Made by a program: the position numbers and the translations under genes. The notes under the pieces were generated by a model that saw only the letters and a list, made by a program, of their open reading frames with translations, searched no databases and had not been told where the DNA came from. Positions 1 to 64,000 of a stretch of 64,000 nucleotides of DNA are shown piece by piece (positions within the stretch are counted from its first letter, which is position 1; every line of letters starts with the position of its first letter). The DNA lies in the IMG/VR virus record IMGVR_UViG_3300028840_008160, positions 124,001 through 188,000 of that record; one strand, written 5' to 3'.

Positions 1-1
1 T

Positions 2-2275
2 GATATTGATACTGTTCGTATTGTTGTTGATGATATTGAATATTCAACAAGCAAAAACTCATCATTCTTTTCTTATTCAGGCACGCCGTTTGCTACACAA
101 GTTCAAGTAGGGCCTGTTGCTAGTATACCAAATTTTGATAAATTAGAGAGTGCAGTCATTTATGCTAATGATTTTGCTGGTAATGCTTTAGATCCTGAAG
201 TCATTCAAGTCATACCAGTTGATAATGAACCGCCTTACATTAGACGTTTTTGGCCAAGAGATAAAGCTAATGATGTGTCAAGAGATACAAATATCGTATT
301 TGAGATCAACGATGACATTTCTACTGTTGATATTAGAACAGTTAAAGTTAAAGTCGCTGAAACAGAGTATCAATTAGTTACTAAAGATGTAATTGATATT
401 GAATATTCTGGGTTGGGCAATCAAATTTTTATTGATGTTCGCAATCATAGTTTGTTTATAACAGTTGATGGCATCGTAATTATTAATATTAATTTAACTC
501 ATGAAGATTATATCACATGTAAGAAAGTTGCGACATTTATTGATGGTTTGCCAGGTTTTAGTACAACGATAGATCGTGAAAATGACCAAATATTAAGTAC
601 TGACCTTATTGGTTTGTATCATGTAAGAATTGATCCGACGATTACATTGTCTGTTGCTACTTTTGAAGACAATGTGAACATAAACTATATGCCGAGAGAT
701 CGAGGTTATTTAATCGCAATTACACCGACAGAAACATTTGATGATAATTACACTGTAATTACTAGAATTGAAGCATCTGATTTTACTGGTAATGAAATGC
801 CAGTTGAACAATATTCGTTTGTTTGTAAAGACATAACTACTCCATCTAGAGATATAAGATATAGATGGTATGATTATCATGTTGACATCATTAACAGAAT
901 TAAAAGCAATTTAGAAAGCACGTATAATAAATATACTGATTCAACAGTGTTTCACGGTTATTTTAGGTCGTTAGCACTCGAAATTGCTAGAGCAATGCAA
1001 ATAGCTGAAGATTATCGTGATGATGTTTATTATGATGGCGGAACAACAAGATCAGAATTGTTGTATCAAAATATTGGATATTTACTTAAAACGCCACCAC
1101 AAGAAGAGTATACACATAATGAATATAGACAGATTTTAATGGCAGTTATGTATATGTTATTTCATGGATCAACTAAACAAAGTCTACTTACTGGTTTAGG
1201 TGTGTTTTTAGGTATTCATGATTTGTCAATTACTGAAAATAGCTTGACAGAAAGCAGTGATATTTCACAACAATTTAGTTTTACGTTTGACGTGTCAATA
1301 GGTGATAATCATATAAGAAATTGGGAAGATTTTAATGAAAACATTGATGCCGTATTGCGTATTGTTAAACCGGCTCATACTTATTTCTTGATAAGATATT
1401 TATTTTCTGAAATTGTTAGAACAAAAGATATTGTTGATGAGATTATTAAATGGCATTTTGAATATTATGGTACTGAAGACGTAAGAACTGACTGTGCTGA
1501 AAAGTACAAAGTAGCTGAAACAATCACAGAAGACGTTTCAAATCAATTTAGTGGTTCAAACAATTGTTGTACGGCTTTTTATACGCCGATTTTAAGTTGG
1601 GACGAAACAACAATAACTACTACACCATCTGATATACAAGTTACTGCGTCTGGTGGACCAATAAATGTGATTTCTGTCGACGGCTTTACTGGCGAAATTT
1701 GTTTCGATCGTAATCCGGGACCTGCAGAAATAGTTGAAATTATCTATAAGTTTAATAAATACGTTATTTACAGGAAGATCGGTTTTTATCTGAACACATA
1801 TACACTTACAGGTGGAGGGTTTGATCCAGCTCAACCATATCTGCTAAATCAAACTGGTAATCCTGTAATTGTTATGATTGCGTATGATAATCCAGAAGAA
1901 ATGCATGCTCATATTTGCGAAGCTGGATTATTTATTGATGTTCATTATCCTATTAGTGAGAAACTATGGACGTCACCTGTTGAGAGAATAATATTTGACG
2001 TTGTTGAATCTAAAGAAGAAGTAGTTAATTTTGATGTAAAGTCTCAATTGACAAGTCTTATAACAAACTTGATTGAAGAACCATTTGGAACAATACGAGA
2101 ATCAGTAAGTATTGCATTAACATTTTCTGAACAAGCAGAGTTTATCGTGTCAGAACACGGTGAAGCGGAAGAAACTAATCCAAATCCGTTTGAAACAAAT
2201 GATCCGAATTCGCTTCTTAATACGTCTTCTGACATGCTGTTCTTCTTAATTAAACGAGTATTTGGAGATATCTAA
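2..2275 (+). CDS. Virion structural (baseplate/tail) protein, 5'-truncated by window edge
   Basis: Frame is open from position 2, upstream of the track's GTG at 275; beta-rich acidic sequence and baseplate-wedge-like 'VLRIVKPAHT' motif. Confidence 0.6.
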   Translation, partial: DIDTVRIVVDDIEYSTSKNSSFFSYSGTPFATQVQVGPVASIPNFDKLESAVIYANDFAGNALDPEVIQVIPVDNEPPYIRRFWPRDKANDVSRDTNIVFEINDDISTVDIRTVKVKVAETEYQLVTKDVIDIEYSGLGNQIFIDVRNHSLFITVDGIVIININLTHEDYITCKKVATFIDGLPGFSTTIDRENDQILSTDLIGLYHVRIDPTITLSVATFEDNVNINYMPRDRGYLIAITPTETFDDNYTVITRIEASDFTGNEMPVEQYSFVCKDITTPSRDIRYRWYDYHVDIINRIKSNLESTYNKYTDSTVFHGYFRSLALEIARAMQIAEDYRDDVYYDGGTTRSELLYQNIGYLLKTPPQEEYTHNEYRQILMAVMYMLFHGSTKQSLLTGLGVFLGIHDLSITENSLTESSDISQQFSFTFDVSIGDNHIRNWEDFNENIDAVLRIVKPAHTYFLIRYLFSEIVRTKDIVDEIIKWHFEYYGTEDVRTDCAEKYKVAETITEDVSNQFSGSNNCCTAFYTPILSWDETTITTTPSDIQVTASGGPINVISVDGFTGEICFDRNPGPAEIVEIIYKFNKYVIYRKIGFYLNTYTLTGGGFDPAQPYLLNQTGNPVIVMIAYDNPEEMHAHICEAGLFIDVHYPISEKLWTSPVERIIFDVVESKEEVVNFDVKSQLTSLITNLIEEPFGTIRESVSIALTFSEQAEFIVSEHGEAEETNPNPFETNDPNSLLNTSSDMLFFLIKRVFGDI

Positions 2276-2410
2276 ATGCAGAAACAAGTATCTGAAAAGA
2301 AAAAGCCAAAAGTTAAGCCATATATTGATGAGTTTAAGAAAATTAATGGTGATGCTAGTATTGGCATTATGAAACATAAAGATGGTAGAGTTGAGAAACG
2401 CAAATTCTAA
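2276..2410 (+). CDS. Small basic protein (44 aa)
   Basis: ATG directly after upstream TAA; MQKQVSEKKKPKVKPYIDEFKKINGDASIGIMKHKDGRVEKRKF. Confidence 0.45.
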   Translation: MQKQVSEKKKPKVKPYIDEFKKINGDASIGIMKHKDGRVEKRKF

Positions 2411-2427
2411 TATTTAGGAGGATTAAT

Positions 2428-2940
2428 ATGTTAATTGATCGTAACTTACAGATCAAGCACGGTGAAATTTTCATGACAATGGAGCATAAAGATGGGACAA
2501 TCGAACGTCATCATGTCGAGAATGTTATTGTTGATGATGCTTCATTACTTATGGCTGAATTGATGAAAGAAAGCAGTGGTGTTGATGGCATCATGGTTCT
2601 TGCTGTAGGTACAGGCGATCCAGGTTGGGATTTACAGAATCCACCTATTGCGACAGCTGCTCAGTCGCAGCTAGTTAATGAATTGGAACGTAAAACGTTT
2701 GAGCAATCTTATTATGTTGATGGCGGCGGTTTACCGACAGTGACAAGAACAAATATTGTCGATTTTGAGACTAAGTATAATGAGACAGAAGCTGTTGGCG
2801 CTTTAGTTGAAATGGGATTATTTGGTGGCACTGGTGCAACTACTCCGGGTAGTGGTACAATGGTTAATTATCATACATTTCCTGTGTGGAACAAGCCGGC
2901 CACATCAACTCTTACTATTGTGTGGAGATTGACATTCTAA
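2428..2940 (+). CDS. Baseplate/tail-collar-type structural protein
   Basis: SD AGGAGG; 'LAVGTG', 'EAVGALVEMGLF', 'LTIVWRLTF' resemble tail-collar/fibre-attachment proteins. Confidence 0.6.
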   Translation: MLIDRNLQIKHGEIFMTMEHKDGTIERHHVENVIVDDASLLMAELMKESSGVDGIMVLAVGTGDPGWDLQNPPIATAAQSQLVNELERKTFEQSYYVDGGGLPTVTRTNIVDFETKYNETEAVGALVEMGLFGGTGATTPGSGTMVNYHTFPVWNKPATSTLTIVWRLTF

Positions 2941-5672
2941 TGAAGCATTTTGGACGGATTCAATCTGAGTTTATGATGAGAGCATCTCGTGATGGCATTA
3001 ATGTACCAGAAGGGACGCTTTTGTCTGTTTACAAAGTTGCAAAAGCTCCACCAAAAGGCAAAAACAAACCAGGTAGTTTTATTGCATTAAAAGGTCAAGA
3101 TGAAGTTCCTAATCCAAATCCTCATGGTAAAAAGCCAACTGTTAAAATAATTTCTTTGTCAAGAGCTGATAAGGGTACGCCTCAAAGACGATTATTTGAA
3201 ACTTTGTATAAAGCTTGGAAGAACACTGGGTCGTATTCTTCTGTTGTTAAAGAGATGAAAGCTAAAGGAAAAGTTAAAGAAACAGCAGAAAAAGTTAAAG
3301 ACCGAGCTGAAGAGATAAAGCGTTTAAAGCAAGAATTAGCTAAAGCTAAAAAAGAAACATCAAAAGAACAACGTGCTCGTCAAAAGCTTGAAGGTAAAAG
3401 ACAACAACTTGAAGAAAAATTAAAACGTAAGCCGAAAGAAAAAGTTGTTGAAAAAGCAGTAGAACCTAAGAAGCAGGTTCAACCAGAAAAAGTTGTTGAA
3501 CCTGAACCTAAAGCTGTCGAACCAGAAGTTAAAGAAGAGCCAAAGACAGAGATTCAAGAACAACATGAAGAATCAATTCAAGAAGAAGAAAAGAACGATG
3601 AGCAATATCAAGAAGTAGAAGCGGTCAAAACTGATATTTTAGAACAAGTTGGTGATAGAACAAGTAAAAGATATCAAGAGACTATTAAGAGAATTGATCG
3701 TAATGAAGACAAATTATATCGTGATGCTGATTTTTTAGAAAACCCACCACCTCCAAAGGCGTCAAGTATTGAGGCGATGAAGAAAGATGCAGATGCTATT
3801 AATCGAGCATTATCAGCATTAGATGTTAAAGGTGCGACTATAGAAGACACAGTAAACAGTCCAAATGTCGTGTCATATAAATTGAAATTTGACACTGATA
3901 AAAATAAAGCAAAAGGTATGAGATCATTGCTTTCTGGAGGCGCTAAAGACGTCGTTAGTTCTTTAGTTGGTAAGAAAGAAAACGTAACGATCTCAGAAGA
4001 CAGAGACGCAGGAACTATCGATATTCATGTACCAAAAGGCACAAGTCTTAAAGATAGAGATACTGTTTACTTCAAAGATTTGATAACTGATGACGATTTT
4101 GTAAAAGCGTCAAAGAATCCTACTAAATTACCTGTAGCATTAGGTAAGGATGAAAATAACAAAGCTATTTTATATGATTTTAGTGACACTCCTCATTTAC
4201 TTGTTTCTGGTGCAACAAAATCAGGTAAATCAGTGTTTATGCAAGGCATAATCAATTCTATTCAGATGAGTAAATCACCAGACGAAGTACAATTAGTATT
4301 AATTGATGTAGCTAAAAAAGGTGCTGAATTTGGTATGTATGATGGTAGTGCTTATCTGGCTAGAGATGTTGCTACTACTGCTAAAGACGCAGAACAATCT
4401 CTTAGAGCTGTGCACGATGAAGTTGGTCGCAGAAACAAATTTTTTAGAGATGTAAGCGAACAAACAGGGCTCAATATTAAGAATATTGAACAGTGGAATA
4501 AGTTTATCACTCAAAATCCAGATGAAATGAGTGATGAAGACCGTGCCGCTTATGATAAGATTCCAGAAGATCAACGTAAAAAGATGCCAAGATTAGTTAC
4601 TGTTGTCGATGAGGCTGCTGATCTTCTTAATAAAGATATCAATCCAAATGCTCAAAGAATAGCGTCAATGCTTGACAGCTTATTAGCTGTTGCTAGATCT
4701 GCTGGTGCTCATGTAGTAATCGCGACTCAATCACCTGCAAAACAAACTATACCAGGAAAGTTACAGAAGAATCTTGGTGCAAAGATGACGCTAAGATTGC
4801 AAAATCAAAATGATGCTGAGAATATTGGTACGCCTGATGCGACTGATTTACTAATGTATGGCGATGGATTTTTTGAAGATCCAACAACTGGTCGCAATAT
4901 TAGAGTACAATCTGGTTATGTTAGTGAAAATGAATCTTCTGAAATTGCTCAAAAAGCTAAAGGTAAGAGTGAACGATTAAAGTCTAAACGTGAACAGGTC
5001 GCCGAACAACGAAAGCAAGAAGAGATTACTGAGTTAGAAAAACCGACAACAGATATGAAAGATCTTGATCAATTTAGATCAGATATGTTAAGAGTAAGAC
5101 AACGTTTAGATGAAGCAAGATCAAAGATGGAAAGGATTTTAGCTGAATCTGCTGAACGTGAAAAAGCAAGGCGTCAAAGAACGGAAGATATAGAAGGAAA
5201 AGAATTTGAAGAAACTGAACGCAGCCGTGCTATAGAAGAAGATGAAGCAGCTCGTAAAAGACGAGTAGAACAAGCAGAATTACAAAGTGAATTTCCCGAG
5301 TTAGAAGTATCAGAACCAGAACTTCCTGAAGAAGCAAGAGAACCAGAAATTCCTGAAGAAGTAAAGTCACCAGAAGAAAAAGCTGTGCCTGTAAGTTCTG
5401 AAGGAGAACCTATTGACGATGAAGATGAAGTGTCTAAAGCAATAGAAGAAATGACAAAAGCACAGCCTATAACTGAAAGTGATATTGCTAAAGCACCAAC
5501 ACCACTGCCACCGGAACGAAGGCAAAGTCTTCTTGATAGAGCAAGAAAATTATTTGGCAAGAAAAAGAGTAGTTCAATACAATTTAATGGTTTTGTTGAC
5601 AATTTAGAATCAGCGGTCGATGACACTATTATTGATTCTTCAATTGATAACTCGCAAAGTTTCTTTTCATAG
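2940..5672 (+). CDS. FtsK/SpoIIIE-family ATPase with long charged low-complexity N- and C-terminal extensions
   Basis: PHLLVSGATKSGKS (Walker A), VVDEAADL (Walker B), HVVIATQSP; ATG 2940 overlaps upstream TAA. Confidence 0.85.
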   Translation: MKHFGRIQSEFMMRASRDGINVPEGTLLSVYKVAKAPPKGKNKPGSFIALKGQDEVPNPNPHGKKPTVKIISLSRADKGTPQRRLFETLYKAWKNTGSYSSVVKEMKAKGKVKETAEKVKDRAEEIKRLKQELAKAKKETSKEQRARQKLEGKRQQLEEKLKRKPKEKVVEKAVEPKKQVQPEKVVEPEPKAVEPEVKEEPKTEIQEQHEESIQEEEKNDEQYQEVEAVKTDILEQVGDRTSKRYQETIKRIDRNEDKLYRDADFLENPPPPKASSIEAMKKDADAINRALSALDVKGATIEDTVNSPNVVSYKLKFDTDKNKAKGMRSLLSGGAKDVVSSLVGKKENVTISEDRDAGTIDIHVPKGTSLKDRDTVYFKDLITDDDFVKASKNPTKLPVALGKDENNKAILYDFSDTPHLLVSGATKSGKSVFMQGIINSIQMSKSPDEVQLVLIDVAKKGAEFGMYDGSAYLARDVATTAKDAEQSLRAVHDEVGRRNKFFRDVSEQTGLNIKNIEQWNKFITQNPDEMSDEDRAAYDKIPEDQRKKMPRLVTVVDEAADLLNKDINPNAQRIASMLDSLLAVARSAGAHVVIATQSPAKQTIPGKLQKNLGAKMTLRLQNQNDAENIGTPDATDLLMYGDGFFEDPTTGRNIRVQSGYVSENESSEIAQKAKGKSERLKSKREQVAEQRKQEEITELEKPTTDMKDLDQFRSDMLRVRQRLDEARSKMERILAESAEREKARRQRTEDIEGKEFEETERSRAIEEDEAARKRRVEQAELQSEFPELEVSEPELPEEAREPEIPEEVKSPEEKAVPVSSEGEPIDDEDEVSKAIEEMTKAQPITESDIAKAPTPLPPERRQSLLDRARKLFGKKKSSSIQFNGFVDNLESAVDDTIIDSSIDNSQSFFS

Positions 5673-5675
5673 GAA

Positions 5676-5909
5676 ATGATTATGCAAAAAGAATCAATAA
5701 TTAAACAATGTCCTAAAAAAGACAAAGATGACAGACCAGACAGTCAGCAACGTTGGTGTCTTTATACGCACGACGGTGACAGACTTTTAGGTCGTCACCC
5801 ATCAAAAGAAAAAGCACAAGCTCAAGAACGAGCTGTTCAAAGTCATAAACATGGATCTGTTGAACAAATTGTAAATAGTGTTGTAAAAGATGGTATCAAA
5901 TTAATATAG
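5676..5909 (+). CDS. Small phage protein
   Basis: ORF track; tightly packed between neighbours. Confidence 0.6.
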   Translation: MIMQKESIIKQCPKKDKDDRPDSQQRWCLYTHDGDRLLGRHPSKEKAQAQERAVQSHKHGSVEQIVNSVVKDGIKLI

Positions 5910-5917
5910 GAGATCAC

Positions 5918-8827
5918 GTGTCGGCAAACAATTTAGATTACAGTTATGACGGGTCTGATATTTCCAGAACATTACAACCTGGTAATAGATCTTTTGATAC
6001 GGTTGTGATGCAACAGGGCAAGCCTTTGCTTGACTCTGAGTATAATCTATTATTTGACATTTTGTCAGGTAAGTCGCAAGACAATTTTACAGATCAAGCT
6101 CAAAGCGGATTCATGAAAGCTGACACGTATGAATTTGATGCTTTATGGGTTGATAAGTTTAAGATGGCACAAGATGTAGCGATTGTCAATGGTTGGAGGC
6201 TAGATGTTGTTCCTTTTGGAGATGAGTTTGTTCAATTGTCGCCTGCATCTGTAGGTTCAGGAAACCAACGATGGGATTTTGTTTTTCTTGAAGTATGGAA
6301 GACAATTTTAGTTGCCGGTTCAACTGAGCACAAACCATCGGCATCGCAAATTTATAGAGATGGAAATGTACAAAATACAACGGGAAATTATTCAGACGAT
6401 ATTCTGGATCCTGTTGTTACATTTGAGACGACTAGACGAGTACAAATTCAATATCGAATTCGAATTCAAGAAGATGTTGTGGCACCAACACATCAGAATG
6501 TAAATATATTTGATGCGTCAACATTTGCACAAGGTGGAGCTGCAATACCTATTGATCCATATACATTTTCAAATCAAGGTGCATCAATTGGTGATTATGG
6601 ATTATGGAAAGCTGGAAATGGAGATGCTGCTTCAAGAGCACAATTATTGACAGTTGATGGTCATGTTTATGCAATACCATTAGCGTTTGTGTTTAGACGA
6701 GCAATTGCACCGTACATTGATGAGGATACTGACGGACAGCAAGCATCTGCAACTGATATTACTTCTGGCATGTCTGATAGAATTGATGGATTATTTTATG
6801 ATTCTGTTGCACAAACAGATGTTATTGATTTGCGGCATCAGATAATAGCTGGTAATTATGTAGATTTTGATAAGATTCTTGAAAAAGCAATTCAGGATTT
6901 ATTGACTGGTGAAAATGATGTTAGAAGACCGGTTGCAATTCGATATGAAGCTATTAGTGATATTCCTATTACAGGCTATTCAATATTAAATACTGACAAT
7001 GTTTGTGATAAAACTAGATCTGTATGGAGTGATTTGCAGACCACAGTGCTTTCTAACACGATAAGAATAAATATTGGAAATACTGACACTGGTCAAGATT
7101 TCTATACTAGCAGAGCATCAGGTTTGTGGCAAATTGGCGACACAATTACTGTTAAGATACCTAATGGCGCACCTACCGGCACAATTATTCTTGGCACTGA
7201 TGATAGTAATCTAGCAACAAAACCATGGGTATATAGAAATAATGGAGCAACATTAATAGATGTTGCCGGCTCTTGGTCGGGTACAGGTACAGTACAGGCT
7301 GTATTTACAGTTGATGAAAATTTGTCAAATGAAGAATTTTGGATTGTTTACGATGTTCAATATCCAAATAATCAAGGCTTAACGTATGTTCCAGATCTAA
7401 TGTTGAAATTAGAATATTCAAATGCTGCAGCTTATCCAAATAATGTAACTGCGTACATGCCACATGCTGGTGTTGTAAGATCAGGAACTAATTTACTTAA
7501 CAATTCACTTGTTGTTGCTAGAAATTCTAAACAATTAAATTTTGAACATATTAGTACATTTAATAATTATGCAGCAAACTACATAGTTAACAAACGTAAT
7601 AAACAGTTACAGATATCGCCGATCATTTCATCAACTGATGATGTTGATAGCGGTACTAGATCAATGTATGTTAGTAATTATGATGCATCAACTAAAAGAC
7701 TATATTTACCGTTTCAAACTAGTAAGGTTTGGTTTGTTAGAGGCGTTTATGACGCTCAATCTGGTGGAAATGAACTTGTTACAGAAACATATTTGACTCA
7801 GAATCCTGCTTTAATATCTGGGGATGTTTTTCAGCATCCTTCAGCAAATTATTCATTTGCATTCATAACATCAGTTGTATATGATCCGCTTGGGGCAGCT
7901 ACAGAATTGGTTGTTAATAGCGGTGGTGATTATTGGCCTGTATATAGACAAAATTCATCTGGTGATCAGAATTTATTTGTACTAGTAGATAGTAACGGCG
8001 ACGTATATCATCCACCATCTGCTAATCCTGCTGATTATGTGATTAGTCATAGAAGTATTCCAACAAATAAAGTAAATGGTTACACTGTAAATAGTCCATC
8101 ACCGACTGATAATTGGTTGCAATTACGAGCTGATGTGACAACAATCATAAATGGGCAGACTTTGTGGGTAGATATTGATTTTATTGGTGAACCACATGAT
8201 GGTGCTCAAATAAAGATTGCTTATGAATATTTGCCATATCAAGGACTGGTAGAAAATACTGGAGCCGAACTGACAGCAAAACTTAAATCATTGGCCGGTT
8301 TTATTCATTCTGATGGTACAGGCAATGTAACAGCAAATATTGATCCAGTAAAATATCCTAGAACATTAGTGTCATATTTACCGACGCCAATCAATTTAGA
8401 ATTACAATTGACTGGCGATTCTATTGCTGGTGCAGGAACAATTGGGTTATTTAATTCGCAAAATTTATGTTATGCTAATGCAGAGATACTCGATTATTCT
8501 AACGATAATGAACAACCATTGAAAATTAATGACATCATAACTGCAAAGTTCAATGGTGGATTAGTTGCAATGGAGCGTGGTGGAAATGATGCAACAACTA
8601 GCAAATCATTAATGATACCAGATACAGTAGGATCTGATTATCGTCAGGCTGTTATTTTTGGTTTGGCTGTGGCAAAAATAGGAATTGCAGTTCAAAATGA
8701 ACTAGTTTTATTCGTGTGGACATTTACTGATAATGTTACTGAAAATTTGTTTTCATCGGGTGACGGTTTACATATTGGCGTGGACATGTACTTTATAAAG
8801 AAAAGACCATTGATTAAGTTTGATTGA
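5918..8827 (+). CDS. Large virion structural (tail/baseplate) protein
   Basis: 969 aa, beta-rich; N-terminal 'VVMQQGKPLLDSEYN' motif resembling myophage baseplate/tail proteins. Confidence 0.6.
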   Translation: MSANNLDYSYDGSDISRTLQPGNRSFDTVVMQQGKPLLDSEYNLLFDILSGKSQDNFTDQAQSGFMKADTYEFDALWVDKFKMAQDVAIVNGWRLDVVPFGDEFVQLSPASVGSGNQRWDFVFLEVWKTILVAGSTEHKPSASQIYRDGNVQNTTGNYSDDILDPVVTFETTRRVQIQYRIRIQEDVVAPTHQNVNIFDASTFAQGGAAIPIDPYTFSNQGASIGDYGLWKAGNGDAASRAQLLTVDGHVYAIPLAFVFRRAIAPYIDEDTDGQQASATDITSGMSDRIDGLFYDSVAQTDVIDLRHQIIAGNYVDFDKILEKAIQDLLTGENDVRRPVAIRYEAISDIPITGYSILNTDNVCDKTRSVWSDLQTTVLSNTIRINIGNTDTGQDFYTSRASGLWQIGDTITVKIPNGAPTGTIILGTDDSNLATKPWVYRNNGATLIDVAGSWSGTGTVQAVFTVDENLSNEEFWIVYDVQYPNNQGLTYVPDLMLKLEYSNAAAYPNNVTAYMPHAGVVRSGTNLLNNSLVVARNSKQLNFEHISTFNNYAANYIVNKRNKQLQISPIISSTDDVDSGTRSMYVSNYDASTKRLYLPFQTSKVWFVRGVYDAQSGGNELVTETYLTQNPALISGDVFQHPSANYSFAFITSVVYDPLGAATELVVNSGGDYWPVYRQNSSGDQNLFVLVDSNGDVYHPPSANPADYVISHRSIPTNKVNGYTVNSPSPTDNWLQLRADVTTIINGQTLWVDIDFIGEPHDGAQIKIAYEYLPYQGLVENTGAELTAKLKSLAGFIHSDGTGNVTANIDPVKYPRTLVSYLPTPINLELQLTGDSIAGAGTIGLFNSQNLCYANAEILDYSNDNEQPLKINDIITAKFNGGLVAMERGGNDATTSKSLMIPDTVGSDYRQAVIFGLAVAKIGIAVQNELVLFVWTFTDNVTENLFSSGDGLHIGVDMYFIKKRPLIKFD

Positions 8828-8893
8828 AGTTGTAAACTTTGATTTTCTATTGACATATAAAATCTTGAGCTTGCCGAAAGAAAAGAGGAAATT

Positions 8894-8924
8894 AGGGCTG
8901 GCTGTAAAGTCAGCCCTTTTGTTT
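8894..8924 (+). terminator. Intrinsic terminator
   Basis: AGGGCTGGC-tgtaaa-GTCAGCCCT then T-run. Confidence 0.8.
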
Positions 8925-8925
8925 G

Positions 8926-8946
8926 CTATAGATTTAAACGTGATTA
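8926..8946 (+). promoter_or_regulatory. Promoter-like motif CTWYG-N9-RTGAYTA, 7 nt before helicase ATG
   Basis: ctata-gatttaaac-gtgatta; recurs at 12 or more sites upstream of genes. Confidence 0.6.
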
Positions 8947-8953
8947 GAACACT

Positions 8954-10411
8954 ATGTTGGCCTTATTACAAGTAGGCAATGTAAATGCTAAGATTGTTGG
9001 TGATTTGACTCAGTCAATAATAGATGATTTGTCTGCTTCAATGTCTTATAAAACGAATGAATACAATGGTTATACTTTTGTTGAAGTTGAATATCATTTA
9101 TTTAATAGATTGCAGCAATCGTTGCCAACGGGCTTATGTTCAAATGCTATTAACGTTTTACGTAAGCACGATATTGAGTATGAAATTGTAGATAAAAGAA
9201 CTACCCCTGATAAAACTGCGCAATTAAAACTGCACGAAGTAACGCCTTATAAATTTCAAAAGACAATTATTAATGACGCGATAACAAGTCAAAGGTTTGT
9301 GATTCAAGTAGCTACTGGTGGCGGCAAAACTGTGATAGCTGCTGCAATTTTAGCTAAGTTGAATATGAAGTCTATGTTTGTTGTTCATACTGGTGATTTA
9401 TTTGAACAAGCATATGATGAATTAACGCGATTGTTGAAAATACCTATAGGTAGAATTGGTGGCGGTTTGTGTGATATACAACAAATCAATGTTGTAATGA
9501 TACAGACAGTTCATGCTGTAATAGGTAAAGCGTATATACCGTTTGATGATGTTGAAAAAGATCAGATGAAAGATGATGATATTGTTCAAAAAAGTTATCA
9601 ACGAAATAAAGACATTACTAAGTTTATACAGTCGGTAGAATGTGTATTAATTGACGAATGTCATCATCTTCGAGCCGACTCGTATATAGCTGTAATGAAA
9701 GCTTGTAAAACAGCTTTTTATAGAGGCGGATTATCTGCTACTCCGTGTAATGAAGATGGTCGAGATATAATTCTTCAAGCATATGCAGGTAGAATTATTG
9801 GTAAAATAACTGCTTCATATCTAATTAGACACAAGTTTCTTACACCGCCAAAGATTTATTATTTATGTGGCACGAAAAACAAACAATACAAGTTTAGACG
9901 AAAAACGTATAGATCGATATATAAGACATATATCGTAAACAGCAATTTTCGAAATACATTGATTGTTGATTGCGTAAGACGATTGCGAGAACTTAATAAG
10001 ACAGTACTGATTACTGTAACAATGAAGAATCATGGTAAGAAATTACTTAAACTGTTAAGTGATGAAAAAATAGATGCTGAATTCATTTTTAGTGGCGTAC
10101 ATAAATTAAAGAGAAAAGAGCATATCGAACGAGTAAGACAGAGAACACTTGGTGTTATTATTGGTACTAGTCTGGCTGATGAAGGGTTGAATATACCGTC
10201 ATTAGATTCATTGATTCTTGCAGGTGGTGGTAAGTCGCCGACTAGAATGATACAACGCATCGGTAGGACGTTAAGAAAAGCTGACGGCAAAGATTATTCT
10301 ATTGTTATTGATTTTAAAGACAATGTCAGATATTTGACTGGTCATTATAAGAAAAGACGAGCAATTTGTGAGCAAGAAGATGCTTTTGAAATTATTGATT
10401 GTTTTGAATGA
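8954..10411 (+). CDS. UvsW-like superfamily 2 helicase
   Basis: ATGGGKT, DECHH, LSAT, QRIGRTLR motifs. Confidence 0.88.
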   Translation: MLALLQVGNVNAKIVGDLTQSIIDDLSASMSYKTNEYNGYTFVEVEYHLFNRLQQSLPTGLCSNAINVLRKHDIEYEIVDKRTTPDKTAQLKLHEVTPYKFQKTIINDAITSQRFVIQVATGGGKTVIAAAILAKLNMKSMFVVHTGDLFEQAYDELTRLLKIPIGRIGGGLCDIQQINVVMIQTVHAVIGKAYIPFDDVEKDQMKDDDIVQKSYQRNKDITKFIQSVECVLIDECHHLRADSYIAVMKACKTAFYRGGLSATPCNEDGRDIILQAYAGRIIGKITASYLIRHKFLTPPKIYYLCGTKNKQYKFRRKTYRSIYKTYIVNSNFRNTLIVDCVRRLRELNKTVLITVTMKNHGKKLLKLLSDEKIDAEFIFSGVHKLKRKEHIERVRQRTLGVIIGTSLADEGLNIPSLDSLILAGGGKSPTRMIQRIGRTLRKADGKDYSIVIDFKDNVRYLTGHYKKRRAICEQEDAFEIIDCFE

Positions 10412-10508
10412 TATACATTTTCCAGCTCAGCAGCTAGATATTAGCTGCTATTTTTATGTAAATTTTTGGAAATAATTTGTGAAAAATTAGAATAACAAGG
10501 AGAAAAAG

Positions 10509-10880
10509 ATGACGTCAAATGTATTGCTTATTTCATTGATTGCTATTGCTGTCATAATAGTCGTAGTAGTGTTAGTTAAATTTCCTAAATTTCAAAAATA
10601 CGGTAAATATGTACTTATCATACTTCCTGGTGTCATATTACTTTTATGGGCTATTTTAAAACCTAAAAAGAAAACTGACGATGTAAAAGAGACGACGACT
10701 CAATTTAAAGAACAACTTAATGAAATTAAAGCAGACTTACATGAAGTAAATACAGTTGCTGAATTAAAAACTAAATATGCTAAAGAAGAGAATAAAGAAA
10801 AAATGGAAGAATTAAAAGCTGTAACTAAAACGACTGATAAAGTTAAAAGACGTAAGAAACTAGCTGAAATGATAGGATAA
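10509..10880 (+). CDS. Two-TM membrane protein with charged C-terminal tail (holin-like)
   Basis: Two hydrophobic segments then Lys/Glu-rich tail; adjacent to spanin candidate. Confidence 0.5.
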   Translation: MTSNVLLISLIAIAVIIVVVVLVKFPKFQKYGKYVLIILPGVILLLWAILKPKKKTDDVKETTTQFKEQLNEIKADLHEVNTVAELKTKYAKEENKEKMEELKAVTKTTDKVKRRKKLAEMIG

Positions 10881-10884
10881 TATC

Positions 10885-11409
10885 ATGAAAATCATGTGGA
10901 TTTTGTTGTTGATGTTTGTTGTTGGTTGTCAAAGGACAGTATTAAAACAAGATATCATATATGGTTTTATGCCTGATTCAATGCACATAATGGATAGTTT
11001 ACTGACGACAGTATCTGAAGCACCTGATTTGAAAGATTATGATGATTTTAAGTCTGTTGATATTAATGGTGGTACTGGCAATGTTTGTGTTGATGACGAA
11101 TGCGATAGTGTGACGCAAATATCGTTGCAACGCGGAATATTAGTGTCTGATCGAACAGCGTATGAATTAGCTTATAACAGAATTGCAATAACAGATGTAA
11201 ATAGACGGTTGGTAATTGCTAATGAATTGTTTACTGAGTATTATAAGCAAATTAAAATAGCTGAAAATTTGTATGATAAAAGAATTCAATATTTAGAGAA
11301 AGCTTGTGAAAGATCATGGTTTGAACAAAACAGCATATATTTTGGATTTCTAGCAGGTATTATAACTACTGTTGCTATTCAATATGCTGTAATTGAAGTT
11401 GCAAAATAA
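10885..11409 (+). CDS. Lipoprotein with C-terminal TM helix (unimolecular spanin candidate)
   Basis: Lipobox-like VVGC after hydrophobic signal; C-terminal IYFGFLAGIITTVAIQYAVI. Confidence 0.5.
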   Translation: MKIMWILLLMFVVGCQRTVLKQDIIYGFMPDSMHIMDSLLTTVSEAPDLKDYDDFKSVDINGGTGNVCVDDECDSVTQISLQRGILVSDRTAYELAYNRIAITDVNRRLVIANELFTEYYKQIKIAENLYDKRIQYLEKACERSWFEQNSIYFGFLAGIITTVAIQYAVIEVAK

Positions 11410-11498
11410 ATAGGCGTATATAGTGTTGATTGGGGGCTATAATATGCTCCCTTTTTTTGTGGTAAATCTTTTGCAAAATTAGCCGTATAATAAAAAGT

Positions 11499-12407
11499 AT
11501 GGATGCGATATTTGAAATAGAACGAGTGTTTTTTGAGAAATATATAAATGAATTAAGTAGTGACGCATTCAAAGTATTAGCAAAACTACTTTACTTAGCT
11601 AAGACGACTGAATCTGACATTGAAATTAAAACTAATAGATTGCTTAGACGTGTGATTGGTGTAAACGTCGCATATTCAAGTAGTATATGGAATGAGTTAA
11701 TCGAATATGGTGTTGTGACGAAAAAAGTTCGTAAAGGCAAGATTGTATATGTTCTGAATAGTAAAAAAATTCGTAATGATAATGCCGAATTTGAGATACA
11801 AGCTCAAAAAGTAAGAAGTTTATCTGTTGCTGTATACAATATAGACAGAGTAATACCTGAAGCATTTACAGGTTTAGATGATGATGTTATTAGACGAAAG
11901 ATAAAGTCAACTTTTGAAAATGTTAGTGATGAGTTGTTTGAGGAGTTAGTTAAAACTGTTCAATTGTTGAAATCATATCATACTGATCGTGAAAAACGAT
12001 TTCGTTTGTCAGATTTAGGAAAGTTTTTAATTGGCTTGGTTAAATATGATAATTCAGTAGTAAAAGAAGTATGTTATAGATATAACAACAATAGCAAAAT
12101 TGCTGGAATGCGAGGGCTTAGATACGTTTTAAGGATGGCACAAGGTATCAGTTTAGATAAGAAAAATATTAAGAAAGATACTGTGGACGACGAGAAGATA
12201 ATTGAGAAAAGAAAAACTGAAGGTGAACAAAAATTTGCTATCAAACTAGCTTTAGGCAACATTAATGGCAGTTTAATTTACAATAGATTGTTAAAGAATC
12301 AAGAATATGAAAAGTTAACGGATTATTGGCATAAAGGTGTCATAATATTAGAAGCCGCAAATAGAAAGAATGAAATATTTAATGATTATGGTTGGCTAAA
12401 AACATAA
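11499..12407 (+). CDS. Putative replication initiator / HTH DNA-binding protein
   Basis: N-terminal winged-HTH-like pattern; precedes loader and DnaB genes. Confidence 0.45.
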   Translation: MDAIFEIERVFFEKYINELSSDAFKVLAKLLYLAKTTESDIEIKTNRLLRRVIGVNVAYSSSIWNELIEYGVVTKKVRKGKIVYVLNSKKIRNDNAEFEIQAQKVRSLSVAVYNIDRVIPEAFTGLDDDVIRRKIKSTFENVSDELFEELVKTVQLLKSYHTDREKRFRLSDLGKFLIGLVKYDNSVVKEVCYRYNNNSKIAGMRGLRYVLRMAQGISLDKKNIKKDTVDDEKIIEKRKTEGEQKFAIKLALGNINGSLIYNRLLKNQEYEKLTDYWHKGVIILEAANRKNEIFNDYGWLKT

Positions 12408-12432
12408 GTGAAAAATTGTATATGAGTTAACT

Positions 12433-13200
12433 ATGAATTTAAAACGAAAATTTCTAGATCATTATTTCAGAATGTATGAAGCTTCTGAATTTGACGGCCT
12501 TAGACGAATCGTTAAAGATGAAACTAATGAAATGACTCGTCATATGATTCTTGCAAATATTCCAATGGGTTATCAAGGATATACAATTGATAATGTTTTA
12601 GACACATGGAGCGCAGATATTGCAAATGATGATGCTATTGAAAATTTCACATTATATTACAATAATTTAGAAAGAGCTAGAGAAAACGGAACTGGATTAT
12701 TTTTTACTGGAACACATGGTTTAGCAAAGACGACGGCTGCTATTGTTATTCTTAAACATGCGTTAGCACAAAGTTTTACAACATATTTTATTTCTATGAG
12801 TGATCTTGCAGAATTTGTTACATCAGGTTGGAAAGATTATAACATTAAACTTAAATATCAATATATTGTGACACATGTAGATTTTTTAGTTGTTGATGAT
12901 ATTGGTCGTAATTATAACATACAATCAAATCAATCTACTCAATTTCTTGACAAATTATTTGTAACAAGATGTAACCAACGCAAGTCAACAATTTTGACAT
13001 CTAAACATGGTATTTATGAAGGTGATACAATATTTAATGAATCATTGTTAACATTACTTAAAGCAAGTTTGATTGAAATAAAAGTTGTTGGTAGCGATAT
13101 TAGAGAACATAAATCAACAATGTTGATAGATCAACTTAAAGAGGATACATCTAAGAAGAAAACAGATAAGACTGGTAAACGAGGAAAGAAAATTGGCTAA
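12433..13200 (+). CDS. DnaC/IstB-like helicase loader ATPase
   Basis: GTHGLAKT Walker A variant, FLVVDDIG Walker B; upstream of DnaB. Confidence 0.8.
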   Translation: MNLKRKFLDHYFRMYEASEFDGLRRIVKDETNEMTRHMILANIPMGYQGYTIDNVLDTWSADIANDDAIENFTLYYNNLERARENGTGLFFTGTHGLAKTTAAIVILKHALAQSFTTYFISMSDLAEFVTSGWKDYNIKLKYQYIVTHVDFLVVDDIGRNYNIQSNQSTQFLDKLFVTRCNQRKSTILTSKHGIYEGDTIFNESLLTLLKASLIEIKVVGSDIREHKSTMLIDQLKEDTSKKKTDKTGKRGKKIG

Positions 13201-14620
13201 ATTGTTTACATCAATTAGAAGTGAAAATAAACTTCTTAAAGGTTTAATTTGTCATGACGATCAAAATAGTCAGTCGACTATACGTAATATTGAAAAAGTT
13301 ATTGCTGAAAATGTGAACCCTGATTGTTTTACATCTGATTTTAGAAGCTGGTTATATTCTGCAATTGTGTCTCATTATCATGCTTATTCAACTGAATTGA
13401 CTGTTGATTTACTGAATCAAAAAATTGTAAGAAGATATAAAAAAGAACAACCAATAAGTGATGCTAAGTCGTTATTAGTAAAGATTTTAAATCGCCCATT
13501 TGAACAGAGTGAATTAGAACCATTAATTGATGAACTAAAAAATTTACAACATATTCGAAAGATTTCGGAAACTACCGAGGATGTTTTACAAACACTGAGA
13601 TTAATAAAAGAAAATACTGCTATTGAAGTTAATGCAGCACCATTACTTGCTAAGTTAGAATCGACAATTGAATCAATTAAGGAGCAAAATACAAGAGAAC
13701 GAGTAATTGAAGAAGATGCGTTTTTGAATATAGAACATGACATGGATTTCATCCGTGATTGTCATGATAATCCTGAAAAATATAGAGGTATTGATACAGG
13801 AATTGAACCATTAACATTAGCGACTAATGGTTGGCATGGTGGTGAACTTATTACAGTAATGGGAAGAACTGGACAAGGAAAATCTATAGTAATGTTGAAT
13901 TTTGCATATTCGGCATGGTTGAGCGGACGAAACATTATGTATGTTACAATAGAAATGCCGATATTACAACAAAAAAGACGACTTTATTCAAGGATGACGA
14001 CAGTTGAATATTTTAAGATGAAGAATGCTCATCTATTGTCAAACGAAGAATTGATTTATGTTGAAGAAAAAATCAAACGAATGAAGATTGAGCATGACAA
14101 TGTTTTTATGATTTTAGATGCACCATCAATGTGTACGGCGAATTTTATTGAAAACAGAATTTTGAATTTTGAGAAAAGTTCAGGTAAAAGAATTGAACTT
14201 GTTATTATTGATCCTATTTATTTAATGAGGCCAAACCAAAAAGATGATGATCCTGTTGGTGCAATATCTTGGGACCTCAAATTATTAGCTAGGAAATTAG
14301 ATGTTCCAGTTATAAATGCAAATCAGATTAATAGAGAAGGTCATAAAAGACATCTTGCTGGTAGAGAAATGGATGCAATGGATTCTTCTAGTTCTGATAG
14401 ACTTGGTCAAAATTCAGATGTAATGTTAGGCATATTCTCTGATGAACAACAATGGTTAAAAATGTCAATTGTCAAATACAGAGACGGAAAGGGACCAACA
14501 TTATATTTAAAACGAAAATTTGATGTGATGAAGATTGAATATGATGAAGAATATAATCCTCATGATGATATTATGGCACAAATTTTAGGGCAGGATAACA
14601 CTAATGGAGACAATGAATAA
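13193..14620 (+). CDS. dnaB: DnaB-like replicative helicase
   Basis: GRTGQGKS, TIEM, VIIDPIYLM, ANQINR, IVKYRDG motifs. Confidence 0.88.
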   Translation: MAKLFTSIRSENKLLKGLICHDDQNSQSTIRNIEKVIAENVNPDCFTSDFRSWLYSAIVSHYHAYSTELTVDLLNQKIVRRYKKEQPISDAKSLLVKILNRPFEQSELEPLIDELKNLQHIRKISETTEDVLQTLRLIKENTAIEVNAAPLLAKLESTIESIKEQNTRERVIEEDAFLNIEHDMDFIRDCHDNPEKYRGIDTGIEPLTLATNGWHGGELITVMGRTGQGKSIVMLNFAYSAWLSGRNIMYVTIEMPILQQKRRLYSRMTTVEYFKMKNAHLLSNEELIYVEEKIKRMKIEHDNVFMILDAPSMCTANFIENRILNFEKSSGKRIELVIIDPIYLMRPNQKDDDPVGAISWDLKLLARKLDVPVINANQINREGHKRHLAGREMDAMDSSSSDRLGQNSDVMLGIFSDEQQWLKMSIVKYRDGKGPTLYLKRKFDVMKIEYDEEYNPHDDIMAQILGQDNTNGDNE

Positions 14621-14840
14621 TTCTGATGAGAACAAAGATGTTAAGCAGCAGTTATTTGATTTTCAATTTGTATGTGAAATAACAGTTGCTTCAATCATTT
14701 TATTTCTAACTGAAGCTGGTTATGAAAAAAGCGAAGATGTCGACGAAAATCGTGTAGCTGATTTTGTTTTAAAACGGTTTCTAGAGATTGTAGAATCAAT
14801 TACAGATGATGCAAAGACGAACGAATATGAAGATACTTAA
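14604..14840 (+). CDS. Hypothetical acidic protein
   Basis: ORF track; overlaps both neighbours. Confidence 0.5.
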   Translation: METMNNSDENKDVKQQLFDFQFVCEITVASIILFLTEAGYEKSEDVDENRVADFVLKRFLEIVESITDDAKTNEYEDT

Positions 14841-15517
14841 TGGCAACGACACCTAAAGATATTGAAGTCTGCTATTATAGACTAAACAATGCTGTTTTGT
14901 TAGGTGACACAGACAAAGCCAGAATGTATCTTGACATTCTTCGACATGAATTTGAGAATTATGAAGATTGCTTTAGTATACTTAAAACTGATGATCGATG
15001 GGAACATCTTAAACAATTAGGACGTGCAGTCGATAATGGTTTAGTTGTTAAAAATTACAATTATAATGACAACAGCGACGATGTAGAAGAGGCTGATAAG
15101 GATGAAGATAGAGCAGAAGATGAACAATCGTTAGTTAAAGTTGTTTGTGATAATATTGACGTTTTACGTGACATTTTGAATGCATCGAATGATTTATTTA
15201 TTTACAATATAGAACAACCGACAAAATATGGTAGAGTAGATGTAGTATTAAGAGATAAAGATATTGTTTATTTAGTCGAAGTAAAAAAGAGTCATGCAAG
15301 ATACAGTGTCATTAGTCAAATTGAAAAATACATGTTAGATTTTAGATTGAAATTGATTTTGAAAATGTGGCGAGATGTTGTTGGTGTTGTTATTGCAAAT
15401 GGATTTATCGGTCGAGTATCAAAAGAACTCGTAAAATTAGGCGTTATTCCGATAAAATACAGAATTAAGAACGATACATTGATTTTACGGAGACTTCATG
15501 CCAAGAAAACGGCATAA
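14840..15517 (+). CDS. NucS/EndoMS-like PD-(D/E)XK nuclease
   Basis: E...GRVDVVLRD...VYLVEVK...ISQIEKY motif series. Confidence 0.65.
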   Translation: MATTPKDIEVCYYRLNNAVLLGDTDKARMYLDILRHEFENYEDCFSILKTDDRWEHLKQLGRAVDNGLVVKNYNYNDNSDDVEEADKDEDRAEDEQSLVKVVCDNIDVLRDILNASNDLFIYNIEQPTKYGRVDVVLRDKDIVYLVEVKKSHARYSVISQIEKYMLDFRLKLILKMWRDVVGVVIANGFIGRVSKELVKLGVIPIKYRIKNDTLILRRLHAKKTA

Positions 15518-15657
15518 AAAAAGAATTATTATACCAGAGCTTTTGTCTAAATCGTTAGAAATATCGACAAAAGTACAAAAACATGAGAGTAAAAAATTAG
15601 AAAAAAATTTAGATGATAAACTATTAAAGTTCAAATTTTTATGTAGCGGAGGACAAG

Positions 15658-16947
15658 ATGATTGCTAGTTTGCAAGAACAAGCCAGACCATACAAATTGA
15701 TATTTACAGAAGATGCTGAAGAAATTAAAAAGTTGATGAACAAGACATATGATCGATTGAAAGAAACTGTTGAAGTTTCAGGATTTAGAAAAGGTCATGT
15801 GCCAAGGCAAGTTGCTGAAAAACAAAAATGGTTTAATAAATTTCAGATGTATCGACCCGTGTTTGATGAACTATATATTCGTGCAGTTAACGAATTAAAA
15901 ATAGATGTAGTTGATGCATTTGATTTTGAAGTTAAAGGCCCGTTTGAAGATACTTCACCAGTGACGATTCAAGCTACTGTATTTTTAATGCCTGTTGTAG
16001 AGTCATTTGACATTAATACTGTTAAAGTTCAAAAGAAAGTTACTAATGTAACAGAAGAAATGATTGATGATCAAATTAAGATTCATCTTGACAAATGTGC
16101 GACTTTTACAGCTGTTGATGATCCTGAGTATAAGATTAAAAACGGTGATGTGCTTATCATTGATTATGAAGGAAAAATAAATGGTAAGACATTTAAAGGT
16201 GGAACAGCAAAATTGTTTAAATACATTGTAGGGCAGACAAGATTTATTGAAGGTTTTGCTGAACAACTTTTGACATTTAAATCTGGTGAGTCTGGAGTTG
16301 TTAAAGTCAAATTTCCAGACAATTATTCGTCGACGGAATTACAAGGTAAAGATGCAGAGTTTAATGTGACTGTTCGCAAAGTTGATTCTAGAAGCAATGT
16401 AACGATTGAAGATCTTGCACGGCGTGATAATAAAACAGTACAACAATTTAGAGATGATATTAAAGCTAAACTCATAGTTGATCATGAAAGAATTAATGAA
16501 GAACAATTTAATAGTGATGTATTAGCTGCATGTGTGACAGCTGCTAGTATAGAACCTATTCCAACAAAGATGATTACATGGGAGATTGACAATGAGTGGC
16601 ATCAATTATTGTATCGTTTAAACATGACTGAAGAACAATATTTGAAAGATCGGCCAGAAAGTAAAACAGCATTTTATGCACAAAGACATATTAGAACAGA
16701 AAAAAAAGTACAAATAAAAGTTTTTCTAGATTACATTTGTGAACAACAAAAAATTACTGTTACTGAAGAAGAAGTTGCTGATTTTATTAAGGGTAGATCG
16801 GCAATGCTACAAAAATCTGATGAAGAACGTAAAGAAATATTTGAAAATTTGAAAAAGGAAGCAAATTATAAGGCTGCAGAATCAGCAGTGAAAAACGATA
16901 AGGCAACAGCATATCTTGTAGAATGTATTAGAGTAAAATTGCAATGA
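15658..16947 (+). CDS. tig: Trigger factor (ribosome-associated chaperone/PPIase)
   Basis: GFRKGHVP ribosome-binding signature, FKBP domain (IDYEG...FKGG...FIEGFAEQL...FPDNY), full three-domain length. Confidence 0.92.
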   Translation: MIASLQEQARPYKLIFTEDAEEIKKLMNKTYDRLKETVEVSGFRKGHVPRQVAEKQKWFNKFQMYRPVFDELYIRAVNELKIDVVDAFDFEVKGPFEDTSPVTIQATVFLMPVVESFDINTVKVQKKVTNVTEEMIDDQIKIHLDKCATFTAVDDPEYKIKNGDVLIIDYEGKINGKTFKGGTAKLFKYIVGQTRFIEGFAEQLLTFKSGESGVVKVKFPDNYSSTELQGKDAEFNVTVRKVDSRSNVTIEDLARRDNKTVQQFRDDIKAKLIVDHERINEEQFNSDVLAACVTAASIEPIPTKMITWEIDNEWHQLLYRLNMTEEQYLKDRPESKTAFYAQRHIRTEKKVQIKVFLDYICEQQKITVTEEEVADFIKGRSAMLQKSDEERKEIFENLKKEANYKAAESAVKNDKATAYLVECIRVKLQ

Positions 16948-17759
16948 TTACATTAAACTTCAATTTATCTGCTTCTACAATTAATTCATTTGTAGCATGT
17001 CCTTGGGCATTTAAGCAAGATAAAATTCTTAATAGAGAAACAATTCAACTGCCTAGCGCTGCATTAGTTTTGGGTCAAGCATTTCATAAGTTGCTAGAAA
17101 TGTTTTATACTAAAAAAACATGGCGAACTTACGATTTATTTCGATCTTGGGAACAGATGTTTGATACTGAAGCAAAAATTCAAAATGCTAAAGATTTGCC
17201 GTATTTAAAGTATGCTAAAGCATCTGGGTTTTCTATGATTAAGAATTGGGTTACAATGGCAAAAGAAAATCATTGGTTGCAAGAAGCATATAGATTTGAT
17301 TCTAATATTAGTGGCATTGAATATGAATTTTTATTACCGTATGATAACGATAGATTCAAAATTAATGTTCATGGGTTCATGGATTTAGTAATTGAAGTAA
17401 ATGGCAGAATTTATATATTAGATTGGAAATCAGGGAAACATCATGCCGAGGATTATTTTAGGCAAGCTGTTTTATATAGTTGGGCATTATATAAGCAACA
17501 TGGTTTAGTTGAAGATTGCGTGCGCTTCGTGCATCCAACAAAGAAAGTAAATGAGATTATTGATGTTGTCGTTAGAGACAAAGATTATTATCAAATAGCT
17601 GACATAGTCAATGAAATTTTTAATGCTATTTCATCTGATAATTTTGAGAAACGCCGAGATGAAAAGCGCTGCAAATGGTGTAGATGGACAGATTGTTCAA
17701 ACAATACTAATATTGAATTAAAAGAATTGACACGTCAAGAGACTACTCTGCTGAGTTAA
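16944..17759 (+). CDS. PD-(D/E)XK exonuclease (Cas4/RecB-like)
   Basis: SAS..CP, GQAFH, GFMDLV, ILDWKSG, C-terminal CKWC...C. Confidence 0.8.
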   Translation: MITLNFNLSASTINSFVACPWAFKQDKILNRETIQLPSAALVLGQAFHKLLEMFYTKKTWRTYDLFRSWEQMFDTEAKIQNAKDLPYLKYAKASGFSMIKNWVTMAKENHWLQEAYRFDSNISGIEYEFLLPYDNDRFKINVHGFMDLVIEVNGRIYILDWKSGKHHAEDYFRQAVLYSWALYKQHGLVEDCVRFVHPTKKVNEIIDVVVRDKDYYQIADIVNEIFNAISSDNFEKRRDEKRCKWCRWTDCSNNTNIELKELTRQETTLLS

Positions 17760-17867
17760 TCAATCTTCATTTCTATTATCTTTATTTTCAAACTTTTCAC
17801 CAAATCATAACTTCGTTATTTTTAGTGATTAATCTTCTTAGTTAATAAAAAGAAGAAGAGGTGAATT

Positions 17868-19472
17868 ATGACAGAAGCAACAGCAATTTGTGCTGCAAGA
17901 AAGCATGTGCAGTCGAAAGACCAGACAAACGAGATAGCTTTGACCGGTGAAGCTATGATAGCTTTTATCTCTGGTGCTCAAACCAATGTTGGTAAGTCGA
18001 CGTTTTATAATTTGAAATCTGAGCAGCAACAGGCTCTAGTGGATCAGCATGCCCCAATGCTAAATAACGCAAGACCTTTTTATTCATTGATGATATTGCC
18101 GCAGGGCGTAAACGATGTTAACAAACAATTGATAGCATGGAACTTGATCGAGCATACACTTCCGGCAAACGAAGAGTATACAGATAGTGAAGGTTTGCGA
18201 CACAAACACTCACAGCAAACAAAATGGGAGAATGAACTCATATTACAAGCCTTTGAAAACATGTCAGTGCCACGAGTGTTTGATTTTATTGCTGATTTAC
18301 AAAAGCGCCGTGTGACAAAAAAGAGAGCGTTGTATTTGATTAGAGCATATTTACAACGTAATAGAAGCAAATGGCCATTGTGGGCTATCAAATATAGAAC
18401 AGATTTCAAACGAGCATTACGTCATGTTCATGTCAAGTTCAATAATAATGATCGTAATAACGATCCTGTGCTTATTACAATTTGGCGGTATTTAAAATAT
18501 AATGAACATGAAAATTGCCCACAGTTAATTCAAGATTATGTGGCTGTTCAAAATGGAGATCAGAGTAAATTAGCCAATTTACCATCGTCAGTAGCTGAAG
18601 GCTTCATGACAAAGTTTGGGCTATCGACTGATGAATTTTGGAAATTGTTTACTTCGGGTGGAGGTCAGTTTACACAAAAAGAAAAACGCACAAAAGCTGA
18701 ATCTGTCAGGAAAGCTGGTGCAAGTACTGGCTTTAATATGAAAAGTGCAAGATTGTTTGATTTGCTAGTTTATTTGAGATCACTTGATCAATTGCCAAAA
18801 CCTGAAGCAGAGATTAGAGAACTTTTGACAATGAAAGCAAAAGAAGTCGCAAAAACTTTGGCTTTTTCACTGGAAAAAGTTGGATTGATATTGGACACTT
18901 CAATCAGCATGAGTGGTACAAAAGATCAACCTTACCATCCTATGCTTAGGGGACTTGCAATAAGTTTGGTTTTAGAACAAGTATCTGAAGGTTTCAAGGA
19001 GTATAGGACAACTGAATCAAACCAGTTGTTTCCTGTACTTAAAAATCAATCAAATTATGCTGGAGCTTTGATAAAAGCTCTTAAAGATGGTTGTGAAACA
19101 ATAATTTTCGTTGGTGATGGATATGAGAATGCGCCTTTTGAAGGAATGTTGCATTCAATGCTTTATGCATTGAAGAAAAAGATTGATAAGAAGAATAAGA
19201 TTATGATTCTTCATTTTAATCCTGTATTTGCATCAGAAGCAATGGATGTACGAAGTTTATCATCTGTAGCTGCATCAATTGGAATAAGAACTGTTGATGG
19301 ATTAAATGAAGCAATGTTTTTGGCTGTCGCGAAGCATAAGCCAATGTTGGCTGTTGCAAAATTTGCTGGGCATTTACTTAAATTGCAAAAACCAAAGACT
19401 GCAGAATTAATGCCACAAGCAATTAGAAAAGCAATTGCAGACAAGAAGTTGTTGACTGATGAGAAAGTTTAG
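17868..19472 (+). CDS. Helical N-domain + C-terminal vWA protein (Ro60/TROVE-like architecture)
   Basis: MIDAS-like LDTSISMSG and GDGYEN after a long basic helical region; length similar to Ro60. Confidence 0.6.
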   Translation: MTEATAICAARKHVQSKDQTNEIALTGEAMIAFISGAQTNVGKSTFYNLKSEQQQALVDQHAPMLNNARPFYSLMILPQGVNDVNKQLIAWNLIEHTLPANEEYTDSEGLRHKHSQQTKWENELILQAFENMSVPRVFDFIADLQKRRVTKKRALYLIRAYLQRNRSKWPLWAIKYRTDFKRALRHVHVKFNNNDRNNDPVLITIWRYLKYNEHENCPQLIQDYVAVQNGDQSKLANLPSSVAEGFMTKFGLSTDEFWKLFTSGGGQFTQKEKRTKAESVRKAGASTGFNMKSARLFDLLVYLRSLDQLPKPEAEIRELLTMKAKEVAKTLAFSLEKVGLILDTSISMSGTKDQPYHPMLRGLAISLVLEQVSEGFKEYRTTESNQLFPVLKNQSNYAGALIKALKDGCETIIFVGDGYENAPFEGMLHSMLYALKKKIDKKNKIMILHFNPVFASEAMDVRSLSSVAASIGIRTVDGLNEAMFLAVAKHKPMLAVAKFAGHLLKLQKPKTAELMPQAIRKAIADKKLLTDEKV

Positions 19473-19725
19473 ATCACATAAAGAATTAGTTGATGTACTG
19501 AAAAAAGTACAGACTAGCATTTGTGCTTATAGATCTGCTGCTTTTTGTGATTGTAAATATGGTGTGCAAAATGTTGGAAAATCAACTGAATCTGGTAATG
19601 GTTGTCCTGAAGTTAGAGAAGTAATTGCATTGTTTTCTGTATTAACACCATTTGAATATGAACGGCTTACAAAACGAATTTATAAAGAAAAATTGAAAAA
19701 AGTGAGGGTGTCATGGCACAAATGA
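19459..19725 (+). CDS. Small Cys-rich protein
   Basis: CAY...CDCKYG...GCPE; overlaps both neighbours. Confidence 0.55.
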   Translation: MRKFRSHKELVDVLKKVQTSICAYRSAAFCDCKYGVQNVGKSTESGNGCPEVREVIALFSVLTPFEYERLTKRIYKEKLKKVRVSWHK

Positions 19726-20777
19726 TACAACTACAAGATTTGTTGAAAGGTTATGTTGTTGATCGTGAAAATATTCAAAGTGTCGGCAATATGACAATGA
19801 TTCCAATTATTGCTGATGTTGAGTTTACAAACGTTGCCGATGTAAACGATGTGACGTTGAAACGAGATCCAGCATATAATACATTAGAATTTCAGAATGC
19901 TAGTGGAAATATCGGCATTGCTTTGCAAGGATGGACATTGATTGATAACAATCAGCGTGCTCAGGATAGAACAATTCCCTATGCTCATTTGATTAAAGCA
20001 GCAAATGCTAAACTTATTCCTGCAAATTGTGTTCAAGCACATCAAGGCGGACATTTTGATGCGTCAAAGGTTGATCAGGAATCTTTTATGGTTTTGCCGC
20101 CATCATTGCGAGGGCTTGCTTTGAAGAAGTCAACATATAGTTCAGCTGACTATAGTGCATTATGGGAATCACTTGGTAAATGGGCAAAAGGTGTGGATTG
20201 CTATAGTAATGGATTACAACTTTTTTACAGCAAGTTTGAAGATAAACTTGAACAATTCGTTGCGCAGTTTGAGCCTGTTGAAAAGCAATTGGGCTCGATT
20301 GTATTGATTAATGGTAAATTAGTTGCTATTGATTTGATGCCAAAATATAAGAATTGGAATTCAGTCTGGCGAGCGATTATTCGTGATAGTTATGGTGCTG
20401 AAGCTGTTCGAGTAATCGAAAATGAAGGAGCTATCAACATTCATCCTTCGTTGGACCTTTCAAGTATTAACACGATTGATGATCTTGAAGAAGCATACGA
20501 AAACATGAAAAATGATTTTTATGATTCTTTGCAAAACATGCTCAATCAAACTTTGCAGATGCATGTTAGTAATACTATTCTTGATCAAGCTGGCGAATTG
20601 ACAATGATGAAGTTTGAAAGCGACGAGTATACTGGTCAAGGCGTCGTTCATGGCGATGAACATTTTGTTTATTTGTCTGTAGTGAATTCATCGTCTAAAC
20701 CAAGTGGAAGTCGACCACAGCAGTTTCAATCACTGCGGAGAACGCCTTATAGCGGTACGTCATTCAATTTTAGATAA
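19713..20777 (+). CDS. ARPP-family-like protein
   Basis: IQSVGNMTMIPI, AQDRT, ANCVQ, FVAQFE, LGSIVLING...DSYG resemble ARPP (DUF6569-like) domains, from recall. Confidence 0.55.
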   Translation: MAQMIQLQDLLKGYVVDRENIQSVGNMTMIPIIADVEFTNVADVNDVTLKRDPAYNTLEFQNASGNIGIALQGWTLIDNNQRAQDRTIPYAHLIKAANAKLIPANCVQAHQGGHFDASKVDQESFMVLPPSLRGLALKKSTYSSADYSALWESLGKWAKGVDCYSNGLQLFYSKFEDKLEQFVAQFEPVEKQLGSIVLINGKLVAIDLMPKYKNWNSVWRAIIRDSYGAEAVRVIENEGAINIHPSLDLSSINTIDDLEEAYENMKNDFYDSLQNMLNQTLQMHVSNTILDQAGELTMMKFESDEYTGQGVVHGDEHFVYLSVVNSSSKPSGSRPQQFQSLRRTPYSGTSFNFR

Positions 20778-20786
20778 GATGAAAAG

Positions 20787-20859
20787 CTACGATTTTCATC
20801 ATGACTAAAGCTTCAGGTAAAATACCTGTTAATCTTCGTGATTTTAAGGTATATTTATC
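20787..20859 (+). promoter_or_regulatory. Tandem promoter-like motifs heading tRNA operon 1
   Basis: ctacg-N9-atgacta (20787-20807) and aatcttcgtgattttaaggtatatttatc (20831-20859, repeated at 31409). Confidence 0.6.
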
Positions 20860-20875
20860 TTGCTCTTTGAAAGTA

Positions 20876-21012
20876 TTGAAAGTGGCGCTTTAGAGCAAGA
20901 CTTCAGAAAAAGTAGCTCAGTTGGTAGAGCGTCAGTTTATTCAACTGAATGTCATGGATTCAAATTCCATCTTTTTTACCTTAAAAGGTTTTGTTCACTT
21001 TCGCCCTTTCAA
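20876..21012 (+). ncRNA. Y-RNA-like RNA 1 (closing stem enclosing a tRNA-like cloverleaf)
   Basis: 5' TTGAAAGTGGCG..GAGCAAGAC pairs with 3' GTTTTGTTC..CGCCCTTTCAA; interior has D, anticodon-like and T arms. Confidence 0.65.
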
Positions 21013-21054
21013 TTCTTTTTATAAGTAGAATATAGGTAACGGAAGGAATATTAA

Positions 21055-21138
21055 ATGACTTCACTGACTTGTAATAGCAATTACTTTACAAGTAGTTTTT
21101 CCAATTACGGAAAAACTGATCAGTGGGGTTTTGCATAG
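21055..21138 (+). CDS. Attenuator leader peptide 1 (MTSLTCNSNYFTSSFSNYGKTDQWGFA)
   Basis: SD GGAAGGA; rich in Asn, AGY-Ser, Phe, Cys codons matching downstream tRNAs. Confidence 0.75.
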   Translation: MTSLTCNSNYFTSSFSNYGKTDQWGFA

Positions 21139-21203
21139 GTTTCTAACTCAAAGCAAAACGAAATTCAAAGCTCCACTGATCTAACGGTCGGTGGGGCTTT
21201 TTT
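21118..21203 (+). terminator. Attenuator 1 antiterminator/terminator
   Basis: 21118-21133 pairs with 21166-21181, which otherwise forms terminator 21167-21203. Confidence 0.8.
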
Positions 21204-21230
21204 AATGGGAGAATGTTAATGAAAATCAAT

Positions 21231-21306
21231 GCTGCTTTAGCTCAGTCGGTAGAGCAAGGGACTGAAAATCCCTGTGTCCGCAGTTCAATTCTGCGAGGCG
21301 GTACCA
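21231..21306 (+). tRNA. tRNA-Phe(GAA)
   Basis: Cloverleaf; aggga-ctGAAaa-tccct; CCA. Confidence 0.95.
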
Positions 21307-21314
21307 TTTTTCAT

Positions 21315-21390
21315 GCCGTTGTAACTCAGTTGGTAGAGTGCTGGACCGAAAATCCAGTGGTCGGCGGTTCAAATCCGCCCGGCGGCACCA
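21315..21390 (+). tRNA. tRNA-Phe(GAA), C33 variant
   Basis: ctgga-ccGAAaa-tccag; CCA. Confidence 0.88.
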
Positions 21391-21613
21391 AAAGGAAACA
21401 AAATGAATGACAAACGAGTTCAGAGATTGATTGATGAACAAATTTGCTGTTCATTTGCTGAAGCGCGCAGATTAGTTGCCGCTATATCAGATGATTGTTT
21501 TGATTCATTTGTCGAAAGGCAAAAACGAAAAAGAGTAACATGGGTCGCAAGCCAATTCGTAAACCGACCCTTTTGTGGCCAAAGGAGGTAATTACTGGTA
21601 CGTAGCTATTTAC

Positions 21614-21701
21614 TGACGAGTAGCCTAGCGGCAAGGCAGTTGGCTGTTAACCAACCGTGACGCAAGTCCAATCGGGGGTTCGAATCCCTCCTCGTCAGCC
21701 A
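21614..21701 (+). tRNA. tRNA-Asn(GTT) with long variable arm
   Basis: gttgg-ctGTTaa-ccaac; 18-nt variable region; CCA. Confidence 0.85.
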
Positions 21702-21720
21702 AGTTCTTTGACATTTTTAC

Positions 21721-21995
21721 TGGCGTGTAGCTCAGTTGGCAGAGCAGTTGGCTGAATTTCGGCCCACTACATAGTAATATGTAGTTGCAAACTCTTTAAA
21801 TTCAGGGAAAGCTAAGTCATTTGTGATATGCTAATCCTGAGCGAAGCTCGAAAGAGAACGTGCAGAGACTATAATAGGAGCATCCAATTTTAGGATGATG
21901 GGATAGTCCAGACTACAAACAGTTTATACTGGCAGTGAAAACTGTAGTTAGTATGGTTAACCAACATGTCGTAGGTTCGAACCCTACCACGCCAG
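21721..21995 (+). tRNA. tRNA-Asn(GTT) split by group I intron
   Basis: Exons 21721-21753 and 21956-21995 rejoin to gttgg-ctGTTaa-ccaac. Confidence 0.9.
21754..21955 (+). mobile_element. Group I intron in tRNA-Asn anticodon loop (no ORF)
   Basis: P1 with U.G at splice site; AAATTCAGGGAA, AATCCTGAGC, GCAGAGACTA, GATAGTCC core elements; terminal G. Confidence 0.9.
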
Positions 21996-22063
21996 CTTTC
22001 TTTTCTCTTTGTCTGACACAAAACGGTGGATAAAGATAGCTAACGAATTTGTTGGACAATAAA

Positions 22064-22150
22064 GGAGGATTAGCGTAACCAGGTAACGCAGCAGATTGCT
22101 AATCTGTGAACTGAAAGGTTTTGGGGGTTCAAATCCCTCATCCTCCGCCA
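22064..22150 (+). tRNA. tRNA-Ser(GCT)
   Basis: gcaga-ttGCTaa-tctgt; long variable arm; CCA. Confidence 0.92.
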
Positions 22151-22443
22151 TGAAAATAAGGAGTAATTATGCATAAGGAGTTTCTTTATCACATGTTTAT
22201 GCGGAAAAGTATTTCAATTAACTCAGATTCAATTTGATGATTTTGATTGTGGGATGATGGGTTATTTGAAATGTCAATGTGGTAATGTGATTATGCCTCA
22301 TTGTGAAAGTCGCAAAGTTCAAATCAACGTAATTGATGTTGAAGGAGAAGATAATGGTTGGGCTTGATTAGAACTTAAATGAAATTCTACTTTTATCATA
22401 TAATAAAACAAAAAATAGTTTCACATTTTAACGGAAGGATTAT

Positions 22444-22836
22444 ATGATGAAAGTAGAAATCAAAAAACTTGGCGAAGAAGTTATTTGTGATGCTTTAGTT
22501 CAAGTTGATTATCTCAATAATCCGGATAAATTAAAAGAAGTTTGTTTAAGTTCGTTGAAAAAAGGTGATTGTCAAATTGTATCAGATCAAGCAGCTATTT
22601 TTCATCAATTTTCAGATGACAAAGATGGTCACGGAGATGGAGTAACAGGGTTGATCGTTATTAAAGAATCTCATTTTCATATAAGTACATGGCCAGAAGA
22701 ACAATATATACAGATTAACGTTAATACTTGTGGTCATATTGCTAAACCGTTAATTGCATTAAACTGGTTATTGTTTGAAATGAGAGTTGTAAAAAGTACA
22801 TTACAAGTGATTGAACGAGGAGTGTTGTTGAAGTGA
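22444..22836 (+). CDS. speD: S-adenosylmethionine decarboxylase proenzyme
   Basis: GVTG...ESH...TWPE...TCG signature. Confidence 0.88.
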   Translation: MMKVEIKKLGEEVICDALVQVDYLNNPDKLKEVCLSSLKKGDCQIVSDQAAIFHQFSDDKDGHGDGVTGLIVIKESHFHISTWPEEQYIQINVNTCGHIAKPLIALNWLLFEMRVVKSTLQVIERGVLLK

Positions 22837-22911
22837 AAAAGAAGAAAAAGACAAAAAGACAACCTTGTAATAGAGATTGTGCTAATTGTAATAAAATTCT
22901 TTGTTAAGATT

Positions 22912-23598
22912 ATGTCAAATTATACTGGACAATTTGCTGGACAAGGTCATATCTGGAAGAGAGGAAAAACTGACATTGAATTATTTGGGCCAGAGAAAGC
23001 AAAATTAATTGGTAAAAAAATATCTAAAGCGTTAAAAGGTAAAAGTACTGGTATAGCTAAGAATGCTGACGCAGAACTGTTGCGACGAAAGCGTATTTCA
23101 GATGGCATGAAAAAAGCACATCGTGAAGGTCGTGCTAATAAATGGAAAAGAACAAATTCGTTTGCAGAACAAATGTTTGAAGCTTTTTTGATTAAGAAGA
23201 ATTATAAAAAAGGTGTTGATTTTGTACGAGAAAAAAGGTTTGGATTGTTTTCAGTTGATTTTTTCTTTCCAGAAAAAAATTTAGCAATCGAAATAGATGG
23301 ACAAGCACATTTTAGATATGAACATTTGAAACAACGTGATAAAGTAAAAGATAATTTTTTAAATAGTAAAGGCATAATTGTTTTACGAATTATTTGGAAA
23401 GTATTGTTTCATCATGCTAAAATTACATTTAATCAAATTGAAAAATTGATAATTCAAAATGATAGAATTGCAATTGAAAAATTTATGCTTGATCAATTTG
23501 ATAAATTGTTAATGATGAAAAATGATAAGCATAAATATACAAAAGTAATGAAAGACGGTGTAGCAGAGTTGGTTTCATGCTCTAGACTGCAAATCTAG
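22912..23598 (+). CDS. DUF559/Vsr-like endonuclease (homing-type)
   Basis: VDFF...LAIEIDG..H...RD..KD.FL..KG..VLRI; 3' end runs into tRNA-Cys. Confidence 0.75.
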   Translation: MSNYTGQFAGQGHIWKRGKTDIELFGPEKAKLIGKKISKALKGKSTGIAKNADAELLRRKRISDGMKKAHREGRANKWKRTNSFAEQMFEAFLIKKNYKKGVDFVREKRFGLFSVDFFFPEKNLAIEIDGQAHFRYEHLKQRDKVKDNFLNSKGIIVLRIIWKVLFHHAKITFNQIEKLIIQNDRIAIEKFMLDQFDKLLMMKNDKHKYTKVMKDGVAELVSCSRLQI

Positions 23599-23630
23599 GT
23601 ACGTGGGTTCAAATCCCACCACCGTCTCCA
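23554..23630 (+). tRNA. tRNA-Cys(GCA)
   Basis: ctaga-ctGCAaa-tctag; U73; CCA. Confidence 0.92.
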
Positions 23631-23636
23631 AAATAT

Positions 23637-23923
23637 AGTTGCTCTGGGCTTACGCGCTTAATGAAAGTTGGGTGAGGAAACTCGGGACACCACTGCTGAA
23701 GGTAGGAGATAGGCACCTTAAAAGACGGCTCAAACAATAATTAGTATGACTTTGATGGGTATGTCCAAGCCGAATGAAAGTCCATCAGCCTATCGTTTTT
23801 ACTACCGAGGGTGCAACTCCAAGCAGACCTAGAGGGTGAGCAGCTCGATGATGGTCGGGTCGGAGGCATTAGTCAGATGTAAGCCGCCCGAAAGGGTACA
23901 GAATCCCGGTTATAGGAGCAACT
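23637..23923 (+). ncRNA. rnpB: RNase P RNA (compact, divergent)
   Basis: GAGGAAACTCGGGAC (CR-I-like) and ACAGAATCCCGGTTA (CR-V-like) form P4; P1 AGTTGCTCT/GGAGCAACT. Confidence 0.8.
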
Positions 23924-23948
23924 TTTTCTTTTGAAGGAGTTTATAAAT

Positions 23949-24034
23949 GGGTGAGTAGCTCAGTTGGTCAGAGCGCCGGGCCGTTAACCCGGAGGCCCAT
24001 TGGGATTTCGTGGGTTCGAATCCCACCTTGCCCT
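23949..24034 (+). tRNA. tRNA-Asn(GTT)-like, C33 and long variable arm
   Basis: ccggg-ccGTTaa-cccgg; 17-nt variable region. Confidence 0.75.
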
Positions 24035-24066
24035 CTTTCTACGCAAATAGATATGATTACTATAAC

Positions 24067-26496
24067 ATGTTAGAGATTATAGGGAAACATTCAACTGCTA
24101 AAATAATGGTTGACGAAGTTGAAGATTCGTGCATGACACAAATCAAAAATTTCGTTGATCATCCTGCATTTACTAATCCAATCGCAATCATGCCAGATAC
24201 ACATGCCGGTATCGGATCTGTTATTGGGTTCACTATGAGGTTGACTAATAAAGTAATACCAAATGTTATTGGCGTTGACATTGGTTGTTTTATTAAGTCG
24301 ACAAAAGTTTCTTTAGCTGATGGTCGTGAGTTAACATTTGAACAATTGATCGAAGAACATGACAAAGGTTTGAGAAATTTTTGTTTTTCAAAAGATGACA
24401 AAGGCAATATTGTTATTGAAGAGATTTTTAGTCCTAGAAAAACAAGAACCGTGACTGAGTTAATTGAGATTACATTAGATAATGATGAAGTGATTACGTG
24501 TACTGTTGATCATATTTTTTATGATATTAATTGTCAAGAGGTTAAAGTTAGTGATATTAATAAAGGACAATCGCTTTATCCTTTATATATTGAAAAATCT
24601 GGAACAGTTCAAGATGAATTGTCAAAAATTAGTAAGAAGTTCAAATTACGCGATTATTTAGTCGTGTACAATCCCAAAACATATAAGTATGATTATATTC
24701 ATATTTTAGCTGATGATTATAATTTACGACATCATGTTTATGAAAAATCAAAATCAATTAGACATCACATTGATTTTGATAAACACAACAATAATCCGAC
24801 AAATATTACAAGAATGCAATGGAAAGATCATTTTGTTTTGCATTCAAAACATGCGAAGCAGCAAAATATTAAAGGGAAATCTGGTTGGTCAGCTGCTTGG
24901 AGAAAAAATAAAGATCGTTTTTCTGAGATGTCATCTAAAAAAATGAAAAAATTGCATGAAGATGCTTTGTTTAAAGAAAGATTGAAAATTAGAGCTAAAA
25001 CAAATAGAAAAAAATATCTAGAATCAGATGCTTTTTATGAAATGACTAGAGATGCAGGTAATAGAGGAAAAAAATATCTTGTTGCATATTCAAAATCAGA
25101 AAAAGGTAGGAACAAATCATCTGAGATTGGCAGGAATGTAGTAAATCAAAAATATCGTTGTTCTATTTGTAATAAGACAATAAAAAGTGCACGGGCATGC
25201 CCTAATCATTTTAACAGAAAAGATCATAAGCAATGTAATTTGAATATGTCTGATATGATATTGTTAAAAAATCACACAGTAAAAAGTATAAAGCGAATTA
25301 GTTGCGAGCCAACAGATGTGTATTGTTTTACGACTAGATTTAGTAATTTTGCATTAGCATCAGGTGTGTTCGTTCATAATTGTGGCATGTTGTCTATTAA
25401 CATTGGTAAAACTTTGCCGATATCGTTAGAGGATTTTGATACAAAAATTCGTCAGAGAATTCCGTTTGGGCAAGAAGTGCATGATGAAGCAGTTATTCGT
25501 ATGGATACGGACTTTCCATGGAAAATTGCAATAAGTAAAGCTGAAGCATTTGCTGCAGCGTTTCGCGAATCTTATAGAGATATCAGTGTTCCAAGATATT
25601 GTATGGACTGGTTTCTTGAAAAATGTGATACTATTGGTGGTGGAGCAAGACGAGTAATTAATTCATTAGGAACACTTGGCGGAGGAAATCATTTTATCGA
25701 AACTGGTGTTTCAACAACAGGTGGTGATTACTGGATTACTATACATTCTGGGTCAAGGAATTTTGGATTAAAAGTTTGTAATTACTGGCAAAGTATTGCA
25801 GCTAAGTCTTTCAAAAAAGAAAGAACTGGAAAGATTCAAGAGCAAATAGAAGAAGCAAAACGTACTCTTGAAGGAAAAGAGTTGTACGATAGAATTAAAG
25901 AAATTAAACGGTCAACATCAACAAGAGGTATTGACATAACACATCTTGAATGGTTGGAAAATGAAGTCGCTGATGGTTATTTATTTGATATGATATTTGC
26001 TCAATTGTATGCTAGTGTTAATAGATCATATATGGCTAAGTTGATTTGTGATGTACTTGGAGTAGAAATACAAGATTCGATTGAGTCTATTCATAACTTT
26101 ATAGATTTTAATGACTTCATCATTAGAAAAGGTGCTATTAGTTCGTATATTGGTGAACCAATGATTATACCATTTAATATGCGTGATGGTATACTTATTT
26201 GTGAAGGAAAATCGAACAAAGAATGGAATTATTCTGCGCCTCATGGTGCAGGCAGATTGATGAGCAGAACTCAAGCAAATAAACGAATTGATTTAGACAC
26301 ATTTAAGAGTCAAATGAACGGGATTTTTTCTACATCAGTGTGCAAGTCGACATTGGATGAAGCACCGGATGCTTATAAGAGTTCTACAATGATAGAGCAG
26401 GCTATTGAACCAACAGCTGCGATTTTAAACAGGATAAAACCAATTCATAATATGAAAGATTCAAGTGAGTTTCAATTTAGAAGAAAGAAGCAATAA
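24067..26496 (+). CDS. rtcB: RtcB RNA ligase containing an intein
   Basis: MPDTHAG, GVDIG|CG, GTLGGGNHF, HSGSR, HGAGR, DEAP.AYK; ATG 24067. Confidence 0.93.
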   Translation: MLEIIGKHSTAKIMVDEVEDSCMTQIKNFVDHPAFTNPIAIMPDTHAGIGSVIGFTMRLTNKVIPNVIGVDIGCFIKSTKVSLADGRELTFEQLIEEHDKGLRNFCFSKDDKGNIVIEEIFSPRKTRTVTELIEITLDNDEVITCTVDHIFYDINCQEVKVSDINKGQSLYPLYIEKSGTVQDELSKISKKFKLRDYLVVYNPKTYKYDYIHILADDYNLRHHVYEKSKSIRHHIDFDKHNNNPTNITRMQWKDHFVLHSKHAKQQNIKGKSGWSAAWRKNKDRFSEMSSKKMKKLHEDALFKERLKIRAKTNRKKYLESDAFYEMTRDAGNRGKKYLVAYSKSEKGRNKSSEIGRNVVNQKYRCSICNKTIKSARACPNHFNRKDHKQCNLNMSDMILLKNHTVKSIKRISCEPTDVYCFTTRFSNFALASGVFVHNCGMLSINIGKTLPISLEDFDTKIRQRIPFGQEVHDEAVIRMDTDFPWKIAISKAEAFAAAFRESYRDISVPRYCMDWFLEKCDTIGGGARRVINSLGTLGGGNHFIETGVSTTGGDYWITIHSGSRNFGLKVCNYWQSIAAKSFKKERTGKIQEQIEEAKRTLEGKELYDRIKEIKRSTSTRGIDITHLEWLENEVADGYLFDMIFAQLYASVNRSYMAKLICDVLGVEIQDSIESIHNFIDFNDFIIRKGAISSYIGEPMIIPFNMRDGILICEGKSNKEWNYSAPHGAGRLMSRTQANKRIDLDTFKSQMNGIFSTSVCKSTLDEAPDAYKSSTMIEQAIEPTAAILNRIKPIHNMKDSSEFQFRRKKQ
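24286..25380 (+). mobile_element. Intein with HNH endonuclease domain in RtcB
   Basis: Starts CFIKSTKV, ends GVFVHN before Cys+1; internal HHIDFDKHNNNPTNI. Confidence 0.9.
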
Positions 26497-26597
26497 TGTT
26501 GTAGAGTAATTTCAAACCACCATAGGTTTTCAAGCCTCCTTAACGTTACATTTCTTTTGAATTGTTGATTTTTTCATTAACTCAAAAGGAGTGTAAC

Positions 26598-26906
26598 ATG
26601 TCTAAGTTTATAGAACTCAAAAATATTCTCAAGAATCTTGCTAATGAGATCAAAGCTGCAAAAATTGAGCTTAAAGATTATCAGCGCGAACATGGTGGCG
26701 ATAGCGGTAGTCATTTATTCAACGTATATAAGCTTAAGTACGAATTTCGACATAAGCATATTGCTTACAGTCAATTGAGAGGTCGGACGTATGAAGAAAT
26801 TGAAAAAAGCTGCAGTCGTGCTGGTGAACCTAATTTTGAACTCATTAAAGGGATTATGGCAGAATATGGAACCAAAACCACTGAAGATGTACGTGCTTGT
26901 GCGTGA
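26598..26906 (+). CDS. Hypothetical protein (RHKHIAY..LRG motif)
   Basis: SD AAGGAG, ATG 26598. Confidence 0.65.
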   Translation: MSKFIELKNILKNLANEIKAAKIELKDYQREHGGDSGSHLFNVYKLKYEFRHKHIAYSQLRGRTYEEIEKSCSRAGEPNFELIKGIMAEYGTKTTEDVRACA

Positions 26907-27177
26907 CGACTTAAGCACGGTATATAAGTGTGTTCAAGGATTACATGCTGCCATAGAGTATTATGAAACAGGAAATGATACTGATTGGCACAATGACACA
27001 GTTGTTACTTTGGCTGTGCCGAATGAGCGGCGGCTTAGAGAATGGGCATGGATGTTACAATATAAACATAAGAAAAAGTTTGTACCATTCTTTGAACCTG
27101 ATCTTCACGGTCAAATGACGTCAATTGCGTGCATTGACACCGGTGAAGTATTTCGAAAGTTGCCGTTAGCTAAATGA
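26866..27177 (+). CDS. Peptidyl-tRNA hydrolase Pth2-like protein
   Basis: MYVLVRDDL...VQGLHA...VVTL...FFEPDL...TSIA. Confidence 0.7.
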   Translation: MEPKPLKMYVLVRDDLSTVYKCVQGLHAAIEYYETGNDTDWHNDTVVTLAVPNERRLREWAWMLQYKHKKKFVPFFEPDLHGQMTSIACIDTGEVFRKLPLAK

Positions 27178-27449
27178 ACTGTGTAATCTGCGAACGCGAG
27201 GTACCGGGTGAACGGTTTCTTGAAAAGCATCATTTGATTCCAAAATGTGGCAAGGGAAAAGACACTGTAAAAGTATGTGTTGATTGCGGTGATCAGATTC
27301 ATGTATTATTTACTGAAAAGGAACTACGAGACATATACAATACAGTTGAAAAGTTGAAATCAAATGAGCGAATGCAGAAGTGGATTAGATGGATTCAAAA
27401 AAGACCAACATTTGGTACTGTTTGTATGAAAAGAAAAAAGCGCCTATAG
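27174..27449 (+). CDS. Small HNH-family protein
   Basis: CVIC, HHLIPK, CVDC. Confidence 0.7.
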   Translation: MNCVICEREVPGERFLEKHHLIPKCGKGKDTVKVCVDCGDQIHVLFTEKELRDIYNTVEKLKSNERMQKWIRWIQKRPTFGTVCMKRKKRL

Positions 27450-27511
27450 TTCAGTGGTAGAACAACGGTCCCTAAAACCGTGTGTCGTGGGTTCAAATCC
27501 CTCTGGGCGCA
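27440..27511 (+). tRNA. Amber-suppressor-like tRNA (CTA)
   Basis: acggt-ccCTAaa-accgt; cloverleaf with one T-stem mismatch. Confidence 0.7.
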
Positions 27512-27520
27512 TAAAATTGA

Positions 27521-27547
27521 AGAGGAGTAAATAACTCCTCTTTTTTT
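27521..27547 (+). terminator. Intrinsic terminator ending tRNA operon 1
   Basis: AGAGGAGT-aaata-ACTCCTCT then T-run. Confidence 0.8.
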
Positions 27548-27561
27548 GTGTAGAAATACAT

Positions 27562-28260
27562 ATGAAACCAACTAATGAAGATCTTGAATGGACTAATACA
27601 ATTGAGAGTATTGATGTAGATGCTTACATTGAAGAGCCAAGTAGAAGAGATTATGATCAATATTACGACGAATTTAAGTCGGCAGGATTGACGCGTGATT
27701 TATTTGATCGCATGTACCCATTATTATATCAATCTGTGTGGAGTACATTCGCTTTATTTAAACTTGCTAAATCTGTAAAACGATCAGGGATAATTGCAGA
27801 GATTGGATCAGCTAAAGGTGGCAGTTTAATTACAATGTTTTTAGCTAATCCAACATGCGTTTATTATTGTATTGACCCGTTTGAACCATATAATGCTATA
27901 TCTTTGGATTCTATACAAGAAAATCGTGTGTTTAGCAATTTTTTAGCTGCGTCATATGAAACATTTTTGAAAAATATTGAGCCATTTAGTGTTAATAAAA
28001 TTATTGTAAAATTAAAATCAGATGAGGCTATAACGCAATTACAAAACATTAAGTTTGACATGATTTTTATAGATGGTTGTCACGAATATGAATATGTAAA
28101 ACGCGATATTCAAAATTATAAATTGTTACTTAATGATAACGGCATTTTATGCGGACATGATTTTCATCCTAGATTTAATGGTGTAATTAAAGCAGTTAAA
28201 GAATGCATTGATGGTTATTTTGTTATTCAAAGATCGTCTATATGGGTTACATTATATTAG
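27562..28260 (+). CDS. Class I SAM methyltransferase (Methyltransf_24-like)
   Basis: EIGSAKGGS, IFIDGCHEY, GILCGHDF. Confidence 0.82.
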   Translation: MKPTNEDLEWTNTIESIDVDAYIEEPSRRDYDQYYDEFKSAGLTRDLFDRMYPLLYQSVWSTFALFKLAKSVKRSGIIAEIGSAKGGSLITMFLANPTCVYYCIDPFEPYNAISLDSIQENRVFSNFLAASYETFLKNIEPFSVNKIIVKLKSDEAITQLQNIKFDMIFIDGCHEYEYVKRDIQNYKLLLNDNGILCGHDFHPRFNGVIKAVKECIDGYFVIQRSSIWVTLY

Positions 28261-28316
28261 TTTTTATAATTCAATAATTACTCTAGGAAACATATAAATT
28301 AATCAGAGGAGGAATA

Positions 28317-28643
28317 ATGGCAATTCAAAAAACTGTTACATTAGCTAATGATGTCGTGTTGACAGATGCTTATCACAGAATTGAGAGTATACACTATTCC
28401 AATTCAGAAAGTGCAACAAAAATTCGATTAGAAATATTTAAAGATGCTTCTGCATCGGCTGCAGCAAAGCCTGCAGTTGACGCAGTTGATATTGCAGTTA
28501 TTGATGCTTCATTTGAAACTTATTTTGGTATTACTGTGCTAGACGAAGTTAATAAAAATGTGGTGAAACAAGCTTACGAATATATTAAAACTCTGACAGA
28601 TGTTAATGGTTGGGATTATACTACGGGCACGTCTGACGTGTAA
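28317..28643 (+). CDS. Hypothetical phage protein
   Basis: Strong SD GAGGAGG; followed by a hairpin and T-run. Confidence 0.65.
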   Translation: MAIQKTVTLANDVVLTDAYHRIESIHYSNSESATKIRLEIFKDASASAAAKPAVDAVDIAVIDASFETYFGITVLDEVNKNVVKQAYEYIKTLTDVNGWDYTTGTSDV

Positions 28644-28728
28644 GTTTGATAAGAAGAATTTCCTGAGAAGAAAGCTGCAAGATCACAAATTGCAGCTTTT
28701 CTTTTGTTTTCAAGATGATTAACAAACT

Positions 28729-29028
28729 ATGGCGAAGAAAAAAATAGAGAGCAGTTTTGATATAAATAAGCCATTAGATAGATTGTTCTTACGTATAATG
28801 CATATTTGCGATGCGACAAATCAGCCATTTGTTTTAGGATATTGTCAAACAACTGCCGAGTATTCATTAACTATTGGTAATGAATTAAATCAACAACATT
28901 TTAATGGTGACATTAAAGATATTGAATTACAATTGTCTACGACATTGCCATGGAAATATTGTGCAGAATGCAGTACACATTATTATGGTGGTCGATGCTC
29001 ATGTCAACGATTTTTATATTCTTCGTAA
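28729..29028 (+). CDS. Hypothetical protein
   Basis: ORF track; promoter-like motif ends 7 nt upstream. Confidence 0.55.
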   Translation: MAKKKIESSFDINKPLDRLFLRIMHICDATNQPFVLGYCQTTAEYSLTIGNELNQQHFNGDIKDIELQLSTTLPWKYCAECSTHYYGGRCSCQRFLYSS

Positions 29029-29181
29029 TCTAAGTTGATTACTTTTACATGACTATGTTAGTTTGTGAAATTTTAGTTCTTCGAAAATTGAATGACGGTG
29101 CATTGAAGCATCGTGTTTGGGATAAGAAAGCTATTTTAGCATACAAAATAAGTGATGAAGTAATTCTTAAGGAATATTCGA

Positions 29182-29787
29182 ATGAGAGCAGATAAATTGA
29201 TCAGAAAATTAGGCGAACGGTATGGCGATCGTGTCGTAATCAATTCTGAATATCATATTCAAGTCGATTCTGACAAAGGACTTCATGATATTTGGTTAAA
29301 TCGTCATGGTGAAATAAAGTTCAAACCAGCCGGCAATCGCAATATTATAGAGCATACTTCTGTTGAAATTATTTTCAAAACGATAGATTCTATGAAGAAA
29401 ACGCATGTTGAATCTATGCAAGAAATGCTTGACGTTGCGCAATTTATTGGTCAATGTGAACAACAAGCAGATAAAATTGGTAATGGTATATTTGCTGATG
29501 CAGGTTTTAAAGATGGCAAAGCTAGAATAGCTGCTGTTATGATGTTAAACGGTGACATTGAAGCTAAAGCGACAACAGTAAAAGCTGACAATATCATTCA
29601 CGCAGAACAAATAGCAATCGAGCTTGCTTTAGATTTGCAAAGAGAACATTCTGATATACTTACTGTTTATAATGACAATCAAACTGCTTGTAAGAACATG
29701 CAAAATAAAGGATATGATTGCGTCAAATGGTTATCAAGAAAATTTACAAAAGCAGCTGACAAGATAGGCAATATGAGGTCAGCGTGA
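29182..29787 (+). CDS. RNase H-like domain protein
   Basis: ADAG, AE..AI, YND, AAD acidic residues in the C-terminal half. Confidence 0.6.
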   Translation: MRADKLIRKLGERYGDRVVINSEYHIQVDSDKGLHDIWLNRHGEIKFKPAGNRNIIEHTSVEIIFKTIDSMKKTHVESMQEMLDVAQFIGQCEQQADKIGNGIFADAGFKDGKARIAAVMMLNGDIEAKATTVKADNIIHAEQIAIELALDLQREHSDILTVYNDNQTACKNMQNKGYDCVKWLSRKFTKAADKIGNMRSA

Positions 29788-30443
29788 GCGGTGTATTTTT
29801 ACTCAATAGAAACATTGATGTTTCATATCTTGATGATCTTCTTTTAAAAAATGAGCAGTTACAAGTTGTTGATGATTCTGTCTATCAAAATATTCCACAA
29901 GAACATTTAGCATTATGGTGTCATAACAAAGGTATATATGGATTGCCGACAACAGAATTAGTTGACTGGTTAAAATCACATATAGTCAAAGACAAGACAA
30001 TAGAAATAGGCGCAGGAAATGGAGCTCTTGGTAGAACATTAGGAATTCCAATAACTGATTCTTGTATGATGAACGATCCACTAATTGCATCGCTATATGC
30101 TCTTCAAGGTCAGCCTATAACATCATATCCAGACGATATTATTGAAATGGATGCTGTTAGTGCCGTGAAACATTTTAAACCATCAGTTGTTATTGGCAAT
30201 TGGGTAACACATAAATACCGTGAAGATGAACATTGGCGCGGCGGAAATGTATTTGGCATTGATGAAGATTTTATTCTTGATAATGTTAATAAATATATTG
30301 TGATTGGCAATTCTACTGTTCATATGAACAAACGAATTTTGGATAGAGATCATACAAAAGTGTCATTTTCATGGGTACGTAGTCGATCAATGAATTCATA
30401 TGCTAACATTATTTATATTTGGGATAAAAATTGTGAGTATTGA
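29784..30443 (+). CDS. SAM-binding-fold hypothetical protein
   Basis: IEIGAGNG motif. Confidence 0.55.
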   Translation: MSGVFLLNRNIDVSYLDDLLLKNEQLQVVDDSVYQNIPQEHLALWCHNKGIYGLPTTELVDWLKSHIVKDKTIEIGAGNGALGRTLGIPITDSCMMNDPLIASLYALQGQPITSYPDDIIEMDAVSAVKHFKPSVVIGNWVTHKYREDEHWRGGNVFGIDEDFILDNVNKYIVIGNSTVHMNKRILDRDHTKVSFSWVRSRSMNSYANIIYIWDKNCEY

Positions 30444-30673
30444 ATGGGCATATGATGAGCGTACATGTACGCACGTTTTTGGTTGTAAACCAACTGATGG
30501 TGGTGGATGTTTTAAAGATGAAGTTGACGGTAAATGGTATGGTAATGTCGTTATTGAGGAACATAGCACTGTTTATGGTTTAGGACCGTATGATTCTATG
30601 CAACAGGCAAAAACAGATGTTGAATGTAAATATAACAATCTTAAACGGCATACTTTAATATAAGGAGGAAAAT

Positions 30674-31336
30674 ATGGACATAACAATAGATCTTGGTGAA
30701 TTCTCAAGATCAACAAGACGAGCTATTAGAAAAGCTTTGCAAAAACCACATTTATCGGACATGATAGATGATCAACAGGCTCAAACATTGTTAAAGTACT
30801 TAGCTATGACTATCAATGATGAATTGTCTGGCGATGTTATAGAAATGGGTTGCTGTTGGGGAGTTAGTGCTGTATATGAGCAAGCATTATTAAACGAAAT
30901 GGAATCAGATAAAAAATTGTATTTATATGATTCATTTGAAGGACTACCAGAAAAAATGCTGCAAGATGATAATGAAGTTGACATAAAATTTTATGAAGGA
31001 ATGATGAGAACAACTGTTGAAAAATTAAAAGACAATTTTAAAAAATGTGAGTTGCAAGAACCGAATGTGATAAAAGGCTGGTTTGATGAAATTCCAGAAA
31101 ATAAATTTCCAAAACAAGTATGTTTTGCATTTTTTGATTGTGATTTTTATACATCAATGAAAGATTGTTGGACAATTATTTATCCCAAATTAGTTAAGGG
31201 AGCTCGTGTTGTTGTACATGATTATAATTGGGAAGTTTTGCCCGGTGTAAAAATCGCATGCGATGAATTTCTTGCTGACAAGCCTGAAAAAATAGAAGAT
31301 TTAGGATGTCGGATGGGGCTTGTAATAAAAAAATAG
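30674..31336 (+). CDS. TylF/MycF/NovP-family O-methyltransferase
   Basis: YDSFEGLP, KGWF, DCDFY, HDY. Confidence 0.85.
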   Translation: MDITIDLGEFSRSTRRAIRKALQKPHLSDMIDDQQAQTLLKYLAMTINDELSGDVIEMGCCWGVSAVYEQALLNEMESDKKLYLYDSFEGLPEKMLQDDNEVDIKFYEGMMRTTVEKLKDNFKKCELQEPNVIKGWFDEIPENKFPKQVCFAFFDCDFYTSMKDCWTIIYPKLVKGARVVVHDYNWEVLPGVKIACDEFLADKPEKIEDLGCRMGLVIKK

Positions 31337-31340
31337 TTTT

Positions 31341-31437
31341 CTACGCATTTCAAAGTGATTATCTTTTTATCTATGGATTAAAACTGAATTAAAAAGAAAA
31401 AACCTTTCAATCTTCGTGTTTTTAAGGTATATTTATC
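31341..31437 (+). promoter_or_regulatory. Tandem promoter-like motifs heading tRNA operon 2
   Basis: ctacg-N9-gtgatta (31341-31361) and 29-bp near-copy of 20831-20859 at 31409-31437. Confidence 0.6.
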
Positions 31438-31460
31438 AGGAATTTAAACGGGATAGACTA

Positions 31461-31589
31461 ATGCAAACTCCAAGAATCCATACAGCTTCGCTTATAAAGC
31501 ATGTACATGCAGCTGTCATGGTCTTGTCCTCATTATCATGGCTACTCGAAGGAGAAGGTTATGATAAAACGAGGGCAGGTGGGGTTTGA
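31461..31589 (+). CDS. Attenuator leader peptide 2 (MQTPRIHTASLIKHVHAAVMVLSSLSWLLEGEGYDKTRAGGV)
   Basis: Contains cognate codons for 19 of 21 elongator anticodons in operon 2. Confidence 0.75.
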   Translation: MQTPRIHTASLIKHVHAAVMVLSSLSWLLEGEGYDKTRAGGV

Positions 31590-31654
31590 TGGAATAAACG
31601 AAACGATCTGAAAATCAAACCCCGCCGATCCAAAAGATCGACGGGGTTTTTTTT
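31578..31654 (+). terminator. Attenuator 2 antiterminator/terminator
   Basis: GGTGGGGTTTGAT (31578-31590) pairs with ATCAAACCCCGCC (31614-31626), the left arm of terminator 31617-31654. Confidence 0.8.
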
Positions 31655-31673
31655 GCTCTTGGGTGATAGTCAT

Positions 31674-31751
31674 GGTGATAGTAGCTCAGCTGGTTAGAGC
31701 ACTGGATTGTGGTTCCAGATGTCGGGGGTTCGAATCCCCTCTATCACCCCA
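31674..31751 (+). tRNA. tRNA-His(GTG)
   Basis: G-1:C73; ctgga-ttGTGgt-tccag. Confidence 0.93.
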
Positions 31752-31816
31752 AAGATTTTGATTGTGCTCTTTGACAGTCTCGGTAGTTGTTGCAAGCACA
31801 TTGTTGATGTAAACAA

Positions 31817-31900
31817 GCCGAAGTGGTGGAATTGGCAGACACGCTAGGTTCAGAGCTTAGTGAGAGCAATCTCATGCTGGTTCAAGTCCAGTCTTCGGCA
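31817..31900 (+). tRNA. tRNA-Leu(CAG)
   Basis: Type II cloverleaf. Confidence 0.9.
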
Positions 31901-31947
31901 TGACAATATACGATGTGGGAGTATTTTGGAAACTTCCACATCGTTCT

Positions 31948-32030
31948 GCGGTCGTGGTGGAATGGCAGACACGCTACTTTGAGGTGGTAGTGAGAGCAAT
32001 CTCGTGAAGGTTCAAGTCCTTTCGACCGCA
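31948..32030 (+). tRNA. tRNA-Leu(GAG)
   Basis: Type II cloverleaf. Confidence 0.9.
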
Positions 32031-32041
32031 TTAAATTTTGC

Positions 32042-32117
32042 GGAGACGTAGTTCAGTTGGTAGAACGCTGGATTGTCGATCCAGAGGCCGCGGGTTCAAA
32101 CCCCGTCGTTTCCGCCA
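32042..32117 (+). tRNA. tRNA-Asp(GTC)
   Basis: ctgga-ttGTCga-tccag; CCA. Confidence 0.9.
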
Positions 32118-32348
32118 AATTAAATTTGGTATGTAATGACAAGATGGGTTCGATTCCCATAACTTCTCTTCTAAAGAAGTGCTGGAAGCAATTTACTATG
32201 GATGTTATAGTAAAAATGAACGCGCGCAGGGTAATCGTAATTGATCCTATCATAGACGCGCATAAGAAACTGTTAGTCCAGTTTCATTGTAGAACTTAAT
32301 GATGGTACAAATGAAGTTACAGATGAAAATTATGATTATGGGATTTGC

Positions 32349-32423
32349 AGGCGTATAGCTCAATGGTAGAGCATTGGTCTCCAAAACCAACGGTTGCGGG
32401 TTCAAGTCCTGCTGCGCCTGCCA
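32349..32423 (+). tRNA. tRNA-Trp(CCA)
   Basis: ttggt-ctCCAaa-accaa; CCA end. Confidence 0.93.
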
Positions 32424-32581
32424 TTACTTGAAAGGTTCTAATGGTACAAATTGTAAGAGTTAAATGCAAAGAATGTAATCACAGATTTACACATGTTAAA
32501 GTAGATGAAGCAATGATTACATGTCCGATTTGTCAGTCAGATACGTTAATTGAACAAGTTTTTCATGAAATTAAAGTTTAA

Positions 32582-32657
32582 GCGGGCGTAGCTCAATTGA
32601 TAGAGTTCCACCCTTCCAAGGTGGCTGTTGTGGGTTTGAGTCCCATCGCCCGCTCCA
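32582..32657 (+). tRNA. tRNA-Gly(TCC)
   Basis: ccacc-ctTCCaa-ggtgg; CCA. Confidence 0.9.
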
Positions 32658-32661
32658 ATAT

Positions 32662-32748
32662 GGGTAGGCTGCGGAGACGGTGAGTCGCGGAAGACTGTAA
32701 ATCTTCTCCCTTCGGGGTGTGGGGGTTCGAATCCCTCCCTGCCCACCA
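32662..32748 (+). tRNA. tRNA-Tyr(GTA)
   Basis: gaaga-ctGTAaa-tcttc; long variable arm. Confidence 0.92.
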
Positions 32749-32754
32749 TTTTTT

Positions 32755-32828
32755 GGTCCGGTAGTGTAGTTGGTTAACACGGTACTCTCTCAAGGTACAG
32801 ATCACGAGTTCGATCCTCGTCCGGACTA
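32755..32828 (+). tRNA. tRNA-Glu(CTC)
   Basis: gtact-ctCTCaa-ggtac. Confidence 0.88.
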
Positions 32829-32880
32829 TTGCTTATGACAACAGATTTAATCGTCTGTTGACAGTTCGTTTTTCTAAAAC

Positions 32881-32954
32881 GGCCCGGTAGTGTAGCTGGT
32901 TAACACAACGCCCTTTCAAGGCGTAGATCGCGCGTTCAAGCCGCGTCCGGGCTA
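32881..32954 (+). tRNA. tRNA-Glu(TTC)
   Basis: acgcc-ctTTCaa-ggcgt. Confidence 0.9.
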
Positions 32955-33184
32955 TTTTAGGAGGATGAATGATATTTCTAAACTATCTAAATTGTGGAAT
33001 TGTTCGCATACACAAGTTAGACGATATTTACGAGATAATGATATGACATTTAACATGTTGAAGAAATGAATGCTGTATTCAACGTTATTTTGAATGCAGA
33101 GACGCGGAGTTCGATTCTCCCATGGGCTACCAACATTTAACAAAGGAGGAAAATATGACTTAACATCTTAACAGGAGTTAAGTT

Positions 33185-33439
33185 ATGTCAAGATCGTATC
33201 GAAAGCCCTGGTGCGTTGATGGTTACGGAACGAAAGGTAAGAAAATTAGCAAACGATTTGCTAATAAGACTGTTCGTAATGCTGATGATGTTCCAAATGG
33301 AAAAGCATATCGAAAATATTTTGAATCGTGGAACATTTCTGATTACAGATTTTTTATGGACAGTGAACCTTACTTTTCAAGAATTACTTTACAGTGGGAA
33401 GAACCACTGACACCTACGTGGAAGGCGCGTAGAAAGTGA
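33185..33439 (+). CDS. Small basic hypothetical protein
   Basis: SD AGGAG; MSRSYRKP...WKARRK. Confidence 0.65.
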   Translation: MSRSYRKPWCVDGYGTKGKKISKRFANKTVRNADDVPNGKAYRKYFESWNISDYRFFMDSEPYFSRITLQWEEPLTPTWKARRK

Positions 33440-33444
33440 AGTTT

Positions 33445-33518
33445 GCGGTAGTCGCATAGTGGCCAATTGCGCCACGTTGCCAACGTGGATGTCGGGAGTT
33501 CGAATCTCCCCTACCGCA
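33445..33518 (+). tRNA. tRNA-Gly(GCC)
   Basis: ccacg-ttGCCaa-cgtgg. Confidence 0.88.
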
Positions 33519-33535
33519 TTTATTTTGAAAATAAA

Positions 33536-33687
33536 AGGAAGTGGTGCTCTAGAATAAGACTTCAGAAAATCTTTTTACAGGTTCGAGTCCTGTTCTCCCC
33601 GCTATTATGGGGAGATAGCCAAATTGGTAAGGCAAAAGATCGCTAATCTTTGATAATTTTCATGGTTTTATTCACTTTCACCCTTTC
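33536..33687 (+). ncRNA. Y-RNA-like RNA 2 with circularly permuted tRNA-like domain (YrlA-like layout)
   Basis: Same closing stem as 20876; interior order T-arm, loop-closed acceptor stem (TCTCCCC/GGGGAGA), D-arm. Confidence 0.7.
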
Positions 33688-33694
33688 TTTTTAT

Positions 33695-33771
33695 GGGCGC
33701 ATAACTCAGCGGTACAGAGTACCTGCCTTACAAGCAGGAGGTCGTAGGTTCAAATCCTACTGTGCCCACCA
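33695..33771 (+). tRNA. tRNA-Val(TAC)
   Basis: cctgc-ctTACaa-gcagg; CCA. Confidence 0.93.
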
Positions 33772-33778
33772 TATTTAT

Positions 33779-33851
33779 CGCGGGGTGTAGCAGTTGGTAG
33801 CTTGTTGGGCTCATAACCCAACGGTCGTCGGTTCGAGTCCGACCCCCGCTA
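33779..33851 (+). tRNA. tRNA-fMet(CAT)
   Basis: CGCGGGG start, 1:72 mismatch, GGG/CCC in anticodon stem. Confidence 0.9.
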
Positions 33852-33921
33852 TTTACGCAGACTTAGATGGCCGGAGTCACTGCCCCTAGGGTATGTAAGG
33901 CCGCATCGACAGTCTGCAAAT

Positions 33922-33957
33922 GCCAGTGTGGCGGAATGGTAGACGCGCTAGTTCTAA
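33922..33957 (+). pseudogene. 5' half of a tRNA-Leu truncated next to endonuclease gene
   Basis: GCCAGTG-TG-GCGGAATGGTAGACGC-GCTAG then no 3' half. Confidence 0.65.
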
Positions 33958-33995
33958 TCTTTTGATATGAGAGTTTCTAATAAAAGGAAGTTCTC

Positions 33996-34748
33996 GTGTA
34001 CAAATGTGAAATATGTGGTAGAAAATTTGAAAAAGCTCAGCAAAAAGGTGGCCATGTTTATTATTGTCGTGCAAAACGTGATGGTATAGATTTACGGCCT
34101 GGCGACAGATTTGCTAAAGGTCGCGGCTGGGCGAAAGGTTTAACAAAAGATACTCATTCTGGTTTGATGAACATGTCAAGGCGGCATTCTGGACGGTTAA
34201 AGGGAAGGACTGATACACCTTATACAACTTGGCGAAAAGATAAAGAAAAAAGTAGAAAAGCAAACTTAAAATTATCAATTACACGAAAACGATTATTTGC
34301 TGACGGCAAATTAACAGTACCTGTTGCTAGCAAACGAGGACAATCGTCAATTTTTATTTATAATAGTAATAGGTATCATTTTCGTAGTAGATACGAGTTT
34401 GTTTTTGCGTTGTTTCTAGCGCACAAAAATATCATATTTAATTATGAAAATGTTCGTGTTGAATACAATAGTATAACAAGAATTTGTGATTTTGAAGTAA
34501 ATGGCAAACTTTACGAAATAAAAGGCTATCATTCTGATAAAGATATAATTGTGAAAAATACATTTACAACTTCAGGATTTGATGTTAAGTTTGTTTATAG
34601 ACCGTTTATCAAATTGGCTAGAAAGTATTTACATCGTCGCGGTTATGACATAAAACATTTGCTAGAACAAATTAAACAATATAGAGATCAAAATCGTATT
34701 TTTGAATTTGAATTTTGCCACAGTGGAGAAATTGGTATACTCGCATGA
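33996..34748 (+). CDS. Putative homing endonuclease (Zn finger + PD-(D/E)XK)
   Basis: CEIC, FRSRYE, CDF...YEIKG; ends inside tRNA-Leu(TAG). Confidence 0.7.
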   Translation: MYKCEICGRKFEKAQQKGGHVYYCRAKRDGIDLRPGDRFAKGRGWAKGLTKDTHSGLMNMSRRHSGRLKGRTDTPYTTWRKDKEKSRKANLKLSITRKRLFADGKLTVPVASKRGQSSIFIYNSNRYHFRSRYEFVFALFLAHKNIIFNYENVRVEYNSITRICDFEVNGKLYEIKGYHSDKDIIVKNTFTTSGFDVKFVYRPFIKLARKYLHRRGYDIKHLLEQIKQYRDQNRIFEFEFCHSGEIGILA

Positions 34749-34799
34749 TTTAGGGTCATGTGCATTTTATGCATAAGGGTTCGAGTCCCTTCTGTGGCA
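34717..34799 (+). tRNA. tRNA-Leu(TAG)
   Basis: catga-ttTAGgg-tcatg; type II. Confidence 0.85.
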
Positions 34800-34885
34800 T
34801 TTAAGGAGGAATGAAATGAGAGTTAAGCTATGTCCTACACAAGTTTTTGATGGCCGAATATGCATGACAAATCAATGTTATGTAT

Positions 34886-34958
34886 AGGGGCATAGCTCAG
34901 GGGTTAGAGCGACGGCCTTAAGCCGTGTCTGTCGTGGGTTCAATTCCCACTGCCCTCA
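34886..34958 (+). tRNA. tRNA-like RNA with 5-nt anticodon loop (CTTAA)
   Basis: Normal D and T arms; acggc-cttaa-gccgt. Confidence 0.6.
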
Positions 34959-35008
34959 TTGTGAAAACTATGAAATCAATAGCATACAATTCTCTAAAAG
35001 GAGATTGT

Positions 35009-35332
35009 ATGAATGAAAAAGACGATGATCTTCGACCAGCGACTAATGATGAAATGATACAACATGCTAAAGAGCTTATTGATAGCTGCGAAACTGAAGA
35101 TGATTATAAAAAAATGGAAAACTTTATGGGTTGTGCAATTATCATTGCAGCTGCAAATCTAGAAGTAAGAGAAGGCGTTGAACAACTTCTTGAGAATAAA
35201 GCTAAAGAATTTGGTTTGAAATATAAACGAATGAGTAGATTTTTTCTTAAACAAAGTGACAAGAAAATCTTAGCTTTAGCAAAAAAGATTGTTAGAATGG
35301 TTTACAAAAAAGTATTGGCAGAAAACATATAA
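35009..35332 (+). CDS. Hypothetical protein
   Basis: SD AGGAG before ATG 35009. Confidence 0.55.
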   Translation: MNEKDDDLRPATNDEMIQHAKELIDSCETEDDYKKMENFMGCAIIIAAANLEVREGVEQLLENKAKEFGLKYKRMSRFFLKQSDKKILALAKKIVRMVYKKVLAENI

Positions 35333-35415
35333 GCCCAGGTGGTGGAATGGCAGACACTGAAGACTTAAAATCTTCTGGGATTTATCCCGTACCGGTTCGA
35401 ATCCGGTCCTGGGCA
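35333..35415 (+). tRNA. tRNA-Leu(TAA)
   Basis: gaaga-ctTAAaa-tcttc; type II. Confidence 0.92.
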
Positions 35416-35423
35416 TTTAGATT

Positions 35424-35942
35424 ATGTCTAAGATTGTGATTAATAGACATGAGCTTAAAAAAGCTGTTGTGCAGTCTAGAACATACAAAGATGTTTTTCG
35501 GCATCTTTGTATTACTGGAACAGGACATCATTATCGTATAGTTAAACGATTAGTAAAGCAGAGTGGTTTGAGCATTGATCATTTTGTTGGTCGAGGATGG
35601 AATAAAGGACTGAAGCTTAAAGGGATTAGACAAAAACCATTAAATGAAATTTTAATTGAAAATTCAACATATACAAATACGAATAGACTTCGTAAGAGAC
35701 TTATTGATGAAGGTATTTTCGAACAAAAATGTAACAATTGTAAACGAACAAAGTGGTGTAATAAGCAAATACCTTTAGAATTAGAACATAAGAATGGAAT
35801 TAAGCATGATTTTAGAATAGAGAATTTAGAACTTTTATGTCCTAATTGTCATGCTCAAACACGATTTTATCGCGGGCGAAATATGAAAAGTGCGAGAAAG
35901 AAAAATGAAGCACATCTGGTTGTTTTTCTATCATGTGTTTAG
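35424..35942 (+). CDS. HNH endonuclease
   Basis: CNNC...LELEHKNG...N.ELLCPNCH. Confidence 0.85.
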   Translation: MSKIVINRHELKKAVVQSRTYKDVFRHLCITGTGHHYRIVKRLVKQSGLSIDHFVGRGWNKGLKLKGIRQKPLNEILIENSTYTNTNRLRKRLIDEGIFEQKCNNCKRTKWCNKQIPLELEHKNGIKHDFRIENLELLCPNCHAQTRFYRGRNMKSARKKNEAHLVVFLSCV

Positions 35943-36010
35943 TGTTGTAGAAGTTATATTACTAATGCCTGCAATTTTTGTTGAGCTGGCATTTACTAGA
36001 AGATTTTTAT

Positions 36011-36084
36011 CGCGGGGTAGAGCAGTCTGGTAGCTCGTTAGGCTCATAACCTAAAGGTCGGCGGTTCAAATCCGCTCCCCGCTA
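36011..36084 (+). tRNA. tRNA-fMet(CAT)
   Basis: CGCGGGG start, 1:72 mismatch, ctCATaa loop. Confidence 0.88.
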
Positions 36085-36088
36085 TTTT

Positions 36089-36164
36089 GCCTCCTTAGCT
36101 CAGTTGGTAGAGCAACTGACTCTTAATCAGTAGGTCGTAGGTTCGATCCCTACAGGGGGTACCA
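36089..36164 (+). tRNA. tRNA-Lys(CTT)
   Basis: actga-ctCTTaa-tcagt; CCA. Confidence 0.93.
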
Positions 36165-36165
36165 A

Positions 36166-36339
36166 TTTACTTGACATTCAGCGAGCCTATTACGCTGGAG
36201 TCTTTAAGGTTTGCATGAGGATAACCGTAATTGGCCTCAATTGAAATGCATAAGCCTGACTGCGAGAGAGTAGGCGGGATCGGTAAAAGTCCGGGGAAGT
36301 ATCTGTGGAAGGTTGCCCTTAAATTCAATGTCAAGTAGG
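36166..36339 (+). ncRNA. Unclassified structured RNA
   Basis: Ends pair (TACTTGACATT/AATGTCAAGTA); GC-richer interior; fills the gap between two tRNAs. Confidence 0.5.
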
Positions 36340-36340
36340 T

Positions 36341-36413
36341 GCGATAGTAACTCAGTTAGTAGAGTATCTGCTTCCCAAGCAGAATGTCGCGGGTTCGAGT
36401 CCCGCCTATCGCT
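36341..36413 (+). tRNA. tRNA-Gly(CCC)
   Basis: tctgc-ttCCCaa-gcaga. Confidence 0.88.
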
Positions 36414-36429
36414 TATTTTGAAAGGAGAG

Positions 36430-36669
36430 ATGATGGGATATGCGATTTTAGGGAAACACAGTATCACTTGTTTTAGAGGCGGAACACCTTTAGCAAATAT
36501 GAAAATGAAGGTGAAAGACAGAAAAAATAACGAGTGGTATTGTAAATGTTCAGAAGAAGAATTCAATCGCTATCCTGATTCTCGATCTGTTGAAGTATAT
36601 GATAATAAAGGACGTTTAGCAAAGAAGTTTCTTAAAGGATTTTTGACAATTGTTGAAATGCGCTCATAG
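36430..36669 (+). CDS. Hypothetical protein
   Basis: SD AAGGAG before ATG 36430. Confidence 0.5.
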   Translation: MMGYAILGKHSITCFRGGTPLANMKMKVKDRKNNEWYCKCSEEEFNRYPDSRSVEVYDNKGRLAKKFLKGFLTIVEMRS

Positions 36670-36732
36670 CTCAATTGGTAGAGCAATGCCCTTTTAAGGC
36701 ATGGGTTTCAGGTTCAAGTCCTGATGGGCGTA
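36660..36732 (+). tRNA. tRNA-Lys(TTT)
   Basis: atgcc-ctTTTaa-ggcat. Confidence 0.9.
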
Positions 36733-36845
36733 TTTAGACTTAAATGATCTCATTTGATATAATTTGGAGGTGCAGAATGTTTAACAAACGGTACAAACGA
36801 AAACGAAAGACATTCTGCCCGTAGTCGTGATGGCTACGGGCTTAT

Positions 36846-36927
36846 GGGCTCGTGGCCAAGTGGTAGCCGAAAGGCGAAGGCAACGGACTTAATCCGTGGA
36901 TCGGGGGTTCGAATCCCTCCGGGCCCA
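36846..36927 (+). tRNA. tRNA-like RNA with 5-nt anticodon loop (CTTAA) and D-loop hairpin insert
   Basis: acgga-cttaa-tccgt; GCC-GAAA-GGC inserted in D loop. Confidence 0.6.
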
Positions 36928-36948
36928 TTAACTTTGGAAAGATTCATA

Positions 36949-37395
36949 ATGGATAAACCGATATTAGGCTTTTTTGGTGAGTACAGGTTCCTTTCAAATT
37001 TTCATTTATGCGAGATTGTTTACAAAGGAATAACATTTCCTAGTACTGAACACGCGTTTCAAGCTGATAAGGCTACAAATGAAGAATTAAGACAATATAT
37101 TGCTGATCTACCTACATGTAGAGCAGCGAAAAAGGCAGGCGGAACAATTGACCTTCGTGCTCATTGGGAAACTGATAAGATTCAAGTAATGATCGACATT
37201 ACTAGAATAAAATATCAGATACCAGAACTTAAAGAAAAATTACTTGCTACTGGGCAAGCATATTTAGAAGAAACAAACACATGGAATGATAAATTTTGGG
37301 GTGTTTGTAATGGTGTTGGACAAAATCAACTCGGTAAGACATTAATGCAAGTGCGATATGAATTAAGATGGATTGGTCAAGACAAATATACTTGA
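36949..37395 (+). CDS. NADAR-family (YbiA-like) protein
   Basis: FLSNF, STEHAFQA.K, LLATG, D.FWG, G.NQLGK.LM.VR. Confidence 0.9.
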   Translation: MDKPILGFFGEYRFLSNFHLCEIVYKGITFPSTEHAFQADKATNEELRQYIADLPTCRAAKKAGGTIDLRAHWETDKIQVMIDITRIKYQIPELKEKLLATGQAYLEETNTWNDKFWGVCNGVGQNQLGKTLMQVRYELRWIGQDKYT

Positions 37396-37582
37396 AAAAA
37401 TGCGTATATGAATCAGAAAGTTTGGAATGTACAAGCTCGCAGAGGTGGTCCATATTGCGAACATTTTAGATGTCCAAGAATCAAGAGAAAGACGGGCAAA
37501 TGTGACGGAAAATGCAGTAAACATGGAACAACAAGCGCTAGAATTGGAATAAAACGAGCTAGACAACATATGAAACAGATAA

Positions 37583-37668
37583 GCCGGGATGGTGGAACGG
37601 CAGACACAACGGACTCAAAATCCGTCGAAGGCAACTTCATGAGGGTTCAAGTCCCTCTCCCGGCACCA
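37583..37668 (+). tRNA. tRNA-Leu(CAA)
   Basis: acgga-ctCAAaa-tccgt; type II; CCA. Confidence 0.93.
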
Positions 37669-37676
37669 TTTTAATT

Positions 37677-38090
37677 ATGAATCTTACGTCAACACCAGTA
37701 AGACGAAAAAATTATTTTGTTGAAGCATTACAGCAAAGCGCTTTACCAGAGCCATTTGCTTTACCAGAGCCATTTGTTACATACAACGACATTCATAATT
37801 TTTTTCGCAAACGAGGATTTAATAATGTACGAATTGAACCTGGTGATTTTGGTAGGATTGATATTTATATAAAAGAGTATTGGTTTAATTTAAATAAGTT
37901 GTTAAAACAAGTTGATGAAGTAAAACTTGTTGGCATATTAGTTTCGTTGCACAGACCAACATTTTGGCAATGGTTAATGACAATAAAAATTGTTAGAGTT
38001 TGTCGATATAAGTTGATAAAAATTGGTCGTCGATATAGAAAAAGATCAAGACCAATTGTTTCAAAATTCGATGTAATAACGGAGGATTAG
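37677..38090 (+). CDS. Hypothetical protein
   Basis: ORF track; tandem ALPEPF duplication. Confidence 0.5.
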   Translation: MNLTSTPVRRKNYFVEALQQSALPEPFALPEPFVTYNDIHNFFRKRGFNNVRIEPGDFGRIDIYIKEYWFNLNKLLKQVDEVKLVGILVSLHRPTFWQWLMTIKIVRVCRYKLIKIGRRYRKRSRPIVSKFDVITED

Positions 38091-38166
38091 GATAACGGTA
38101 ATCAAAAAACAACATATAAAATGGAAGATAGGAAAAAGTAGCGTTAGACGATTTTTAAAAGTTTAT

Positions 38167-38258
38167 GGAGGAGTGCCGGAGTCTGGTTTATCGGAGCAGT
38201 CTTGAAAACTGTCGGTCGTTCACACGGCCCGTAGGTTCAAATCCTACCTCCTCCGCCA
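38167..38258 (+). tRNA. tRNA-Ser(TGA)
   Basis: gcagt-ctTGAaa-actgt; long variable arm; CCA. Confidence 0.93.
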
Positions 38259-38279
38259 TATCTTTGCTAGTAAGAAGTC

Positions 38280-38651
38280 TTGTATGATTTAAAAGGAGAT
38301 GATAGATTGAGAGTTTTAGTGTTAGATGATTCAAAGATTAGATTAATTCAATTCAGACAGAATTTGATTGGTCACAATGTCAGGTGTGTTACAACTGTTA
38401 GAGAGACGATTGATTCTTTGGCAGATGAAGACTGGGATTATTTGTTTTTGGATCATGATCTTGGTGGTCAAGTTAATGTACCATCGGGTCCAGGTACAGG
38501 ATATGAAGTCGCTCAATGGCTAGTTGAACATCCTGATAGACAACCTGAACACATTGTTCTTCATAGTTTTAATGAAAATGGACGAAAGAACATGCAATCA
38601 TTGCTTCCTGAAGCTATGATGTGTCCTGGTGCATGGACAAAAATAAGGTAG
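38280..38651 (+). CDS. Cyclic-phosphate-processing receiver-domain protein
   Basis: VLDD, LFLDHDLG, GYEVA.WL, VLHS.N..G. Confidence 0.75.
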   Translation: MYDLKGDDRLRVLVLDDSKIRLIQFRQNLIGHNVRCVTTVRETIDSLADEDWDYLFLDHDLGGQVNVPSGPGTGYEVAQWLVEHPDRQPEHIVLHSFNENGRKNMQSLLPEAMMCPGAWTKIR

Positions 38652-38732
38652 GTTAGGATAATTGGTAATCCAGCAGTTTCGAAAACTGCCGACCGCAAGG
38701 TCTTGGGGGTTCAAATCCCTCACCTACCGCCA
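38647..38732 (+). tRNA. tRNA-Ser(CGA)
   Basis: gcagt-ttCGAaa-actgc; CCA. Confidence 0.92.
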
Positions 38733-38737
38733 AAATT

Positions 38738-39028
38738 ATGGACGAGCCAGAGTTTAAACAGTTTAAAGAACAGCTTGATCACTTAGATCAAGAAATAATG
38801 ATGGGTACTGTTAAATCTGTTTTGTTTGTTGACGGCCCAAAAGCAGGAGAAACATTGTTGATGAATTGGAAAGATGGTAAGCCTTGTCATCTGAAAATGT
38901 TTATGATTGTGCCCAGAATGTTTAAATTATCTGAGCCAGTAAAAAAAGCTGAATATGAATGGAATATTGATGACGAAGTGTTTGAATTTACAGGACGAAC
39001 AAAAGTTGATTTTGCAAGGGATTTATGA
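38738..39028 (+). CDS. Hypothetical protein
   Basis: ORF track. Confidence 0.5.
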   Translation: MDEPEFKQFKEQLDHLDQEIMMGTVKSVLFVDGPKAGETLLMNWKDGKPCHLKMFMIVPRMFKLSEPVKKAEYEWNIDDEVFEFTGRTKVDFARDL

Positions 39029-39248
39029 ATGGAAGGTATAGAACAATTAACAACTGCATTTGCTGAAATTGAAAAACACGAACTCAAAGTGAATACTATT
39101 ATTTGTACAGCTTGTGGTTGTGTTTTATCTGTTAATGATGATAATAAACCATGTGAACATCTTAGAGAATTAGGGAAAGCGTTTGAATTAAAAGATTGAA
39201 TTATTAAAACAAGGAAAAACAATTGTCTCAAAAGAGCCAGGTAATTCA

Positions 39249-39473
39249 ATGACACCATTGTTGAAGTCGAGGCAACCTGTAAGAATTGCTCCAGTTACAA
39301 TAGATGAAGTTGATGTTGGTGACATCGTATATTGTAAGGTGAGAGGAAATTGTTATACGCATTTGGTGAAAGCAAAAAGTTCTAGAGGTTGTCTAATTGG
39401 CAATAATCATGGACGAATTAATGGTTGGACGAAACAAGTTTACGGCAAAGTCATTGAAATTTTGGAGGGTTAA
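39249..39473 (+). CDS. Small peptidase S24/S26-fold-like protein
   Basis: GNSMTP just at the start, VGDIVYCKV, HLVK; true start may lie upstream. Confidence 0.45.
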   Translation: MTPLLKSRQPVRIAPVTIDEVDVGDIVYCKVRGNCYTHLVKAKSSRGCLIGNNHGRINGWTKQVYGKVIEILEG

Positions 39474-39553
39474 ACCCGTAACTGGTAGCGGTGTAGATTG
39501 GAAATCTACGGCTTGTAAAAGTCCTGAGGGTTCAAGTCCCTCACCCTCCGCCA
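39464..39553 (+). tRNA. tRNA-Ser(GGA)
   Basis: gtaga-ttGGAaa-tctac; CCA. Confidence 0.9.
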
Positions 39554-39582
39554 TCTTTGTATTTCAGTATGATTAGATAGAC

Positions 39583-40008
39583 ATGAATCAAATACTTTGC
39601 GAAACACCGATGCATTTTATAGCAAAAGCATTGTCAAATGTTATATTTCTTGAAGCTAGATGGTTGCCTGATAACAATGATAAAGGATTGAATGTTAAGG
39701 ACATTATAGATTTACCTTATCATGTAATAGAATCAGTGCCTGTGATAATAACTCCATCATTAGAAATAGTGATAACTAAACCAATAGAATTGAAATTTGA
39801 AAACAAGACAATGTTCTACTGTGTTTTTTATCATCAAAGTTCAAAGTCAGTTTGTATTCCTAATTGGTTTCCAATGGTTATGTGGGGAGAGCCAACAACA
39901 TCATACACAATTTCTAGCAAAAATATTCCAAGTAATAGTATTGCTGGTATCCAGATGTCAGATATACCGTCTTTTAATAAGTTTGACATATTAGTAGGCG
40001 AGAATTGA
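39583..40008 (+). CDS. Hypothetical protein
   Basis: ORF track; promoter-like motif ends 7 nt upstream. Confidence 0.55.
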   Translation: MNQILCETPMHFIAKALSNVIFLEARWLPDNNDKGLNVKDIIDLPYHVIESVPVIITPSLEIVITKPIELKFENKTMFYCVFYHQSSKSVCIPNWFPMVMWGEPTTSYTISSKNIPSNSIAGIQMSDIPSFNKFDILVGEN

Positions 40009-40059
40009 TATAGATTTGATAATGAGATTCACAATAAATTTAACATACAGAAGGGCTTT

Positions 40060-40881
40060 ATGGACACACAAGTAATTGAAAAGAAATTCGAGTCGATGGG
40101 AGCTCGAGTGAAATTTTCGGAACCTGCAGTTCGCGATGGCAATCTGTCGATTGATATTCGTCGTGATAAGGAAGGTGAATACTTCGATTTGAGAGTCAAA
40201 AAAGAGATTGAGATGTTAGTACTTGATGTTCAAAAAGCTGATCGACATCTTCTTCTCATGGCACGTGATCCGGATAATCCGAAAGCAAAGTTTCTTTGCG
40301 GGCATGATGAACGTCACTGGTTCACATGCGCAATTCCTGAAGGCAAGGTTACTTCGGTTATTCAAGCAAAACAGGCATTGAAGCCGAAGGAACTACAGAA
40401 TCTTGAAGCACGTGAAGGATTGAAAACAAAAAGAGCTCATAAACGTCATCGCCGGTTGAATTCTGGAATAAAAGTTCACCGTCAAGGTGAGTTCATGTTT
40501 ATTCCGCACAAAGATTTTCAGCCGTCAAAAGGATTTTCAACAGTTGTTTTGAAGAATGAGCCAATGCAAAGAGGCGGTGGAAATGCGCATATGGCTCAGT
40601 TCCTTTACAGGCGTGGTGGAACAACTGTTTGGGTGTCAGCTTATTCGCCTGAAGCAAGAAATGGATTGACACAAAGGCAGTATGATTCAATAAGAAAGAG
40701 AGATCCAGAATCGGGACGTTACAATTGGCGGACAATGGTTCGTGATCCTGAAGTATTTGTAAAAGGTCATATCACACATGTCGAACACAAAACATTGGAT
40801 CTCGGTGATGTGTGGCACAAAGTAGTATTAAATACAGAAAATCAGGCTCGTGCTGCTAGAAATGTAGCATTTCTTGACTAA
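40060..40881 (+). CDS. Hypothetical basic protein
   Basis: 273 aa; FLCGHDERHWF, RQGEFMF.P, EH..L motifs. Confidence 0.7.
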   Translation: MDTQVIEKKFESMGARVKFSEPAVRDGNLSIDIRRDKEGEYFDLRVKKEIEMLVLDVQKADRHLLLMARDPDNPKAKFLCGHDERHWFTCAIPEGKVTSVIQAKQALKPKELQNLEAREGLKTKRAHKRHRRLNSGIKVHRQGEFMFIPHKDFQPSKGFSTVVLKNEPMQRGGGNAHMAQFLYRRGGTTVWVSAYSPEARNGLTQRQYDSIRKRDPESGRYNWRTMVRDPEVFVKGHITHVEHKTLDLGDVWHKVVLNTENQARAARNVAFLD

Positions 40882-40883
40882 TT

Positions 40884-40957
<74 letters not shown>

Positions 40958-41011
40958 TTGTTCGAATCTTTATAATTCAACTCATAACAGAATAAGGAAT
41001 AATGTCGTTAT

Positions 41012-41032
41012 CTACGCTAATCTACATGATTA
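41012..41032 (+). promoter_or_regulatory. Promoter-like motif heading tRNA operon 3
   Basis: ctacg-ctaatctac-atgatta. Confidence 0.65.
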
Positions 41033-41052
41033 TAGTATCACGAGGATAAATC

Positions 41053-41169
41053 ATGAAAAACTTAACGCAGACATATCATTTTATATCAAGGCCTGATGCG
41101 CAGGTCAGTGATATGGACATGCGTCAAGTCACCTGTGCCGCAACAACAATTAGAAACGGAGCGACATAG
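41053..41169 (+). CDS. Attenuator leader peptide 3 (MKNLTQTYHFISRPDAQVSDMDMRQVTCAATTIRNGAT)
   Basis: SD GAGGA; has cognate codons for all 12 tRNA species in operon 3. Confidence 0.78.
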   Translation: MKNLTQTYHFISRPDAQVSDMDMRQVTCAATTIRNGAT

Positions 41170-41234
41170 GTAGGGTTTGGAATCAAAATTATTGAATTTC
41201 AAGCCCTGCCGAGGAAACTCGACGGGGCTTTTTT
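41169..41234 (+). terminator. Attenuator 3 antiterminator/terminator
   Basis: GGTAGGGTTTGGA (41169-41181) pairs with TTCAAGCCCTGCC (41198-41210), left arm of terminator 41201-41234. Confidence 0.8.
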
Positions 41235-41267
41235 AATGAGGAGACTAGAATGAAAATGACAATAAAT

Positions 41268-41343
41268 ACCAGTGTAGTTCAGTTGGTAGAACGTTGGAAT
41301 CATAATCCAAAAGTCGGGAGTTCGAGTCTCCCCGCTGGTACCA
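41268..41343 (+). tRNA. tRNA-Met(CAT), elongator (or Ile2)
   Basis: ttgga-atCATaa-tccaa; CCA. Confidence 0.85.
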
Positions 41344-41453
41344 CAATCACTTTAACAAAGGATCATCAAGTGCCAAATAAAACAAGGAATACTGGTTATT
41401 TGATGTATGACACTTTGACGCAAAACAACAACATTATGAAAGGATTGTAGGAT

Positions 41454-42023
41454 ATGTCTTCAGTAATTGTATTAACACAGAACTGGCAATACTGGGATGA
41501 GGTTGATGTTGGTAAAGTTGTCAAATGGTTTTTAAAAGGTAAAATCAGGGTTGTTGCGGCTGATGAAAACGAAAAAATCAAGTGTTCGTTGGAAATCAAA
41601 CGGCCGCTGGTTGTACAATTACTGAAGTTTGCTGGATACAAGATCAAAAGTGATGAAGTGAAATGGAGTAAAGAAGCAGTGTTCCAGCGTGACAAGAATA
41701 TTTGTCAATTCTGGCACTATGATGAAATGGGGAAGAAATTCAAATATACTTGTACCGCAGATGAAAGAACTCTTGAACATATCATTCCTGTTTCAAGAGG
41801 AGGAACTAACACTTTTGAGAATACTGCTTGCGCATGTACGAGGTGTAACGTTGTTGTCAAAGGTAATAAAACACCTGAAGAAGCTGGATTGAAATTGATT
41901 AGACAGCCTTTTGTACCAAGAAATAAGAAAGGACAGTTCGCGACAATTCAATTCACTTACGACCCAAATAAGGTGTCGCATAGATTTTACATGGAGAAGA
42001 TTTTGGGTCAAATGGTAGAATGA
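41454..42023 (+). CDS. HNH endonuclease
   Basis: VFQRD, TLEHIIPVSRGG.N.FEN...AC..CN..KG. Confidence 0.85.
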   Translation: MSSVIVLTQNWQYWDEVDVGKVVKWFLKGKIRVVAADENEKIKCSLEIKRPLVVQLLKFAGYKIKSDEVKWSKEAVFQRDKNICQFWHYDEMGKKFKYTCTADERTLEHIIPVSRGGTNTFENTACACTRCNVVVKGNKTPEEAGLKLIRQPFVPRNKKGQFATIQFTYDPNKVSHRFYMEKILGQMVE

Positions 42024-42047
42024 GCTGGTAGAAATACCAGCTCGTAT

Positions 42048-42120
42048 GCCACCATAGCTCAGCTGGTAGAGCACCTCACTTGTAATGAGGACGTCGCGGG
42101 TTCGATCCCTGCTGGTGGCT
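42048..42120 (+). tRNA. tRNA-Thr(TGT)
   Basis: cctca-ctTGTaa-tgagg. Confidence 0.93.
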
Positions 42121-42189
42121 TTTCTCTGAAAGCAACGAGTTCAAAACTATCTACTAGCTTTATAGTTTTAATACTATAAGGAGGTAGAT

Positions 42190-43077
42190 ATGATGGACCA
42201 AAAACATAAATGTAAGTTTTGTGATAAGTCATTTGAAACAGGACAAAAGCTTGGAACACATATCGCTTTTATCCACAAACGCAATCAAAAAGCGATAAAT
42301 GAAGCTCTTATAAGAAAAAGAATTACGATTACTAGAATTTGTGAAGTTTGTGGAAACAAATTTGATATTGAGCAAATTGTTAATAAAGATGGTTCGATAA
42401 AACTTGGAGGACGACGACGTTGTTCTACAAAATGTAGTAAAACACGAGAGTTTACTAAGGAACAAAATAAGAAAAAAGGTGGAAACAGAAAACGAACGTG
42501 TTATAATCGAGTATGTGAACAATGTGGTAAGCCTTTTACAACGACAAGAAAGAAAAAGAGATTTTGTAATAGAAGTTGTGCAATAACATTTAGAAATAAG
42601 CAGCCACAGAATAAGTTACAATGGTTGAAAATTTGCATTAAGACAACTTCGCATAAAGCACTTAGTGGAGTCACTGGAATACGAAAAGATGTTTGTAAGA
42701 AAACAAAATTCAAATCTTCGTGGGAAGCTGATTTTGCCAGAATACTTAATTATAACGGTTTGAAATGGGAGTATGAGCCAAAGACGTTCAAATTAAAAGA
42801 TGGTCGAAATTATACGCCTGATTTTAGAGTTAATGGTTCATATATTGAAATAAAGAATTTTTTACGAAAATCAGATGTTAATAGACACGAGTTGTTTGCA
42901 GAATGTAATGAAAGATTTTATTTGATTTGTGGATATCAAATTTTTTATGGTTTGATATCATTATATATAGACAATATCAGATTTGAATGTGAAACAAAGG
43001 CTAGGAGAAGTATTCAAAGTAATGATATTGATGTTGAAAGTGCGAAGAAGATTTTTGCTGGTGTAGCTCAGTGGTAG
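42190..43077 (+). CDS. Putative homing endonuclease (Zn fingers + PD-(D/E)XK)
   Basis: Several CxxC; FKSSWEA, YEPKTF, YTPDF, IEIK; ends inside tRNA-Thr. Confidence 0.75.
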   Translation: MMDQKHKCKFCDKSFETGQKLGTHIAFIHKRNQKAINEALIRKRITITRICEVCGNKFDIEQIVNKDGSIKLGGRRRCSTKCSKTREFTKEQNKKKGGNRKRTCYNRVCEQCGKPFTTTRKKKRFCNRSCAITFRNKQPQNKLQWLKICIKTTSHKALSGVTGIRKDVCKKTKFKSSWEADFARILNYNGLKWEYEPKTFKLKDGRNYTPDFRVNGSYIEIKNFLRKSDVNRHELFAECNERFYLICGYQIFYGLISLYIDNIRFECETKARRSIQSNDIDVESAKKIFAGVAQW

Positions 43078-43131
43078 AGCACTACTTTGGTAAAGTAGAG
43101 GTCGTGGGATCGTTACCCATCTCCAGCTCCA
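43057..43131 (+). tRNA. tRNA-Thr(GGT)
   Basis: ctact-ttGGTaa-agtag; atypical T loop ATCGTTA; CCA. Confidence 0.85.
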
Positions 43132-43190
43132 CTTTAACGAAAGGATGACATAATGGCACCATTCAGTATTTAACTGATAAGGAGGCTATT

Positions 43191-43421
43191 ATGTCTCATC
43201 CCCGTAATAGACGGGAACGCTTTCTGTTTGGAAAGCTGAAAGGTGAAAAACGTGCTAGAGGGATGTCGGCAGCAGAGACAGTTGTCCCTGAATGGTTTGA
43301 AAGAACAAGCCGAATGCTTCGAAACACAACAAAAATTTGTTCTAGTTTAAGATGTTGTGGCAATCCTCGTAGAAGAGGAGAACTTACATTACAAGAAATA
43401 AAGGAGAATCAGAAAATATAG
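43191..43421 (+). CDS. Small basic Cys-containing protein
   Basis: SD AAGGAGG; CS...CCGNPRR...TLQE. Confidence 0.65.
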   Translation: MSHPRNRRERFLFGKLKGEKRARGMSAAETVVPEWFERTSRMLRNTTKICSSLRCCGNPRRRGELTLQEIKENQKI

Positions 43422-43496
43422 CGCTGTAACTCAGTTGGTTAGAGTGGCACTCTGATAAGGTGTTGGTCGGTGGTTCAAATCCACTCAGCGCTACCA
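43420..43496 (+). tRNA. tRNA-Ile(GAT)
   Basis: gcact-ctGATaa-ggtgt; CCA. Confidence 0.9.
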
Positions 43497-43500
43497 TAAT

Positions 43501-43577
<77 letters not shown>

Positions 43578-43586
43578 TAAAGTTTC

Positions 43587-43662
43587 GGGGCCATAGCTCA
43601 ATTGGGAGAGCACCAGCTTTGCAAGCTGGGGGTTCGGGGTTCAAGCCCCCGTGGTTCCACCA
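43587..43662 (+). tRNA. tRNA-Ala(TGC)
   Basis: G3.U70; ccagc-ttTGCaa-gctgg. Confidence 0.93.
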
Positions 43663-43727
43663 ATTTATGCCGGCATATTGCTGATTAAAGCGACAGCTGC
43701 GCTTAAAAGCGATCCCTGCCGGTTCCT

Positions 43728-43800
43728 GGGGCTGTAGCTCAGTTGGGAGAGCGCAACGTTCGCAATGTTGAGGTCGCAGGTTCGATCCCTGTCAGCTCCA
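43728..43800 (+). tRNA. tRNA-Ala(CGC)
   Basis: G3.U70; caacg-ttCGCaa-tgttg. Confidence 0.92.
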
Positions 43801-43842
43801 AATGGAAATTAGTAGAAAGGTTTTACATATAAGAATAAAAAC

Positions 43843-43915
43843 GGGGCCATAGCTCAGTTGGGAGAGCGCGACGCTGGCAGCGTTGAGGTCGCAGGTTCGA
43901 TCCCTGTTGGCTCCA
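43843..43915 (+). tRNA. tRNA-Ala(GGC)
   Basis: G3.U70; cgacg-ctGGCag-cgttg. Confidence 0.92.
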
Positions 43916-43924
43916 TTAAATTTT

Positions 43925-44001
43925 GGACCGGTAGTTCAGTTGGTTAGAACGCTGGCCTGTCAAGCCAGAGGTCGCGAGTTCAAGTCTCGTCCGGTCCGCC
44001 A
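43925..44001 (+). tRNA. tRNA-Asp(GTC)
   Basis: ctggc-ctGTCaa-gccag; CCA. Confidence 0.94.
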
Positions 44002-44009
44002 ATTTTTGT

Positions 44010-44083
44010 GCCTCCTTAGCTCAGCTGGATAGAGCAACGGATTTCTAATCCGTAGGTCGTAGGTTCAAATCCTACAGGAGGTG
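44010..44083 (+). tRNA. tRNA-Arg(TCT)
   Basis: acgga-ttTCTaa-tccgt. Confidence 0.92.
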
Positions 44084-44094
44084 CTATATTTTTT

Positions 44095-44168
44095 GGGCTA
44101 GTAACTCAGTTGGTTAGAGTAGCGGACTCATAATCCGTCAGTCCGGGGTTCAAGTCCCTGCTAGCCCA
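44095..44168 (+). tRNA. tRNA-Ile2/Met(CAT)
   Basis: GGGCTAG Ile-type acceptor; ctCATaa loop. Confidence 0.85.
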
Positions 44169-44172
44169 TTTT

Positions 44173-44246
44173 GCTCCTATAGCTCAATTGGATAGAGTGC
44201 GGGTTTCCTAAACCTGAGGTTGTAGGTTCAAATCCTACTAGGAGCA
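44173..44246 (+). tRNA. tRNA-Arg(CCT)
   Basis: cgggt-ttCCTaa-acctg. Confidence 0.9.
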
Positions 44247-44504
44247 TTTGTAAAGTTATGTTGATAACCTCATAAATTTTAAGAAAAGTTAAACATAAGT
44301 AAAGGTGAGGGCATCAACATGGATGAGTTAAAACAACAACTTATTGAAGAAGCCACAATAAAACATGAAAAAATCTACCCTGTAGGAAGAAGAGAAGGTT
44401 TTGAAGAATGTTTTACAGTGCATGAAGACAAATTAGTTTTTTGGTTCAATAGAGAAGATCAATCTACTAGTATTCTAACAAAACAAATTTCGAACTGAGG
44501 AGAT

Positions 44505-44741
44505 ATGGATTCTGAAAAAGAAAAAACGATTAAGTTAATCATTGCAGAAAAGTTAGGTGTATCAGAGAACAAAGTCGTACCACAAATGGATTTTGTTAAT
44601 GATCTTGGTGCTGATTCGCTTGATATGGTGGAATTAATTATGGCATATGAAGATCATTTTGATATTGATATTCCTGATGCTGAAGCAGAACATATCAAAA
44701 CTGTAAAAGATGCAATAGAATTACTTGATCGTAAGATATGA
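44505..44741 (+). CDS. acpP: Acyl carrier protein
   Basis: DLGADSLDMVELIMA.E..F.I.IPD. Confidence 0.93.
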   Translation: MDSEKEKTIKLIIAEKLGVSENKVVPQMDFVNDLGADSLDMVELIMAYEDHFDIDIPDAEAEHIKTVKDAIELLDRKI

Positions 44742-45061
44742 ATTTAAAAATAATGGCAGATTTTTGTTCGTCAGGCATCTGGCGATTAGATACTGGTGGA
44801 ATGGTTGATTACGATAAACTCAATTTACCTACAGAATTGGTAAAAGAGTTTGAAGAATGGATTGAGTATTATGATAGTGAATGTACTAGTAAGATAACGT
44901 ATTTAGTATTAGTAAAGAAAGAAACATCACTACACAATAGAGGACGAAAATTAGCAAAAAAGATCAAGTTATTATTTCCTAATAGTCGAATTGAGTATTG
45001 GGGAGAAACGGTAAGAGATGGTAAGATTAGTTTGATAAAAGAAGTAATTGAGGGCCCGTAG
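44738..45061 (+). CDS. Hypothetical protein
   Basis: ATGA overlap with acpP. Confidence 0.55.
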   Translation: MNLKIMADFCSSGIWRLDTGGMVDYDKLNLPTELVKEFEEWIEYYDSECTSKITYLVLVKKETSLHNRGRKLAKKIKLLFPNSRIEYWGETVRDGKISLIKEVIEGP

Positions 45062-45125
45062 CTCAGATGGTTAGAGTACTTGCTTGACATGCAAGGGGTC
45101 GCTGGTTCAATTCCAGTCGGGCCCA
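45052..45125 (+). tRNA. tRNA-Val(GAC)
   Basis: cttgc-ttGACat-gcaag. Confidence 0.9.
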
Positions 45126-45141
45126 TTTTTTATGTAGGAAG

Positions 45142-45921
45142 ATGAAGATGAAAGTATATGTTGCAGGTGACACTCATGGCGGTATGCGCAACGATTTTAG
45201 CAAGCTTGGAGCCATGAGATTTCCAGAAGGTAAAGAATTGACAATAGATGATGTTGTCATAGTTTGTGGTGACTTTGGTCTAACATGGCCTGACACAATT
45301 GAACAAGGCAAAGGACAACAAGAATATTGGATGAAGTGGTTATTATCTAAGCCGTGGACTACATGTTTTGTAGATGGTAATCATGAGAATCATGATCATT
45401 TGTTGAGTTTGCCAGTTAAAGAAATGTTTGGTGGCAAAGTTGGTGTCCTTCACAATAAGATTTATCATTTGAAACGGGGTGAAATCTACAAGTTTGATGA
45501 CAAGAAAATCTTTTGCATGGGTGGAGCAAAGACAACTGATATGCCTGGTCGTATTGAAGGATATAGTTGGTTTCGTGCTGAGATTCCATCATCGGAAGAA
45601 ATGTACTATGCTATTGACAATTTAGAAACTCATGGAAATGAAGTTGATTTTATTGTGGCTCATACATTGCCAGATAGCATGATTAAATGTTATGTGTACA
45701 AGAACGATTTGACTATTGACTTTGATAATCCAGGGCATATGTTGATTGTTGATGAAGTGACGAAAAATCTGTATGAACGATATACTGATCCAACAGCAAG
45801 ATTTTTGAGGGAAGTCTGTAGTAGAGTGAAATTTAGTCATTTCTATTGTGGTCATTTTCATGATGATTGCACAATGAGTAAGTTTACAATCCTTTATGAT
45901 AATGTTGTTAGAATCATTTAA
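45142..45921 (+). CDS. Calcineurin-like metallophosphoesterase
   Basis: GDTHG, GDFG, DGNHE, GHFH. Confidence 0.9.
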   Translation: MKMKVYVAGDTHGGMRNDFSKLGAMRFPEGKELTIDDVVIVCGDFGLTWPDTIEQGKGQQEYWMKWLLSKPWTTCFVDGNHENHDHLLSLPVKEMFGGKVGVLHNKIYHLKRGEIYKFDDKKIFCMGGAKTTDMPGRIEGYSWFRAEIPSSEEMYYAIDNLETHGNEVDFIVAHTLPDSMIKCYVYKNDLTIDFDNPGHMLIVDEVTKNLYERYTDPTARFLREVCSRVKFSHFYCGHFHDDCTMSKFTILYDNVVRII

Positions 45922-45934
45922 GAAAGGATGACAG

Positions 45935-46690
45935 ATGAGACTAATCACTTTGCTTCTATTGTTAATTTCTTGTACTACTATATCTGAATTTACAAATGTA
46001 TCTGTTACAAACAATTCAGCAGACAATGTGCAATGTTTTTTAACTGTTCCTGGTGGTGATAGTCCTATTGGAAAATTTGGTATTTCTTCAGATAGTATTA
46101 AACCTGGTGGAACAACAGGTTGGTTTTGGTTAAAAAAAGGTCAAACAGCAAATTTGAATAGTACCAAACCAGCTATGGGTTATATAATCACTTTTGGAGA
46201 TCAGAATCAAAATTGTTCTCAGGCAATAGCTAATGGTTGGCCGACAGGAATAAATAATTTTGAGTTTACAATTAATTGCTGGGACAAAACATCAAATCCC
46301 AGTGCAACTGGTGGGAATGAATCTGCAGATATTACAAATGTTGACGGTGTCAACGCAATCATTGGTTATTCTGTTGATACTACTTCGAGTGTGGGAAGAA
46401 AATATTGGGATTATTCTCTTACAGATGATTCTGGAAAACTTTTAATGTTTGAATCTGTTAAGAATAGCGGAGAATTATTTGGTGATTGTAATGTGCCCGG
46501 AATCTTTCCTTATGATTGTGATGTTTGTTATACTCATTCTATAGATGCACCAAAACCTTGCTTTGAGTTTCCAAAAGATTACAAATGTTCTGATTCGCTT
46601 GCGCAGGGCAAACTATATACTTGTCAGATTAACCGGCCAGGGCAAGGTGGCACAATTAAAGTTGAGTTTTTTGGATTTATTCAAAAATAA
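45935..46690 (+). CDS. Exported Cys-rich lipoprotein, possibly thaumatin-like
   Basis: LISC lipobox-like; VTNN, FEFT, ADITNVDGVNA echo thaumatin motifs. Confidence 0.5.
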   Translation: MRLITLLLLLISCTTISEFTNVSVTNNSADNVQCFLTVPGGDSPIGKFGISSDSIKPGGTTGWFWLKKGQTANLNSTKPAMGYIITFGDQNQNCSQAIANGWPTGINNFEFTINCWDKTSNPSATGGNESADITNVDGVNAIIGYSVDTTSSVGRKYWDYSLTDDSGKLLMFESVKNSGELFGDCNVPGIFPYDCDVCYTHSIDAPKPCFEFPKDYKCSDSLAQGKLYTCQINRPGQGGTIKVEFFGFIQK

Positions 46691-46699
46691 GTTAAAAAG

Positions 46700-46720
46700 C
46701 TACGACTATTTACATGATTA
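46700..46720 (+). promoter_or_regulatory. Promoter-like motif heading tRNA operon 4
   Basis: ctacg-actatttac-atgatta. Confidence 0.65.
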
Positions 46721-46768
46721 TTAAACTACGGATTGATAATCCTTTGATATTTAATCTAATGACAGAAA

Positions 46769-46860
46769 TTGAAAGTGGTGCTTAGAGGAAAACTTCAGAA
46801 TAATAACCTATCGCTAATTGGTAATTTGTTTCTCGTTTTCTTCGATCATCACCCTTTCAA
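46769..46860 (+). ncRNA. Y-RNA-like RNA 3 (minimal, no tRNA domain)
   Basis: TTGAAAGTGGTG..GAGGAAAAC-TTCAGAA pairs with GTTTTCTTC..CACCCTTTCAA. Confidence 0.6.
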
Positions 46861-46882
46861 ATTCTTATAAAGGAACAAAATC

Positions 46883-46945
46883 ATGGTATACGCAAATAAC
46901 ATTCGCCGACCCCAGCCGCAACAACCACGGAGATTGTATGCATAG
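46883..46945 (+). CDS. Attenuator leader peptide 4 (MVYANNIRRPQPQQPRRLYA)
   Basis: SD AAGGA; run CGC CGA CCC CAG CCG CAA CAA CCA CGG matches all downstream anticodons. Confidence 0.82.
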   Translation: MVYANNIRRPQPQQPRRLYA

Positions 46946-47006
46946 GTGAGGTTGTCGAATTTAATGACTCGAAAAAGAGCCTCACCAAAAATGAGGCTCT
47001 TTTTTT
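46945..47006 (+). terminator. Attenuator 4 antiterminator/terminator
   Basis: GGTGAGGTT (46945-46953) pairs with AGCCTCACC (46978-46986); terminator 46972-47006. Confidence 0.82.
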
Positions 47007-47024
47007 ATGCTCTTTGACAATTAA

Positions 47025-47101
47025 CGGGATGTAGCGCAGTCTGGTAGCGCACTTGGTTTGGGACCAAGGTGTCGGAGGTTCAAATCCTCTCATCCCGACC
47101 A
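47025..47101 (+). tRNA. tRNA-Pro(TGG)
   Basis: cttgg-ttTGGga-ccaag; CCA. Confidence 0.94.
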
Positions 47102-47105
47102 TTAC

Positions 47106-47180
47106 TGGCCCGTCGGCAAGCGGTAAGCCTCTGGGTTTTGGTCCCAGCATTCGGAGGTTCGAATCCTTCCGGGCCAGCCA
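47106..47180 (+). tRNA. tRNA-Gln(TTG)
   Basis: ctggg-ttTTGgt-cccag; CCA. Confidence 0.92.
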
Positions 47181-47187
47181 AACATTT

Positions 47188-47264
47188 CGGGGTGTAGCGC
47201 AGCCTGGTAGCGCATCTGCTTTGGGAGCAGAGGGTCGGAGGTTCAAATCCTCTCACCCCGACCA
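47188..47264 (+). tRNA. tRNA-Pro(TGG)
   Basis: tctgc-ttTGGga-gcaga; CCA. Confidence 0.94.
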
Positions 47265-47270
47265 ATTTAA

Positions 47271-47411
47271 TGGAGGAGACATGAGGTTCAAGTCCTCATT
47301 CATCTGAATCTTACTACTGGTCTAGAACAGCTGGTAGGAGCAACTTTGGCGATAACGTAAAAGCCTTGGAAGTTAAGATGATCGTTCAACTGGCAAAGGA
47401 TACCTTCGCCA
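47271..47411 (+). ncRNA. Permuted tRNA-like RNA with large insert
   Basis: T-arm first, TCATCT/AGATGA stem enclosing about 80 nt, then D-arm-like segment; ends pair. Confidence 0.5.
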
Positions 47412-47416
47412 TTTAC

Positions 47417-47492
47417 TGGGGTGTAGCTCAATTGGTAGAGCATCGGCCTTTGGAGCCGAGTGTTGTTGGTTCAAATCCAACCACTCCAGCCA
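47417..47492 (+). tRNA. tRNA-Gln(TTG)
   Basis: tcggc-ctTTGga-gccga; CCA. Confidence 0.92.
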
Positions 47493-47511
47493 AAATATAT
47501 TAGGAGAAAAA

Positions 47512-47757
47512 ATGAATCAGATCGACAATTGTTGGTTGAAAGATATGGAAGGTTGTGATTTAGAATGTGGTGATCATTGTGGATATTATAAGTTTTTGCA
47601 AGTGATGAAAGATTTAATCAATAATTGGAGAGAAAGTTCAGAACATGCTAATCGTAATAATGACGAGCAAGCAGCTGGAATATTTCAATTATGTGCTAAC
47701 GAATTAGAATGTTCTTTGAAAACTGGTAGTGATAAAGTAGAACGCATTGGGGTATAG
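47512..47757 (+). CDS. Hypothetical protein
   Basis: SD AGGAG. Confidence 0.55.
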   Translation: MNQIDNCWLKDMEGCDLECGDHCGYYKFLQVMKDLINNWRESSEHANRNNDEQAAGIFQLCANELECSLKTGSDKVERIGV

Positions 47758-47823
47758 TTCAATTGGTAGAACGCCTGACTCTGGATCAGGAAGTCTGAGG
47801 TTCGAGTCCTCATACCCCAGCCA
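47748..47823 (+). tRNA. tRNA-Gln(CTG)
   Basis: cctga-ctCTGga-tcagg; CCA. Confidence 0.93.
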
Positions 47824-47831
47824 TAAATTAT

Positions 47832-47908
47832 GCCCGCGTAGCTCAATTGGATAGAGCGTCTGGCTACGGACCAGGAGGTTGAGGGTTCGAATCCTTCCGC
47901 GGGTGCCA
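47832..47908 (+). tRNA. tRNA-Arg(ACG)
   Basis: tctgg-ctACGga-ccagg; CCA. Confidence 0.93.
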
Positions 47909-47915
47909 TATTTTT

Positions 47916-47992
47916 CGGGCAGTGGCGCAGTCTGGTAGCGCACTTGAATGGGGTTCAAGGGGTCGGAGGTTCAAATCCTCTCTGCCCGACCA
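47916..47992 (+). tRNA. tRNA-Pro(GGG)
   Basis: cttga-atGGGgt-tcaag; CCA. Confidence 0.93.
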
Positions 47993-48007
47993 TTTTTGAG
48001 AATTATT

Positions 48008-48361
48008 ATGCAAAGTTTACACGGGTTAAGCCGAAACAAGTTATATGTTGATGATCCGCATGTGCAATCGCATGCAGCATTGTCTTTATTGGTGACCAAA
48101 TTAGGTGAAGAAAGTCATAAAGAATGGCTGACATTTCGAGTAAAATATTTAAGTCAATTCGAATCATTAGTTTGCCATTATTGTGGAAAAGAAGGATTGT
48201 TAATTGAAACTGATGATGAAGAGCATCTTGCTACCGTTGATCATGTAGTTCCATTGTCGAAAGGTGGAGCCGAATTTGATCCTGAAAATTTAGTTGTGGC
48301 TTGCCTTTCGTGCAATGGTAACAAGAAAGACAAGGATTATGATCGATATACGAACGATTAA
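48008..48361 (+). CDS. HNH endonuclease
   Basis: [26 protein letters not shown]. Confidence 0.85.
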
Positions 48362-49325
48362 AAACGGCTATTGGTGGGATTCTATTGGCAAATTTGATGC
48401 GTTAGTTAATAACGAATTGTCGTTAAGAGAATTAACTATGCAAATAACTGATAGATGCAACATGAATTGTATTAAATGTAATAAGCGAAATTTTACATTT
48501 GAAGATATGAAATCTGAAGATGTTGTTAGAATCATAAACGAATCATGTGATCTAGGGCTAAAGCATATTCATTTTACTGGAGGCGAGCCAACACTGCATG
48601 CTGATTTTGTTGATTTTGTCAAATTATGTAGAAGTAAAGATTTACGAATAGACATGTCTACGAATGGTATGTTTAATTATGAAATGGGTAAGTCATTAGT
48701 TGATGCAGGTATTAATTCAATAAATGTTTCATGGGATTACATAGACAAAGAACCTGAATGTATCAGCTTTATCGGTGACTTTCCAATTAAAGTGTTTTTG
48801 AATCATATGGTGATACCAGATAATTATGATAAGTTGTGTGATTTTTTACTTCATGTGTTTAATTTGAAGTTCATTGAAGATATTCAGTTAATGCCGCCAA
48901 GAGGAGATGCGCAAAAGTTCACAAAAGAACAAATTAATGATTTTTGTCAAGCAGTTGATAAATCACATGTCTTAAGTAGATCTATTGTATCAGGCAAACG
49001 TCGTTTTCCAATGGTTGCTTATAAGATTTGTGATCTTTTAACTGATAGTGAGGCAGATAAAGGTATTTATCATGAACGAATAAGTTGGCCATGTCATAGG
49101 TCAAAAGCTGAATTACGAGTCGGTTGCAAAGGATTTGTAACATGTACTTATTTATATCGTGATGGTCATATTACATGTGGTTTAGATCATTCGGTAAAAG
49201 ATGCATGGGAAAAGTGTATGATTGAATGTGAATCTATACCACCTGTAAAACATATGTGTGATTTTAGTTGCAGTCCTGAAGTATGTTATTTCAATTATTT
49301 TGTTGAGAATAGAATGCCCTCGTAG
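48339..49325 (+). CDS. Radical SAM protein
   Basis: CNMNCIKC, FTGGEP, STNG. Confidence 0.88.
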   Translation: MIDIRTIKNGYWWDSIGKFDALVNNELSLRELTMQITDRCNMNCIKCNKRNFTFEDMKSEDVVRIINESCDLGLKHIHFTGGEPTLHADFVDFVKLCRSKDLRIDMSTNGMFNYEMGKSLVDAGINSINVSWDYIDKEPECISFIGDFPIKVFLNHMVIPDNYDKLCDFLLHVFNLKFIEDIQLMPPRGDAQKFTKEQINDFCQAVDKSHVLSRSIVSGKRRFPMVAYKICDLLTDSEADKGIYHERISWPCHRSKAELRVGCKGFVTCTYLYRDGHITCGLDHSVKDAWEKCMIECESIPPVKHMCDFSCSPEVCYFNYFVENRMPS

Positions 49326-49392
49326 TTCAATTGGATAGAGCACTAGATTCCGAATCTAGAAGTTGGAGGTTCAAATCCTCTCGAGGGTGCCA
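49316..49392 (+). tRNA. tRNA-Arg(CCG)
   Basis: ctaga-ttCCGaa-tctag; CCA. Confidence 0.92.
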
Positions 49393-49467
49393 CGGGGTAT
49401 AGCTCAGTCTGGTTAGAGCGCTGCGTTCGGGACGCAGAGGTCGTCAGTTCAAATCTGACTACCCCGA
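49393..49467 (+). tRNA. tRNA-Pro(CGG)
   Basis: ctgcg-ttCGGga-cgcag. Confidence 0.93.
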
Positions 49468-49511
49468 TTATCTTCGATTTAATGCATGATTATCATTCAA
49501 AGAGGTTAAAT

Positions 49512-50903
49512 ATGTCAATGGAAAAACTCTACGAATCGCTTCACAGACGTTTACGTCCCGAAGATGTCGCAGAACTTATTTTAAAAGTTTTGCACCCTAA
49601 TCTGACACGTTCTGAACGTGATGAGCTTAATAAAATCGCTAAGCATTCATTAAAGCGCGGAATGTATTCGTTTACTTCAATGGCTCAAGATTTTCATTGT
49701 GCTATTGCACCTGATCGCCAAGTAAAGAAAGCAAAGGAGTTGTTTGAAACTGCATATAAAATTGATTGTACTGACCCTGAAGCAGTACTTGCGTTGATTC
49801 GTACTATTTCCAAAGAGATAGAGAAAACTGTCGGTAAAGGTGATTTCAAAGACGACAGAATGAATCGCGAAGCACGTAAATCACATGGACTTGACATTTC
49901 TCGTCGTCGGTATAACAAATTGTTCAGATTTCTTGGCAGATTTGAACAAAAAGTTGAGAAGTATGTGTTTGAAATGCGCAAAGAACGTGCTACACGCGTT
50001 TCAAAATCGGGTCTTGCGTTTAAAGTTTCCGAGAAAGATTTTATGAAGTCAAAAGAAGCAGCATGCTTTGTTGCTTATTTTACTGCAAGAAAGAATCGCA
50101 GAAGTGTATTTACTAATTCATCGCAAGATCGTGCATATGATAATTTGTCAAAACTTTTATTGAACAAATTTAAATCAAATCCTTGTCGAGCAGGTTGGCG
50201 AATTATAGCTAGAGTGATGCCTGATGCTGAAATTGTTGCAAAATTAACAAAGAAAGACAAGATGGAATTGTTTGCGACATGGATTGATGTTCTTAATGAC
50301 ATTGCTGATATGCTTAAGACTGTGTGGTTGGGTAGCCGGTTCAATCGAGAAACTATGGTTGTTTCTCGCGGTGATGATTCAAGCACATGGAATTCTTTGG
50401 CTGGCGCATGGAACACTGCACGTCAAGGATGGTTCAGTCTTGTTTATGCTCTTGGCATGGATAAGATGCTTGAAACTGTTTGTTTTGGTAAGGTTATGAG
50501 ATTGATGGCTGCTGATGTTGTTCGTTGGCATCAGTCAAGTGGTGGTCAACTTGAGCCTGATACTTTGGTATGGGCCACATTACCAGCTCCATGGGAAGTC
50601 TTTTCGGGCGAAAAAGAATGTTCAAAGCAAATAGTTGAAGGTGTTTGCAAAAAGAATAATGTTGATCCTGTTCGAAAGAATTGGATAATGCCAATTAAGT
50701 CAAGATCAGCTGTTGAATTTAAACCGACGCCTGAACTTGTTCATGGTGTAACAGTGTCGCATCCAGGGTTGGCTAATATTCTTAAGAAAGCTGGATGGTT
50801 TTCTGGAAAGCAAGCTGTTCCAGTTTCAGAAGCAGTTGTAGTTGATCATGATGAACATGGAGCAGTTGTAGGAGCAAACTTTGCAAATGCGTCGTCGATA
50901 TAG
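49512..50903 (+). CDS. Basic helical protein of unknown function
   Basis: SD AGAGG; promoter-like motif at 49472; stop codon lies inside the following tRNA-like gene. Confidence 0.75.
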   Translation: MSMEKLYESLHRRLRPEDVAELILKVLHPNLTRSERDELNKIAKHSLKRGMYSFTSMAQDFHCAIAPDRQVKKAKELFETAYKIDCTDPEAVLALIRTISKEIEKTVGKGDFKDDRMNREARKSHGLDISRRRYNKLFRFLGRFEQKVEKYVFEMRKERATRVSKSGLAFKVSEKDFMKSKEAACFVAYFTARKNRRSVFTNSSQDRAYDNLSKLLLNKFKSNPCRAGWRIIARVMPDAEIVAKLTKKDKMELFATWIDVLNDIADMLKTVWLGSRFNRETMVVSRGDDSSTWNSLAGAWNTARQGWFSLVYALGMDKMLETVCFGKVMRLMAADVVRWHQSSGGQLEPDTLVWATLPAPWEVFSGEKECSKQIVEGVCKKNNVDPVRKNWIMPIKSRSAVEFKPTPELVHGVTVSHPGLANILKKAGWFSGKQAVPVSEAVVVDHDEHGAVVGANFANASSI

Positions 50904-50966
50904 CTCAGTGGTAGAGCGCACGGCTCTTGGACCGTGTGGACGCTGGTTCGAGCCCAGCTGTCGACG
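50894..50966 (+). tRNA. tRNA-like RNA with 8-nt anticodon loop (CTCTTGGA)
   Basis: cacgg-ctcttgga-ccgtg; normal D and T arms. Confidence 0.6.
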
Positions 50967-50975
50967 CTATACTAT

Positions 50976-51047
50976 GACCTTGTAGCTCAGCGGTAGAGCT
51001 GTCGGCTCCTAACCGACTGGACGCTGGTTCGAGCCCAGTCAAGGTCA
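50976..51047 (+). tRNA. tRNA-like RNA, CCT anticodon, paralogous to 50894
   Basis: gtcgg-ctCCTaa-ccgac; same variable loop and T arm as neighbour. Confidence 0.65.
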
Positions 51048-51048
51048 C

Positions 51049-51082
51049 AAAATCGAGCAGTCAAAAACTGCTCGATTTTTTT
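51049..51082 (+). terminator. Intrinsic terminator
   Basis: AAAATCGAGCAGT-caaaa-ACTGCTCGATTTT then T-run. Confidence 0.85.
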
Positions 51083-51120
51083 ATGTAAAATTATCAATGT
51101 GATTAGTAAAAAAAAAGTAT

Positions 51121-51861
51121 ATGATAACGTTAAGAGATCATCACTTTAAAGGTATTCAAATTGATATTAATGTCGAATGCAATCTTATGTGTTATAATTG
51201 CAATAGATCTTGCAGACAAGCACCTAGTAATGAAATGATGACAATTGATCAGATCAAGAAGTTCATTGATGAAAGTATTCAAGCAAATTATTGTTGGCCA
51301 CAAATTGATATTCTCGGCGGTGAACCGACATTGCATCCAAAGTTTCTAGACATTGTTCAGTTATTTAACGATTATAGACAAGTACATAATCCAAATTGTG
51401 TTTTGAAAATTGTTACTAACGGTTACACGGATGAAACAAATAGATTGATTGATGAAGCAAATAAAATCACACACTTATGGGTTGAAAATACATTCAAGAA
51501 ATCTGTTGTACAATCATTTAATCCATTCAATGTCGCGCCAATAGATACTCTTAGTGACATAGATTATTCAGCTGATTGCTGGATTTTGCAGTTATGTGGC
51601 AAAGGCTTGTCATTCAGTGGATATTATTTGTGTGCTGTTGCAGCATCTATTGACAGAATTTTTGGGTTTGATATTGGTCTAAAACATTTGACTGACATTA
51701 ATCAAGATGCACTTAAGAAGCAGTTAATAAAATTATGCCCATTATGTGGGCATTGGCAAATTCCAAATGATAAGTACGTTAATGAAGAAATAATGTCAAA
51801 AACATGGGTGGAAGCATATGCACGATACAAGCAATGTCGACCGAGATTGTCTTTATATTGA
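51121..51861 (+). CDS. Radical SAM protein
   Basis: CNLMCYNC, GGEPTLHP, VTNG. Confidence 0.88.
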   Translation: MITLRDHHFKGIQIDINVECNLMCYNCNRSCRQAPSNEMMTIDQIKKFIDESIQANYCWPQIDILGGEPTLHPKFLDIVQLFNDYRQVHNPNCVLKIVTNGYTDETNRLIDEANKITHLWVENTFKKSVVQSFNPFNVAPIDTLSDIDYSADCWILQLCGKGLSFSGYYLCAVAASIDRIFGFDIGLKHLTDINQDALKKQLIKLCPLCGHWQIPNDKYVNEEIMSKTWVEAYARYKQCRPRLSLY

Positions 51862-52543
51862 AGGATTGATGGTTAGTTCTGGCTATGGTGACTATCTAAA
51901 AGTAACGTTGCCGTTGAACAAGTCATATTTTGATAACCTCGTGATAATAACTACAGTTGATGATTTCGAAACGCAATCAGTTTGCAAACAAAATGATATT
52001 AGATATTTGTTGTCCGATGAAATTCATAAGGATGGTGCAGGAATAAACCGAGGATTGACGTACAATAAAGCTGTAAAGAAGTTGAACAGATCTGGTTGGA
52101 TATTGTTTTTTGATGCTGATATTATTTTGCCTGTTAATTTTAGAACACTCTTACAACAGCAGCAATTAGATACTGAGTATTTGTACTACACTGGTCGTGT
52201 TGGTCCAGTTGATGACATCAAAAATCAAATAATAAGTTTTCTAGAAAATCGAGAGTTGATACATTCATGGGAGATGGGATCTGAATTTGCTAATCAAGGT
52301 CCATGGGGTTACTTTCAGTTATTCAACGTCAATGCGACAACATTAAGACATGATGAATGTTGGTACCCAGAAAACTTTCATGGTGTAGGTGAATCAGATA
52401 ATCAGTTTCAGTTGAAATGGGGTGACAAGAAACGCTTGTTACCACAACCTCAGTTTAGAGTAGCGCATTTGTATCACCAGTTGTCTTATGATGGTGAAGG
52501 CTTAAATTGGAATGGAAGAAGAACGCCAAAGCTTTGCTTATGA
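51818..52543 (+). CDS. GT-A fold glycosyltransferase-like protein
   Basis: WILFFDADI (DxD), GYFQLF, ESD, V.HL.H. Confidence 0.7.
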   Translation: MHDTSNVDRDCLYIEGLMVSSGYGDYLKVTLPLNKSYFDNLVIITTVDDFETQSVCKQNDIRYLLSDEIHKDGAGINRGLTYNKAVKKLNRSGWILFFDADIILPVNFRTLLQQQQLDTEYLYYTGRVGPVDDIKNQIISFLENRELIHSWEMGSEFANQGPWGYFQLFNVNATTLRHDECWYPENFHGVGESDNQFQLKWGDKKRLLPQPQFRVAHLYHQLSYDGEGLNWNGRRTPKLCL

Positions 52544-52559
52544 AGGTGACTAAACTACC

Positions 52560-53171
52560 ATGTATTTAATTGTTGATTTTGAAGCTACGTGTTGGAAGAA
52601 AGACACTCCTGAAGGGCGTCGTAAAACTAATCGTAATGAAAATGAAATCATTGAGATTGGTGCTGCGATTGTCAATGATAGTTTTCAGATGATATCATCT
52701 TTAGGTTTGTTTGTTAAGCCGATATTGAATCCTGTGTTGTCAGATTTTTGTAAACAACTTACTACAATAACGCAAGAAGATATTGATAATGCTGAACCAT
52801 TGTCAAAAGCATGGATTAAATTTGAAAATGATGTAAGACTTATCACAGATAAAATGTTATCAGAGTTCGTGTTTTGTTCGTGGGGTCATTATGATAGACG
52901 ACAACTAAAGCGTGATTTAGATAGACACGGATTACAGTTTCCATTTACATATCATGTTAGTCTGAAACACGATTTTTTAGATCGAACAGGAAAAAGGTTT
53001 GGCGTTGGTCAAGCTTTACAGTATTTTGGATTGCAATTTGAAGGGACACAGCATAGAGGTGTTGATGATGCAAAAAATATTGCAAGAATTTTTGCTATAG
53101 AATGGAAATCAACAGGTTTTATATTAAGAGATGATCATAAATGCGCGACACAAGATATGTTGAAAAGCTGA
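52560..53171 (+). CDS. DEDDh 3'-5' exonuclease (ERI-1/KapD-like)
   Basis: VDFEATC, EIIEIG, WG.YD, HRG.DDA. Confidence 0.9.
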   Translation: MYLIVDFEATCWKKDTPEGRRKTNRNENEIIEIGAAIVNDSFQMISSLGLFVKPILNPVLSDFCKQLTTITQEDIDNAEPLSKAWIKFENDVRLITDKMLSEFVFCSWGHYDRRQLKRDLDRHGLQFPFTYHVSLKHDFLDRTGKRFGVGQALQYFGLQFEGTQHRGVDDAKNIARIFAIEWKSTGFILRDDHKCATQDMLKS

Positions 53172-53232
53172 GACAATTAGATTGATTATCTGTTTATTTG
53201 GATTATTAACATATCTGGCTCTTTGAAAATTT

Positions 53233-53873
53233 GGGGGTGTACTGGTTATCGACGTGTGGTGTGAACTATGAGTTGCATGTCGAGGATAGTCGTTGGCCTC
53301 GTTAATCATCGGCTAAAACCATAACTGCCAAAGCTAATAACTTTGCGGTTGCTTTCGCTCGTCAGTTCGCTGACAATGTACGCTTCGGCGTCATGGCGGG
53401 AGCGCTCCAAGCTGCCTAATTAAAGGCAGCAAAGAAACAGGACGACGCCGCTGATTCTGTTTCTCAGCTAGCGGCTGGATTCTTAAGTGGGTTCGGCTTA
53501 AGAGTTAAGAAATACAGACCGATTCGTGGGGAATAGTTGGTCATCTACCTACCCGGCGTCTTATTAAAAGTTGACTAAACATGTAGTAACTTGTACGGAT
53601 TGTCACACGGACAGGGGTTCGATTAATTTGGTCGCTTTAGTTGGTAACAACTATTGAAAAGTGGGTGAATTCAAGGAACTCTAAATCAAGTAATTGACAT
53701 GACAACCTTGAGCCAAGTCGGTTGAAGAGCAAATGTAAACCGAAAGGTGCAGAGACTAAGAGGTGAGAAGCTCAATCAATAATCCTCTATTAGCGCCCAT
53801 CATCCAATACCATGGATGAAGAAATAGTCCACACCATCATGAAAATGATGGATTATGTGTCCCCTCACCTCCA
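53233..53873 (+). ncRNA. ssrA: tmRNA interrupted by group I intron
   Basis: GGGGGTG/CACCTCC-A acceptor with G3.U70; tag frame 53327-53419 ending ALQAA. Confidence 0.92.
53624..53859 (+). mobile_element. Group I intron in tmRNA T-loop (no ORF)
   Basis: GAATTCAAGGAA, ACCTTGAGCCAAG, GCAGAGACTA, AATAGTCC, terminal G; removal restores AGGGG-TTCGATT-CCCCT. Confidence 0.88.
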
Positions 53874-53990
53874 TTAATTGATAAGCCGTTATTGAGATCG
53901 AAACACTTAATAACGGCTTTCTTTTGTTGTTCAAATGTAGTGCATAAACACAATATTAAGAGTTCGAGACCGAACACTTCGAGAATTATT

Positions 53991-54914
53991 ATGGACATTA
54001 AAAAACTTCAAGAACAAATCAACAATGTTTACATTGGCGCTTTTGGATCAACGCCGTTACGCCAAAGATTAGAAGACATTCATGGCGAAGCAGATGAACT
54101 TTGTAGATTTACTGATTTACGTAATCTTCGAGAAGAAGCTGGTGATTTGTTAAGTTCATTAATACAGCTTTGTAATGAAGCTAATTGGGATGTTTCAGAA
54201 CTCATTAATGAAAATTTAGAAAAAATCAAAAAACGTTTGCAACAATATCATGGACTAGGTCGAAAGAAAACTATTGCTTTATTTGGTGGCGCATTCGATC
54301 CAATTACAATTGGTCATATAGAAGTTGCTAAACTAGTACTAGATACTAGTAAAACATTTGATGAAGTATGGTTCATGCCATGTTACCAGCATATGTATAA
54401 CAAAGAAATGGCAGCCGCTAAACATCGCTTGCAGATGTGTAATTTAGCGATAGAAGATGCTAGAATGAAAGTATTTGATTTCGAAATTAAACACAAGTTA
54501 GCGGGCGAAACATATCATACTGTAAAACAATTGCTAGGAACAGATTTTGCAAAGCACACATATGATTTCAGTATGATAATTGGAATGGATAACGCTAATA
54601 CATTTCACCAATGGGTTAATTTCGAAGATCTTGAAAGAATGCTTAGATTTGTTGTAGTTCCTCGAAAAGGAGAGACGAGGGATGAATCTGTAGATTGGTA
54701 TTTACATAGACCCCATATATACCTATCTCCTGATAATAGTATACCTCAGATATCTTCTAGTAAGATCAGAGAATGGTTACAGACATTCTATATCAACGCA
54801 TTACATGGTGGACGACAGGACGAATATCATCATGTCGTTGATTTACTAGAGAAGAATCTATCACTTAAAGTATTTGATTATATACGAAGTTGCGAACTAT
54901 ATGTCAAATCTTGA
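53991..54914 (+). CDS. MazG-like domain fused to NadD-type nucleotide adenylyltransferase
   Basis: EADEL...REEAGDLL; FGGAFDPITIGH, IIGMD, ISSSKIR. Confidence 0.82.
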   Translation: MDIKKLQEQINNVYIGAFGSTPLRQRLEDIHGEADELCRFTDLRNLREEAGDLLSSLIQLCNEANWDVSELINENLEKIKKRLQQYHGLGRKKTIALFGGAFDPITIGHIEVAKLVLDTSKTFDEVWFMPCYQHMYNKEMAAAKHRLQMCNLAIEDARMKVFDFEIKHKLAGETYHTVKQLLGTDFAKHTYDFSMIIGMDNANTFHQWVNFEDLERMLRFVVVPRKGETRDESVDWYLHRPHIYLSPDNSIPQISSSKIREWLQTFYINALHGGRQDEYHHVVDLLEKNLSLKVFDYIRSCELYVKS

Positions 54915-55269
54915 TTTACTAACTGGATTATTAAGACCATTGTTGGATGTTGGTATAGTGCTCGAGTTAGTTTGGCACGAAAAGTATGGTTATGGATTTA
55001 ATATAGAAGGTTTTTATAAGTCGGGAAAAGTAAGTATTTATTGCAACGATGTGCCAGATGAACATCAATACATTGTTTTTAGTAGATATGATCAAACTGA
55101 TTATATAGATAATTTTAAAGATCTAGTTATTATAAATTATGAATGGTGGTTGAAGTCGCATGATCGACATGATGGCTGGGCAAAGCCAGATTCAAAATGG
55201 ATACAATTTTTGATTAATGAGTCTCTTATTAAACAAATACAAGATATTAAGTATGAACCAGCAAGTTGA
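54901..55269 (+). CDS. Hypothetical protein
   Basis: ORF track. Confidence 0.55.
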   Translation: MSNLDLLTGLLRPLLDVGIVLELVWHEKYGYGFNIEGFYKSGKVSIYCNDVPDEHQYIVFSRYDQTDYIDNFKDLVIINYEWWLKSHDRHDGWAKPDSKWIQFLINESLIKQIQDIKYEPAS

Positions 55270-55274
55270 CAACA

Positions 55275-55708
55275 TGTCGCTTCTAGATTGAATGTTGAGT
55301 TTATTGCATGCTAAGAATGCTGTTCAATTGATTTGGGCAGCTTTTTTATTGTTGTCGCTTACTTCACGAGTAGATTACAAGTAGTGCATAATATTCGTTT
55401 TAAATAATCTAATAATAGGTTAATTAGGAATCTTTGTATGGTGCGTTCTAGCAAAATAAATTTAATTCAGATATACAGTGTCGCTTATACATGTTGTTAT
55501 TTATTAATAGTTATTTTAACAATTATGGCGTTAATTGGAATACATATGGCATTAAGTAATCTATTATCGTGGCGACATTGTAGTAAGATGAAAGTAATAA
55601 TGTACTAGAGTAATTTTTATATTTAATATAAGTACTAAACTAAATTTAAGATTAATTACGACACATTATGCTGATGGCGAACTAATTTATCAAGGTAATC
55701 AGTCGCTT
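55275..55708. repeat. AT-rich intergenic region with dispersed TGTCGCTT repeats (origin candidate)
   Basis: Copies at 55275, 55353, 55479; partial at 55702; inverted partial at 55571. Confidence 0.4.
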
Positions 55709-55779
55709 TGAGATCGTGCTATTTACATGTAAAAGTATATATACAAACAAACTTCAAGATGGAATGTGATTAAATAAAT

Positions 55780-56916
55780 ATGGATGAAAAGAAACACGAA
55801 AGATTTACAAAAGCTGAGTTAAAAAGGATTTATCAGATGGTTGACATTGATAAATTCTTTGATCATTATCGTGCAAGGATAGTTCATACAATAGGTAATG
55901 AAATCAGAATGTGTTGTATTTTACCGAATCATAAAGACAGCTCACCGTCAGCTAATTTCAACACTGAAAAAGCATTATATAACTGTTTTGTTTGTGGAGG
56001 CATGGGCTTTTTTAAGTTAGTTCAAGAATTAGAAGGATTTTCATCATTTGCTGAATCTGTTAATCATGTAAAAAAAATGGTAGGATATGATGAGAATCAA
56101 GAGTTGACTTACATAGATGTTTTACTTGAAGAATTAAAAGATATTCAAACTGAAGAAGATGATGATGAAGAGCCAGAATTTCTTGAAGTTAATTTATCAT
56201 TGCATACTGAGTTTGAAGATGCAATGAATCATTTTTCAATTGTAAAAAAACGTGTAAGTAAACGAATGATAGAATTATGGGACTTGAAGTATGCTGTTAG
56301 TGGATATTATCGAGAACGATTAGTTATTCCTATTAAATTAAAATCAAAGGTTATGTCGTTTGCAGCTAGAGATATGAGTGGTCGAGCTAACAAATGGTTA
56401 AGTACATTAGCTCAAGCTAAAAAAGACAAATTAACTGTCACTGAATTGGCAGAGTTACGAGAGAAATATGAATGTAAGAAGATATTATATCCACCAATTT
56501 TAGATAAATATGATGAAACTAAAAAGAACATCATATATGCTACAGCCATTAAATATTTGTTATTTAATTTAGATATGGCATTAGAGCGCACTAAAGATTA
56601 CGTAATTATTGTTGAAGGCGTATTTGATGCTATGAGGCTGTTTATATGGGGATACAATGCAGTAGCTTTACTTGGAACAAAGCTTAGTAAATATAATCGG
56701 TCTATGTTGTTAGCTAATTTTGATAGATTATATATAGCTTTAGATAATGACATCAAAGATAATGGCGATAATCCGGGTCAAGAAGCTGCAGCCAAAATTA
56801 TTGAAAGCATTCAAGGTGAGATAGAGGTGTTCAACATATTATTACCACCTGGAAAAGATCCCGATGATTGTACTAAAGATGAGTTTCAATTATGCTTTGA
56901 AATGTCGACTCAATAG
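55780..56916 (+). CDS. dnaG: DnaG-type primase
   Basis: C..H...C..C zinc finger, VEGVFDA, ALDND, KDPDD TOPRIM motifs. Confidence 0.88.
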   Translation: MDEKKHERFTKAELKRIYQMVDIDKFFDHYRARIVHTIGNEIRMCCILPNHKDSSPSANFNTEKALYNCFVCGGMGFFKLVQELEGFSSFAESVNHVKKMVGYDENQELTYIDVLLEELKDIQTEEDDDEEPEFLEVNLSLHTEFEDAMNHFSIVKKRVSKRMIELWDLKYAVSGYYRERLVIPIKLKSKVMSFAARDMSGRANKWLSTLAQAKKDKLTVTELAELREKYECKKILYPPILDKYDETKKNIIYATAIKYLLFNLDMALERTKDYVIIVEGVFDAMRLFIWGYNAVALLGTKLSKYNRSMLLANFDRLYIALDNDIKDNGDNPGQEAAAKIIESIQGEIEVFNILLPPGKDPDDCTKDEFQLCFEMSTQ

Positions 56917-57050
56917 TAGAAAAAAAAGTTAAATTGGTATGTACAAAATGGTTTGAGAAATATATATTAGGTTTATAATTTTCTGGGAGAGTTTATGTTT
57001 TCTACACCCACATACTATCATCAACCTACCATAATGGGGAGTTCAGGCAT

Positions 57051-57761
57051 ATGGATTATTTATCTGATGAACAACTGATAAACGATTATAGAATTCAACA
57101 AACAGCAGCTCAAAAGACGAGGGTCTTTAAGCTGCTTTTGTCGCGCAGAAGGCAAGAAAAAAGTTCTTGGCAAATGGTTATTCGCAAATATGTATCGTGG
57201 CGCTTGTCAAGATCGAAAAACAGTTTCGATGTATATGATAAAGATGATTTGTATCAAAGATGTTTGTGTTGTTTTTACAAAGCTGTGTCAGATAAGTTCG
57301 ATCTTGCAAGAGGTGTTAAATTTTCAACTTATATGTATACGGCTTTGGAGAAGACAGTCAATCGAGTAATAGTTGAACTTAGAAAGAAAAAAAGAACGAT
57401 AGAGATTGATGGGAGAAGAATTAGTCCTCAACGTTTTACAGATAGTTTGCAAAAACCTATTGGGGAAGATACTAAAACTACACTTAGCGACATTGTTGCT
57501 GAACCAAATAACGACATTACTGATGATGAACGAATGTTAGCAGAATTGATTATTAAGAAATGTCAACATTATTTGACACCGATGCAATTTGAAATATTTA
57601 TCAATGGTGATATTAGAGGTATTATATCTGGTAAAGAGTTGGCTATAAAATATGGCAAATCAGAGCCTACAATATCAGCAATTAAAAAACGAAAAATTAC
57701 TAAAGCTCTTCGACGAGTTCGGGCTGAGTTGGTTGAGGAGTTTAACTTAGTGACTTCGTAA
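57051..57761 (+). CDS. Sigma70-family RNA polymerase sigma factor
   Basis: DDLYQ...KAV..KFDLARGVKFSTY (region 2), SLQKPI, C-terminal HTH. Confidence 0.8.
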   Translation: MDYLSDEQLINDYRIQQTAAQKTRVFKLLLSRRRQEKSSWQMVIRKYVSWRLSRSKNSFDVYDKDDLYQRCLCCFYKAVSDKFDLARGVKFSTYMYTALEKTVNRVIVELRKKKRTIEIDGRRISPQRFTDSLQKPIGEDTKTTLSDIVAEPNNDITDDERMLAELIIKKCQHYLTPMQFEIFINGDIRGIISGKELAIKYGKSEPTISAIKKRKITKALRRVRAELVEEFNLVTS

Positions 57762-57802
57762 TTTTTGTAAATCGACAGAAGGCATTAAGATACAATGTCT
57801 AT

Positions 57803-58312
57803 ATGGACTATAAATGGTATGCATTATTTGTTATGCAGGGAAAAGAATTTTACGTTAAAGACAAGTTAGAACTTATTTGTACTGAACTTGATAACATTGA
57901 CCGCGTATTATTACCCACCATAAAAGAAATTTCTGAAGTTCGTCGCAAAAAAATAGTTCGAAACATTCCTGTTTATCCTAGTTATCTTTTTATTCATGCT
58001 TATCTTGGTCGCGGTTTACAAACAATTATTTCTGAAGTTAATTATGTTGTGCGACTTTTAGGTCGGACTAAACCATTTGCGATTCCAGATAAGGAAATGG
58101 ACATTGTTCAAGCAATTGCTTCGGATAACAAAATTCATAGTGCGTTTTCATATAAGATTGGTGATGTTGTTGAAATTTTAGGCGGTCATTGTAAAGGTTT
58201 ATCTGGTCGTGTAATTGATATTATTGATACAAATAATCTCAAATTAGAGATTCAAATATTCAATAGAGCAATTTATACGACTATAAAGTTAGAAGATGCA
58301 AAAGCAGGTTAA
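57803..58312 (+). CDS. nusG: NusG/RfaH-family transcription factor
   Basis: WYALFV..GKE, YPSYLF (NGN); GDVVEILGG..KG (KOW). Confidence 0.88.
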   Translation: MDYKWYALFVMQGKEFYVKDKLELICTELDNIDRVLLPTIKEISEVRRKKIVRNIPVYPSYLFIHAYLGRGLQTIISEVNYVVRLLGRTKPFAIPDKEMDIVQAIASDNKIHSAFSYKIGDVVEILGGHCKGLSGRVIDIIDTNNLKLEIQIFNRAIYTTIKLEDAKAG

Positions 58313-58365
58313 ATGGTAGAGTTGGTGTAAATCGTCAGGTTGACTTTTATTATAGGCGGTACGAA

Positions 58366-58596
58366 ATGAAGTGTCTTTTTGAATCGGTAGATTGTGAGCA
58401 TAGAAATACTGGTGGGTGTTCAAGGGGCGACTGTGTGTTCGCACCGCAGGAAGCTAAGGAGCAACCTGCCGACATCCACCAACAGGCCCAGCCTACAATT
58501 TGCCCTTTGTATGTGCAGGGTCATATCTGTCGTTGGGGGCACGGTTATATTTGCGGTGCATCTCCGTGTAGCGATACGGGCAAACAGCAGGCGTAG
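58366..58596 (+). CDS. Small Cys-rich hypothetical protein
   Basis: ORF track; GC-richer than its flanks. Confidence 0.4.
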   Translation: MKCLFESVDCEHRNTGGCSRGDCVFAPQEAKEQPADIHQQAQPTICPLYVQGHICRWGHGYICGASPCSDTGKQQA

Positions 58597-58616
58597 GCCA
58601 GTTATTAGGATAGCTT

Positions 58617-59675
58617 ATGTCATATAAGCTTAGAAAATTTGAATGTGAACATTGTCATAATAAGTTTGAAAGAAAAGCTAAAAAGGCTAAGTATTGTAGT
58701 ACACAGTGTCAGATAGCTTATAAAAATCCAGGACTGAATTTTCATCCTTCTCAAACTGAGATATTTGCACAAAAAATATTTCATTGTGAATACTGCAAAG
58801 AACCATTTTCTTCTCGTGAAAATAAACGTCGAAAATATTGTAGCCACGAATGTCAGTTATTTGATTTAAAGGCTAAAAAGAAGATTACGGGTCGAAAAAA
58901 AACATGTAAAGATTATGATAAAGTATGTAAGACATGTGGTGATAGTTTTACTACAAAATCAAAAAATAGAAGATTTTGCAGCACATTGTGTTGGTACATG
59001 TCAGATGAATGTAGAAGAAAATGTTCACATGCTGTTAGATATAATGGTATTACATTTAGAAGTTCATGGGAAGCAATTATAGCTGAAAGTCTTGATAAAG
59101 CTTGCTTCAAATATGAGTACGAAAAACATACGTTTGATGTAGGTAATGACATAGGTAAGTATATACCAGATTTTTATATTCCTGAAAAAGATGTCTTCAT
59201 TGAAGTTAAGGGACAGTGGATAGGTGATGCAAAAAAGAAAGTTGCTAGATTCAAAGAATTGTATAGCGATAAACGATTGTATGTTATTGAGTCAGTCGAT
59301 TCGTTAAATATCTTTATGCTGCTGCAATATTTATATGGGCTGTCTCATTTTGATTTTGATTCAAAAGATGAAAATTATATCGAAGGTCGAGTGCGTTACG
59401 TATGCATGTTGATGATAGACGAGATTATTGAAGTTTTACGAGAAACAAATTATAAAGAACATAAGCAACCAAAAGTCGTAGATAGAGATCACCTTATTGA
59501 AGAAGTCGTTGACGTGTTCATATTTGTGTTAAATTTGATGCTGTTGTTGAAAGTTGATTTCAAAGAATTTAAACATGCATTTAAGCAGAAGTATACATTA
59601 AATAGATTTAGAATTCTTTTTCCACAGATTAAATTCAAATCAATCGCTACATTTTTTGAAGACGTAAATCATTGA
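58617..59675 (+). CDS. Zn-finger PD-(D/E)XK endonuclease fused to dimeric-dUTPase/MazG-like domain
   Basis: CxxC repeats, FRSSWE, YIPDF, IEVKG; C-terminal DEIIE, YKEHK, EEVVDVFIF. Confidence 0.7.
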   Translation: MSYKLRKFECEHCHNKFERKAKKAKYCSTQCQIAYKNPGLNFHPSQTEIFAQKIFHCEYCKEPFSSRENKRRKYCSHECQLFDLKAKKKITGRKKTCKDYDKVCKTCGDSFTTKSKNRRFCSTLCWYMSDECRRKCSHAVRYNGITFRSSWEAIIAESLDKACFKYEYEKHTFDVGNDIGKYIPDFYIPEKDVFIEVKGQWIGDAKKKVARFKELYSDKRLYVIESVDSLNIFMLLQYLYGLSHFDFDSKDENYIEGRVRYVCMLMIDEIIEVLRETNYKEHKQPKVVDRDHLIEEVVDVFIFVLNLMLLLKVDFKEFKHAFKQKYTLNRFRILFPQIKFKSIATFFEDVNH

Positions 59676-59732
59676 TTATTTAGGTGATTATTCTACTGAA
59701 CAATTATCTAGATATGTTAAAATAGAGATGAC

Positions 59733-61352
59733 ATGCAACCACGATTTGATACAAAGCAGATTACTGATTTCTTTCCGTTCCCTACCTATAGACCATATCA
59801 ACGAGAGACTGTTGAGCAAGTTCAACGTCATCTTTTGGATGGTGTTAAAGATATCATTTTAGAGATGCCAACTGGCTCCGGTAAATCACCTGTTGCAATA
59901 AGCGCAGGTTTATGGTCGAGTAATGCGTACGCATTAACATCTCAAAAGATTTTACAAGATCAATACGTTCGTGATTTTGAAGAAGGCATGGAAGTTGCTT
60001 TACTAAAAGGTCGTGGCAATTATGAATGCACTTTTATGGGTGCACCAACAATGTGTAATGAATGCTATGAACCTGCAAGAAAAAATTGTTATAAAACTGG
60101 TGTTTGTTTGTACCGTAATGCGAAGATGCGAGCTGCAGCAGCTAATGTGGCATTGATGAATTATTCATATTTTCTTAATGTCACTGATTGTGATCCTGGC
60201 GAAACATTCAAGCCTCGAAAATTACTTATATGTGATGAAGCTCATTTACTTGAGAAAGAATTAATGGGCCAAATTGAATTCATTTTATCTGAATTTACTT
60301 TTAAGCGAGTTGGTTATGAAGTACATATACCAACTTATGATACATTAGATGAATATCATCAATGGATTGAAGCCCATATTGGTAATATTGGTCGTGTTCT
60401 TCATGATAAAGAAGTTGAGTTGAAAAGTTTAAATGATGTTAGAGCTAGATTAAATCGATCATCTCACGAATTTCTTAAGTTGTCAGGTGAGGCTTCTGAA
60501 ATAACGTCACAAGCAGAAGAACTCGATAGATTATTTCGTAGAATGAAAACATTTTTGAATACGTTAAATCATGTTGAATGGATTTTTACTATTGAAAAAA
60601 CGCAAAAGCTTAAGATGAAAAAGATTGTATTTCGACCATTAACAGTTGATATGTTTGGTGTTGATACGTTATTTAGATTCGGTGAACAAAGACTCTATCT
60701 ATCTGCTACGATATTAGATAAGAACAGTTTTTGTCGAAGTCTTGGTCTTAATGCTGATGAAGCTGTATTTATTCGTGTACCATCAACATTTCCAGTACAA
60801 AATAGAAAGATTTATTTTACTAATTCTGGTTTTATGAATATGGCAAACATTGATGATACATTACCGAATATTGCTAGAGACTTAAATAGAGCACTTGAAT
60901 ATCATAAGACAGAAAAAGGAATTGTTCATTGTCATTCATATAAGATTGCTCAATTTATTGAGAATAATTGTGGTAATGATAGATTGCTTTTTCATACTAG
61001 TGAAAATAGAGAAGGCACACTAAATCGTTTTATGCGTGCTGAATATCCAGCTGTTTTGGTATCGCCATCAATGACAGAAGGTGTTGATTTAAAGGATGAT
61101 CTTGCTAGATGGGAAGTGATTGTTAAAATTCCGTATTTATATATCGGTGACAAACAGATAGCAAGACGAATGACTATTGATAGAGACTGGTATAACTGGC
61201 AAACATGTTTGACTTTAGTTCAAAGTTATGGTCGAATTTTTCGATCTGAACACGATTGGGGAACTGCATATATCTTCGATAGTGGTGCTAGGTCTTTCAT
61301 ACGAAAGAATAGGCACATTCTTCCCGATTGGTTTTTAGAAGCTTGCTCTTAA
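59733..61352 (+). CDS. DinG/XPD-family helicase
   Basis: RPYQ, PTGSGKS, Cys cluster, DEAH, LSAT, QSYGR..R. Confidence 0.88.
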   Translation: MQPRFDTKQITDFFPFPTYRPYQRETVEQVQRHLLDGVKDIILEMPTGSGKSPVAISAGLWSSNAYALTSQKILQDQYVRDFEEGMEVALLKGRGNYECTFMGAPTMCNECYEPARKNCYKTGVCLYRNAKMRAAAANVALMNYSYFLNVTDCDPGETFKPRKLLICDEAHLLEKELMGQIEFILSEFTFKRVGYEVHIPTYDTLDEYHQWIEAHIGNIGRVLHDKEVELKSLNDVRARLNRSSHEFLKLSGEASEITSQAEELDRLFRRMKTFLNTLNHVEWIFTIEKTQKLKMKKIVFRPLTVDMFGVDTLFRFGEQRLYLSATILDKNSFCRSLGLNADEAVFIRVPSTFPVQNRKIYFTNSGFMNMANIDDTLPNIARDLNRALEYHKTEKGIVHCHSYKIAQFIENNCGNDRLLFHTSENREGTLNRFMRAEYPAVLVSPSMTEGVDLKDDLARWEVIVKIPYLYIGDKQIARRMTIDRDWYNWQTCLTLVQSYGRIFRSEHDWGTAYIFDSGARSFIRKNRHILPDWFLEACS

Positions 61353-61422
61353 ATTTGTTGACTTTTACAGTAAATGATTAATTACTGTAGTGTTACTTTT
61401 AAGTTAACAAAGGAGTAGTGCA

Positions 61423-62013
61423 ATGGCTAAACGTCGGAAAAAAGATCCGGTAGAAGTAGCAGATGAATTGAATCAAACGGGTGAACTTCCTGAAGATGAA
61501 GAAACAGCAAAGCCGCCCAAATGGGTTAGGTATGATGAATTGAAGCCAATTGTTTCTGAACTTATTGAAATGTATCCGGAAAAGTTGAATCATATTAGAC
61601 CTTCTTCTATTGGCTATGCAGCATTTTCTAAGAAGCGGTCTGATGTCGCTGCAAAGGTATATCCTATGCGGCCTATGTTTGGTTTATTTTCAAACGTAGA
61701 ATATATTGTGGCTATTCATATTGAATCTTGGGTGTTGAAATCAGTATCTGAACGATATGTACTGATACTGCATGAGTTATTACATATACCAGCAGAAGGA
61801 TTTGATGAAAATAGTAATGATTATAGAAAGACTATAAAGCATGACATTCAAGATTTTGCTTTTGTGTTAGAACATTTTGGCATACATTGGGAAAATTCTG
61901 AGAAGATATTGAAAAAAAGGAAAGTAGATGAAGCACAAACAGAAGTCCAAGATACCGAATCAAAAGAAACAGTTGACGTTCGTGAAGACGAAGAAGACGA
62001 ATCAACAGAGTAA
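61423..62013 (+). CDS. Putative phage metallopeptidase
   Basis: HELLH and HDIQDF. Confidence 0.7.
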   Translation: MAKRRKKDPVEVADELNQTGELPEDEETAKPPKWVRYDELKPIVSELIEMYPEKLNHIRPSSIGYAAFSKKRSDVAAKVYPMRPMFGLFSNVEYIVAIHIESWVLKSVSERYVLILHELLHIPAEGFDENSNDYRKTIKHDIQDFAFVLEHFGIHWENSEKILKKRKVDEAQTEVQDTESKETVDVREDEEDESTE

Positions 62014-62014
62014 G

Positions 62015-62245
62015 ATGGCGATGTTGAAGAAGAATGACGTTGTCATTCTATCATTGAAAAATAGTTCAAAATATTTTCATCCTTTGCTTATAAAATTTGA
62101 GTCGGTAATCATATCAGCGACAAATGAACAGATTACTATACCAGCTCCGGTAAAAAGCGCGTCAGAAAAAACTTGGACGATTAAACATGATGACATTGAT
62201 TTGTTACTATTGAAAATTGGCAATGAAAAAAGCACTCTTAGTTGA
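62015..62245 (+). CDS. Hypothetical protein
   Basis: ATG right after upstream stop. Confidence 0.5.
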   Translation: MAMLKKNDVVILSLKNSSKYFHPLLIKFESVIISATNEQITIPAPVKSASEKTWTIKHDDIDLLLLKIGNEKSTLS

Positions 62246-63131
62246 CGCACATCATCTGTTAAGCCGAACATATCATGTTCCGTCTTTTCAGAATATGTCT
62301 ATAGAGATTGATGGTGAACGAGTACATACAGGCGCTGCATACGGATTTTTATTGTCATTGAAGAAATTTATTGAATTACATAAGCATAATGATGATGTTT
62401 TAATTGTGGTCTGGGATGGTGGTCGTGGATTTAGAGTAAAATTAAGTCCTACATATAAAGCAAACAGAACTAAAAGAACATCTGAGTTCATTGAACAGTT
62501 GAAATTAACTAGACAATTTTTACACGTCATGGGCGTAATGCAGTGTCAAGTCGCTGATGCTGAAGCAGATGATGTAATTGGCACATTAACTCGTAGAGCT
62601 AGAAGTACCGGTTATCAAGTTCTAATTTTATCTGGCGATAAAGATTTCAATCAATTAGTAAGTAAACACGTAAATATATTGAATCCAAAAGGCAAAGATG
62701 AATATATTTTAGTTACGCCACAATATGTAAAAGAAAAATATGGTATAACTCCTAGTTTATTTATCGATTATTTAGCTCTTCTAGGTGATTCGTCAGATAA
62801 TGTAGCTGGTTTAGAAGGCTGCGGAAAGAAAACTGCTTCTGAACTTGTTCAATGCAACGGTACAATTGAAGATATTATTGCAGCTAAAACTCTCTTTAAG
62901 TTTGGTCGTGATGGATCTAAAAAATCTGTAAGTAAAAAATTGGAAGAAAAAATTAAATTAGCCACTGATCAACTTAAATTATCAAAGCAGTTGGTTAGTA
63001 TAAGAACAACAGAAAATGCTGAAATAGAATATGATAAACCTAATTTTTTGACTCTCAAGGCGATGTTTAAAACTTATGGATTCAAGACATTTTTAAATAG
63101 GTTCAACGAGTTTGTTGCTGCGTTTTCTTAA
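62223..63131 (+). CDS. 5'-3' exonuclease / flap endonuclease
   Basis: LVDAHH, YKANR, EADDVIGT, SGDKD, GDSSDN..G..G.GKKTA. Confidence 0.92.
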   Translation: MKKALLVDAHHLLSRTYHVPSFQNMSIEIDGERVHTGAAYGFLLSLKKFIELHKHNDDVLIVVWDGGRGFRVKLSPTYKANRTKRTSEFIEQLKLTRQFLHVMGVMQCQVADAEADDVIGTLTRRARSTGYQVLILSGDKDFNQLVSKHVNILNPKGKDEYILVTPQYVKEKYGITPSLFIDYLALLGDSSDNVAGLEGCGKKTASELVQCNGTIEDIIAAKTLFKFGRDGSKKSVSKKLEEKIKLATDQLKLSKQLVSIRTTENAEIEYDKPNFLTLKAMFKTYGFKTFLNRFNEFVAAFS

Positions 63132-63320
63132 AACAATGATTTAAACACTGCGAACTTTACGACATACATGTATATAAGCATTTCACAACATAACAGTACT
63201 AATGTAATACGAGACCAACTTTTTTTGTAAATTTAAGCTTGCTACAAGTATATAATGACAAAGTAGACAATGGAAATAACTTATCAGTTTAACCGGCCTT
63301 AACCAAAATAGGAGGTGTTT

Positions 63321-63677
63321 ATGGCCACTCGCAGAAAGACAAAAGATCAGCAGTTTAGAATGCCTGATCTGATCACTGTCGTTCAGGAAGTTACAAGCCT
63401 TTCTCGCCGTGAATCAAAGGTGGCAATTCAAGCTGTTATTTATGCCATCAAGAAGGGTCTGGTGGAAAAAGGTTATGTGAAGATTCCTGGTTTTGGTAAG
63501 TTTGTCAAGGTTCACAAGGATGCAACTGAACGTAAGTCATTTGGTAAGATGACAAAAATTCCTGCAAAGGATGTCGTGAAGTTCCGTCCGTTGAAGAACC
63601 TCAAGCTGCTCACCAATGGACAGATTGAACTTGAAGTTTATGATGATGAGGAAGAAGAAGCAGACGACGAAGAATAA
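63321..63677 (+). CDS. HU/IHF-family DNA-binding protein with acidic tail
   Basis: VKIPGFGKF, IPAK.VVKFRP. Confidence 0.88.
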   Translation: MATRRKTKDQQFRMPDLITVVQEVTSLSRRESKVAIQAVIYAIKKGLVEKGYVKIPGFGKFVKVHKDATERKSFGKMTKIPAKDVVKFRPLKNLKLLTNGQIELEVYDDEEEEADDEE

Positions 63678-63702
63678 ACTTCATTCATTTCTGGATAAAG
63701 TC

Positions 63703-63732
63703 AAAGCTGGCGCTTATGCGCCAGCTTTTTTT
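63703..63732 (+). terminator. Intrinsic terminator
   Basis: AAAGCTGGCGC-ttat-GCGCCAGCTTT then T-run. Confidence 0.85.
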
Positions 63733-63788
63733 CTGTAAAGTTGACGATAAAAAATGTATAGAAAAATAAAATTGGAAGGATTGTAAAT

Positions 63789-63950
63789 ATGAAAATTAAA
63801 TGTTCACATTGCGGGTTAGAAAAAGAAAAGAAACGAACAGTCGTCAGAGCTGTCGATTCGCATAACAATTTAGTTGAATATTTTTGTAATGAATGCAAAA
63901 ATGTTACTGTCAAACTTGAAAATATAGAGGATGGGGCGTATGAAAAATGA
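63789..63950 (+). CDS. Small zinc-finger protein
   Basis: SD GGAAGG; CSHC...CNEC. Confidence 0.55.
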   Translation: MKIKCSHCGLEKEKKRTVVRAVDSHNNLVEYFCNECKNVTVKLENIEDGAYEK

Positions 63951-64000
63951 AGATGTTGTAGTTCAAAATGTGTTTGTTCCGTTTGTAAAAAAGATTAACA

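Follow-up and report, generated by a model that had tools for sequence, protein, structure and literature searches.

Ro60 proteins bind Y RNA on the surface of their ring and the ends of misfolded RNAs in its central hole, and in Deinococcus a complex of Ro60, Y RNA, and PNPase is formed. Y RNAs adjoin the genes of Ro60 proteins, often in tandem, and many of them carry tRNA-like modules (PMC4201824, PMC12135203). In YrlA, the tRNA-like part is permuted, so that a T arm, a closed acceptor-like hairpin, and a D arm follow one another and the RNA ends exit at the position of the anticodon stem (PMC4201824). For comparison, we used the D. radiodurans Rsr–Yrn1–PNPase and S. Typhimurium rsr–yrlBA–rtcBA systems together with the Ro60 of Thermus phage phiLo and its Yrl1 and Yrl2 RNAs. 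ARPP proteins, the other point of reference for this locus, have been described from ARG-centred ADP-ribose systems and in the context of ARG, rhodanese-phosphatase, HIRAN, WYL, and deacetylase genes (Iyer et al. 2022, PMC9503650).

The locus belongs to a giant phage and lies in a 64,000-nt window, the whole stretch of DNA that was analysed, which is contained in two DNA sequencing runs; all features described here are on the plus strand. Three open reading frames, at 17868..19472 (534 aa), 19459..19725 (88 aa), and 19713..20777 (354 aa), overlap at their starts and stops and therefore look like a single operon. A stem-embedded, tRNA-like RNA unit at ~20864..21022 probably lies within the 3′ portion of the operon transcript. 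An initial annotation of this DNA had named a helical, vWA-containing protein, a small Cys protein, an ARPP-like protein, and an RNA, all of which were located where it placed them, and the RNA keeps its position with a stem that runs slightly past the end set at 21012. On balance, we favor the view that the operon (17868–20777) and the RNA unit form a three-part ribonucleoprotein system, similar in design to Ro60–Y RNA, with ARPP as a fixed partner. No description of this trio was found in the literature or the family libraries that were searched.

The 534-aa protein matches no sequence family and, unlike its counterparts in known particles, has no detectable sequence similarity to Ro60. Searches of Pfam, PHROG, NCBIfam, PADLOC, and PDB sequences, with the single sequence and with a profile, returned no match, and Pfam hits at E ≤ 10 were noise only. 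No Ro60 was found when the ring-family profile was run against PDB sequences at E ≤ 10, and the Pfam TROVE model PF05731 had no match at E ≤ 1 anywhere in the genome; run as controls, D. radiodurans and B. thetaiotaomicron were both detected with this model. The AF2 model (pLDDT 82.6, pTM 0.80) has an N-terminal helical-repeat ring (residues ~27–330) closed by a C-terminal vWA domain, the predicted arrangement resembling that of Ro60–Y RNA particles. The best twelve Foldseek matches to this model are all Ro60/TROVE, and AFDB matches bearing a name include TROVE-domain proteins, Ro60, and TEP1. VIA-align superimposes the model on phiLo Ro60 (9kop) with a Z score of 18.1 over ~400 residues (rmsd 3.9 Å) and on animal and Deinococcus Ro60 with Z scores of 13.5–14.7, with 400–417 residues aligned across the Ro60 structures. 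These alignments span both the ring and the vWA domain, whereas non-Ro60 matches are confined to the vWA part. The MIDAS motif, D343-x-S345-x-S347 with D417, is invariant across 31 relatives. As judged from the predicted structure, the protein is a Ro60-type ring with a vWA closure and an intact metal site, which bears out the divergent Ro60-like fold proposed at the outset. The family profile retrieves 640 representative clusters at E ≤ 0.001.

The enzyme-like 354-aa protein had been called ARPP-like, an assignment upheld by a match to Pfam ARPP-1 (PF20208) with 89.9 bits (cut-off 27, E 2.4e-25). It shares the family-defining Cys/Gln with the ARPP of ARG-centred systems (Iyer et al. 2022, PMC9503650), and the columns Y55, Q84, C106, Q111, G113, R133, and E187 are invariant among 34 sequences. 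The structure model is confident (pLDDT 90), and VIA-align found no solved structural relative (best Z 3.9). UTRA/chorismate-lyase-type domains recur against the model at Z 3–3.7, a weak lead. Ring and ARPP genes are adjacent in nearly all loci, approximately 60 in number (L002–L060), and also in 12 cellular loci, while P0169 carries a ring/vWA protein fused to ARPP-2 in one polypeptide. Judging from gene neighborhoods, ARPP is the sole invariant genomic partner of the ring protein, and the initial annotation underrated it. This fixed partner sets the locus apart from known Ro60–Y RNA systems, and in the literature searched we found no link between ARPP and Ro60. Conversely, neither the pairing or fusion with a ring protein nor the RNA units are listed among the contexts of Iyer et al. 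2022 (PMC9503650). The 88-aa frame between the two genes overlaps both of them and encodes four Cys residues (C22, C30, C32, and C49) with no family match. By tblastn it occurs only in L011 (72%) and L017 (42%), and it appears to be an accessory gene confined to the nearest relatives.

Downstream of ARPP, the RNA unit folds with a z score of −4.8 (186 nt), and 0 of 200 shuffles fold equally well. In the minimum free energy fold, a lower stem (20869..20887 with 21002..21019) and an upper stem (20893..20903 with 20986..20996) are separated by an internal loop with a 5′ side at 20888–20892 and a 3′ side at 20997–21001. The lower stem has a 5′ strand resembling GGAAGUGGC, which is the best-conserved flank sequence, and a 3′ strand resembling GCCCUUUC. 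The upper stem leads through a conserved UUCAG junction into a tRNA-shaped domain at 20906..20978 (to 20980 in the ARAGORN/Rfam tRNA call). Within the window clade (alignment A4), which also supports both 3′ strands, both sides have changed in 6 of the 9 pairs of helix 1 and in 5 of 9 in helix 2. Across the 329.8-kb genome, model R2 makes a single strong full-length match, at 20872–21017 with 137 bits. The stem exceeds chance, because relatives keep it with compensatory changes and because no other strong R2 match exists in the genome; the long bulged stem around a cloverleaf with an A/U-rich acceptor, as first described, is thus present and conserved with covariation. The unit is also conserved in L011 with 1- and 2-nt indels approximately 95 nt apart, which indicates that it is not coding. 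A nucleotide search of the phage collection returned only a 61-nt tRNA-like match, and the exact pattern of the 3′ stem had no match in IMG/VR.

The tRNA-shaped domain scores 64 bits against the Rfam tRNA model (RF00005, model positions 1–71) and is also called by ARAGORN. It has a canonical D arm, T arm, and variable loop, and a 7-bp acceptor stem made of one G-U, five A-U, and one G-C pair. The anticodon loop, UUAUUCA, places A34 in a non-Arg anticodon and C37 next to it. Among the 56 tRNAs of the window, no other has a pyrimidine at this last position, and the acceptor stem of this one is the poorest in G+C. In place of the AUU anticodon seen here, the closest relative, the 84%-identical L011, has AAU, and compensatory changes between the two fall in the anticodon and T stems. 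A purine at 37 and a bacterial-type anticodon kept between orthologues, as in a decoding-competent loop, were not found. Because of A34, C37, the A/U-rich acceptor stem, and the change of anticodon between relatives, this domain is unlikely to decode, as far as its sequence can tell.

These features resemble those of Ro60–Y RNA particles, in which structured RNAs lie beside the ring gene, their ends paired around an internal loop and their apex able to mimic tRNA. The unit shares with YrlA a stem formed by its ends and a tRNA-like module with canonical D and T arms near a ring gene. Unlike that of YrlA, the cloverleaf in the window is complete and in normal order and includes an anticodon arm, and its acceptor stem runs on into the stem formed by the flanks, an orientation closer to D. 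radiodurans Yrn1 (Chen et al.). The YrlA model RF02553 gives the window RNA 13.3 bits (E 8.7), far below its gathering score of 69. There is no CGAA in 20864–21022, so that the GNCGAAN0-1G motif found on the 5′ strand of the Ro60-binding stem, a further point of difference from known systems, is missing. Rfam returned tRNA only, both in the window and in 12 related loci, and the latter gave no YrlA match. From the RF02553 score, the missing GNCGAA, and the different topology, we excluded the RNA from YrlA. The Y-RNA-like plan proposed initially stands, with an end-to-end stem, internal loop, apical tRNA-like module, and gene adjacency, and many related loci conserve it with covariation; membership in YrlA falls.

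The stem design recurs well beyond the window. Most loci have one to four RNA units with this design, the apex being either a short loop or an entire tRNA-like domain. A tally by hand places one or more units close to the ring–ARPP pair in at least 29 of 37 evaluable loci and in every one of the 11 cellular loci whose sequence includes upstream DNA; no unit was found near the pair in L002, L005, L010, L023, L025, or L028. A distant clade has two to four tandem units directly upstream of the ring gene, with compensatory changes in 12 of 14 pairs and paired cells at 88%, compared with 67% in shuffles and 39–55% in slid controls. The window clade has GGAAGUGGC...CUUAAA as its conserved 5′ strand and the distant clade has CGGGAACUG; the UUCAG junction is common to A4 and the distant clade. 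Full-length R2 matches also occur in L015, L018, L006, and the distant clade, with scores that exceed those of ordinary tRNAs. R1, the distant-clade model, was set aside as a finder for the window clade, as it matches neither the window nor its relatives. The shared architecture, the UUCAG junction, and the R2 cross-matches suggest that the two RNA clades are homologous.

We considered whether the units are instead special tRNA precursors, with the ring protein and ARPP as dedicated maturation or quality-control factors and the RNA as a substrate, not a stable cofactor, from which RNase P and RNase Z would release a working tRNA. Several units hold tRNAs of normal appearance (Ile-GAU, Pro-UGG, Arg-UCU, His-GUG, Gly-UCC, and Lys-CUU). 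Some of these (Ile-GAU, Pro-UGG, and His-GUG) look fully functional, in which case the RNA could serve as substrate or precursor instead of cofactor. The 7-bp acceptor stem and discriminator A of the window domain are RNase P determinants, and the YrlA of M. smegmatis is cleaved by RNase P (PMC4201824). Furthermore, the sole unit of the L002 phage lies 40 kb from the pair, beside tRNA-Phe, and has stayed with the tRNA array instead. Against a precursor role, many units without any tRNA (A3) keep the stem, and the Streptomycetaceae loci have such units exclusively. In other units, the anticodon loop has 6 nt, or a class I body bears a class II anticodon, and in the window domain A34 and C37 are combined with an anticodon that its 84%-identical relative does not share. 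We regard the precursor reading as unlikely, although it is the strongest of the alternatives to a three-part ribonucleoprotein.

The position of the units bears on a second alternative, in which they would be substrate mimics acting in cis within the ring-protein mRNA, for autoregulation, and not small RNAs acting in trans. In the distant clade and in cellular genomes, the units are on the same strand as the ring gene and directly upstream of it, and a hairpin and the ribosome-binding site come after the last unit. However, established Y RNAs likewise precede rsr genes (PMC4201824, PMC12135203), and two to four tandem copies with embedded tRNA bodies are unexpected for a leader. The unit is 3′ of ARPP in the window, L011, and L018, between the ring and ARPP genes in L003 and L004, and 40 kb away in L002, which makes cis-regulation improbable. 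Least probable of all is an ordinary or decaying tRNA gene that heads the phage array, with the stem as a processing or termination signal and the adjacency to the pair as a by-product: the domain is indeed the first of the 56 tRNA genes in the window and scores well as a tRNA, but it is the only one of the genome's tRNAs with a strong full-length R2 match, both stem helices co-vary and the junction motif is shared across loci with 22–84% protein identity, flank pairing is stronger around tRNAs close to the pair than around those farther away (median −25 vs −14 kcal/mol, p = 4.6e-4), and units accompany the pair in chromosomes and contigs that have no tRNA arrays. Among these are the chromosomes of the Streptomycetaceae Embleya, Yinghuangia, and Streptodolium, where the RNA motif occurs with the ring and ARPP genes and with no tRNA nearby, indicating that the RNA belongs to the pair and not to tRNA arrays.

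For the three-part ribonucleoprotein that we favor, a mechanism can be sketched by analogy with Ro60. The surface of the ring would bind the conserved stem and internal loop of the RNA, as Ro60 does with Y RNA. The apical tRNA-like module may be an adaptor that recruits tRNA-handling factors or tRNA-like substrates, or it may shield the RNA from exonucleases. ARPP would then be the effector and would act on RNA ends or sugar moieties that the ring delivers to it, taking the place that PNPase has in the Deinococcus complex. Since most phage copies lie within large tRNA arrays, the task is likely to be the care of the phage tRNA pool, through quality control, repair, or protection during infection. 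More tentatively, and with rather less confidence than we place in the particle itself, this widespread and unannotated trio may represent a new pathway of RNA quality control or repair, in which ARPP is catalytic on RNA ends or ribose adducts and by which huge phages guard their tRNA pools; Streptomycetaceae would make use of it as well.

Many huge phages have the trio, as do some relatives of Streptomyces. If our reading is correct, the Ro60–Y RNA principle extends to a large family that sequence searches have missed, and ARPP, a family without known activity, gains a concrete RNA context. Y-like scaffolds would then be able to hold complete tRNAs, a capacity relevant to the reason for tRNA mimicry by bacterial Y RNAs. 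The system would also offer a clue to the way in which huge phages sustain arrays of 50 or more tRNAs. The Embleya, Yinghuangia, and Streptodolium strains are culturable, making the hypothesis directly testable.

An RtcB RNA ligase that contains an intein is encoded 3 kb downstream, at 24010..26496 (PF01139, E 2.6e-53; Intein_splicing, 2e-9). Its presence in the same genome region is a further likeness to Ro60–Y RNA particles, and the distance given in the initial annotation is correct; it is not a conserved neighbor. RtcB is 26–30 kb from the pair in two of five related phage records and was undetected in the remaining three, and among the loci compared it is close to the pair only in L036–L038. 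We therefore rejected RtcB as a conserved member and, as its linkage is not conserved, a difference from known Ro60–Y RNA systems, treat it as context only.

Immediately 3′ of the RNA unit, a second structured non-coding element (21036..21212, fold z = −6.0) ends in a strong terminator hairpin at ~21167–21205. It is ~92% identical to L011 across 146 nt and was not found in the other loci, so it is not established as a member of the family. This element may form the 3′ terminus of the transcript that carries the RNA unit, or it may be a second small RNA, and its place in the system is uncertain. Adjoining the pair in L003, L004, L007, and L009 are tRNA-Met genes, which were also considered as RNA partners and were dropped, as they have no flank stem. 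In L007, a short unit is located just 3′ of its tRNA-Met.

The window carries 56 tRNA genes, all on one strand, together with a tmRNA and a group I intron, and thus represents the tRNA region of a huge phage (bases 124001–188000 of a 329.8-kb IMG/VR virus record). A run of three open reading frames with overlapping starts and stops (17868–20777, + strand) lies at the head of this tRNA array, encoding a 534-aa protein (17868–19472), an 88-aa protein with four cysteines and, last, a 354-aa ARPP-1 protein; a tRNA-like RNA within a bulged stem completes the locus. Every element named by the initial annotation is present. No family was found for the 88-aa protein, which is confined to the nearest relatives.

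The proposal that the 534-aa protein is a divergent Ro60 holds at the level of fold. Sequence searches returned no match in Pfam (down to E 10), PHROGs, NCBIfam or PADLOC, none among PDB sequences with either the single sequence or a family profile, and none for the TROVE model run with positive controls on the whole 329.8-kb genome. The protein has 49 close relatives, and at E ≤ 0.001 the family profile reaches 640 representative clusters. AlphaFold, given 31 relatives, produced a confident model (pLDDT 82.6, pTM 0.80), whose best twelve Foldseek matches in the PDB are all Ro60/TROVE proteins, each aligned over nearly the full length. With VIA-align, the model matches Ro60 from Thermus phage phiLo (Z 18.1, 400 residues, RMSD 3.9 Å), Xenopus and human Ro60 (Z 14.4–14.7) and Deinococcus Rsr (Z 13.5), and all matches outside Ro60 span the vWA part only. 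Matches in the AlphaFold DB agree with this: unnamed proteins come first, and the named ones include TROVE-domain proteins, Ro60 and telomerase protein 1. Residues D343, S345, S347 and D417 are invariant and form an intact MIDAS site. Structure prediction, a check that the initial annotation had proposed, therefore recovers a predicted Ro60 architecture of ring plus vWA, yet one outside the sequence definition of the TROVE family.

The 354-aa protein is assigned to Pfam ARPP-1 (E 2.4e-25; 89.9 bits, cut-off 27). Among 9 IMG/VR, 49 metagenome and 12 cellular-genome loci, nearly every one with sufficient sequence has the ring gene and an ARPP gene side by side, whichever comes first, and one representative (P0169, 828 aa) fuses a ring/vWA protein to an ARPP-2 domain. 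ARPP is a fixed genomic partner of the ring gene. The residues invariant in this ARPP family (Y55, Q84, C106, Q111, G113, R133 and E187) agree with the conserved Cys and Gln on which Iyer et al. based their proposal of an enzyme acting on ribose moieties (PMC9503650). The ARPP structure model is confident (pLDDT 90), and a structure search found no solved relative. While the contexts listed in the ARPP-defining paper are ARG, phosphatase, HIRAN, WYL and deacetylase (PMC9503650), a Ro60-like ring is not among them, and our search of the published literature found no link between ARPP and such a ring.

ARAGORN and Rfam call a tRNA at 20906–20980 (64 bits). Folding its flanks yields a lower helix (20869–20887 with 21002–21019, + strand) and an upper helix (20893–20903 with 20986–20996, + strand) separated by an internal loop, and the fold has z = −4.8. 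The tRNA-like body is canonical (U8, G18–G19, a G15–C48 pair and the T loop UUCAAAU). Several sequence features argue against decoding: the anticodon loop UUAUUCA contains C37, the sole pyrimidine at this position among the 56 tRNAs of the window, A34 occurs in a non-Arg anticodon, and none of the other tRNAs has an acceptor stem so low in G+C. In the closest relative, L011 (ring protein 84% identical), the anticodon is AAU rather than AUU, and compensatory changes occur in the anticodon and T stems (U-A to C-G, A-U to G-C), which points to selection on the tRNA shape but not on the anticodon. A 54-codon ORF overlapping the RNA was ruled out as a gene by 1- and 2-nt indels ~95 nt apart relative to L011. 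Beyond the unit lies a structured non-coding element (21036–21212; fold z = −6.0; ~92% identical to L011 over 146 nt) that ends in a 12–15-bp terminator hairpin (~21167–21205), immediately followed by two tRNA-Phe genes. Pairing of the terminator's 5′ half with CUGAUCAGUGGGG, a segment further upstream, could provide an anti-terminator alternative.

Comparative analysis shows that the window element belongs to a conserved family of RNAs linked to the ring–ARPP pair. Loci of a distant clade, with ring proteins 22–26% identical to that of the window, carry 2–4 tandem units of ~100–150 nt that immediately precede the ring gene and share its strand. In each unit, a lower and an upper helix are separated by an internal loop (near-invariant, with GGGAACU or GAGAACU as its 5′ side and CCU-N-CC as its 3′ side), and a UUCAG junction leads from the upper helix to an apex that varies. 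When 20 short units were aligned, both partners had changed in 12 of 14 pairs, and 88% of cells paired, compared with 67% in shuffles (0/500 reach the observed value) and 39–55% with slid partners. Other units have a complete tRNA-like cloverleaf as their apex. Outside the window, some of the embedded tRNAs seem functional (Ile-GAU, Pro-UGG, His-GUG), and others have 6-nt loops or Ser/Leu anticodons on short class I bodies; we consider it possible, if rather doubtful, that the units serve as substrates, being specialized precursors of tRNAs. Two loop types, UGA on a short class I body and ACG, recur across distant-clade phages, in a first group (L044 430–504, L046 4607–4682, L047 4683–4756, L051 697–769 and L048 438–510) and a second (L036 1312–1379, L044 783–857 and L051 558–633). 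This recurrence suggests that selection favors one particular anticodon loop in some apical modules, which could for instance serve as decoys or baits. On the 5.7-kb metagenome contig L048, three CRISPR-DR4 repeats (36–183, minus strand) lie just upstream of the RNA units and ring gene.

Window-clade units follow the same plan with different sequence (GGAAGUGGC..., CUUAAA, UUCAGA). We aligned nine units from seven loci (the window, L011, L003 (two), L004, L021 (two), L022 and L027), in which the two flank helices show double changes in 6/9 and 5/9 pairs. R2, the covariance model built from them, gives the window unit 137 bits and finds new full-length units at 61–104 bits in L015 (two), L018, L006 and many distant-clade loci; the L018 unit begins 3 nt after ARPP. 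Ordinary tRNAs match only the central part of R2, at ≤70 bits, and the window's own genome contains exactly one strong full-length match.

The RNA travels with the ring–ARPP pair, not with tRNA arrays. In Embleya, Yinghuangia and Streptodolium chromosomes, both genes are present and closely preceded by a GGGAACUG...CAG unit, with tRNA genes absent within 4 kb. R1, the distant-clade covariance model, matches the unit site in 11/11 cellular loci with upstream DNA, each match being individually weak (E 6e-6 to 0.25). By hand tally, a unit lies within ~2.2 kb of the pair in at least 29 of 37 evaluable non-redundant loci, and L002, L005, L010, L023, L025 and L028 have none near the pair. The L002 phage has its only stem-embedded unit, a clear one, 40 kb from the pair (L081 1490–1650; G001:C1:120012–120145), which fits an RNA acting in trans. 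This unit is ~580 nt upstream of tRNA-Phe, in the same order as in the window, and it shows that the unit stays with the tRNA array in the window's clade. That the units are cis-acting autoregulatory mimics is improbable: distant-clade units stand directly before the ring gene, but the window unit is downstream of its operon, which argues against this reading. Flank pairing is stronger for tRNAs ≤700 nt from the pair than for distant ones (median −25 versus −14 kcal/mol; Mann–Whitney p = 4.6e-4, indicative only because phage loci are not independent), and we give slightly less credence still to the reading that chance placed an ordinary or decaying tRNA, together with its processing stem, beside the pair. 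The Embleya locus (L074 6513–7118) has a DUF4031 protein after the ARPP gene and a Uma2-family endonuclease ahead of the RNA unit.

We then compared the RNA with known Y RNAs. According to Chen et al., YrlA is defined by a GNCGAAN0-1G motif on the 5′ strand, a tRNA-like module permuted to T arm, closed acceptor-like hairpin and D arm, and a gene beside rsr (PMC4201824). The window RNA lacks the motif and the permuted module: the YrlA model, another check suggested at the outset, scores 13.3 bits against a gathering score of 69, CGAA is absent from the unit, and the cloverleaf is intact and in normal order, its acceptor stem running on into the flanking stem, an orientation described as closer to Deinococcus Yrn1 (PMC4201824). 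The RNA shares the general plan of Y RNAs: its ends form a stem interrupted by an internal loop, the apex holds an effector-type module, copies occur in tandem, and its gene neighbors that of the ring protein. The phiLo phage, source of the best structural match, likewise has two Y-like RNAs upstream of its Ro60 gene (PMC12135203). The Y-RNA-like claim therefore stands for the general plan and falls for YrlA membership, and we file the system by analogy as Ro60–Y RNA-like, outside the TROVE and YrlA sequence families. RtcB, which contains an intein (24010–26496; Intein_splicing, residues 100–457), does lie 3 kb from the pair in the window, but in five related phage records it is absent from three and 26–30 kb away in two, and is otherwise close only in L036–L038; we rejected it as a property of the system. 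The initial observation is confirmed, and its interpretation as a phage Ro60–Y RNA–RtcB system for tRNA surveillance or repair is partly supported.

The computed features are a Ro60 fold with an intact MIDAS site, obligate genomic pairing with ARPP and its fusion to the ring in one protein, a co-varying RNA scaffold linked to the pair and a tRNA-shaped module with an anticodon free to change. We favor, with some reserve, a single RNA–protein system formed by ring protein, ARPP and RNA unit, and hold any specific chemistry with far less confidence. In this putative system, the ring would bind the conserved stem and loop, and the tRNA-like apex could recruit tRNA-handling factors or protect the RNA. 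The ring may present RNA ends or sugar adducts for ARPP to act on, with ARPP taking by analogy the place of PNPase in the Deinococcus complex, and the phage system might service the tRNA pool. Because culturable actinomycetes carry the same trio, the system is well suited to experiment.

In two unrelated settings, a chaperone gene neighbors the system. The window (15658–16947) encodes a full homologue of trigger factor, two genes before the ring gene, and a GroEL-type chaperonin lies just upstream of the pair in Embleya (L074 1242–2867) and an unclassified Streptomycetaceae bacterium (L073 1859–3484). Elsewhere in the window, the tmRNA (53241–53625, 102.7 bits) overlaps the group I intron (53610–53851, 94 bits) by 16 nt, and the intron may interrupt the tmRNA gene near its 3′ end. 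The tRNAs at 27440–27511, 34885–34959 and 50894–50967 include CTA (amber suppressor type) and TTA (ochre suppressor type) anticodons and one 8-nt anticodon loop (cttg), which hints at stop-codon or frameshift recoding in this phage. Two tRNAs of 87–88 nt (21614–21701 and 23949–24035) combine a GTT (Asn) anticodon with a long variable arm, unusual for Asn, and the mechanical start of the RtcB ORF falls within the second.

Follow-up and report, generated by a model that had tools for sequence, protein, structure and literature searches.

The tRNA array and its terminators

The stretch of DNA analysed here (64,000 nt, hereafter the window) comes from the 329.8-kb IMG/VR contig IMGVR_UViG_3300028840_008160, which is present also in one sediment and one seawater metagenome; no RNA run containing the phage was listed. 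It carries 56 tRNA genes, all on the plus strand between 20.9 and 51.0 kb, besides a tmRNA gene (ARAGORN). No close relative of the window was detected among GenBank phages, the near-identity search returning only a 35-nt tRNA fragment, and a near-identity search of IMG/VR with the window sequence had the source contig as its sole match. Located at 27440–27511, 34885–34959 and 50894–50967 are tRNAs of the suppressor type (anticodons CTA and TTA) and one whose anticodon, CTTG, has four bases. Several HNH endonuclease genes and one DUF559 nuclease gene are dispersed along the array, and the tmRNA gene (103 bits) abuts a group I intron (94 bits) with a 16-nt overlap (53241–53851).

A scan of the plus strand for strong hairpins followed by a T-run identified only six in the array. 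Four of them, at 21203, 31654, 41234 and 47006, end 18–33 nt 5′ of the tRNA that opens a block and are each preceded by a short open reading frame (ORF); the remaining two (27547 and 51082) close units. The first of these ORF-plus-terminator modules had been described previously as an attenuator spanning 21055–21203, and re-reading of the sequence confirmed these coordinates to the base. The four modules, referred to below as candidate attenuators 1–4, are listed in Table 1 together with the features that surround them.

Table 1. Coordinates of the candidate attenuators and associated features in the window
Feature	Start	End	Strand	Remarks
26-nt element, first copy	20834	20859	+	5′ of module 1
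Odd tRNA, anticodon ATT	20906	20980	+	C37; between the 26-nt element and leader 1
Shine-Dalgarno sequence GGAAGGA	21041	21047	+	7 nt 5′ of the leader 1 ATG
Candidate attenuator 1	21055	21203	+	
Leader ORF 1	21055	21138	+	ATG at 21055; 27 sense codons and TAG stop (21136–21138)
Regulatory codon run, leader 1	21070	21105	+	Codons 6–17 (Cys, Asn, Ser-AGY, Phe)
Region 1 (anti-antiterminator)	21057	21067	+	Pairs with 21120–21130
Region 2 (antiterminator 5′ strand)	21118	21133	+	
Region 3	21166	21181	+	Common to antiterminator and terminator
Intrinsic terminator 1	21167	21203	+	15-bp stem 21167–21200, UAAC loop, six Ts to 21203
Block 1	21231	27511	+	tRNAs, speD-like gene, DUF559 nuclease gene, RNase P RNA, RtcB gene with intein
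tRNA-Phe (two genes)			+	One at 21315–21390
GTT tRNA	21614	21701	+	
tRNA-Asn(GTT), split	21721	21996	+	
tRNA-Ser(GCT)	22064		+	
speD-like gene	22444	22836		
tRNA-Cys(GCA)	23554		+	
RNase P RNA	23636	23928		
GTT tRNA	23949	24035	+	
RtcB gene	24010	26496		
CTA tRNA	27440	27511	+	
Terminator closing block 1	27519	27547	+	Next strong terminator; the unit under attenuator 1 probably ends here
26-nt element, second copy	31412	31437	+	5′ of module 2
Candidate attenuator 2	31461	31654	+	
Leader ORF 2	31461	31589	+	42 codons; stop 31587–31589
Region 2, attenuator 2	31577	31587	+	
Terminator, attenuator 2	31618	31654	+	20 nt before tRNA-His
Candidate attenuator 3	41053	41234	+	
Leader ORF 3	41053	41169	+	38 codons
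Region 2, attenuator 3	41168	41179	+	Over the stop codon
Terminator, attenuator 3	41201	41234	+	33 nt before tRNA-Met
Candidate attenuator 4	46883	47006	+	
Leader ORF 4	46883	46945	+	20 codons
Region 2, attenuator 4	46946	46956	+	
Terminator, attenuator 4	46975	47006	+	18 nt before tRNA-Pro

The presence in block 1 of a speD-like gene and of a gene for RtcB tRNA ligase, both noted in the preliminary description, was confirmed, and the RtcB gene is interrupted by an intein. The RNase P RNA reported there is matched end to end by the class A model, but its 55 bits (E 2e-16) fall below the cut-off of 100. It would be a reduced RNA of 293 nt with conserved P4 strands, encoded between tRNA-Cys and a GTT tRNA. 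We know of no other phage-encoded RNase P RNA, and a literature search for one returned nothing relevant.

Several tRNAs of this block are unusual. Long variable arms are normally found in bacteria only in Leu, Ser and Tyr tRNAs, but the GTT tRNAs at 21614 and 23949 combine them with an Asn anticodon. The second of these and the tRNA-Phe at 21315–21390 have C, not U, at position 33. In the class I tRNA-Asn(GTT), 202 inserted nt separate anticodon positions 34 and 35; this insertion matches no Rfam intron model at E ≤ 1, and the split tRNA is missed by standard ARAGORN.

Leaders and alternative helices

Attenuator 1 combines all the structural elements of leader-peptide attenuators, namely a Shine-Dalgarno sequence with an ORF, cognate codons, a terminator, an antiterminator and a 1:2 pairing. 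The helix formed by regions 1 and 2 encloses the codon run. The 16-bp antiterminator that had been proposed to compete with the terminator was recovered as a pairing of regions 2 and 3 that overlaps terminator 1 (−28 kcal/mol for the 86-nt fold, z −6.0). Terminator 1 itself (−23.2 kcal/mol, z −5.8) ends 27 nt 5′ of the first tRNA-Phe, and the z values of the three helices all lie between −5.8 and −6.3 relative to shuffled sequence. The leader's stop codon begins 3 nt past the end of region 2, so a ribosome terminating there would mask this region. In footprint-constrained folding, a ribosome placed on the stop codon left the terminator as the best fold, and a ribosome placed on codon 10, 14 or 18 left the antiterminator.

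The sister modules share this placement of region 2. In all four modules of the window, as well as in eight modules of relatives (see below), a strand that mimics the 3′ arm of the terminator starts between −19 and +3 nt from the stop codon of the leader; a ninth relative module (L039) is weaker, with a duplex of −6.5 kcal/mol starting at −22. The duplexes of the mimic strands with the 5′ arms of terminators 1–4 amount to −20.8, −17.1, −17.0 and −9.5 kcal/mol, as compared with best values of −4.5 to −9.2 kcal/mol, at unrelated positions, for four control terminators. The terminator that closes block 1 has no upstream strand mimicking its 3′ arm. Attenuator 4 has a weak antiterminator (−9.5 vs −14.5 kcal/mol for its terminator). 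Shine-Dalgarno-like sequences were found 5′ of leaders 3 and 4 and also 5′ of the orthologues of leader 1 in relatives L003 and L021.

The only two copies of the 26-nt element in the window lie upstream of modules 1 and 2. The element contains the sequence TTTCAA-17-TATATT, a weak match to the sigma-70 consensus, and is found also in L003 (11123–11148); it could be a putative promoter or operator shared by tRNA modules. An 18-mer taken from it gave only chance matches in IMG/VR, and these had no tRNAs. The odd tRNA between the first copy and leader 1 has counterparts with an AAT anticodon in L003 (11202–11276) and a normal Ile-GAT in L021 (8362–8436), and may be a drifting or decaying tRNA kept at a fixed position. 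More generally, the sites upstream of the leaders of the window are only weak sigma-70 matches, and the sigma-70 consensus may not be that of the host; in L011, good sigma-70-like sites lie just 5′ of two leaders. A CCCTTTCAAT box seen upstream of several leaders was considered as a promoter and rejected, as it is not enriched in the window (18 matches vs 14.8 expected). Between leader and first tRNA, no sigma-70-like site of at least 9/12 was detected in any of the four window modules, nor one of at least 8/12 in module 1.

Codons of the leaders and the tRNAs that follow them

Codons 6–17 of leader 1 read CNSNYFTSSFSN. As had been counted before, nine of these 12 codons are read by tRNAs of block 1: the two Phe-GAA, the three tRNAs with a GTT anticodon, Ser-GCT and Cys-GCA. 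All four sense anticodons of the block are sampled by the leader, 16 of whose 26 codons lie outside the block 1 set. The run has a binomial p of 2e-6 relative to phage codon usage and is the only one of its kind on the plus strand. Antisense frames elsewhere in the window reach 9–11 of 12 block 1 codons, so we rejected the count as sufficient evidence; significance comes from the joint tests below.

The two TAC codons of the leader had been taken as a possible trace of a relocated tRNA-Tyr gene. Block 1 indeed lacks a tRNA-Tyr, the Tyr-GTA tRNA of the window being at 32662. This idea did not hold up, as the TAC codons are not conserved: one of them is AGC in L003, and L021 has none. From the sequence they look like filler.

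The other leaders show a similar correspondence with the tRNAs that follow. Leader 4 contains the run RRPQPQQPR, nine Arg-CGN, Pro and Gln codons that are cognate to seven of the eight anticodons of the following Pro/Gln/Arg block. After leader 3, which has DMDMRQVTCAATTIRNGAT as its second half, come Met, Thr, Ile, Ala, Asp, Arg-AGR and Val tRNAs, and all 11 anticodons of block 3 are sampled. Leader 2, which includes LSSLSWLLEGEGYDKT, stands before tRNAs for His, Leu, Asp, Trp, Gly, Tyr, Glu, Val, Met, Lys, Ser-UCN and Thr and samples 20 of the 22 anticodons of block 2. Leader 2 also samples 10 of the 11 block 3 anticodons, mostly by its first half, and leader 3 begins 96 nt after the last tRNA of block 2; from these two observations, the attenuators may act in series on one long transcript.

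Over the four leaders, 64 of 123 codons are read by the leader's own block, as opposed to 37.3 ± 4.75 when codons are shuffled among the leaders (none of 200,000 shuffles reached 64), and the true assignment of leaders to blocks is the best of the 24 possible ones, with 64 vs 49 for the runner-up. The leaders cover 42 of the 45 distinct sense anticodons of their own blocks; random ORFs of the same lengths, with codons drawn from phage codon usage, cover 23.1 ± 2.8 (0/20,000 reached 42). Codons that are very rare in the phage are included, such as TCC, which makes up 4 of its 783 Ser codons. Read in the +1 frame, the leaders yield only 41 of 123 codons and 31 of 45 anticodons, and in the +2 frame 32 and 24, which shows that the signal belongs to the reading frame and not to base composition. 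Because block 2 reads 52% of all codons, leader 2 taken alone is not significant (p 0.10); its +1 frame matches equally.

Relatives of the phage were found through homologues of the ARPP-1-like gene (19713–20777) that lies just upstream of attenuator 1. In L003, where this gene is 84% identical at the protein level, the orthologue of attenuator 1 carries a Ser to Cys and a Tyr to Ser-AGC change, both within the codon set, and compatible base changes in the terminator. A PTH2-like gene and then two tRNA-Phe genes lie downstream. The orthologue in L021 is more diverged: of the 18 codons in its run, 17 belong to the Asn/Cys/Ser-AGY/Phe set, in a changed order and with no Tyr. In its terminator, both bases of a pair have changed from A-U to G-C and from G-C to A-U, and the antiterminator partner still pairs through G-U. 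All three helices, including 1:2, are kept in both orthologues. The gene for a PTH2-like peptidyl-tRNA hydrolase is the first after attenuator 1, before tRNA-Phe, in both genomes (L003 11528–11875; L021 8686–8986, approximate), and the window has no such gene directly after attenuator 1.

In L011 (57% identity) the tRNAs are arranged differently, and its four modules have leaders that follow the new blocks. A leader rich in Val, Glu, Met, Ala, Asn and Gly is followed by Gly, Asn, Met, Glu, Val and Ala tRNAs; Thr and Lys tRNAs come after the leader KTKTTKTKTT; the leader SSLLIDCLYSFIWR stands ahead of Phe, Tyr, Leu, Ser, Ile, Cys, Leu, Leu, Arg and Ser tRNAs; and a leader with Pro and Asp precedes Pro and Asp tRNAs at the end of the contig. 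All 20 anticodons are covered (random 12.6 ± 1.85, 0/20,000), and the leader-to-block diagonal is 37 vs 20.1 by shuffling (1/200,000). Single modules were found in L014, where a Ser/Leu leader with TTA as its sole Leu codon stands before Leu-TAA and Ser tRNAs, and in L012 (a leader plus terminator). The most distant case, L039, is the 462-kb uncultured GenBank phage LR756500.1 (29% identity in ARPP-1), of which one 41-kb stretch was scanned; its module (L039 4881–5017) consists of a His/Trp/Glu/Val-rich leader and a terminator, followed by His, Glu, Val and Trp tRNAs, and has a weak antiterminator.

No modules were found in four relatives with scattered single tRNAs (L017, L018, L031 and L037), and a scan for leader plus terminator in the tRNA region of phage T5 (AY543070, 28–41 kb) returned none. 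The tRNA array beside the ARPP-1 gene is absent in L004/L007, L005 and L028–L030, and none of three contigs reached via a 251-aa protein encoded upstream of leader 4 has a tRNA array.

These data bear on several alternatives to ribosome-mediated attenuation. The hairpins could be ordinary terminators of upstream units, preceded by chance ORFs, with each block transcribed from its own promoter. AT-rich DNA does contain many short ORFs, antisense frames reach 9/12, and promoter prediction is unreliable when the host is not identified. Nevertheless, we regard this explanation as highly improbable: the 18–33 nt between terminator and first tRNA contain no promoter-like site, the placement of region 2 at the stop codon recurs in 12 of 13 modules (L039 being weaker) while controls lack a mimic strand, and the leader-block match, its frame dependence and the conservation of the codon set all exceed chance expectation. 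It is extremely improbable that the ORFs are functional micro-proteins whose codon match is a side effect of composition. They are kept as ORFs in relatives, but the orthologues preserve composition and not residue order or length, and the non-homologous leaders of L011 and L039 obey the same rule but use different sets of amino acids.

The alternative helices are not in themselves proof that a ribosome takes part, and a protein or a directly bound tRNA might determine the choice between terminator and antiterminator, in a TRAP-like or T-box-like fashion; the 26-nt element of modules 1 and 2 could, for instance, bind a regulator. Such control appears very unlikely, since neither the T-box nor any other riboswitch model gave a match at E ≤ 1, every module has an ATG-initiated ORF that is preceded by a Shine-Dalgarno sequence or is promoter-proximal and whose stop overlaps region 2, and the signal is frame-specific. 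The T-box search covered 20800–24100 and 31300–47100 of the window.

We conclude that 21055–21203 probably attenuates transcription by way of a ribosome-translated leader peptide, as the first of four such elements that divide up the tRNA array. This reading is supported by the four-region geometry, by three sister modules with block-matched leaders and by orthologues that keep the codon set and the helices.

The putative gated unit and the proposed control of the array

The scan for hairpins with T-runs on the plus strand detected nothing terminator-like between 21203 and 27519. With no further strong terminator before the one closing block 1, attenuator 1 is positioned to control speD, RNase P RNA, RtcB and the amber-suppressor-type tRNA. 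The preliminary suggestion that it gates speD, RNase P RNA and rtcB as well as the tRNAs is consistent with this layout, and internal promoters are possible. Block 1 ends with the CTA tRNA gene, and of the four leaders three have TAG as their stop. A ribosome that read through a leader stop would run on through the terminator, which could create a positive feedback.

The anatomy of the modules is classical, and what is new is their wiring to the tRNA genes that the leader polls. As in the enterobacterial leader-peptide attenuators (trp, his, leu, thr, ilvGMEDA and pheA), a short leader with regulatory codons, here predicted to be translated, is combined with 1:2, 2:3 and 3:4 helices that exclude one another; region 2 lies at the stop of the leader, and an intrinsic terminator stands before the first gene. 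Leaders that poll several amino acids are known from thr and ilv. However, the enterobacterial attenuators control biosynthetic enzymes, whereas the phage modules precede tRNAs and tRNA-processing or repair functions, are phage-borne and stand four in series per array; phage leaders sample nearly every isoacceptor of the block with 1–3 codons each, in contrast to the run for one amino acid in enterobacterial leaders. Because each isoacceptor is polled by so few codons where classical attenuators use runs, the sensitivity of the phage modules is uncertain. Closest in logic is E. coli pheST, where a leader-peptide attenuator controls a translation component, phenylalanyl-tRNA synthetase, for the amino acid that its leader polls. 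That system is chromosomal, polls one amino acid and has a synthetase as output, as opposed to tRNA output and up to 22 anticodons in the phage modules.

T-box riboswitches likewise attenuate transcription according to the state of a particular tRNA and regulate genes related to translation, but they bind uncharged tRNA directly via a specifier codon, with no leader translation, whereas the phage modules carry ORFs. Attenuators 1, 2 and 3 did not match any of the Rfam leader families (E ≤ 1 for attenuator 1), and Thr_leader (RF00506) aligns full-length to attenuator 4 with 34.4 bits, below the cut-off of 55. The tRNA region of phage T5 is similar to the array in being a large cluster with interspersed short ORFs and homing endonuclease genes; its record (AY543070) has many promoters annotated among the tRNAs and no terminators inside the cluster. 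A full-text literature search found no attenuators controlling phage tRNA genes and no leader peptides matched to tRNA arrays; work in subscription journals may exist.

In the mechanism that we propose for attenuator 1, RNA polymerase would transcribe the leader while a ribosome translates it, the two processes being presumably coupled. When charged tRNAs are plentiful for all leader codons, the ribosome would reach the stop codon and cover region 2, so that regions 3 and 4 form the terminator and transcription ends ahead of the first tRNA. Scarcity of any polled tRNA (for leader 1, Phe-GAA, the GUU-anticodon tRNAs, Ser-GCU or Cys-GCA) would stall the ribosome in the codon run, upstream of region 2; region 2 would then pair with region 3, no terminator would form, and the polymerase would enter the block that encodes the polled tRNAs. 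One stall at any polled codon should suffice to open the switch. Read-through into block 1 would also express speD, RNase P RNA and RtcB, and the newly made tRNAs would lift the stall. As the leader polls the very tRNAs that form the output, the circuit would keep tRNA availability under negative feedback. That the hairpins function as terminators and that tRNA availability is the physiological signal is what we infer from these arrangements.

The same attenuator could instead have evolved to sense when the host is starved of amino acids, like the attenuators of the trp, his and thr operons, with the tRNAs as passengers. The architecture is the classical one, and the speed of a ribosome at codons cannot by itself tell lack of an amino acid from lack of a tRNA. 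Against this stands the nature of the products, as tRNAs are unable to relieve such starvation, together with the coverage of 42 of 45 anticodons by leaders that use rare codons. The match is, moreover, at the level of isoacceptors and codons: leader 1 and its orthologues use Ser-AGY but leader 2 uses Ser-UCN, leader 4 uses Arg-CGN, and the L014 leader has TTA only. We therefore hold starvation sensing to be quite unlikely. Such codon-level matching (Ser AGY vs UCN, Arg CGN vs AGR, one codon per isoacceptor in leader 4) favours sensing of tRNA over sensing of amino acids.

On a more tentative level, the four modules may together constitute an isoacceptor-resolved tRNA homeostat combined with a response to tRNA damage, and their recurrence would suggest a general, overlooked layer of control. 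Loss of one tRNA species, be it through host anticodon nucleases, through decay of host tRNAs after shut-off or through a mismatch with phage codon usage, would then call up replacement tRNAs. Machinery for maturation and repair would be induced along with them, RNase P RNA and RtcB in this phage and the PTH2-like hydrolase in L003 and L021. Since two or more distant lineages of huge phages show the design, such control may be general among viral tRNA arrays.

The modules bear on two open questions, why large phages carry tRNA arrays and how these arrays are expressed. They suggest that arrays, rather than just being turned on, are metered block by block, each by a sensor that reads the very quantity its genes supply, and that tRNA supply, repair (RtcB) and maturation (RNase P RNA) may be linked in a single regulated unit. 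Leader-peptide attenuation, known for biosynthetic operons and one synthetase operon, would thereby be extended to tRNA genes and to viruses, and the leaders could be compact programmable sensors of single isoacceptors.

What the first reader, a model, noticed from the sequence alone, without database searches (positions are those of the whole stretch)
23637..23923. Phage-encoded compact RNase P RNA within the tRNA array
About 287 nt with P1 and a P4 helix of non-consensus but mutually compensated sequence (CGGGA/TCCCG). It is short for a bacterial RNase P RNA, so the specificity domain may be reduced. It would let the phage mature its own polycistronic tRNAs.
Basis: partly seen in the sequence, partly recalled or inferred. 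Interest (0 to 1): 0.6.

Follow-up and report, generated by a model that had tools for sequence, protein, structure and literature searches.

The report
Phage-encoded minimal RNase P RNA
A 287-base gene among the 56 tRNA genes of a huge phage is a stripped-down copy of RNase P RNA, the RNA enzyme that trims tRNA precursors, and it belongs to a family of such mini-ribozyme genes in phage and mobile-element tRNA arrays for which I found no published description.

Summary
Window 23637-23923 (+) is a real homologue of bacterial RNase P RNA. Rfam RNaseP_bact_a aligns end to end (55.2 bits, E 3e-16), but below its gathering score of 100, so routine annotation misses it. The whole catalytic domain is present: P1-P6, P15-P17, the bulged U of P4, GCAA, the GGU that binds tRNA 3'-CCA, and CR-I, CR-IV and CR-V. 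Almost all of the specificity domain and P18 are gone.

I found 23 further non-identical relatives of 194-266 nt in viral contigs, metagenomes and genome assemblies. Every helix is kept through compensatory changes. Most relatives lie in tRNA arrays, and in 15 of 24 a tRNA starts within 30 nt of the RNA's 3' end.

The best reading is a phage-borne catalytic subunit that removes 5' leaders from the phage's own tRNA transcripts, probably with the host RnpA protein. Activity, expression and the protein partner are inferred, not shown. No rnpA lies in the window and no RNA-seq run holds this stretch.

Eight literature searches found no report of a virus-encoded RNase P RNA. I rate it a new variant of a known kind.

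The parts
23554..23630 (+). Upstream tRNA-Cys(GCA) with encoded 3'-CCA. It ends 6 nt before P1.
   Evidence: ARAGORN; Rfam tRNA 64.8 bits; CCA check
23637..23923 (+). Whole compact RNase P RNA, from the 5' strand of P1 to the 3' strand of P1 (287 nt; 49.5% G+C in a 35.5% G+C window).
   Evidence: Rfam RF00010 55.2 bits, E 3.3e-16; P1 search; nhmmer family profile 161.6 bits; G+C
23637..23645 (+). P1 5' strand; pairs with 23915-23923.
   Evidence: P1 differs in all 24 relatives and still pairs
23647..23654 (+). P2 5' strand (GGCUUACG); pairs with 23878-23885.
   Evidence: 18 distinct P2 helices at the same place in 24 relatives
23655..23674 (+). P3 hairpin, rich in G-U pairs, with a GAAA loop at 23663-23666.
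23674..23686 (+). CR-I: GAGGAAA plus the P4 5' strand AAC[U]CGGG, with the bulged U at 23682.
   Evidence: invariant columns
23688..23691 (+). P5 5' strand CACC; pairs with GGUG at 23810-23813.
   Evidence: seven P5 variants, all 24 paired in a fixed register
23693..23697 (+). P6 pseudoknot 5' strand CUGCU in J5/7; pairs with AGCAG at 23839-23843 in the P17 loop.
   Evidence: covarying versions UUGCU/AGCAA, UCGCU/AGCGA, CCGCU/AGCGG, UUAACG/CGUUAA, AGAUAA/UUGUCU, AGAAGAAA/UUUCUUCU
23701..23806 (+). Vestigial specificity domain. It has a 5-bp stem (GGUAG 23701-23705 with CUACC 23802-23806) around a small conserved module (GA ... GUUUUUA). That module carries a variable hairpin at 23708-23794, which is only GAU-GAAA-GUC in the closest relative, L150.
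   Evidence: no similarity to real S-domains (z at most 2.1)
23813..23816 (+). J5/15 GCAA. G, C and the last A are invariant in all 24 relatives; the middle A is nearly invariant.
23817..23865 (+). The P15-P16-P17 arm: P15 CUCC 23817-23820 with GGAG 23862-23865; P16 GACC 23826-23829 with GGUC 23853-23856; P17 GAG 23832-23834 with CUC 23844-23846; and the invariant GGU at 23858-23860, the L15 motif that binds tRNA 3'-CCA.
23866..23878 (+). J15/2 (CR-IV; equivalent to J18/2 of RNAs that have P18), GCAUUAGUCAGAU. P18 is absent here.
23886..23897 (+). Small hairpin CCC-GAAA-GGG in J2/4. Among the 24 relatives only L254 has an insert at this position.
23898..23912 (+). CR-V: ACAGAA plus the P4 3' strand CCCGGUU (23905-23911).
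23949..24035 (+). Downstream tRNA (anticodon GUU, long variable arm), 25 nt after P1. Cleavage at its 5' end would also release the 3' side of the RNase P RNA.

Best explanation
This is a phage-borne gene for the catalytic RNA subunit of RNase P. It descends from the bacterial type A RNA and keeps the complete catalytic (C) domain, but has lost nearly all of the specificity (S) domain and P18.

Proposed mechanism. Steps 1 to 4 are inferred.
1. The RNA is transcribed as part of the tRNA array. No terminator-like site lies between it and its neighbours.
2. It is freed by ordinary tRNA end-processing. In particular, RNase P cleavage at the 5' end of the tRNA 25 nt downstream releases its 3' side.
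3. It folds into the P1-P6/P15-P17 core, probably with the host's RnpA protein bound, since no rnpA gene lies in the window.
4. It cleaves the 5' leaders of the phage's closely packed pre-tRNAs, and probably of its tmRNA. Substrates are held by pairing of their encoded 3'-CCA with the conserved GGU of L15, not by the T-loop check that the missing S-domain would provide.

Shown here: homology, an intact core, selection on the structure, and the recurrent tRNA-array context.
For: Homology: Rfam RF00010 gives a global alignment at 55.2 bits, E 3.3e-16.

Core nucleotides: all nucleotides that established RNase P biochemistry treats as essential are present and are invariant or nearly so in 24 relatives. 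These are GAGGAAA, the bulged U of P4, GCAA in J5/15, GGU in L15, the AG and AU of J15/2, and CAGAA..CC.G.UUA.

Structure under selection:
- RNAalifold on 24 sequences predicts 36 pairs, 26 of them with compensatory double changes. No P4 pair is broken in any sequence, and two P4 pairs each occur as GC, CG, AU or UG (19 of 29 pairs on the first 11 sequences).
- P4 has six compensated variants and P5 has seven. The P6 pseudoknot covaries, and P1 differs in all 24 sequences.
- The RNA core is 53% G+C in a 35.5% G+C genome.

Context:
- The window has 56 tRNAs plus a tmRNA on the same strand, and many tRNAs are 0-10 nt apart.
- 32 of 56 tRNA genes encode CCA, and N-1 is U in 27 of 56.
- Relatives sit in tRNA arrays on the same strand. 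In 15 of 24 a tRNA starts within 30 nt (-1 to 29 nt) after P1.
- 24 of 46 RNase P-like loci found by pattern scans of IMG/VR lie within tRNA arrays.
- Neighbouring genes serve RNA repair and maturation: RtcB, cREC_REC and a DEDDh exonuclease.

Precedent: the E. coli C-domain alone is catalytic, depends on a P6-like pairing and does not need P18 (PMC5839562). Natural type T RNAs lack the S-domain (PMC3579882).
Against: - No activity or expression data exist. No public RNA run holds the stretch.
- No RnpA (Pfam PF00825) appears among the 60 window ORFs scanned (59 of the 72 of at least 90 aa, all but one on the + strand), and no RNR motif appears in any frame. However, only 64 of the contig's 329.8 kb could be read.
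- The score is below Rfam's curated threshold.
- Loss of the S-domain lowers efficiency in engineered RNAs (PMC5839562).
- P3 is rich in G-U pairs.
- The single-sequence folding energy is no better than shuffles (z -0.27; insert z -0.76).
- Viral origin rests on the IMG/VR label and on replication-type PHROG hits. No virion gene lies in the window.
Confidence: 0.77

Rival explanations
1. It is a decaying relic: a host rnpB fragment captured together with tRNA genes, now non-functional and losing domains.
For: It has lost about 140 model positions (the S-domain) and P18, and it scores below the Rfam threshold. One relative, L247, looks interrupted or broken.
Against: The catalytic nucleotides are invariant across 24 relatives whose G+C ranges from 31 to 69%. 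Every helix is kept by compensatory changes. The same domain boundary is shared by all members, which points to one selected architecture and not to random decay.
Confidence: 0.06
2. It works as a decoy or sponge that binds host RnpA (or pre-tRNA) to re-route or shut down host tRNA maturation, without needing to be a catalyst itself.
For: The regions that contact the protein in bacterial holoenzymes (P2/P3, P15, J15/2, J2/4) are kept. No phage rnpA was found.
Against: A decoy would not need the bulged U, the ACAGAA/GAGGAAA core, the P6 pseudoknot and the GGU motif to stay invariant. Embedding it in the phage's own tRNA array argues for processing and not for inhibition.
Confidence: 0.05
3. It is an RNase P-derived ribozyme with a changed job. 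It might act only in cis on the tRNA fused to its 3' end, or on other substrates (tmRNA precursor, phage or host mRNAs), and not as a general trans-acting tRNA 5' maturase.
For: 15 of 24 members have a tRNA within 30 nt of their 3' end, which resembles engineered self-cleaving RNase P-tRNA conjugates (my own recollection, not checked here). Loss of the S-domain removes T-loop recognition. A tmRNA gene is present.
Against: 9 of 24 members lack an adjacent downstream tRNA. The CCA-binding GGU is kept and most tRNAs encode CCA, which suits general trans cleavage. C-domain-only RNAs do cleave in trans (PMC5839562).
Confidence: 0.08
4. The contig is cellular or a megaplasmid and not a phage, and this is simply that organism's own unusual RNase P RNA, as in CPR bacteria.
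For: CPR bacteria have reduced RNase P RNAs (PMC8172020). L256 from a Shapirobacteria MAG is 206 nt. No virion gene lies in the window.
Against: The contig is an IMG/VR viral genome of 329.8 kb. In 30 kb the window holds 56 tRNAs interleaved with HNH/DUF559 endonuclease genes, plus an intein and a group I intron. It also has phage-type primase, helicase, exonuclease and a phage metallopeptidase. It has no rRNA or ribosomal-protein genes. Relatives occur in tRNA arrays of genomes that must already have their own RNase P, for example Achromobacter anxifer.
Confidence: 0.04

Closest known systems
Bacterial type A RNase P RNA (Rfam RF00010; E. coli M1 RNA)
   Same: It has the same C-domain architecture and conserved sequence blocks: P1-P6, P15-P17, CR-I, CR-IV, CR-V, the bulged U in P4 and the GGU CCA-binding loop. 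The Rfam alignment is global and significant.
   Different: It lacks P8-P14 with CR-II/CR-III (about 140 model positions) and P18. P4 has two swapped base pairs. It scores 55 bits against a threshold of 100. It is encoded by a virus inside a tRNA array, not as a solitary cellular gene.
[quoted passage not shown]
   Same: It is a natural RNase P RNA that keeps the catalytic domain and has lost most of the specificity domain. It is likewise missed by the standard Rfam models.
   Different: Type T is archaeal, with a 3-bp P2, a shortened P15 and archaeal protein partners. This RNA has a 7-8 bp P2 and a bacterial P15-P17 arm with GGU and P6, and its best Rfam match is bacterial type A. The resemblance is convergent reduction, not membership.
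Diverged RNase P RNAs of Candidate Phyla Radiation bacteria (PMC8172020)
   Same: These are bacterial RNAs lacking P12-P14 and P18, found only by lowering covariance-model thresholds. L256 (206 nt) turned up in my own genome scan.
   Different: Those are the single cellular copy, are not in tRNA arrays, and some lack the GGU motif. The same paper reports that only tRNAs and a tmRNA were detected by Rfam in megaphages.
Engineered C-domain-only E. coli RNase P RNA (Eco CP RPR; PMC5839562)
   Same: It is an S-domain-less bacterial RNA that still cleaves in trans. Its activity depends on a P6-like pairing and does not need P18. That is the same combination this natural family keeps (P6) and drops (P18).
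   Different: It is a laboratory construct with reduced efficiency. Here the architecture is natural, conserved and retains a short stem with a small conserved module in place of the S-domain.
Theta (HDV-like) ribozymes next to phage tRNAs (PMC10879173)
   Same: It is a phage-encoded ribozyme placed beside phage tRNA genes and implicated in tRNA maturation.
   Different: Theta ribozymes are small and self-cleaving, and are unrelated in fold. This one is a trans-acting RNase P homologue that would act at tRNA 5' ends.

Membership tests
Bacterial RNase P RNA, type A (Rfam RF00010) | Covariance-model score at or above the curated gathering score (100 bits) | tested here: not met
   55.2 bits, E 3.3e-16; absent from the gathering-level scan
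Bacterial RNase P RNA, type A (Rfam RF00010) | P4 formed by CR-I (GAGGAAAGUCCGG) and CR-V (ACAGAACCCGGCUUA), with a bulged U | tested here: met
   23674-23686 and 23898-23912. Two pairs are swapped but complementary, and the bulged U at 23682 is kept.
Bacterial RNase P RNA, type A (Rfam RF00010) | P1-P2-P3 framework and P5 with J5/15 GCAA | tested here: met
   G, C and the last A of GCAA are invariant in 24 relatives
Bacterial RNase P RNA, type A (Rfam RF00010) | P15-P16-P17 arm with the GGU CCA-binding loop, and the P6 pseudoknot | tested here: met
   23817-23865, with GGU at 23858-23860. P6 is 23693-23697 with 23839-23843, and it covaries.
Bacterial RNase P RNA, type A (Rfam RF00010) | Specificity domain (P7-P14) with CR-II and CR-III | tested here: not met
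   140 model positions (15+15+110) are replaced by unaligned sequence. Only a 5-bp stem plus a small module and a variable hairpin remain. There is no similarity to real S-domains.
Bacterial RNase P RNA, type A (Rfam RF00010) | P18 helix | tested here: not met
   P18 is deleted in the Rfam alignment. Only L035 and L241 of the family have a hairpin there. By my own knowledge P18 is also absent in some accepted type A RNAs.
Bacterial RNase P RNA, type A (Rfam RF00010) | Endonucleolytic removal of pre-tRNA 5' leaders, stimulated by RnpA | not testable with these tools
   This needs an in vitro assay or complementation. No rnpA is in the window.
[quoted passage not shown] | 3-bp P2, shortened P15, 2-nt P5/P15 linker, archaeal C-domain (PMC3579882) | tested here: not met
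   P2 is 7-8 bp, the P5/P15 linker is CAA (3 nt), and the best clan match is bacterial type A.
Compact tRNA-array RNase P RNA family (defined here) | 194-287 nt; full C-domain with P6 and GGU; S-domain replaced by a short stem around GGAG-[hairpin]-(C)GUUUGUA-like module; usually no P18; located in or at the head of a tRNA array | tested here: met
   The window matches all of these. nhmmer family profile 161.6 bits (the window is one of the 11 sequences the profile was built from); alignments A1/A2; context.

The most novel reading that the evidence does not exclude
tRNA arrays of huge phages, and of related mobile elements in bacterial genomes, carry their own class of RNase P ribozyme. It is a bacterial-type, S-domain-less 'mini-P' RNA of about 195-290 nt that standard models miss. 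It matures itself by cleaving the tRNA fused to its 3' end. It also gives the element a tRNA 5'-processing activity that does not depend on the host's RNase P RNA, either using the host RnpA protein or working without any protein. This would be the first virus-encoded RNase P and a natural bacterial counterpart of the archaeal type T RNA.
Probability: 0.5. Interest if true: 0.85.

Novelty: new variant of a known kind. Interest (0 to 1): 0.72.

Why it matters
RNase P is treated as a universal cellular housekeeping ribozyme. A virus-borne copy would add 5' tRNA processing to the list of translation functions that huge phages bring with them, alongside tRNAs, tmRNA, synthetases and ribosomal proteins.

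The family is also a natural experiment in how little of a bacterial RNase P RNA is needed. It keeps the C-domain, P6 and the CCA-binding loop. It drops the S-domain and P18. Deletion studies singled out the same P6-like pairing as needed and P18 as dispensable.

All members score below Rfam's thresholds, so they are invisible in current phage and MAG annotation. A dedicated model would probably uncover many more. One member lies in a cultured bacterium (Achromobacter anxifer LMG 26857), which makes the question testable at the bench.

Tried and rejected
- **Rfam at gathering thresholds** gave no RNase P hit. Only the permissive scan showed it.
- **Single-sequence folding** is no better than shuffles (z -0.27; insert z -0.76), so energy alone says nothing here.
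- **blastn against 50,697 GenBank phage records** found no match for the window RNA or for L261. A type A phage-contig RNA matched three records, but the two regions inspected carry bacterial housekeeping genes and look like cellular DNA. No cultured-phage example was found. blastn is insensitive for this RNA.
These were filtered out by requiring both P4 strands.
- **A full-length covariance model** could not be built, because calibration was forecast at 9 min. For the same reason count of structure pairs was not run. I did not type a long dot-bracket string. I used RNAalifold counts and my own scripts. The per-sequence shuffle controls are weak for 3-5 bp helices. The argument rests on fixed-register pairs and on covariation.
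- **Expression:** no RNA run holds the stretch, only DNA contigs from sediment and seawater metagenomes.
- **RnpA:** no Pfam hit in the 60 ORFs scanned and no RNR motif in six frames of the window and all loci. The motif test is crude, and 266 kb of the contig are out of reach.
- **S-domain remnant:** I asked whether the 87-nt hairpin (23708-23794) is a remnant of the S-domain. It shows no significant similarity to 13 fuller RNase P RNAs.
- **Promoter and terminator scan** was uninformative: 35 promoter-like sites against 24.6 +/- 5.3 expected, and no terminator between the RNA and its neighbours.
- **DEDDh exonuclease (52560-53171):** it is KapD-like, below cut-off, and not a specific RNase T equivalog. 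I do not claim it trims tRNAs.

Full report
**Observation**

Rfam's bacterial type A RNase P model aligns over its whole length (model 1-367) to 23636-23928 at 55.2 bits, with E 3.3e-16 in a 601-nt permissive scan. The 5' strand AAC[U]CGGG (23679-23686) pairs with CCCGGUU (23905-23911). Against the consensus AAG[U]CCGG/CCGGCUU, two pairs have been exchanged on both strands.

**Anatomy**

From 5' to 3' the elements are:
- P1 5' strand, 23637-23645.
- P2 5' strand, 23647-23654.
- P3 hairpin with a GAAA loop, 23655-23674.
- CR-I (GAGGAAA) and the P4 5' strand with its bulged U, 23674-23686.
- P5 5' strand, 23688-23691.
- J5/7, carrying the 5' strand of the P6 pseudoknot, 23693-23697.
- A 5-bp stem, 23701-23705 with 23802-23806, enclosing a small module and a hairpin (23708-23794).
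- P5 3' strand and the GCAA linker, 23810-23816.
- P15, 23817-23820 with 23862-23865.
- P16, 23826-23829 with 23853-23856.
- P17, 23832-23834 with 23844-23846. Its loop supplies the P6 3' strand (23839-23843).
- The GGU of L15, 23858-23860.
- J15/2 (CR-IV), 23866-23878.
- P2 3' strand, 23878-23885.
- A small CCC-GAAA-GGG hairpin, 23886-23897.
- CR-V with the P4 3' strand, 23898-23912.
- P1 3' strand, 23915-23923.

In the Rfam alignment about 140 model positions are replaced by unaligned sequence, and P18 is deleted. Those positions are the specificity domain, P7-P14 with CR-II and CR-III. The hairpin at 23708-23794 shows no significant similarity to the S-domains of 13 fuller RNase P RNAs (z at most 2.1). 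It is not notably stable (z -0.76). In the closest relative it is just GAU-GAAA-GUC. It is therefore a variable expansion and not a remnant of the S-domain.

**Relatives**

Pattern scans of IMG/VR, JGI metagenomes and GTDB genomes were filtered for both P4 strands. A family profile search followed. Together these gave 23 further non-identical RNAs of the same compact build:
- They are 194-266 nt long, with 31-69% G+C.
- Where scanned against Rfam, nine members score 39-83 bits, below the gathering scores of 100 (type A) and 84 (archaeal). Two of them fit the archaeal model best. L160, a duplicate of member L128, gave no RNase P hit at E 0.001 or better.
- L001 is the window's own contig, IMGVR_UViG_3300028840_008160, 329.8 kb.

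Across the 24 sequences, the nucleotides that RNase P biochemistry treats as the catalytic and substrate-binding core are invariant or nearly so. They are GAGGAAA, the bulged U, GCAA, GGU, the AG and AU of J15/2, and CAGAA..CC.G.UUA.

The helices change sequence but stay paired:
- RNAalifold predicts 36 pairs, 26 of them with compensatory double changes. No P4 pair is broken in any sequence, and two P4 pairs each occur as GC, CG, AU or UG. On the first 11 sequences the count was 19 of 29.
- In registers fixed by invariant anchors, P4 has six fully complementary variants and P5 has seven.
- P1 is different in all 24 sequences, and P2 has 18 versions.
- The P6 pseudoknot covaries: CUGCU/AGCAG, UUGCU/AGCAA, UCGCU/AGCGA, CCGCU/AGCGG, UUAACG/CGUUAA, AGAUAA/UUGUCU and AGAAGAAA/UUUCUUCU.

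This is the signature of an RNA under selection for the RNase P catalytic fold.

**Context**

The window carries 56 tRNA genes and a tmRNA gene, all on the + strand. Many tRNAs are only 0-10 nt apart. 32 of the 56 encode 3'-CCA, the partner of the conserved GGU. N-1 is U in 27 of 56, against a T frequency of 30%. The RNA core is 53% G+C in a 35.5% G+C window.

Between the tRNAs lie several kinds of gene:
- HNH and DUF559 endonuclease genes.
- An intein-bearing RtcB ligase directly downstream, a cREC_REC domain protein, a NADAR protein and a DEDDh exonuclease.
- Farther out, a phage-type primase, helicases, an exonuclease, a phage metallopeptidase, trigger factor, NusG, a sigma factor and HU.

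The association with tRNA arrays is general. Most relatives lie in arrays on the same strand. In 15 of 24 a tRNA begins within 30 nt (-1 to 29 nt) after P1, often with the RNase P RNA as the first gene of the array. Of 46 RNase P-like loci that the pattern scans recovered from IMG/VR, 24 have at least two same-strand tRNAs within 1 kb. These include full-size type A RNAs that pass the Rfam threshold, such as L042 at 224 bits. The hits in genome assemblies are in tRNA arrays too. One is a 32-tRNA array in the cultured Achromobacter anxifer LMG 26857.

**How it most likely works**

Shown: homology to RNase P RNA, an intact and conserved catalytic core, selection on the structure, and placement among densely packed tRNA genes.

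Inferred:
- The RNA is co-transcribed with the array. No terminator-like site separates it from its neighbours.
- It is released by tRNA end-processing. Its 3' side is cut free when RNase P cleaves the 5' end of the next tRNA.
- It then removes 5' leaders from the phage's pre-tRNAs and probably its tmRNA. It anchors substrates through CCA-GGU pairing and not through the T-loop contacts of the lost S-domain.

Two published results make this plausible. The E. coli C-domain alone cleaves in trans, needs a P6-like pairing and does not need P18 (PMC5839562). Thermoproteaceae use a natural S-domain-less RNA (PMC3579882). This family keeps P6 and drops P18, in line with what those deletion studies found.

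The protein partner is unknown. None of the 60 window ORFs scanned (59 of the 72 of at least 90 aa, all but one on the + strand) hits the RnpA family, and no RNR motif occurs. The simplest assumption is therefore use of the host's RnpA. However, 266 kb of the contig could not be read.

**Rivals**

- *Decaying relic.* This does not fit invariant catalytic nucleotides and compensated helices across relatives spanning 31-69% G+C.
- *Pure RnpA decoy.* A decoy would not need the bulged U, P6 or GGU.
- *Changed job* (cis-only self-release, or other substrates). This is not excluded. It is favoured somewhat by the frequent RNA-tRNA tandem. It is disfavoured by the 9 of 24 members without one and by the retained CCA-binding loop.
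- *Cellular origin of the contig.* This is unlikely given the IMG/VR classification, the mobile-element load and the absence of rRNA or ribosomal-protein genes. No virion gene lies in the window, so this point rests partly on the database label.

**Comparison with what is known**

It works like a bacterial type A RNase P RNA reduced to its C-domain. As a member of RF00010 it fails two tests run here, the curated score and the presence of an S-domain. It meets the P1-P6, P15-P17, CR-I, CR-IV, CR-V and GGU features. It is not an archaeal type T RNA, because its P2, P5/P15 linker and P15-P17 arm are bacterial. It resembles the reduced RNAs of CPR bacteria, but those are single cellular genes outside tRNA arrays (PMC8172020). 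Theta ribozymes are the nearest functional precedent for a phage ribozyme that serves tRNA maturation, but they are unrelated in fold (PMC10879173).

**Novelty**

Eight full-text searches found no paper describing a virus- or phage-encoded RNase P RNA. The huge-phage survey does not mention RNase P (PMC7162821). A paper that scanned megaphages with Rfam reports only tRNAs and a tmRNA (PMC8172020), which is what sub-threshold scores would produce. The library lacks most subscription journals, so a prior report cannot be excluded. I rate it a new variant of a known kind.

**Limits**

- There is no activity, expression or protein-partner evidence. No RNA run holds the stretch.
- A full-length covariance model could not be calibrated. 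The covariation counts therefore come from MAFFT/RNAalifold alignments and my own anchor-based scripts, not from a phylogenetically controlled test.
- The pattern scans required near-exact P4 motifs, so the family's true size and its cellular distribution are unknown.

Noticed in passing
window 53233-53875: The phage tmRNA gene (Rfam 102.7 bits) is interrupted in its T-loop by a group I intron (Rfam Intron_gpI 53610-53851, 94.1 bits). The 3' exon (TCCCCTCACCTCCA, about 53861-53874) completes the T-stem and acceptor stem.
   Followed up: partly
window 24010-26496: The RtcB RNA ligase gene directly downstream of the RNase P RNA carries an intein (Pfam Intein_splicing, residues 100-457).
   Followed up: partly
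window 27440-27511, 34885-34959, 50894-50967: There are suppressor-type tRNAs with anticodons CUA and UUA, and a tRNA with an 8-nt anticodon loop (cttg). This hints at stop-codon reassignment or frameshift suppression in this phage.
   Followed up: no
window 21614-21701 and 23949-24035: Two 87-88-nt tRNAs with anticodon GUU and a long variable arm, which is unusual for tRNA-Asn. One is the RNase P RNA's downstream neighbour.
   Followed up: no
window 52560-53171; 38280-38651; 36844-37395: Three genes sit inside or at the end of the tRNA array: a DEDDh 3'-5' exonuclease (Pfam RNase_T, KapD-like, below the NCBIfam cut-off), a cREC_REC cyclic-phosphate-processing domain protein, and a NADAR protein. 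With RtcB they suggest an RNA repair and maturation toolkit.
   Followed up: partly
window 15658-16947, 57051-57761, 57803-58312, 63315-63677, 53892-54914: The phage encodes homologues of trigger factor, a sigma-70-type factor, NusG, HU and a MazG-NMNAT fusion.
   Followed up: no
L247 (IMGVR_UViG_3300005965_000002, 258.6 kb), minus strand, from about position 4518 of the reverse complement: The 5' half of a family-type RNase P RNA runs straight into a tRNA-Lys(UUU) and an HNH endonuclease ORF. The 3' half is not within the 1.1 kb held downstream. The gene may be split, interrupted or decayed.
   Followed up: partly
L261 6076-6299 (Achromobacter anxifer LMG 26857, NZ_CAHLAR010000005.1): A cultured bacterium carries a 224-nt family member (Rfam 82.7 bits) inside an array of 32 tRNA genes in 8 kb. 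This is presumably a prophage or island, and a possible experimental system.
   Followed up: partly
L250-L255, L258-L260, L263 (mostly Gemmataceae and other Planctomycetes MAGs; also one Opitutaceae and one Alcaligenaceae MAG): A subgroup of the compact family has yet another compensated P4 (AAG[U]CAGG/CCUGCUU). In most of these it sits at the head of, or directly before, tRNA genes.
   Followed up: partly
L264 (MW495066.1 112316-118471) and L265 (CAKLQF020000022.1): GenBank 'phage' records (Microcystis phage MaAM05, Acinetobacter phage MD-2021a) match a type A RNase P RNA in unannotated spacers flanked by bacterial housekeeping genes (fabI, engB, mtgA; coaD). These look like cellular DNA within phage records.
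   Followed up: partly
window 36863-36920: A partial tRNA match (Rfam model positions 7-64, 37.9 bits) overlaps the start of the NADAR ORF. It may be a tRNA fragment.
   Followed up: no
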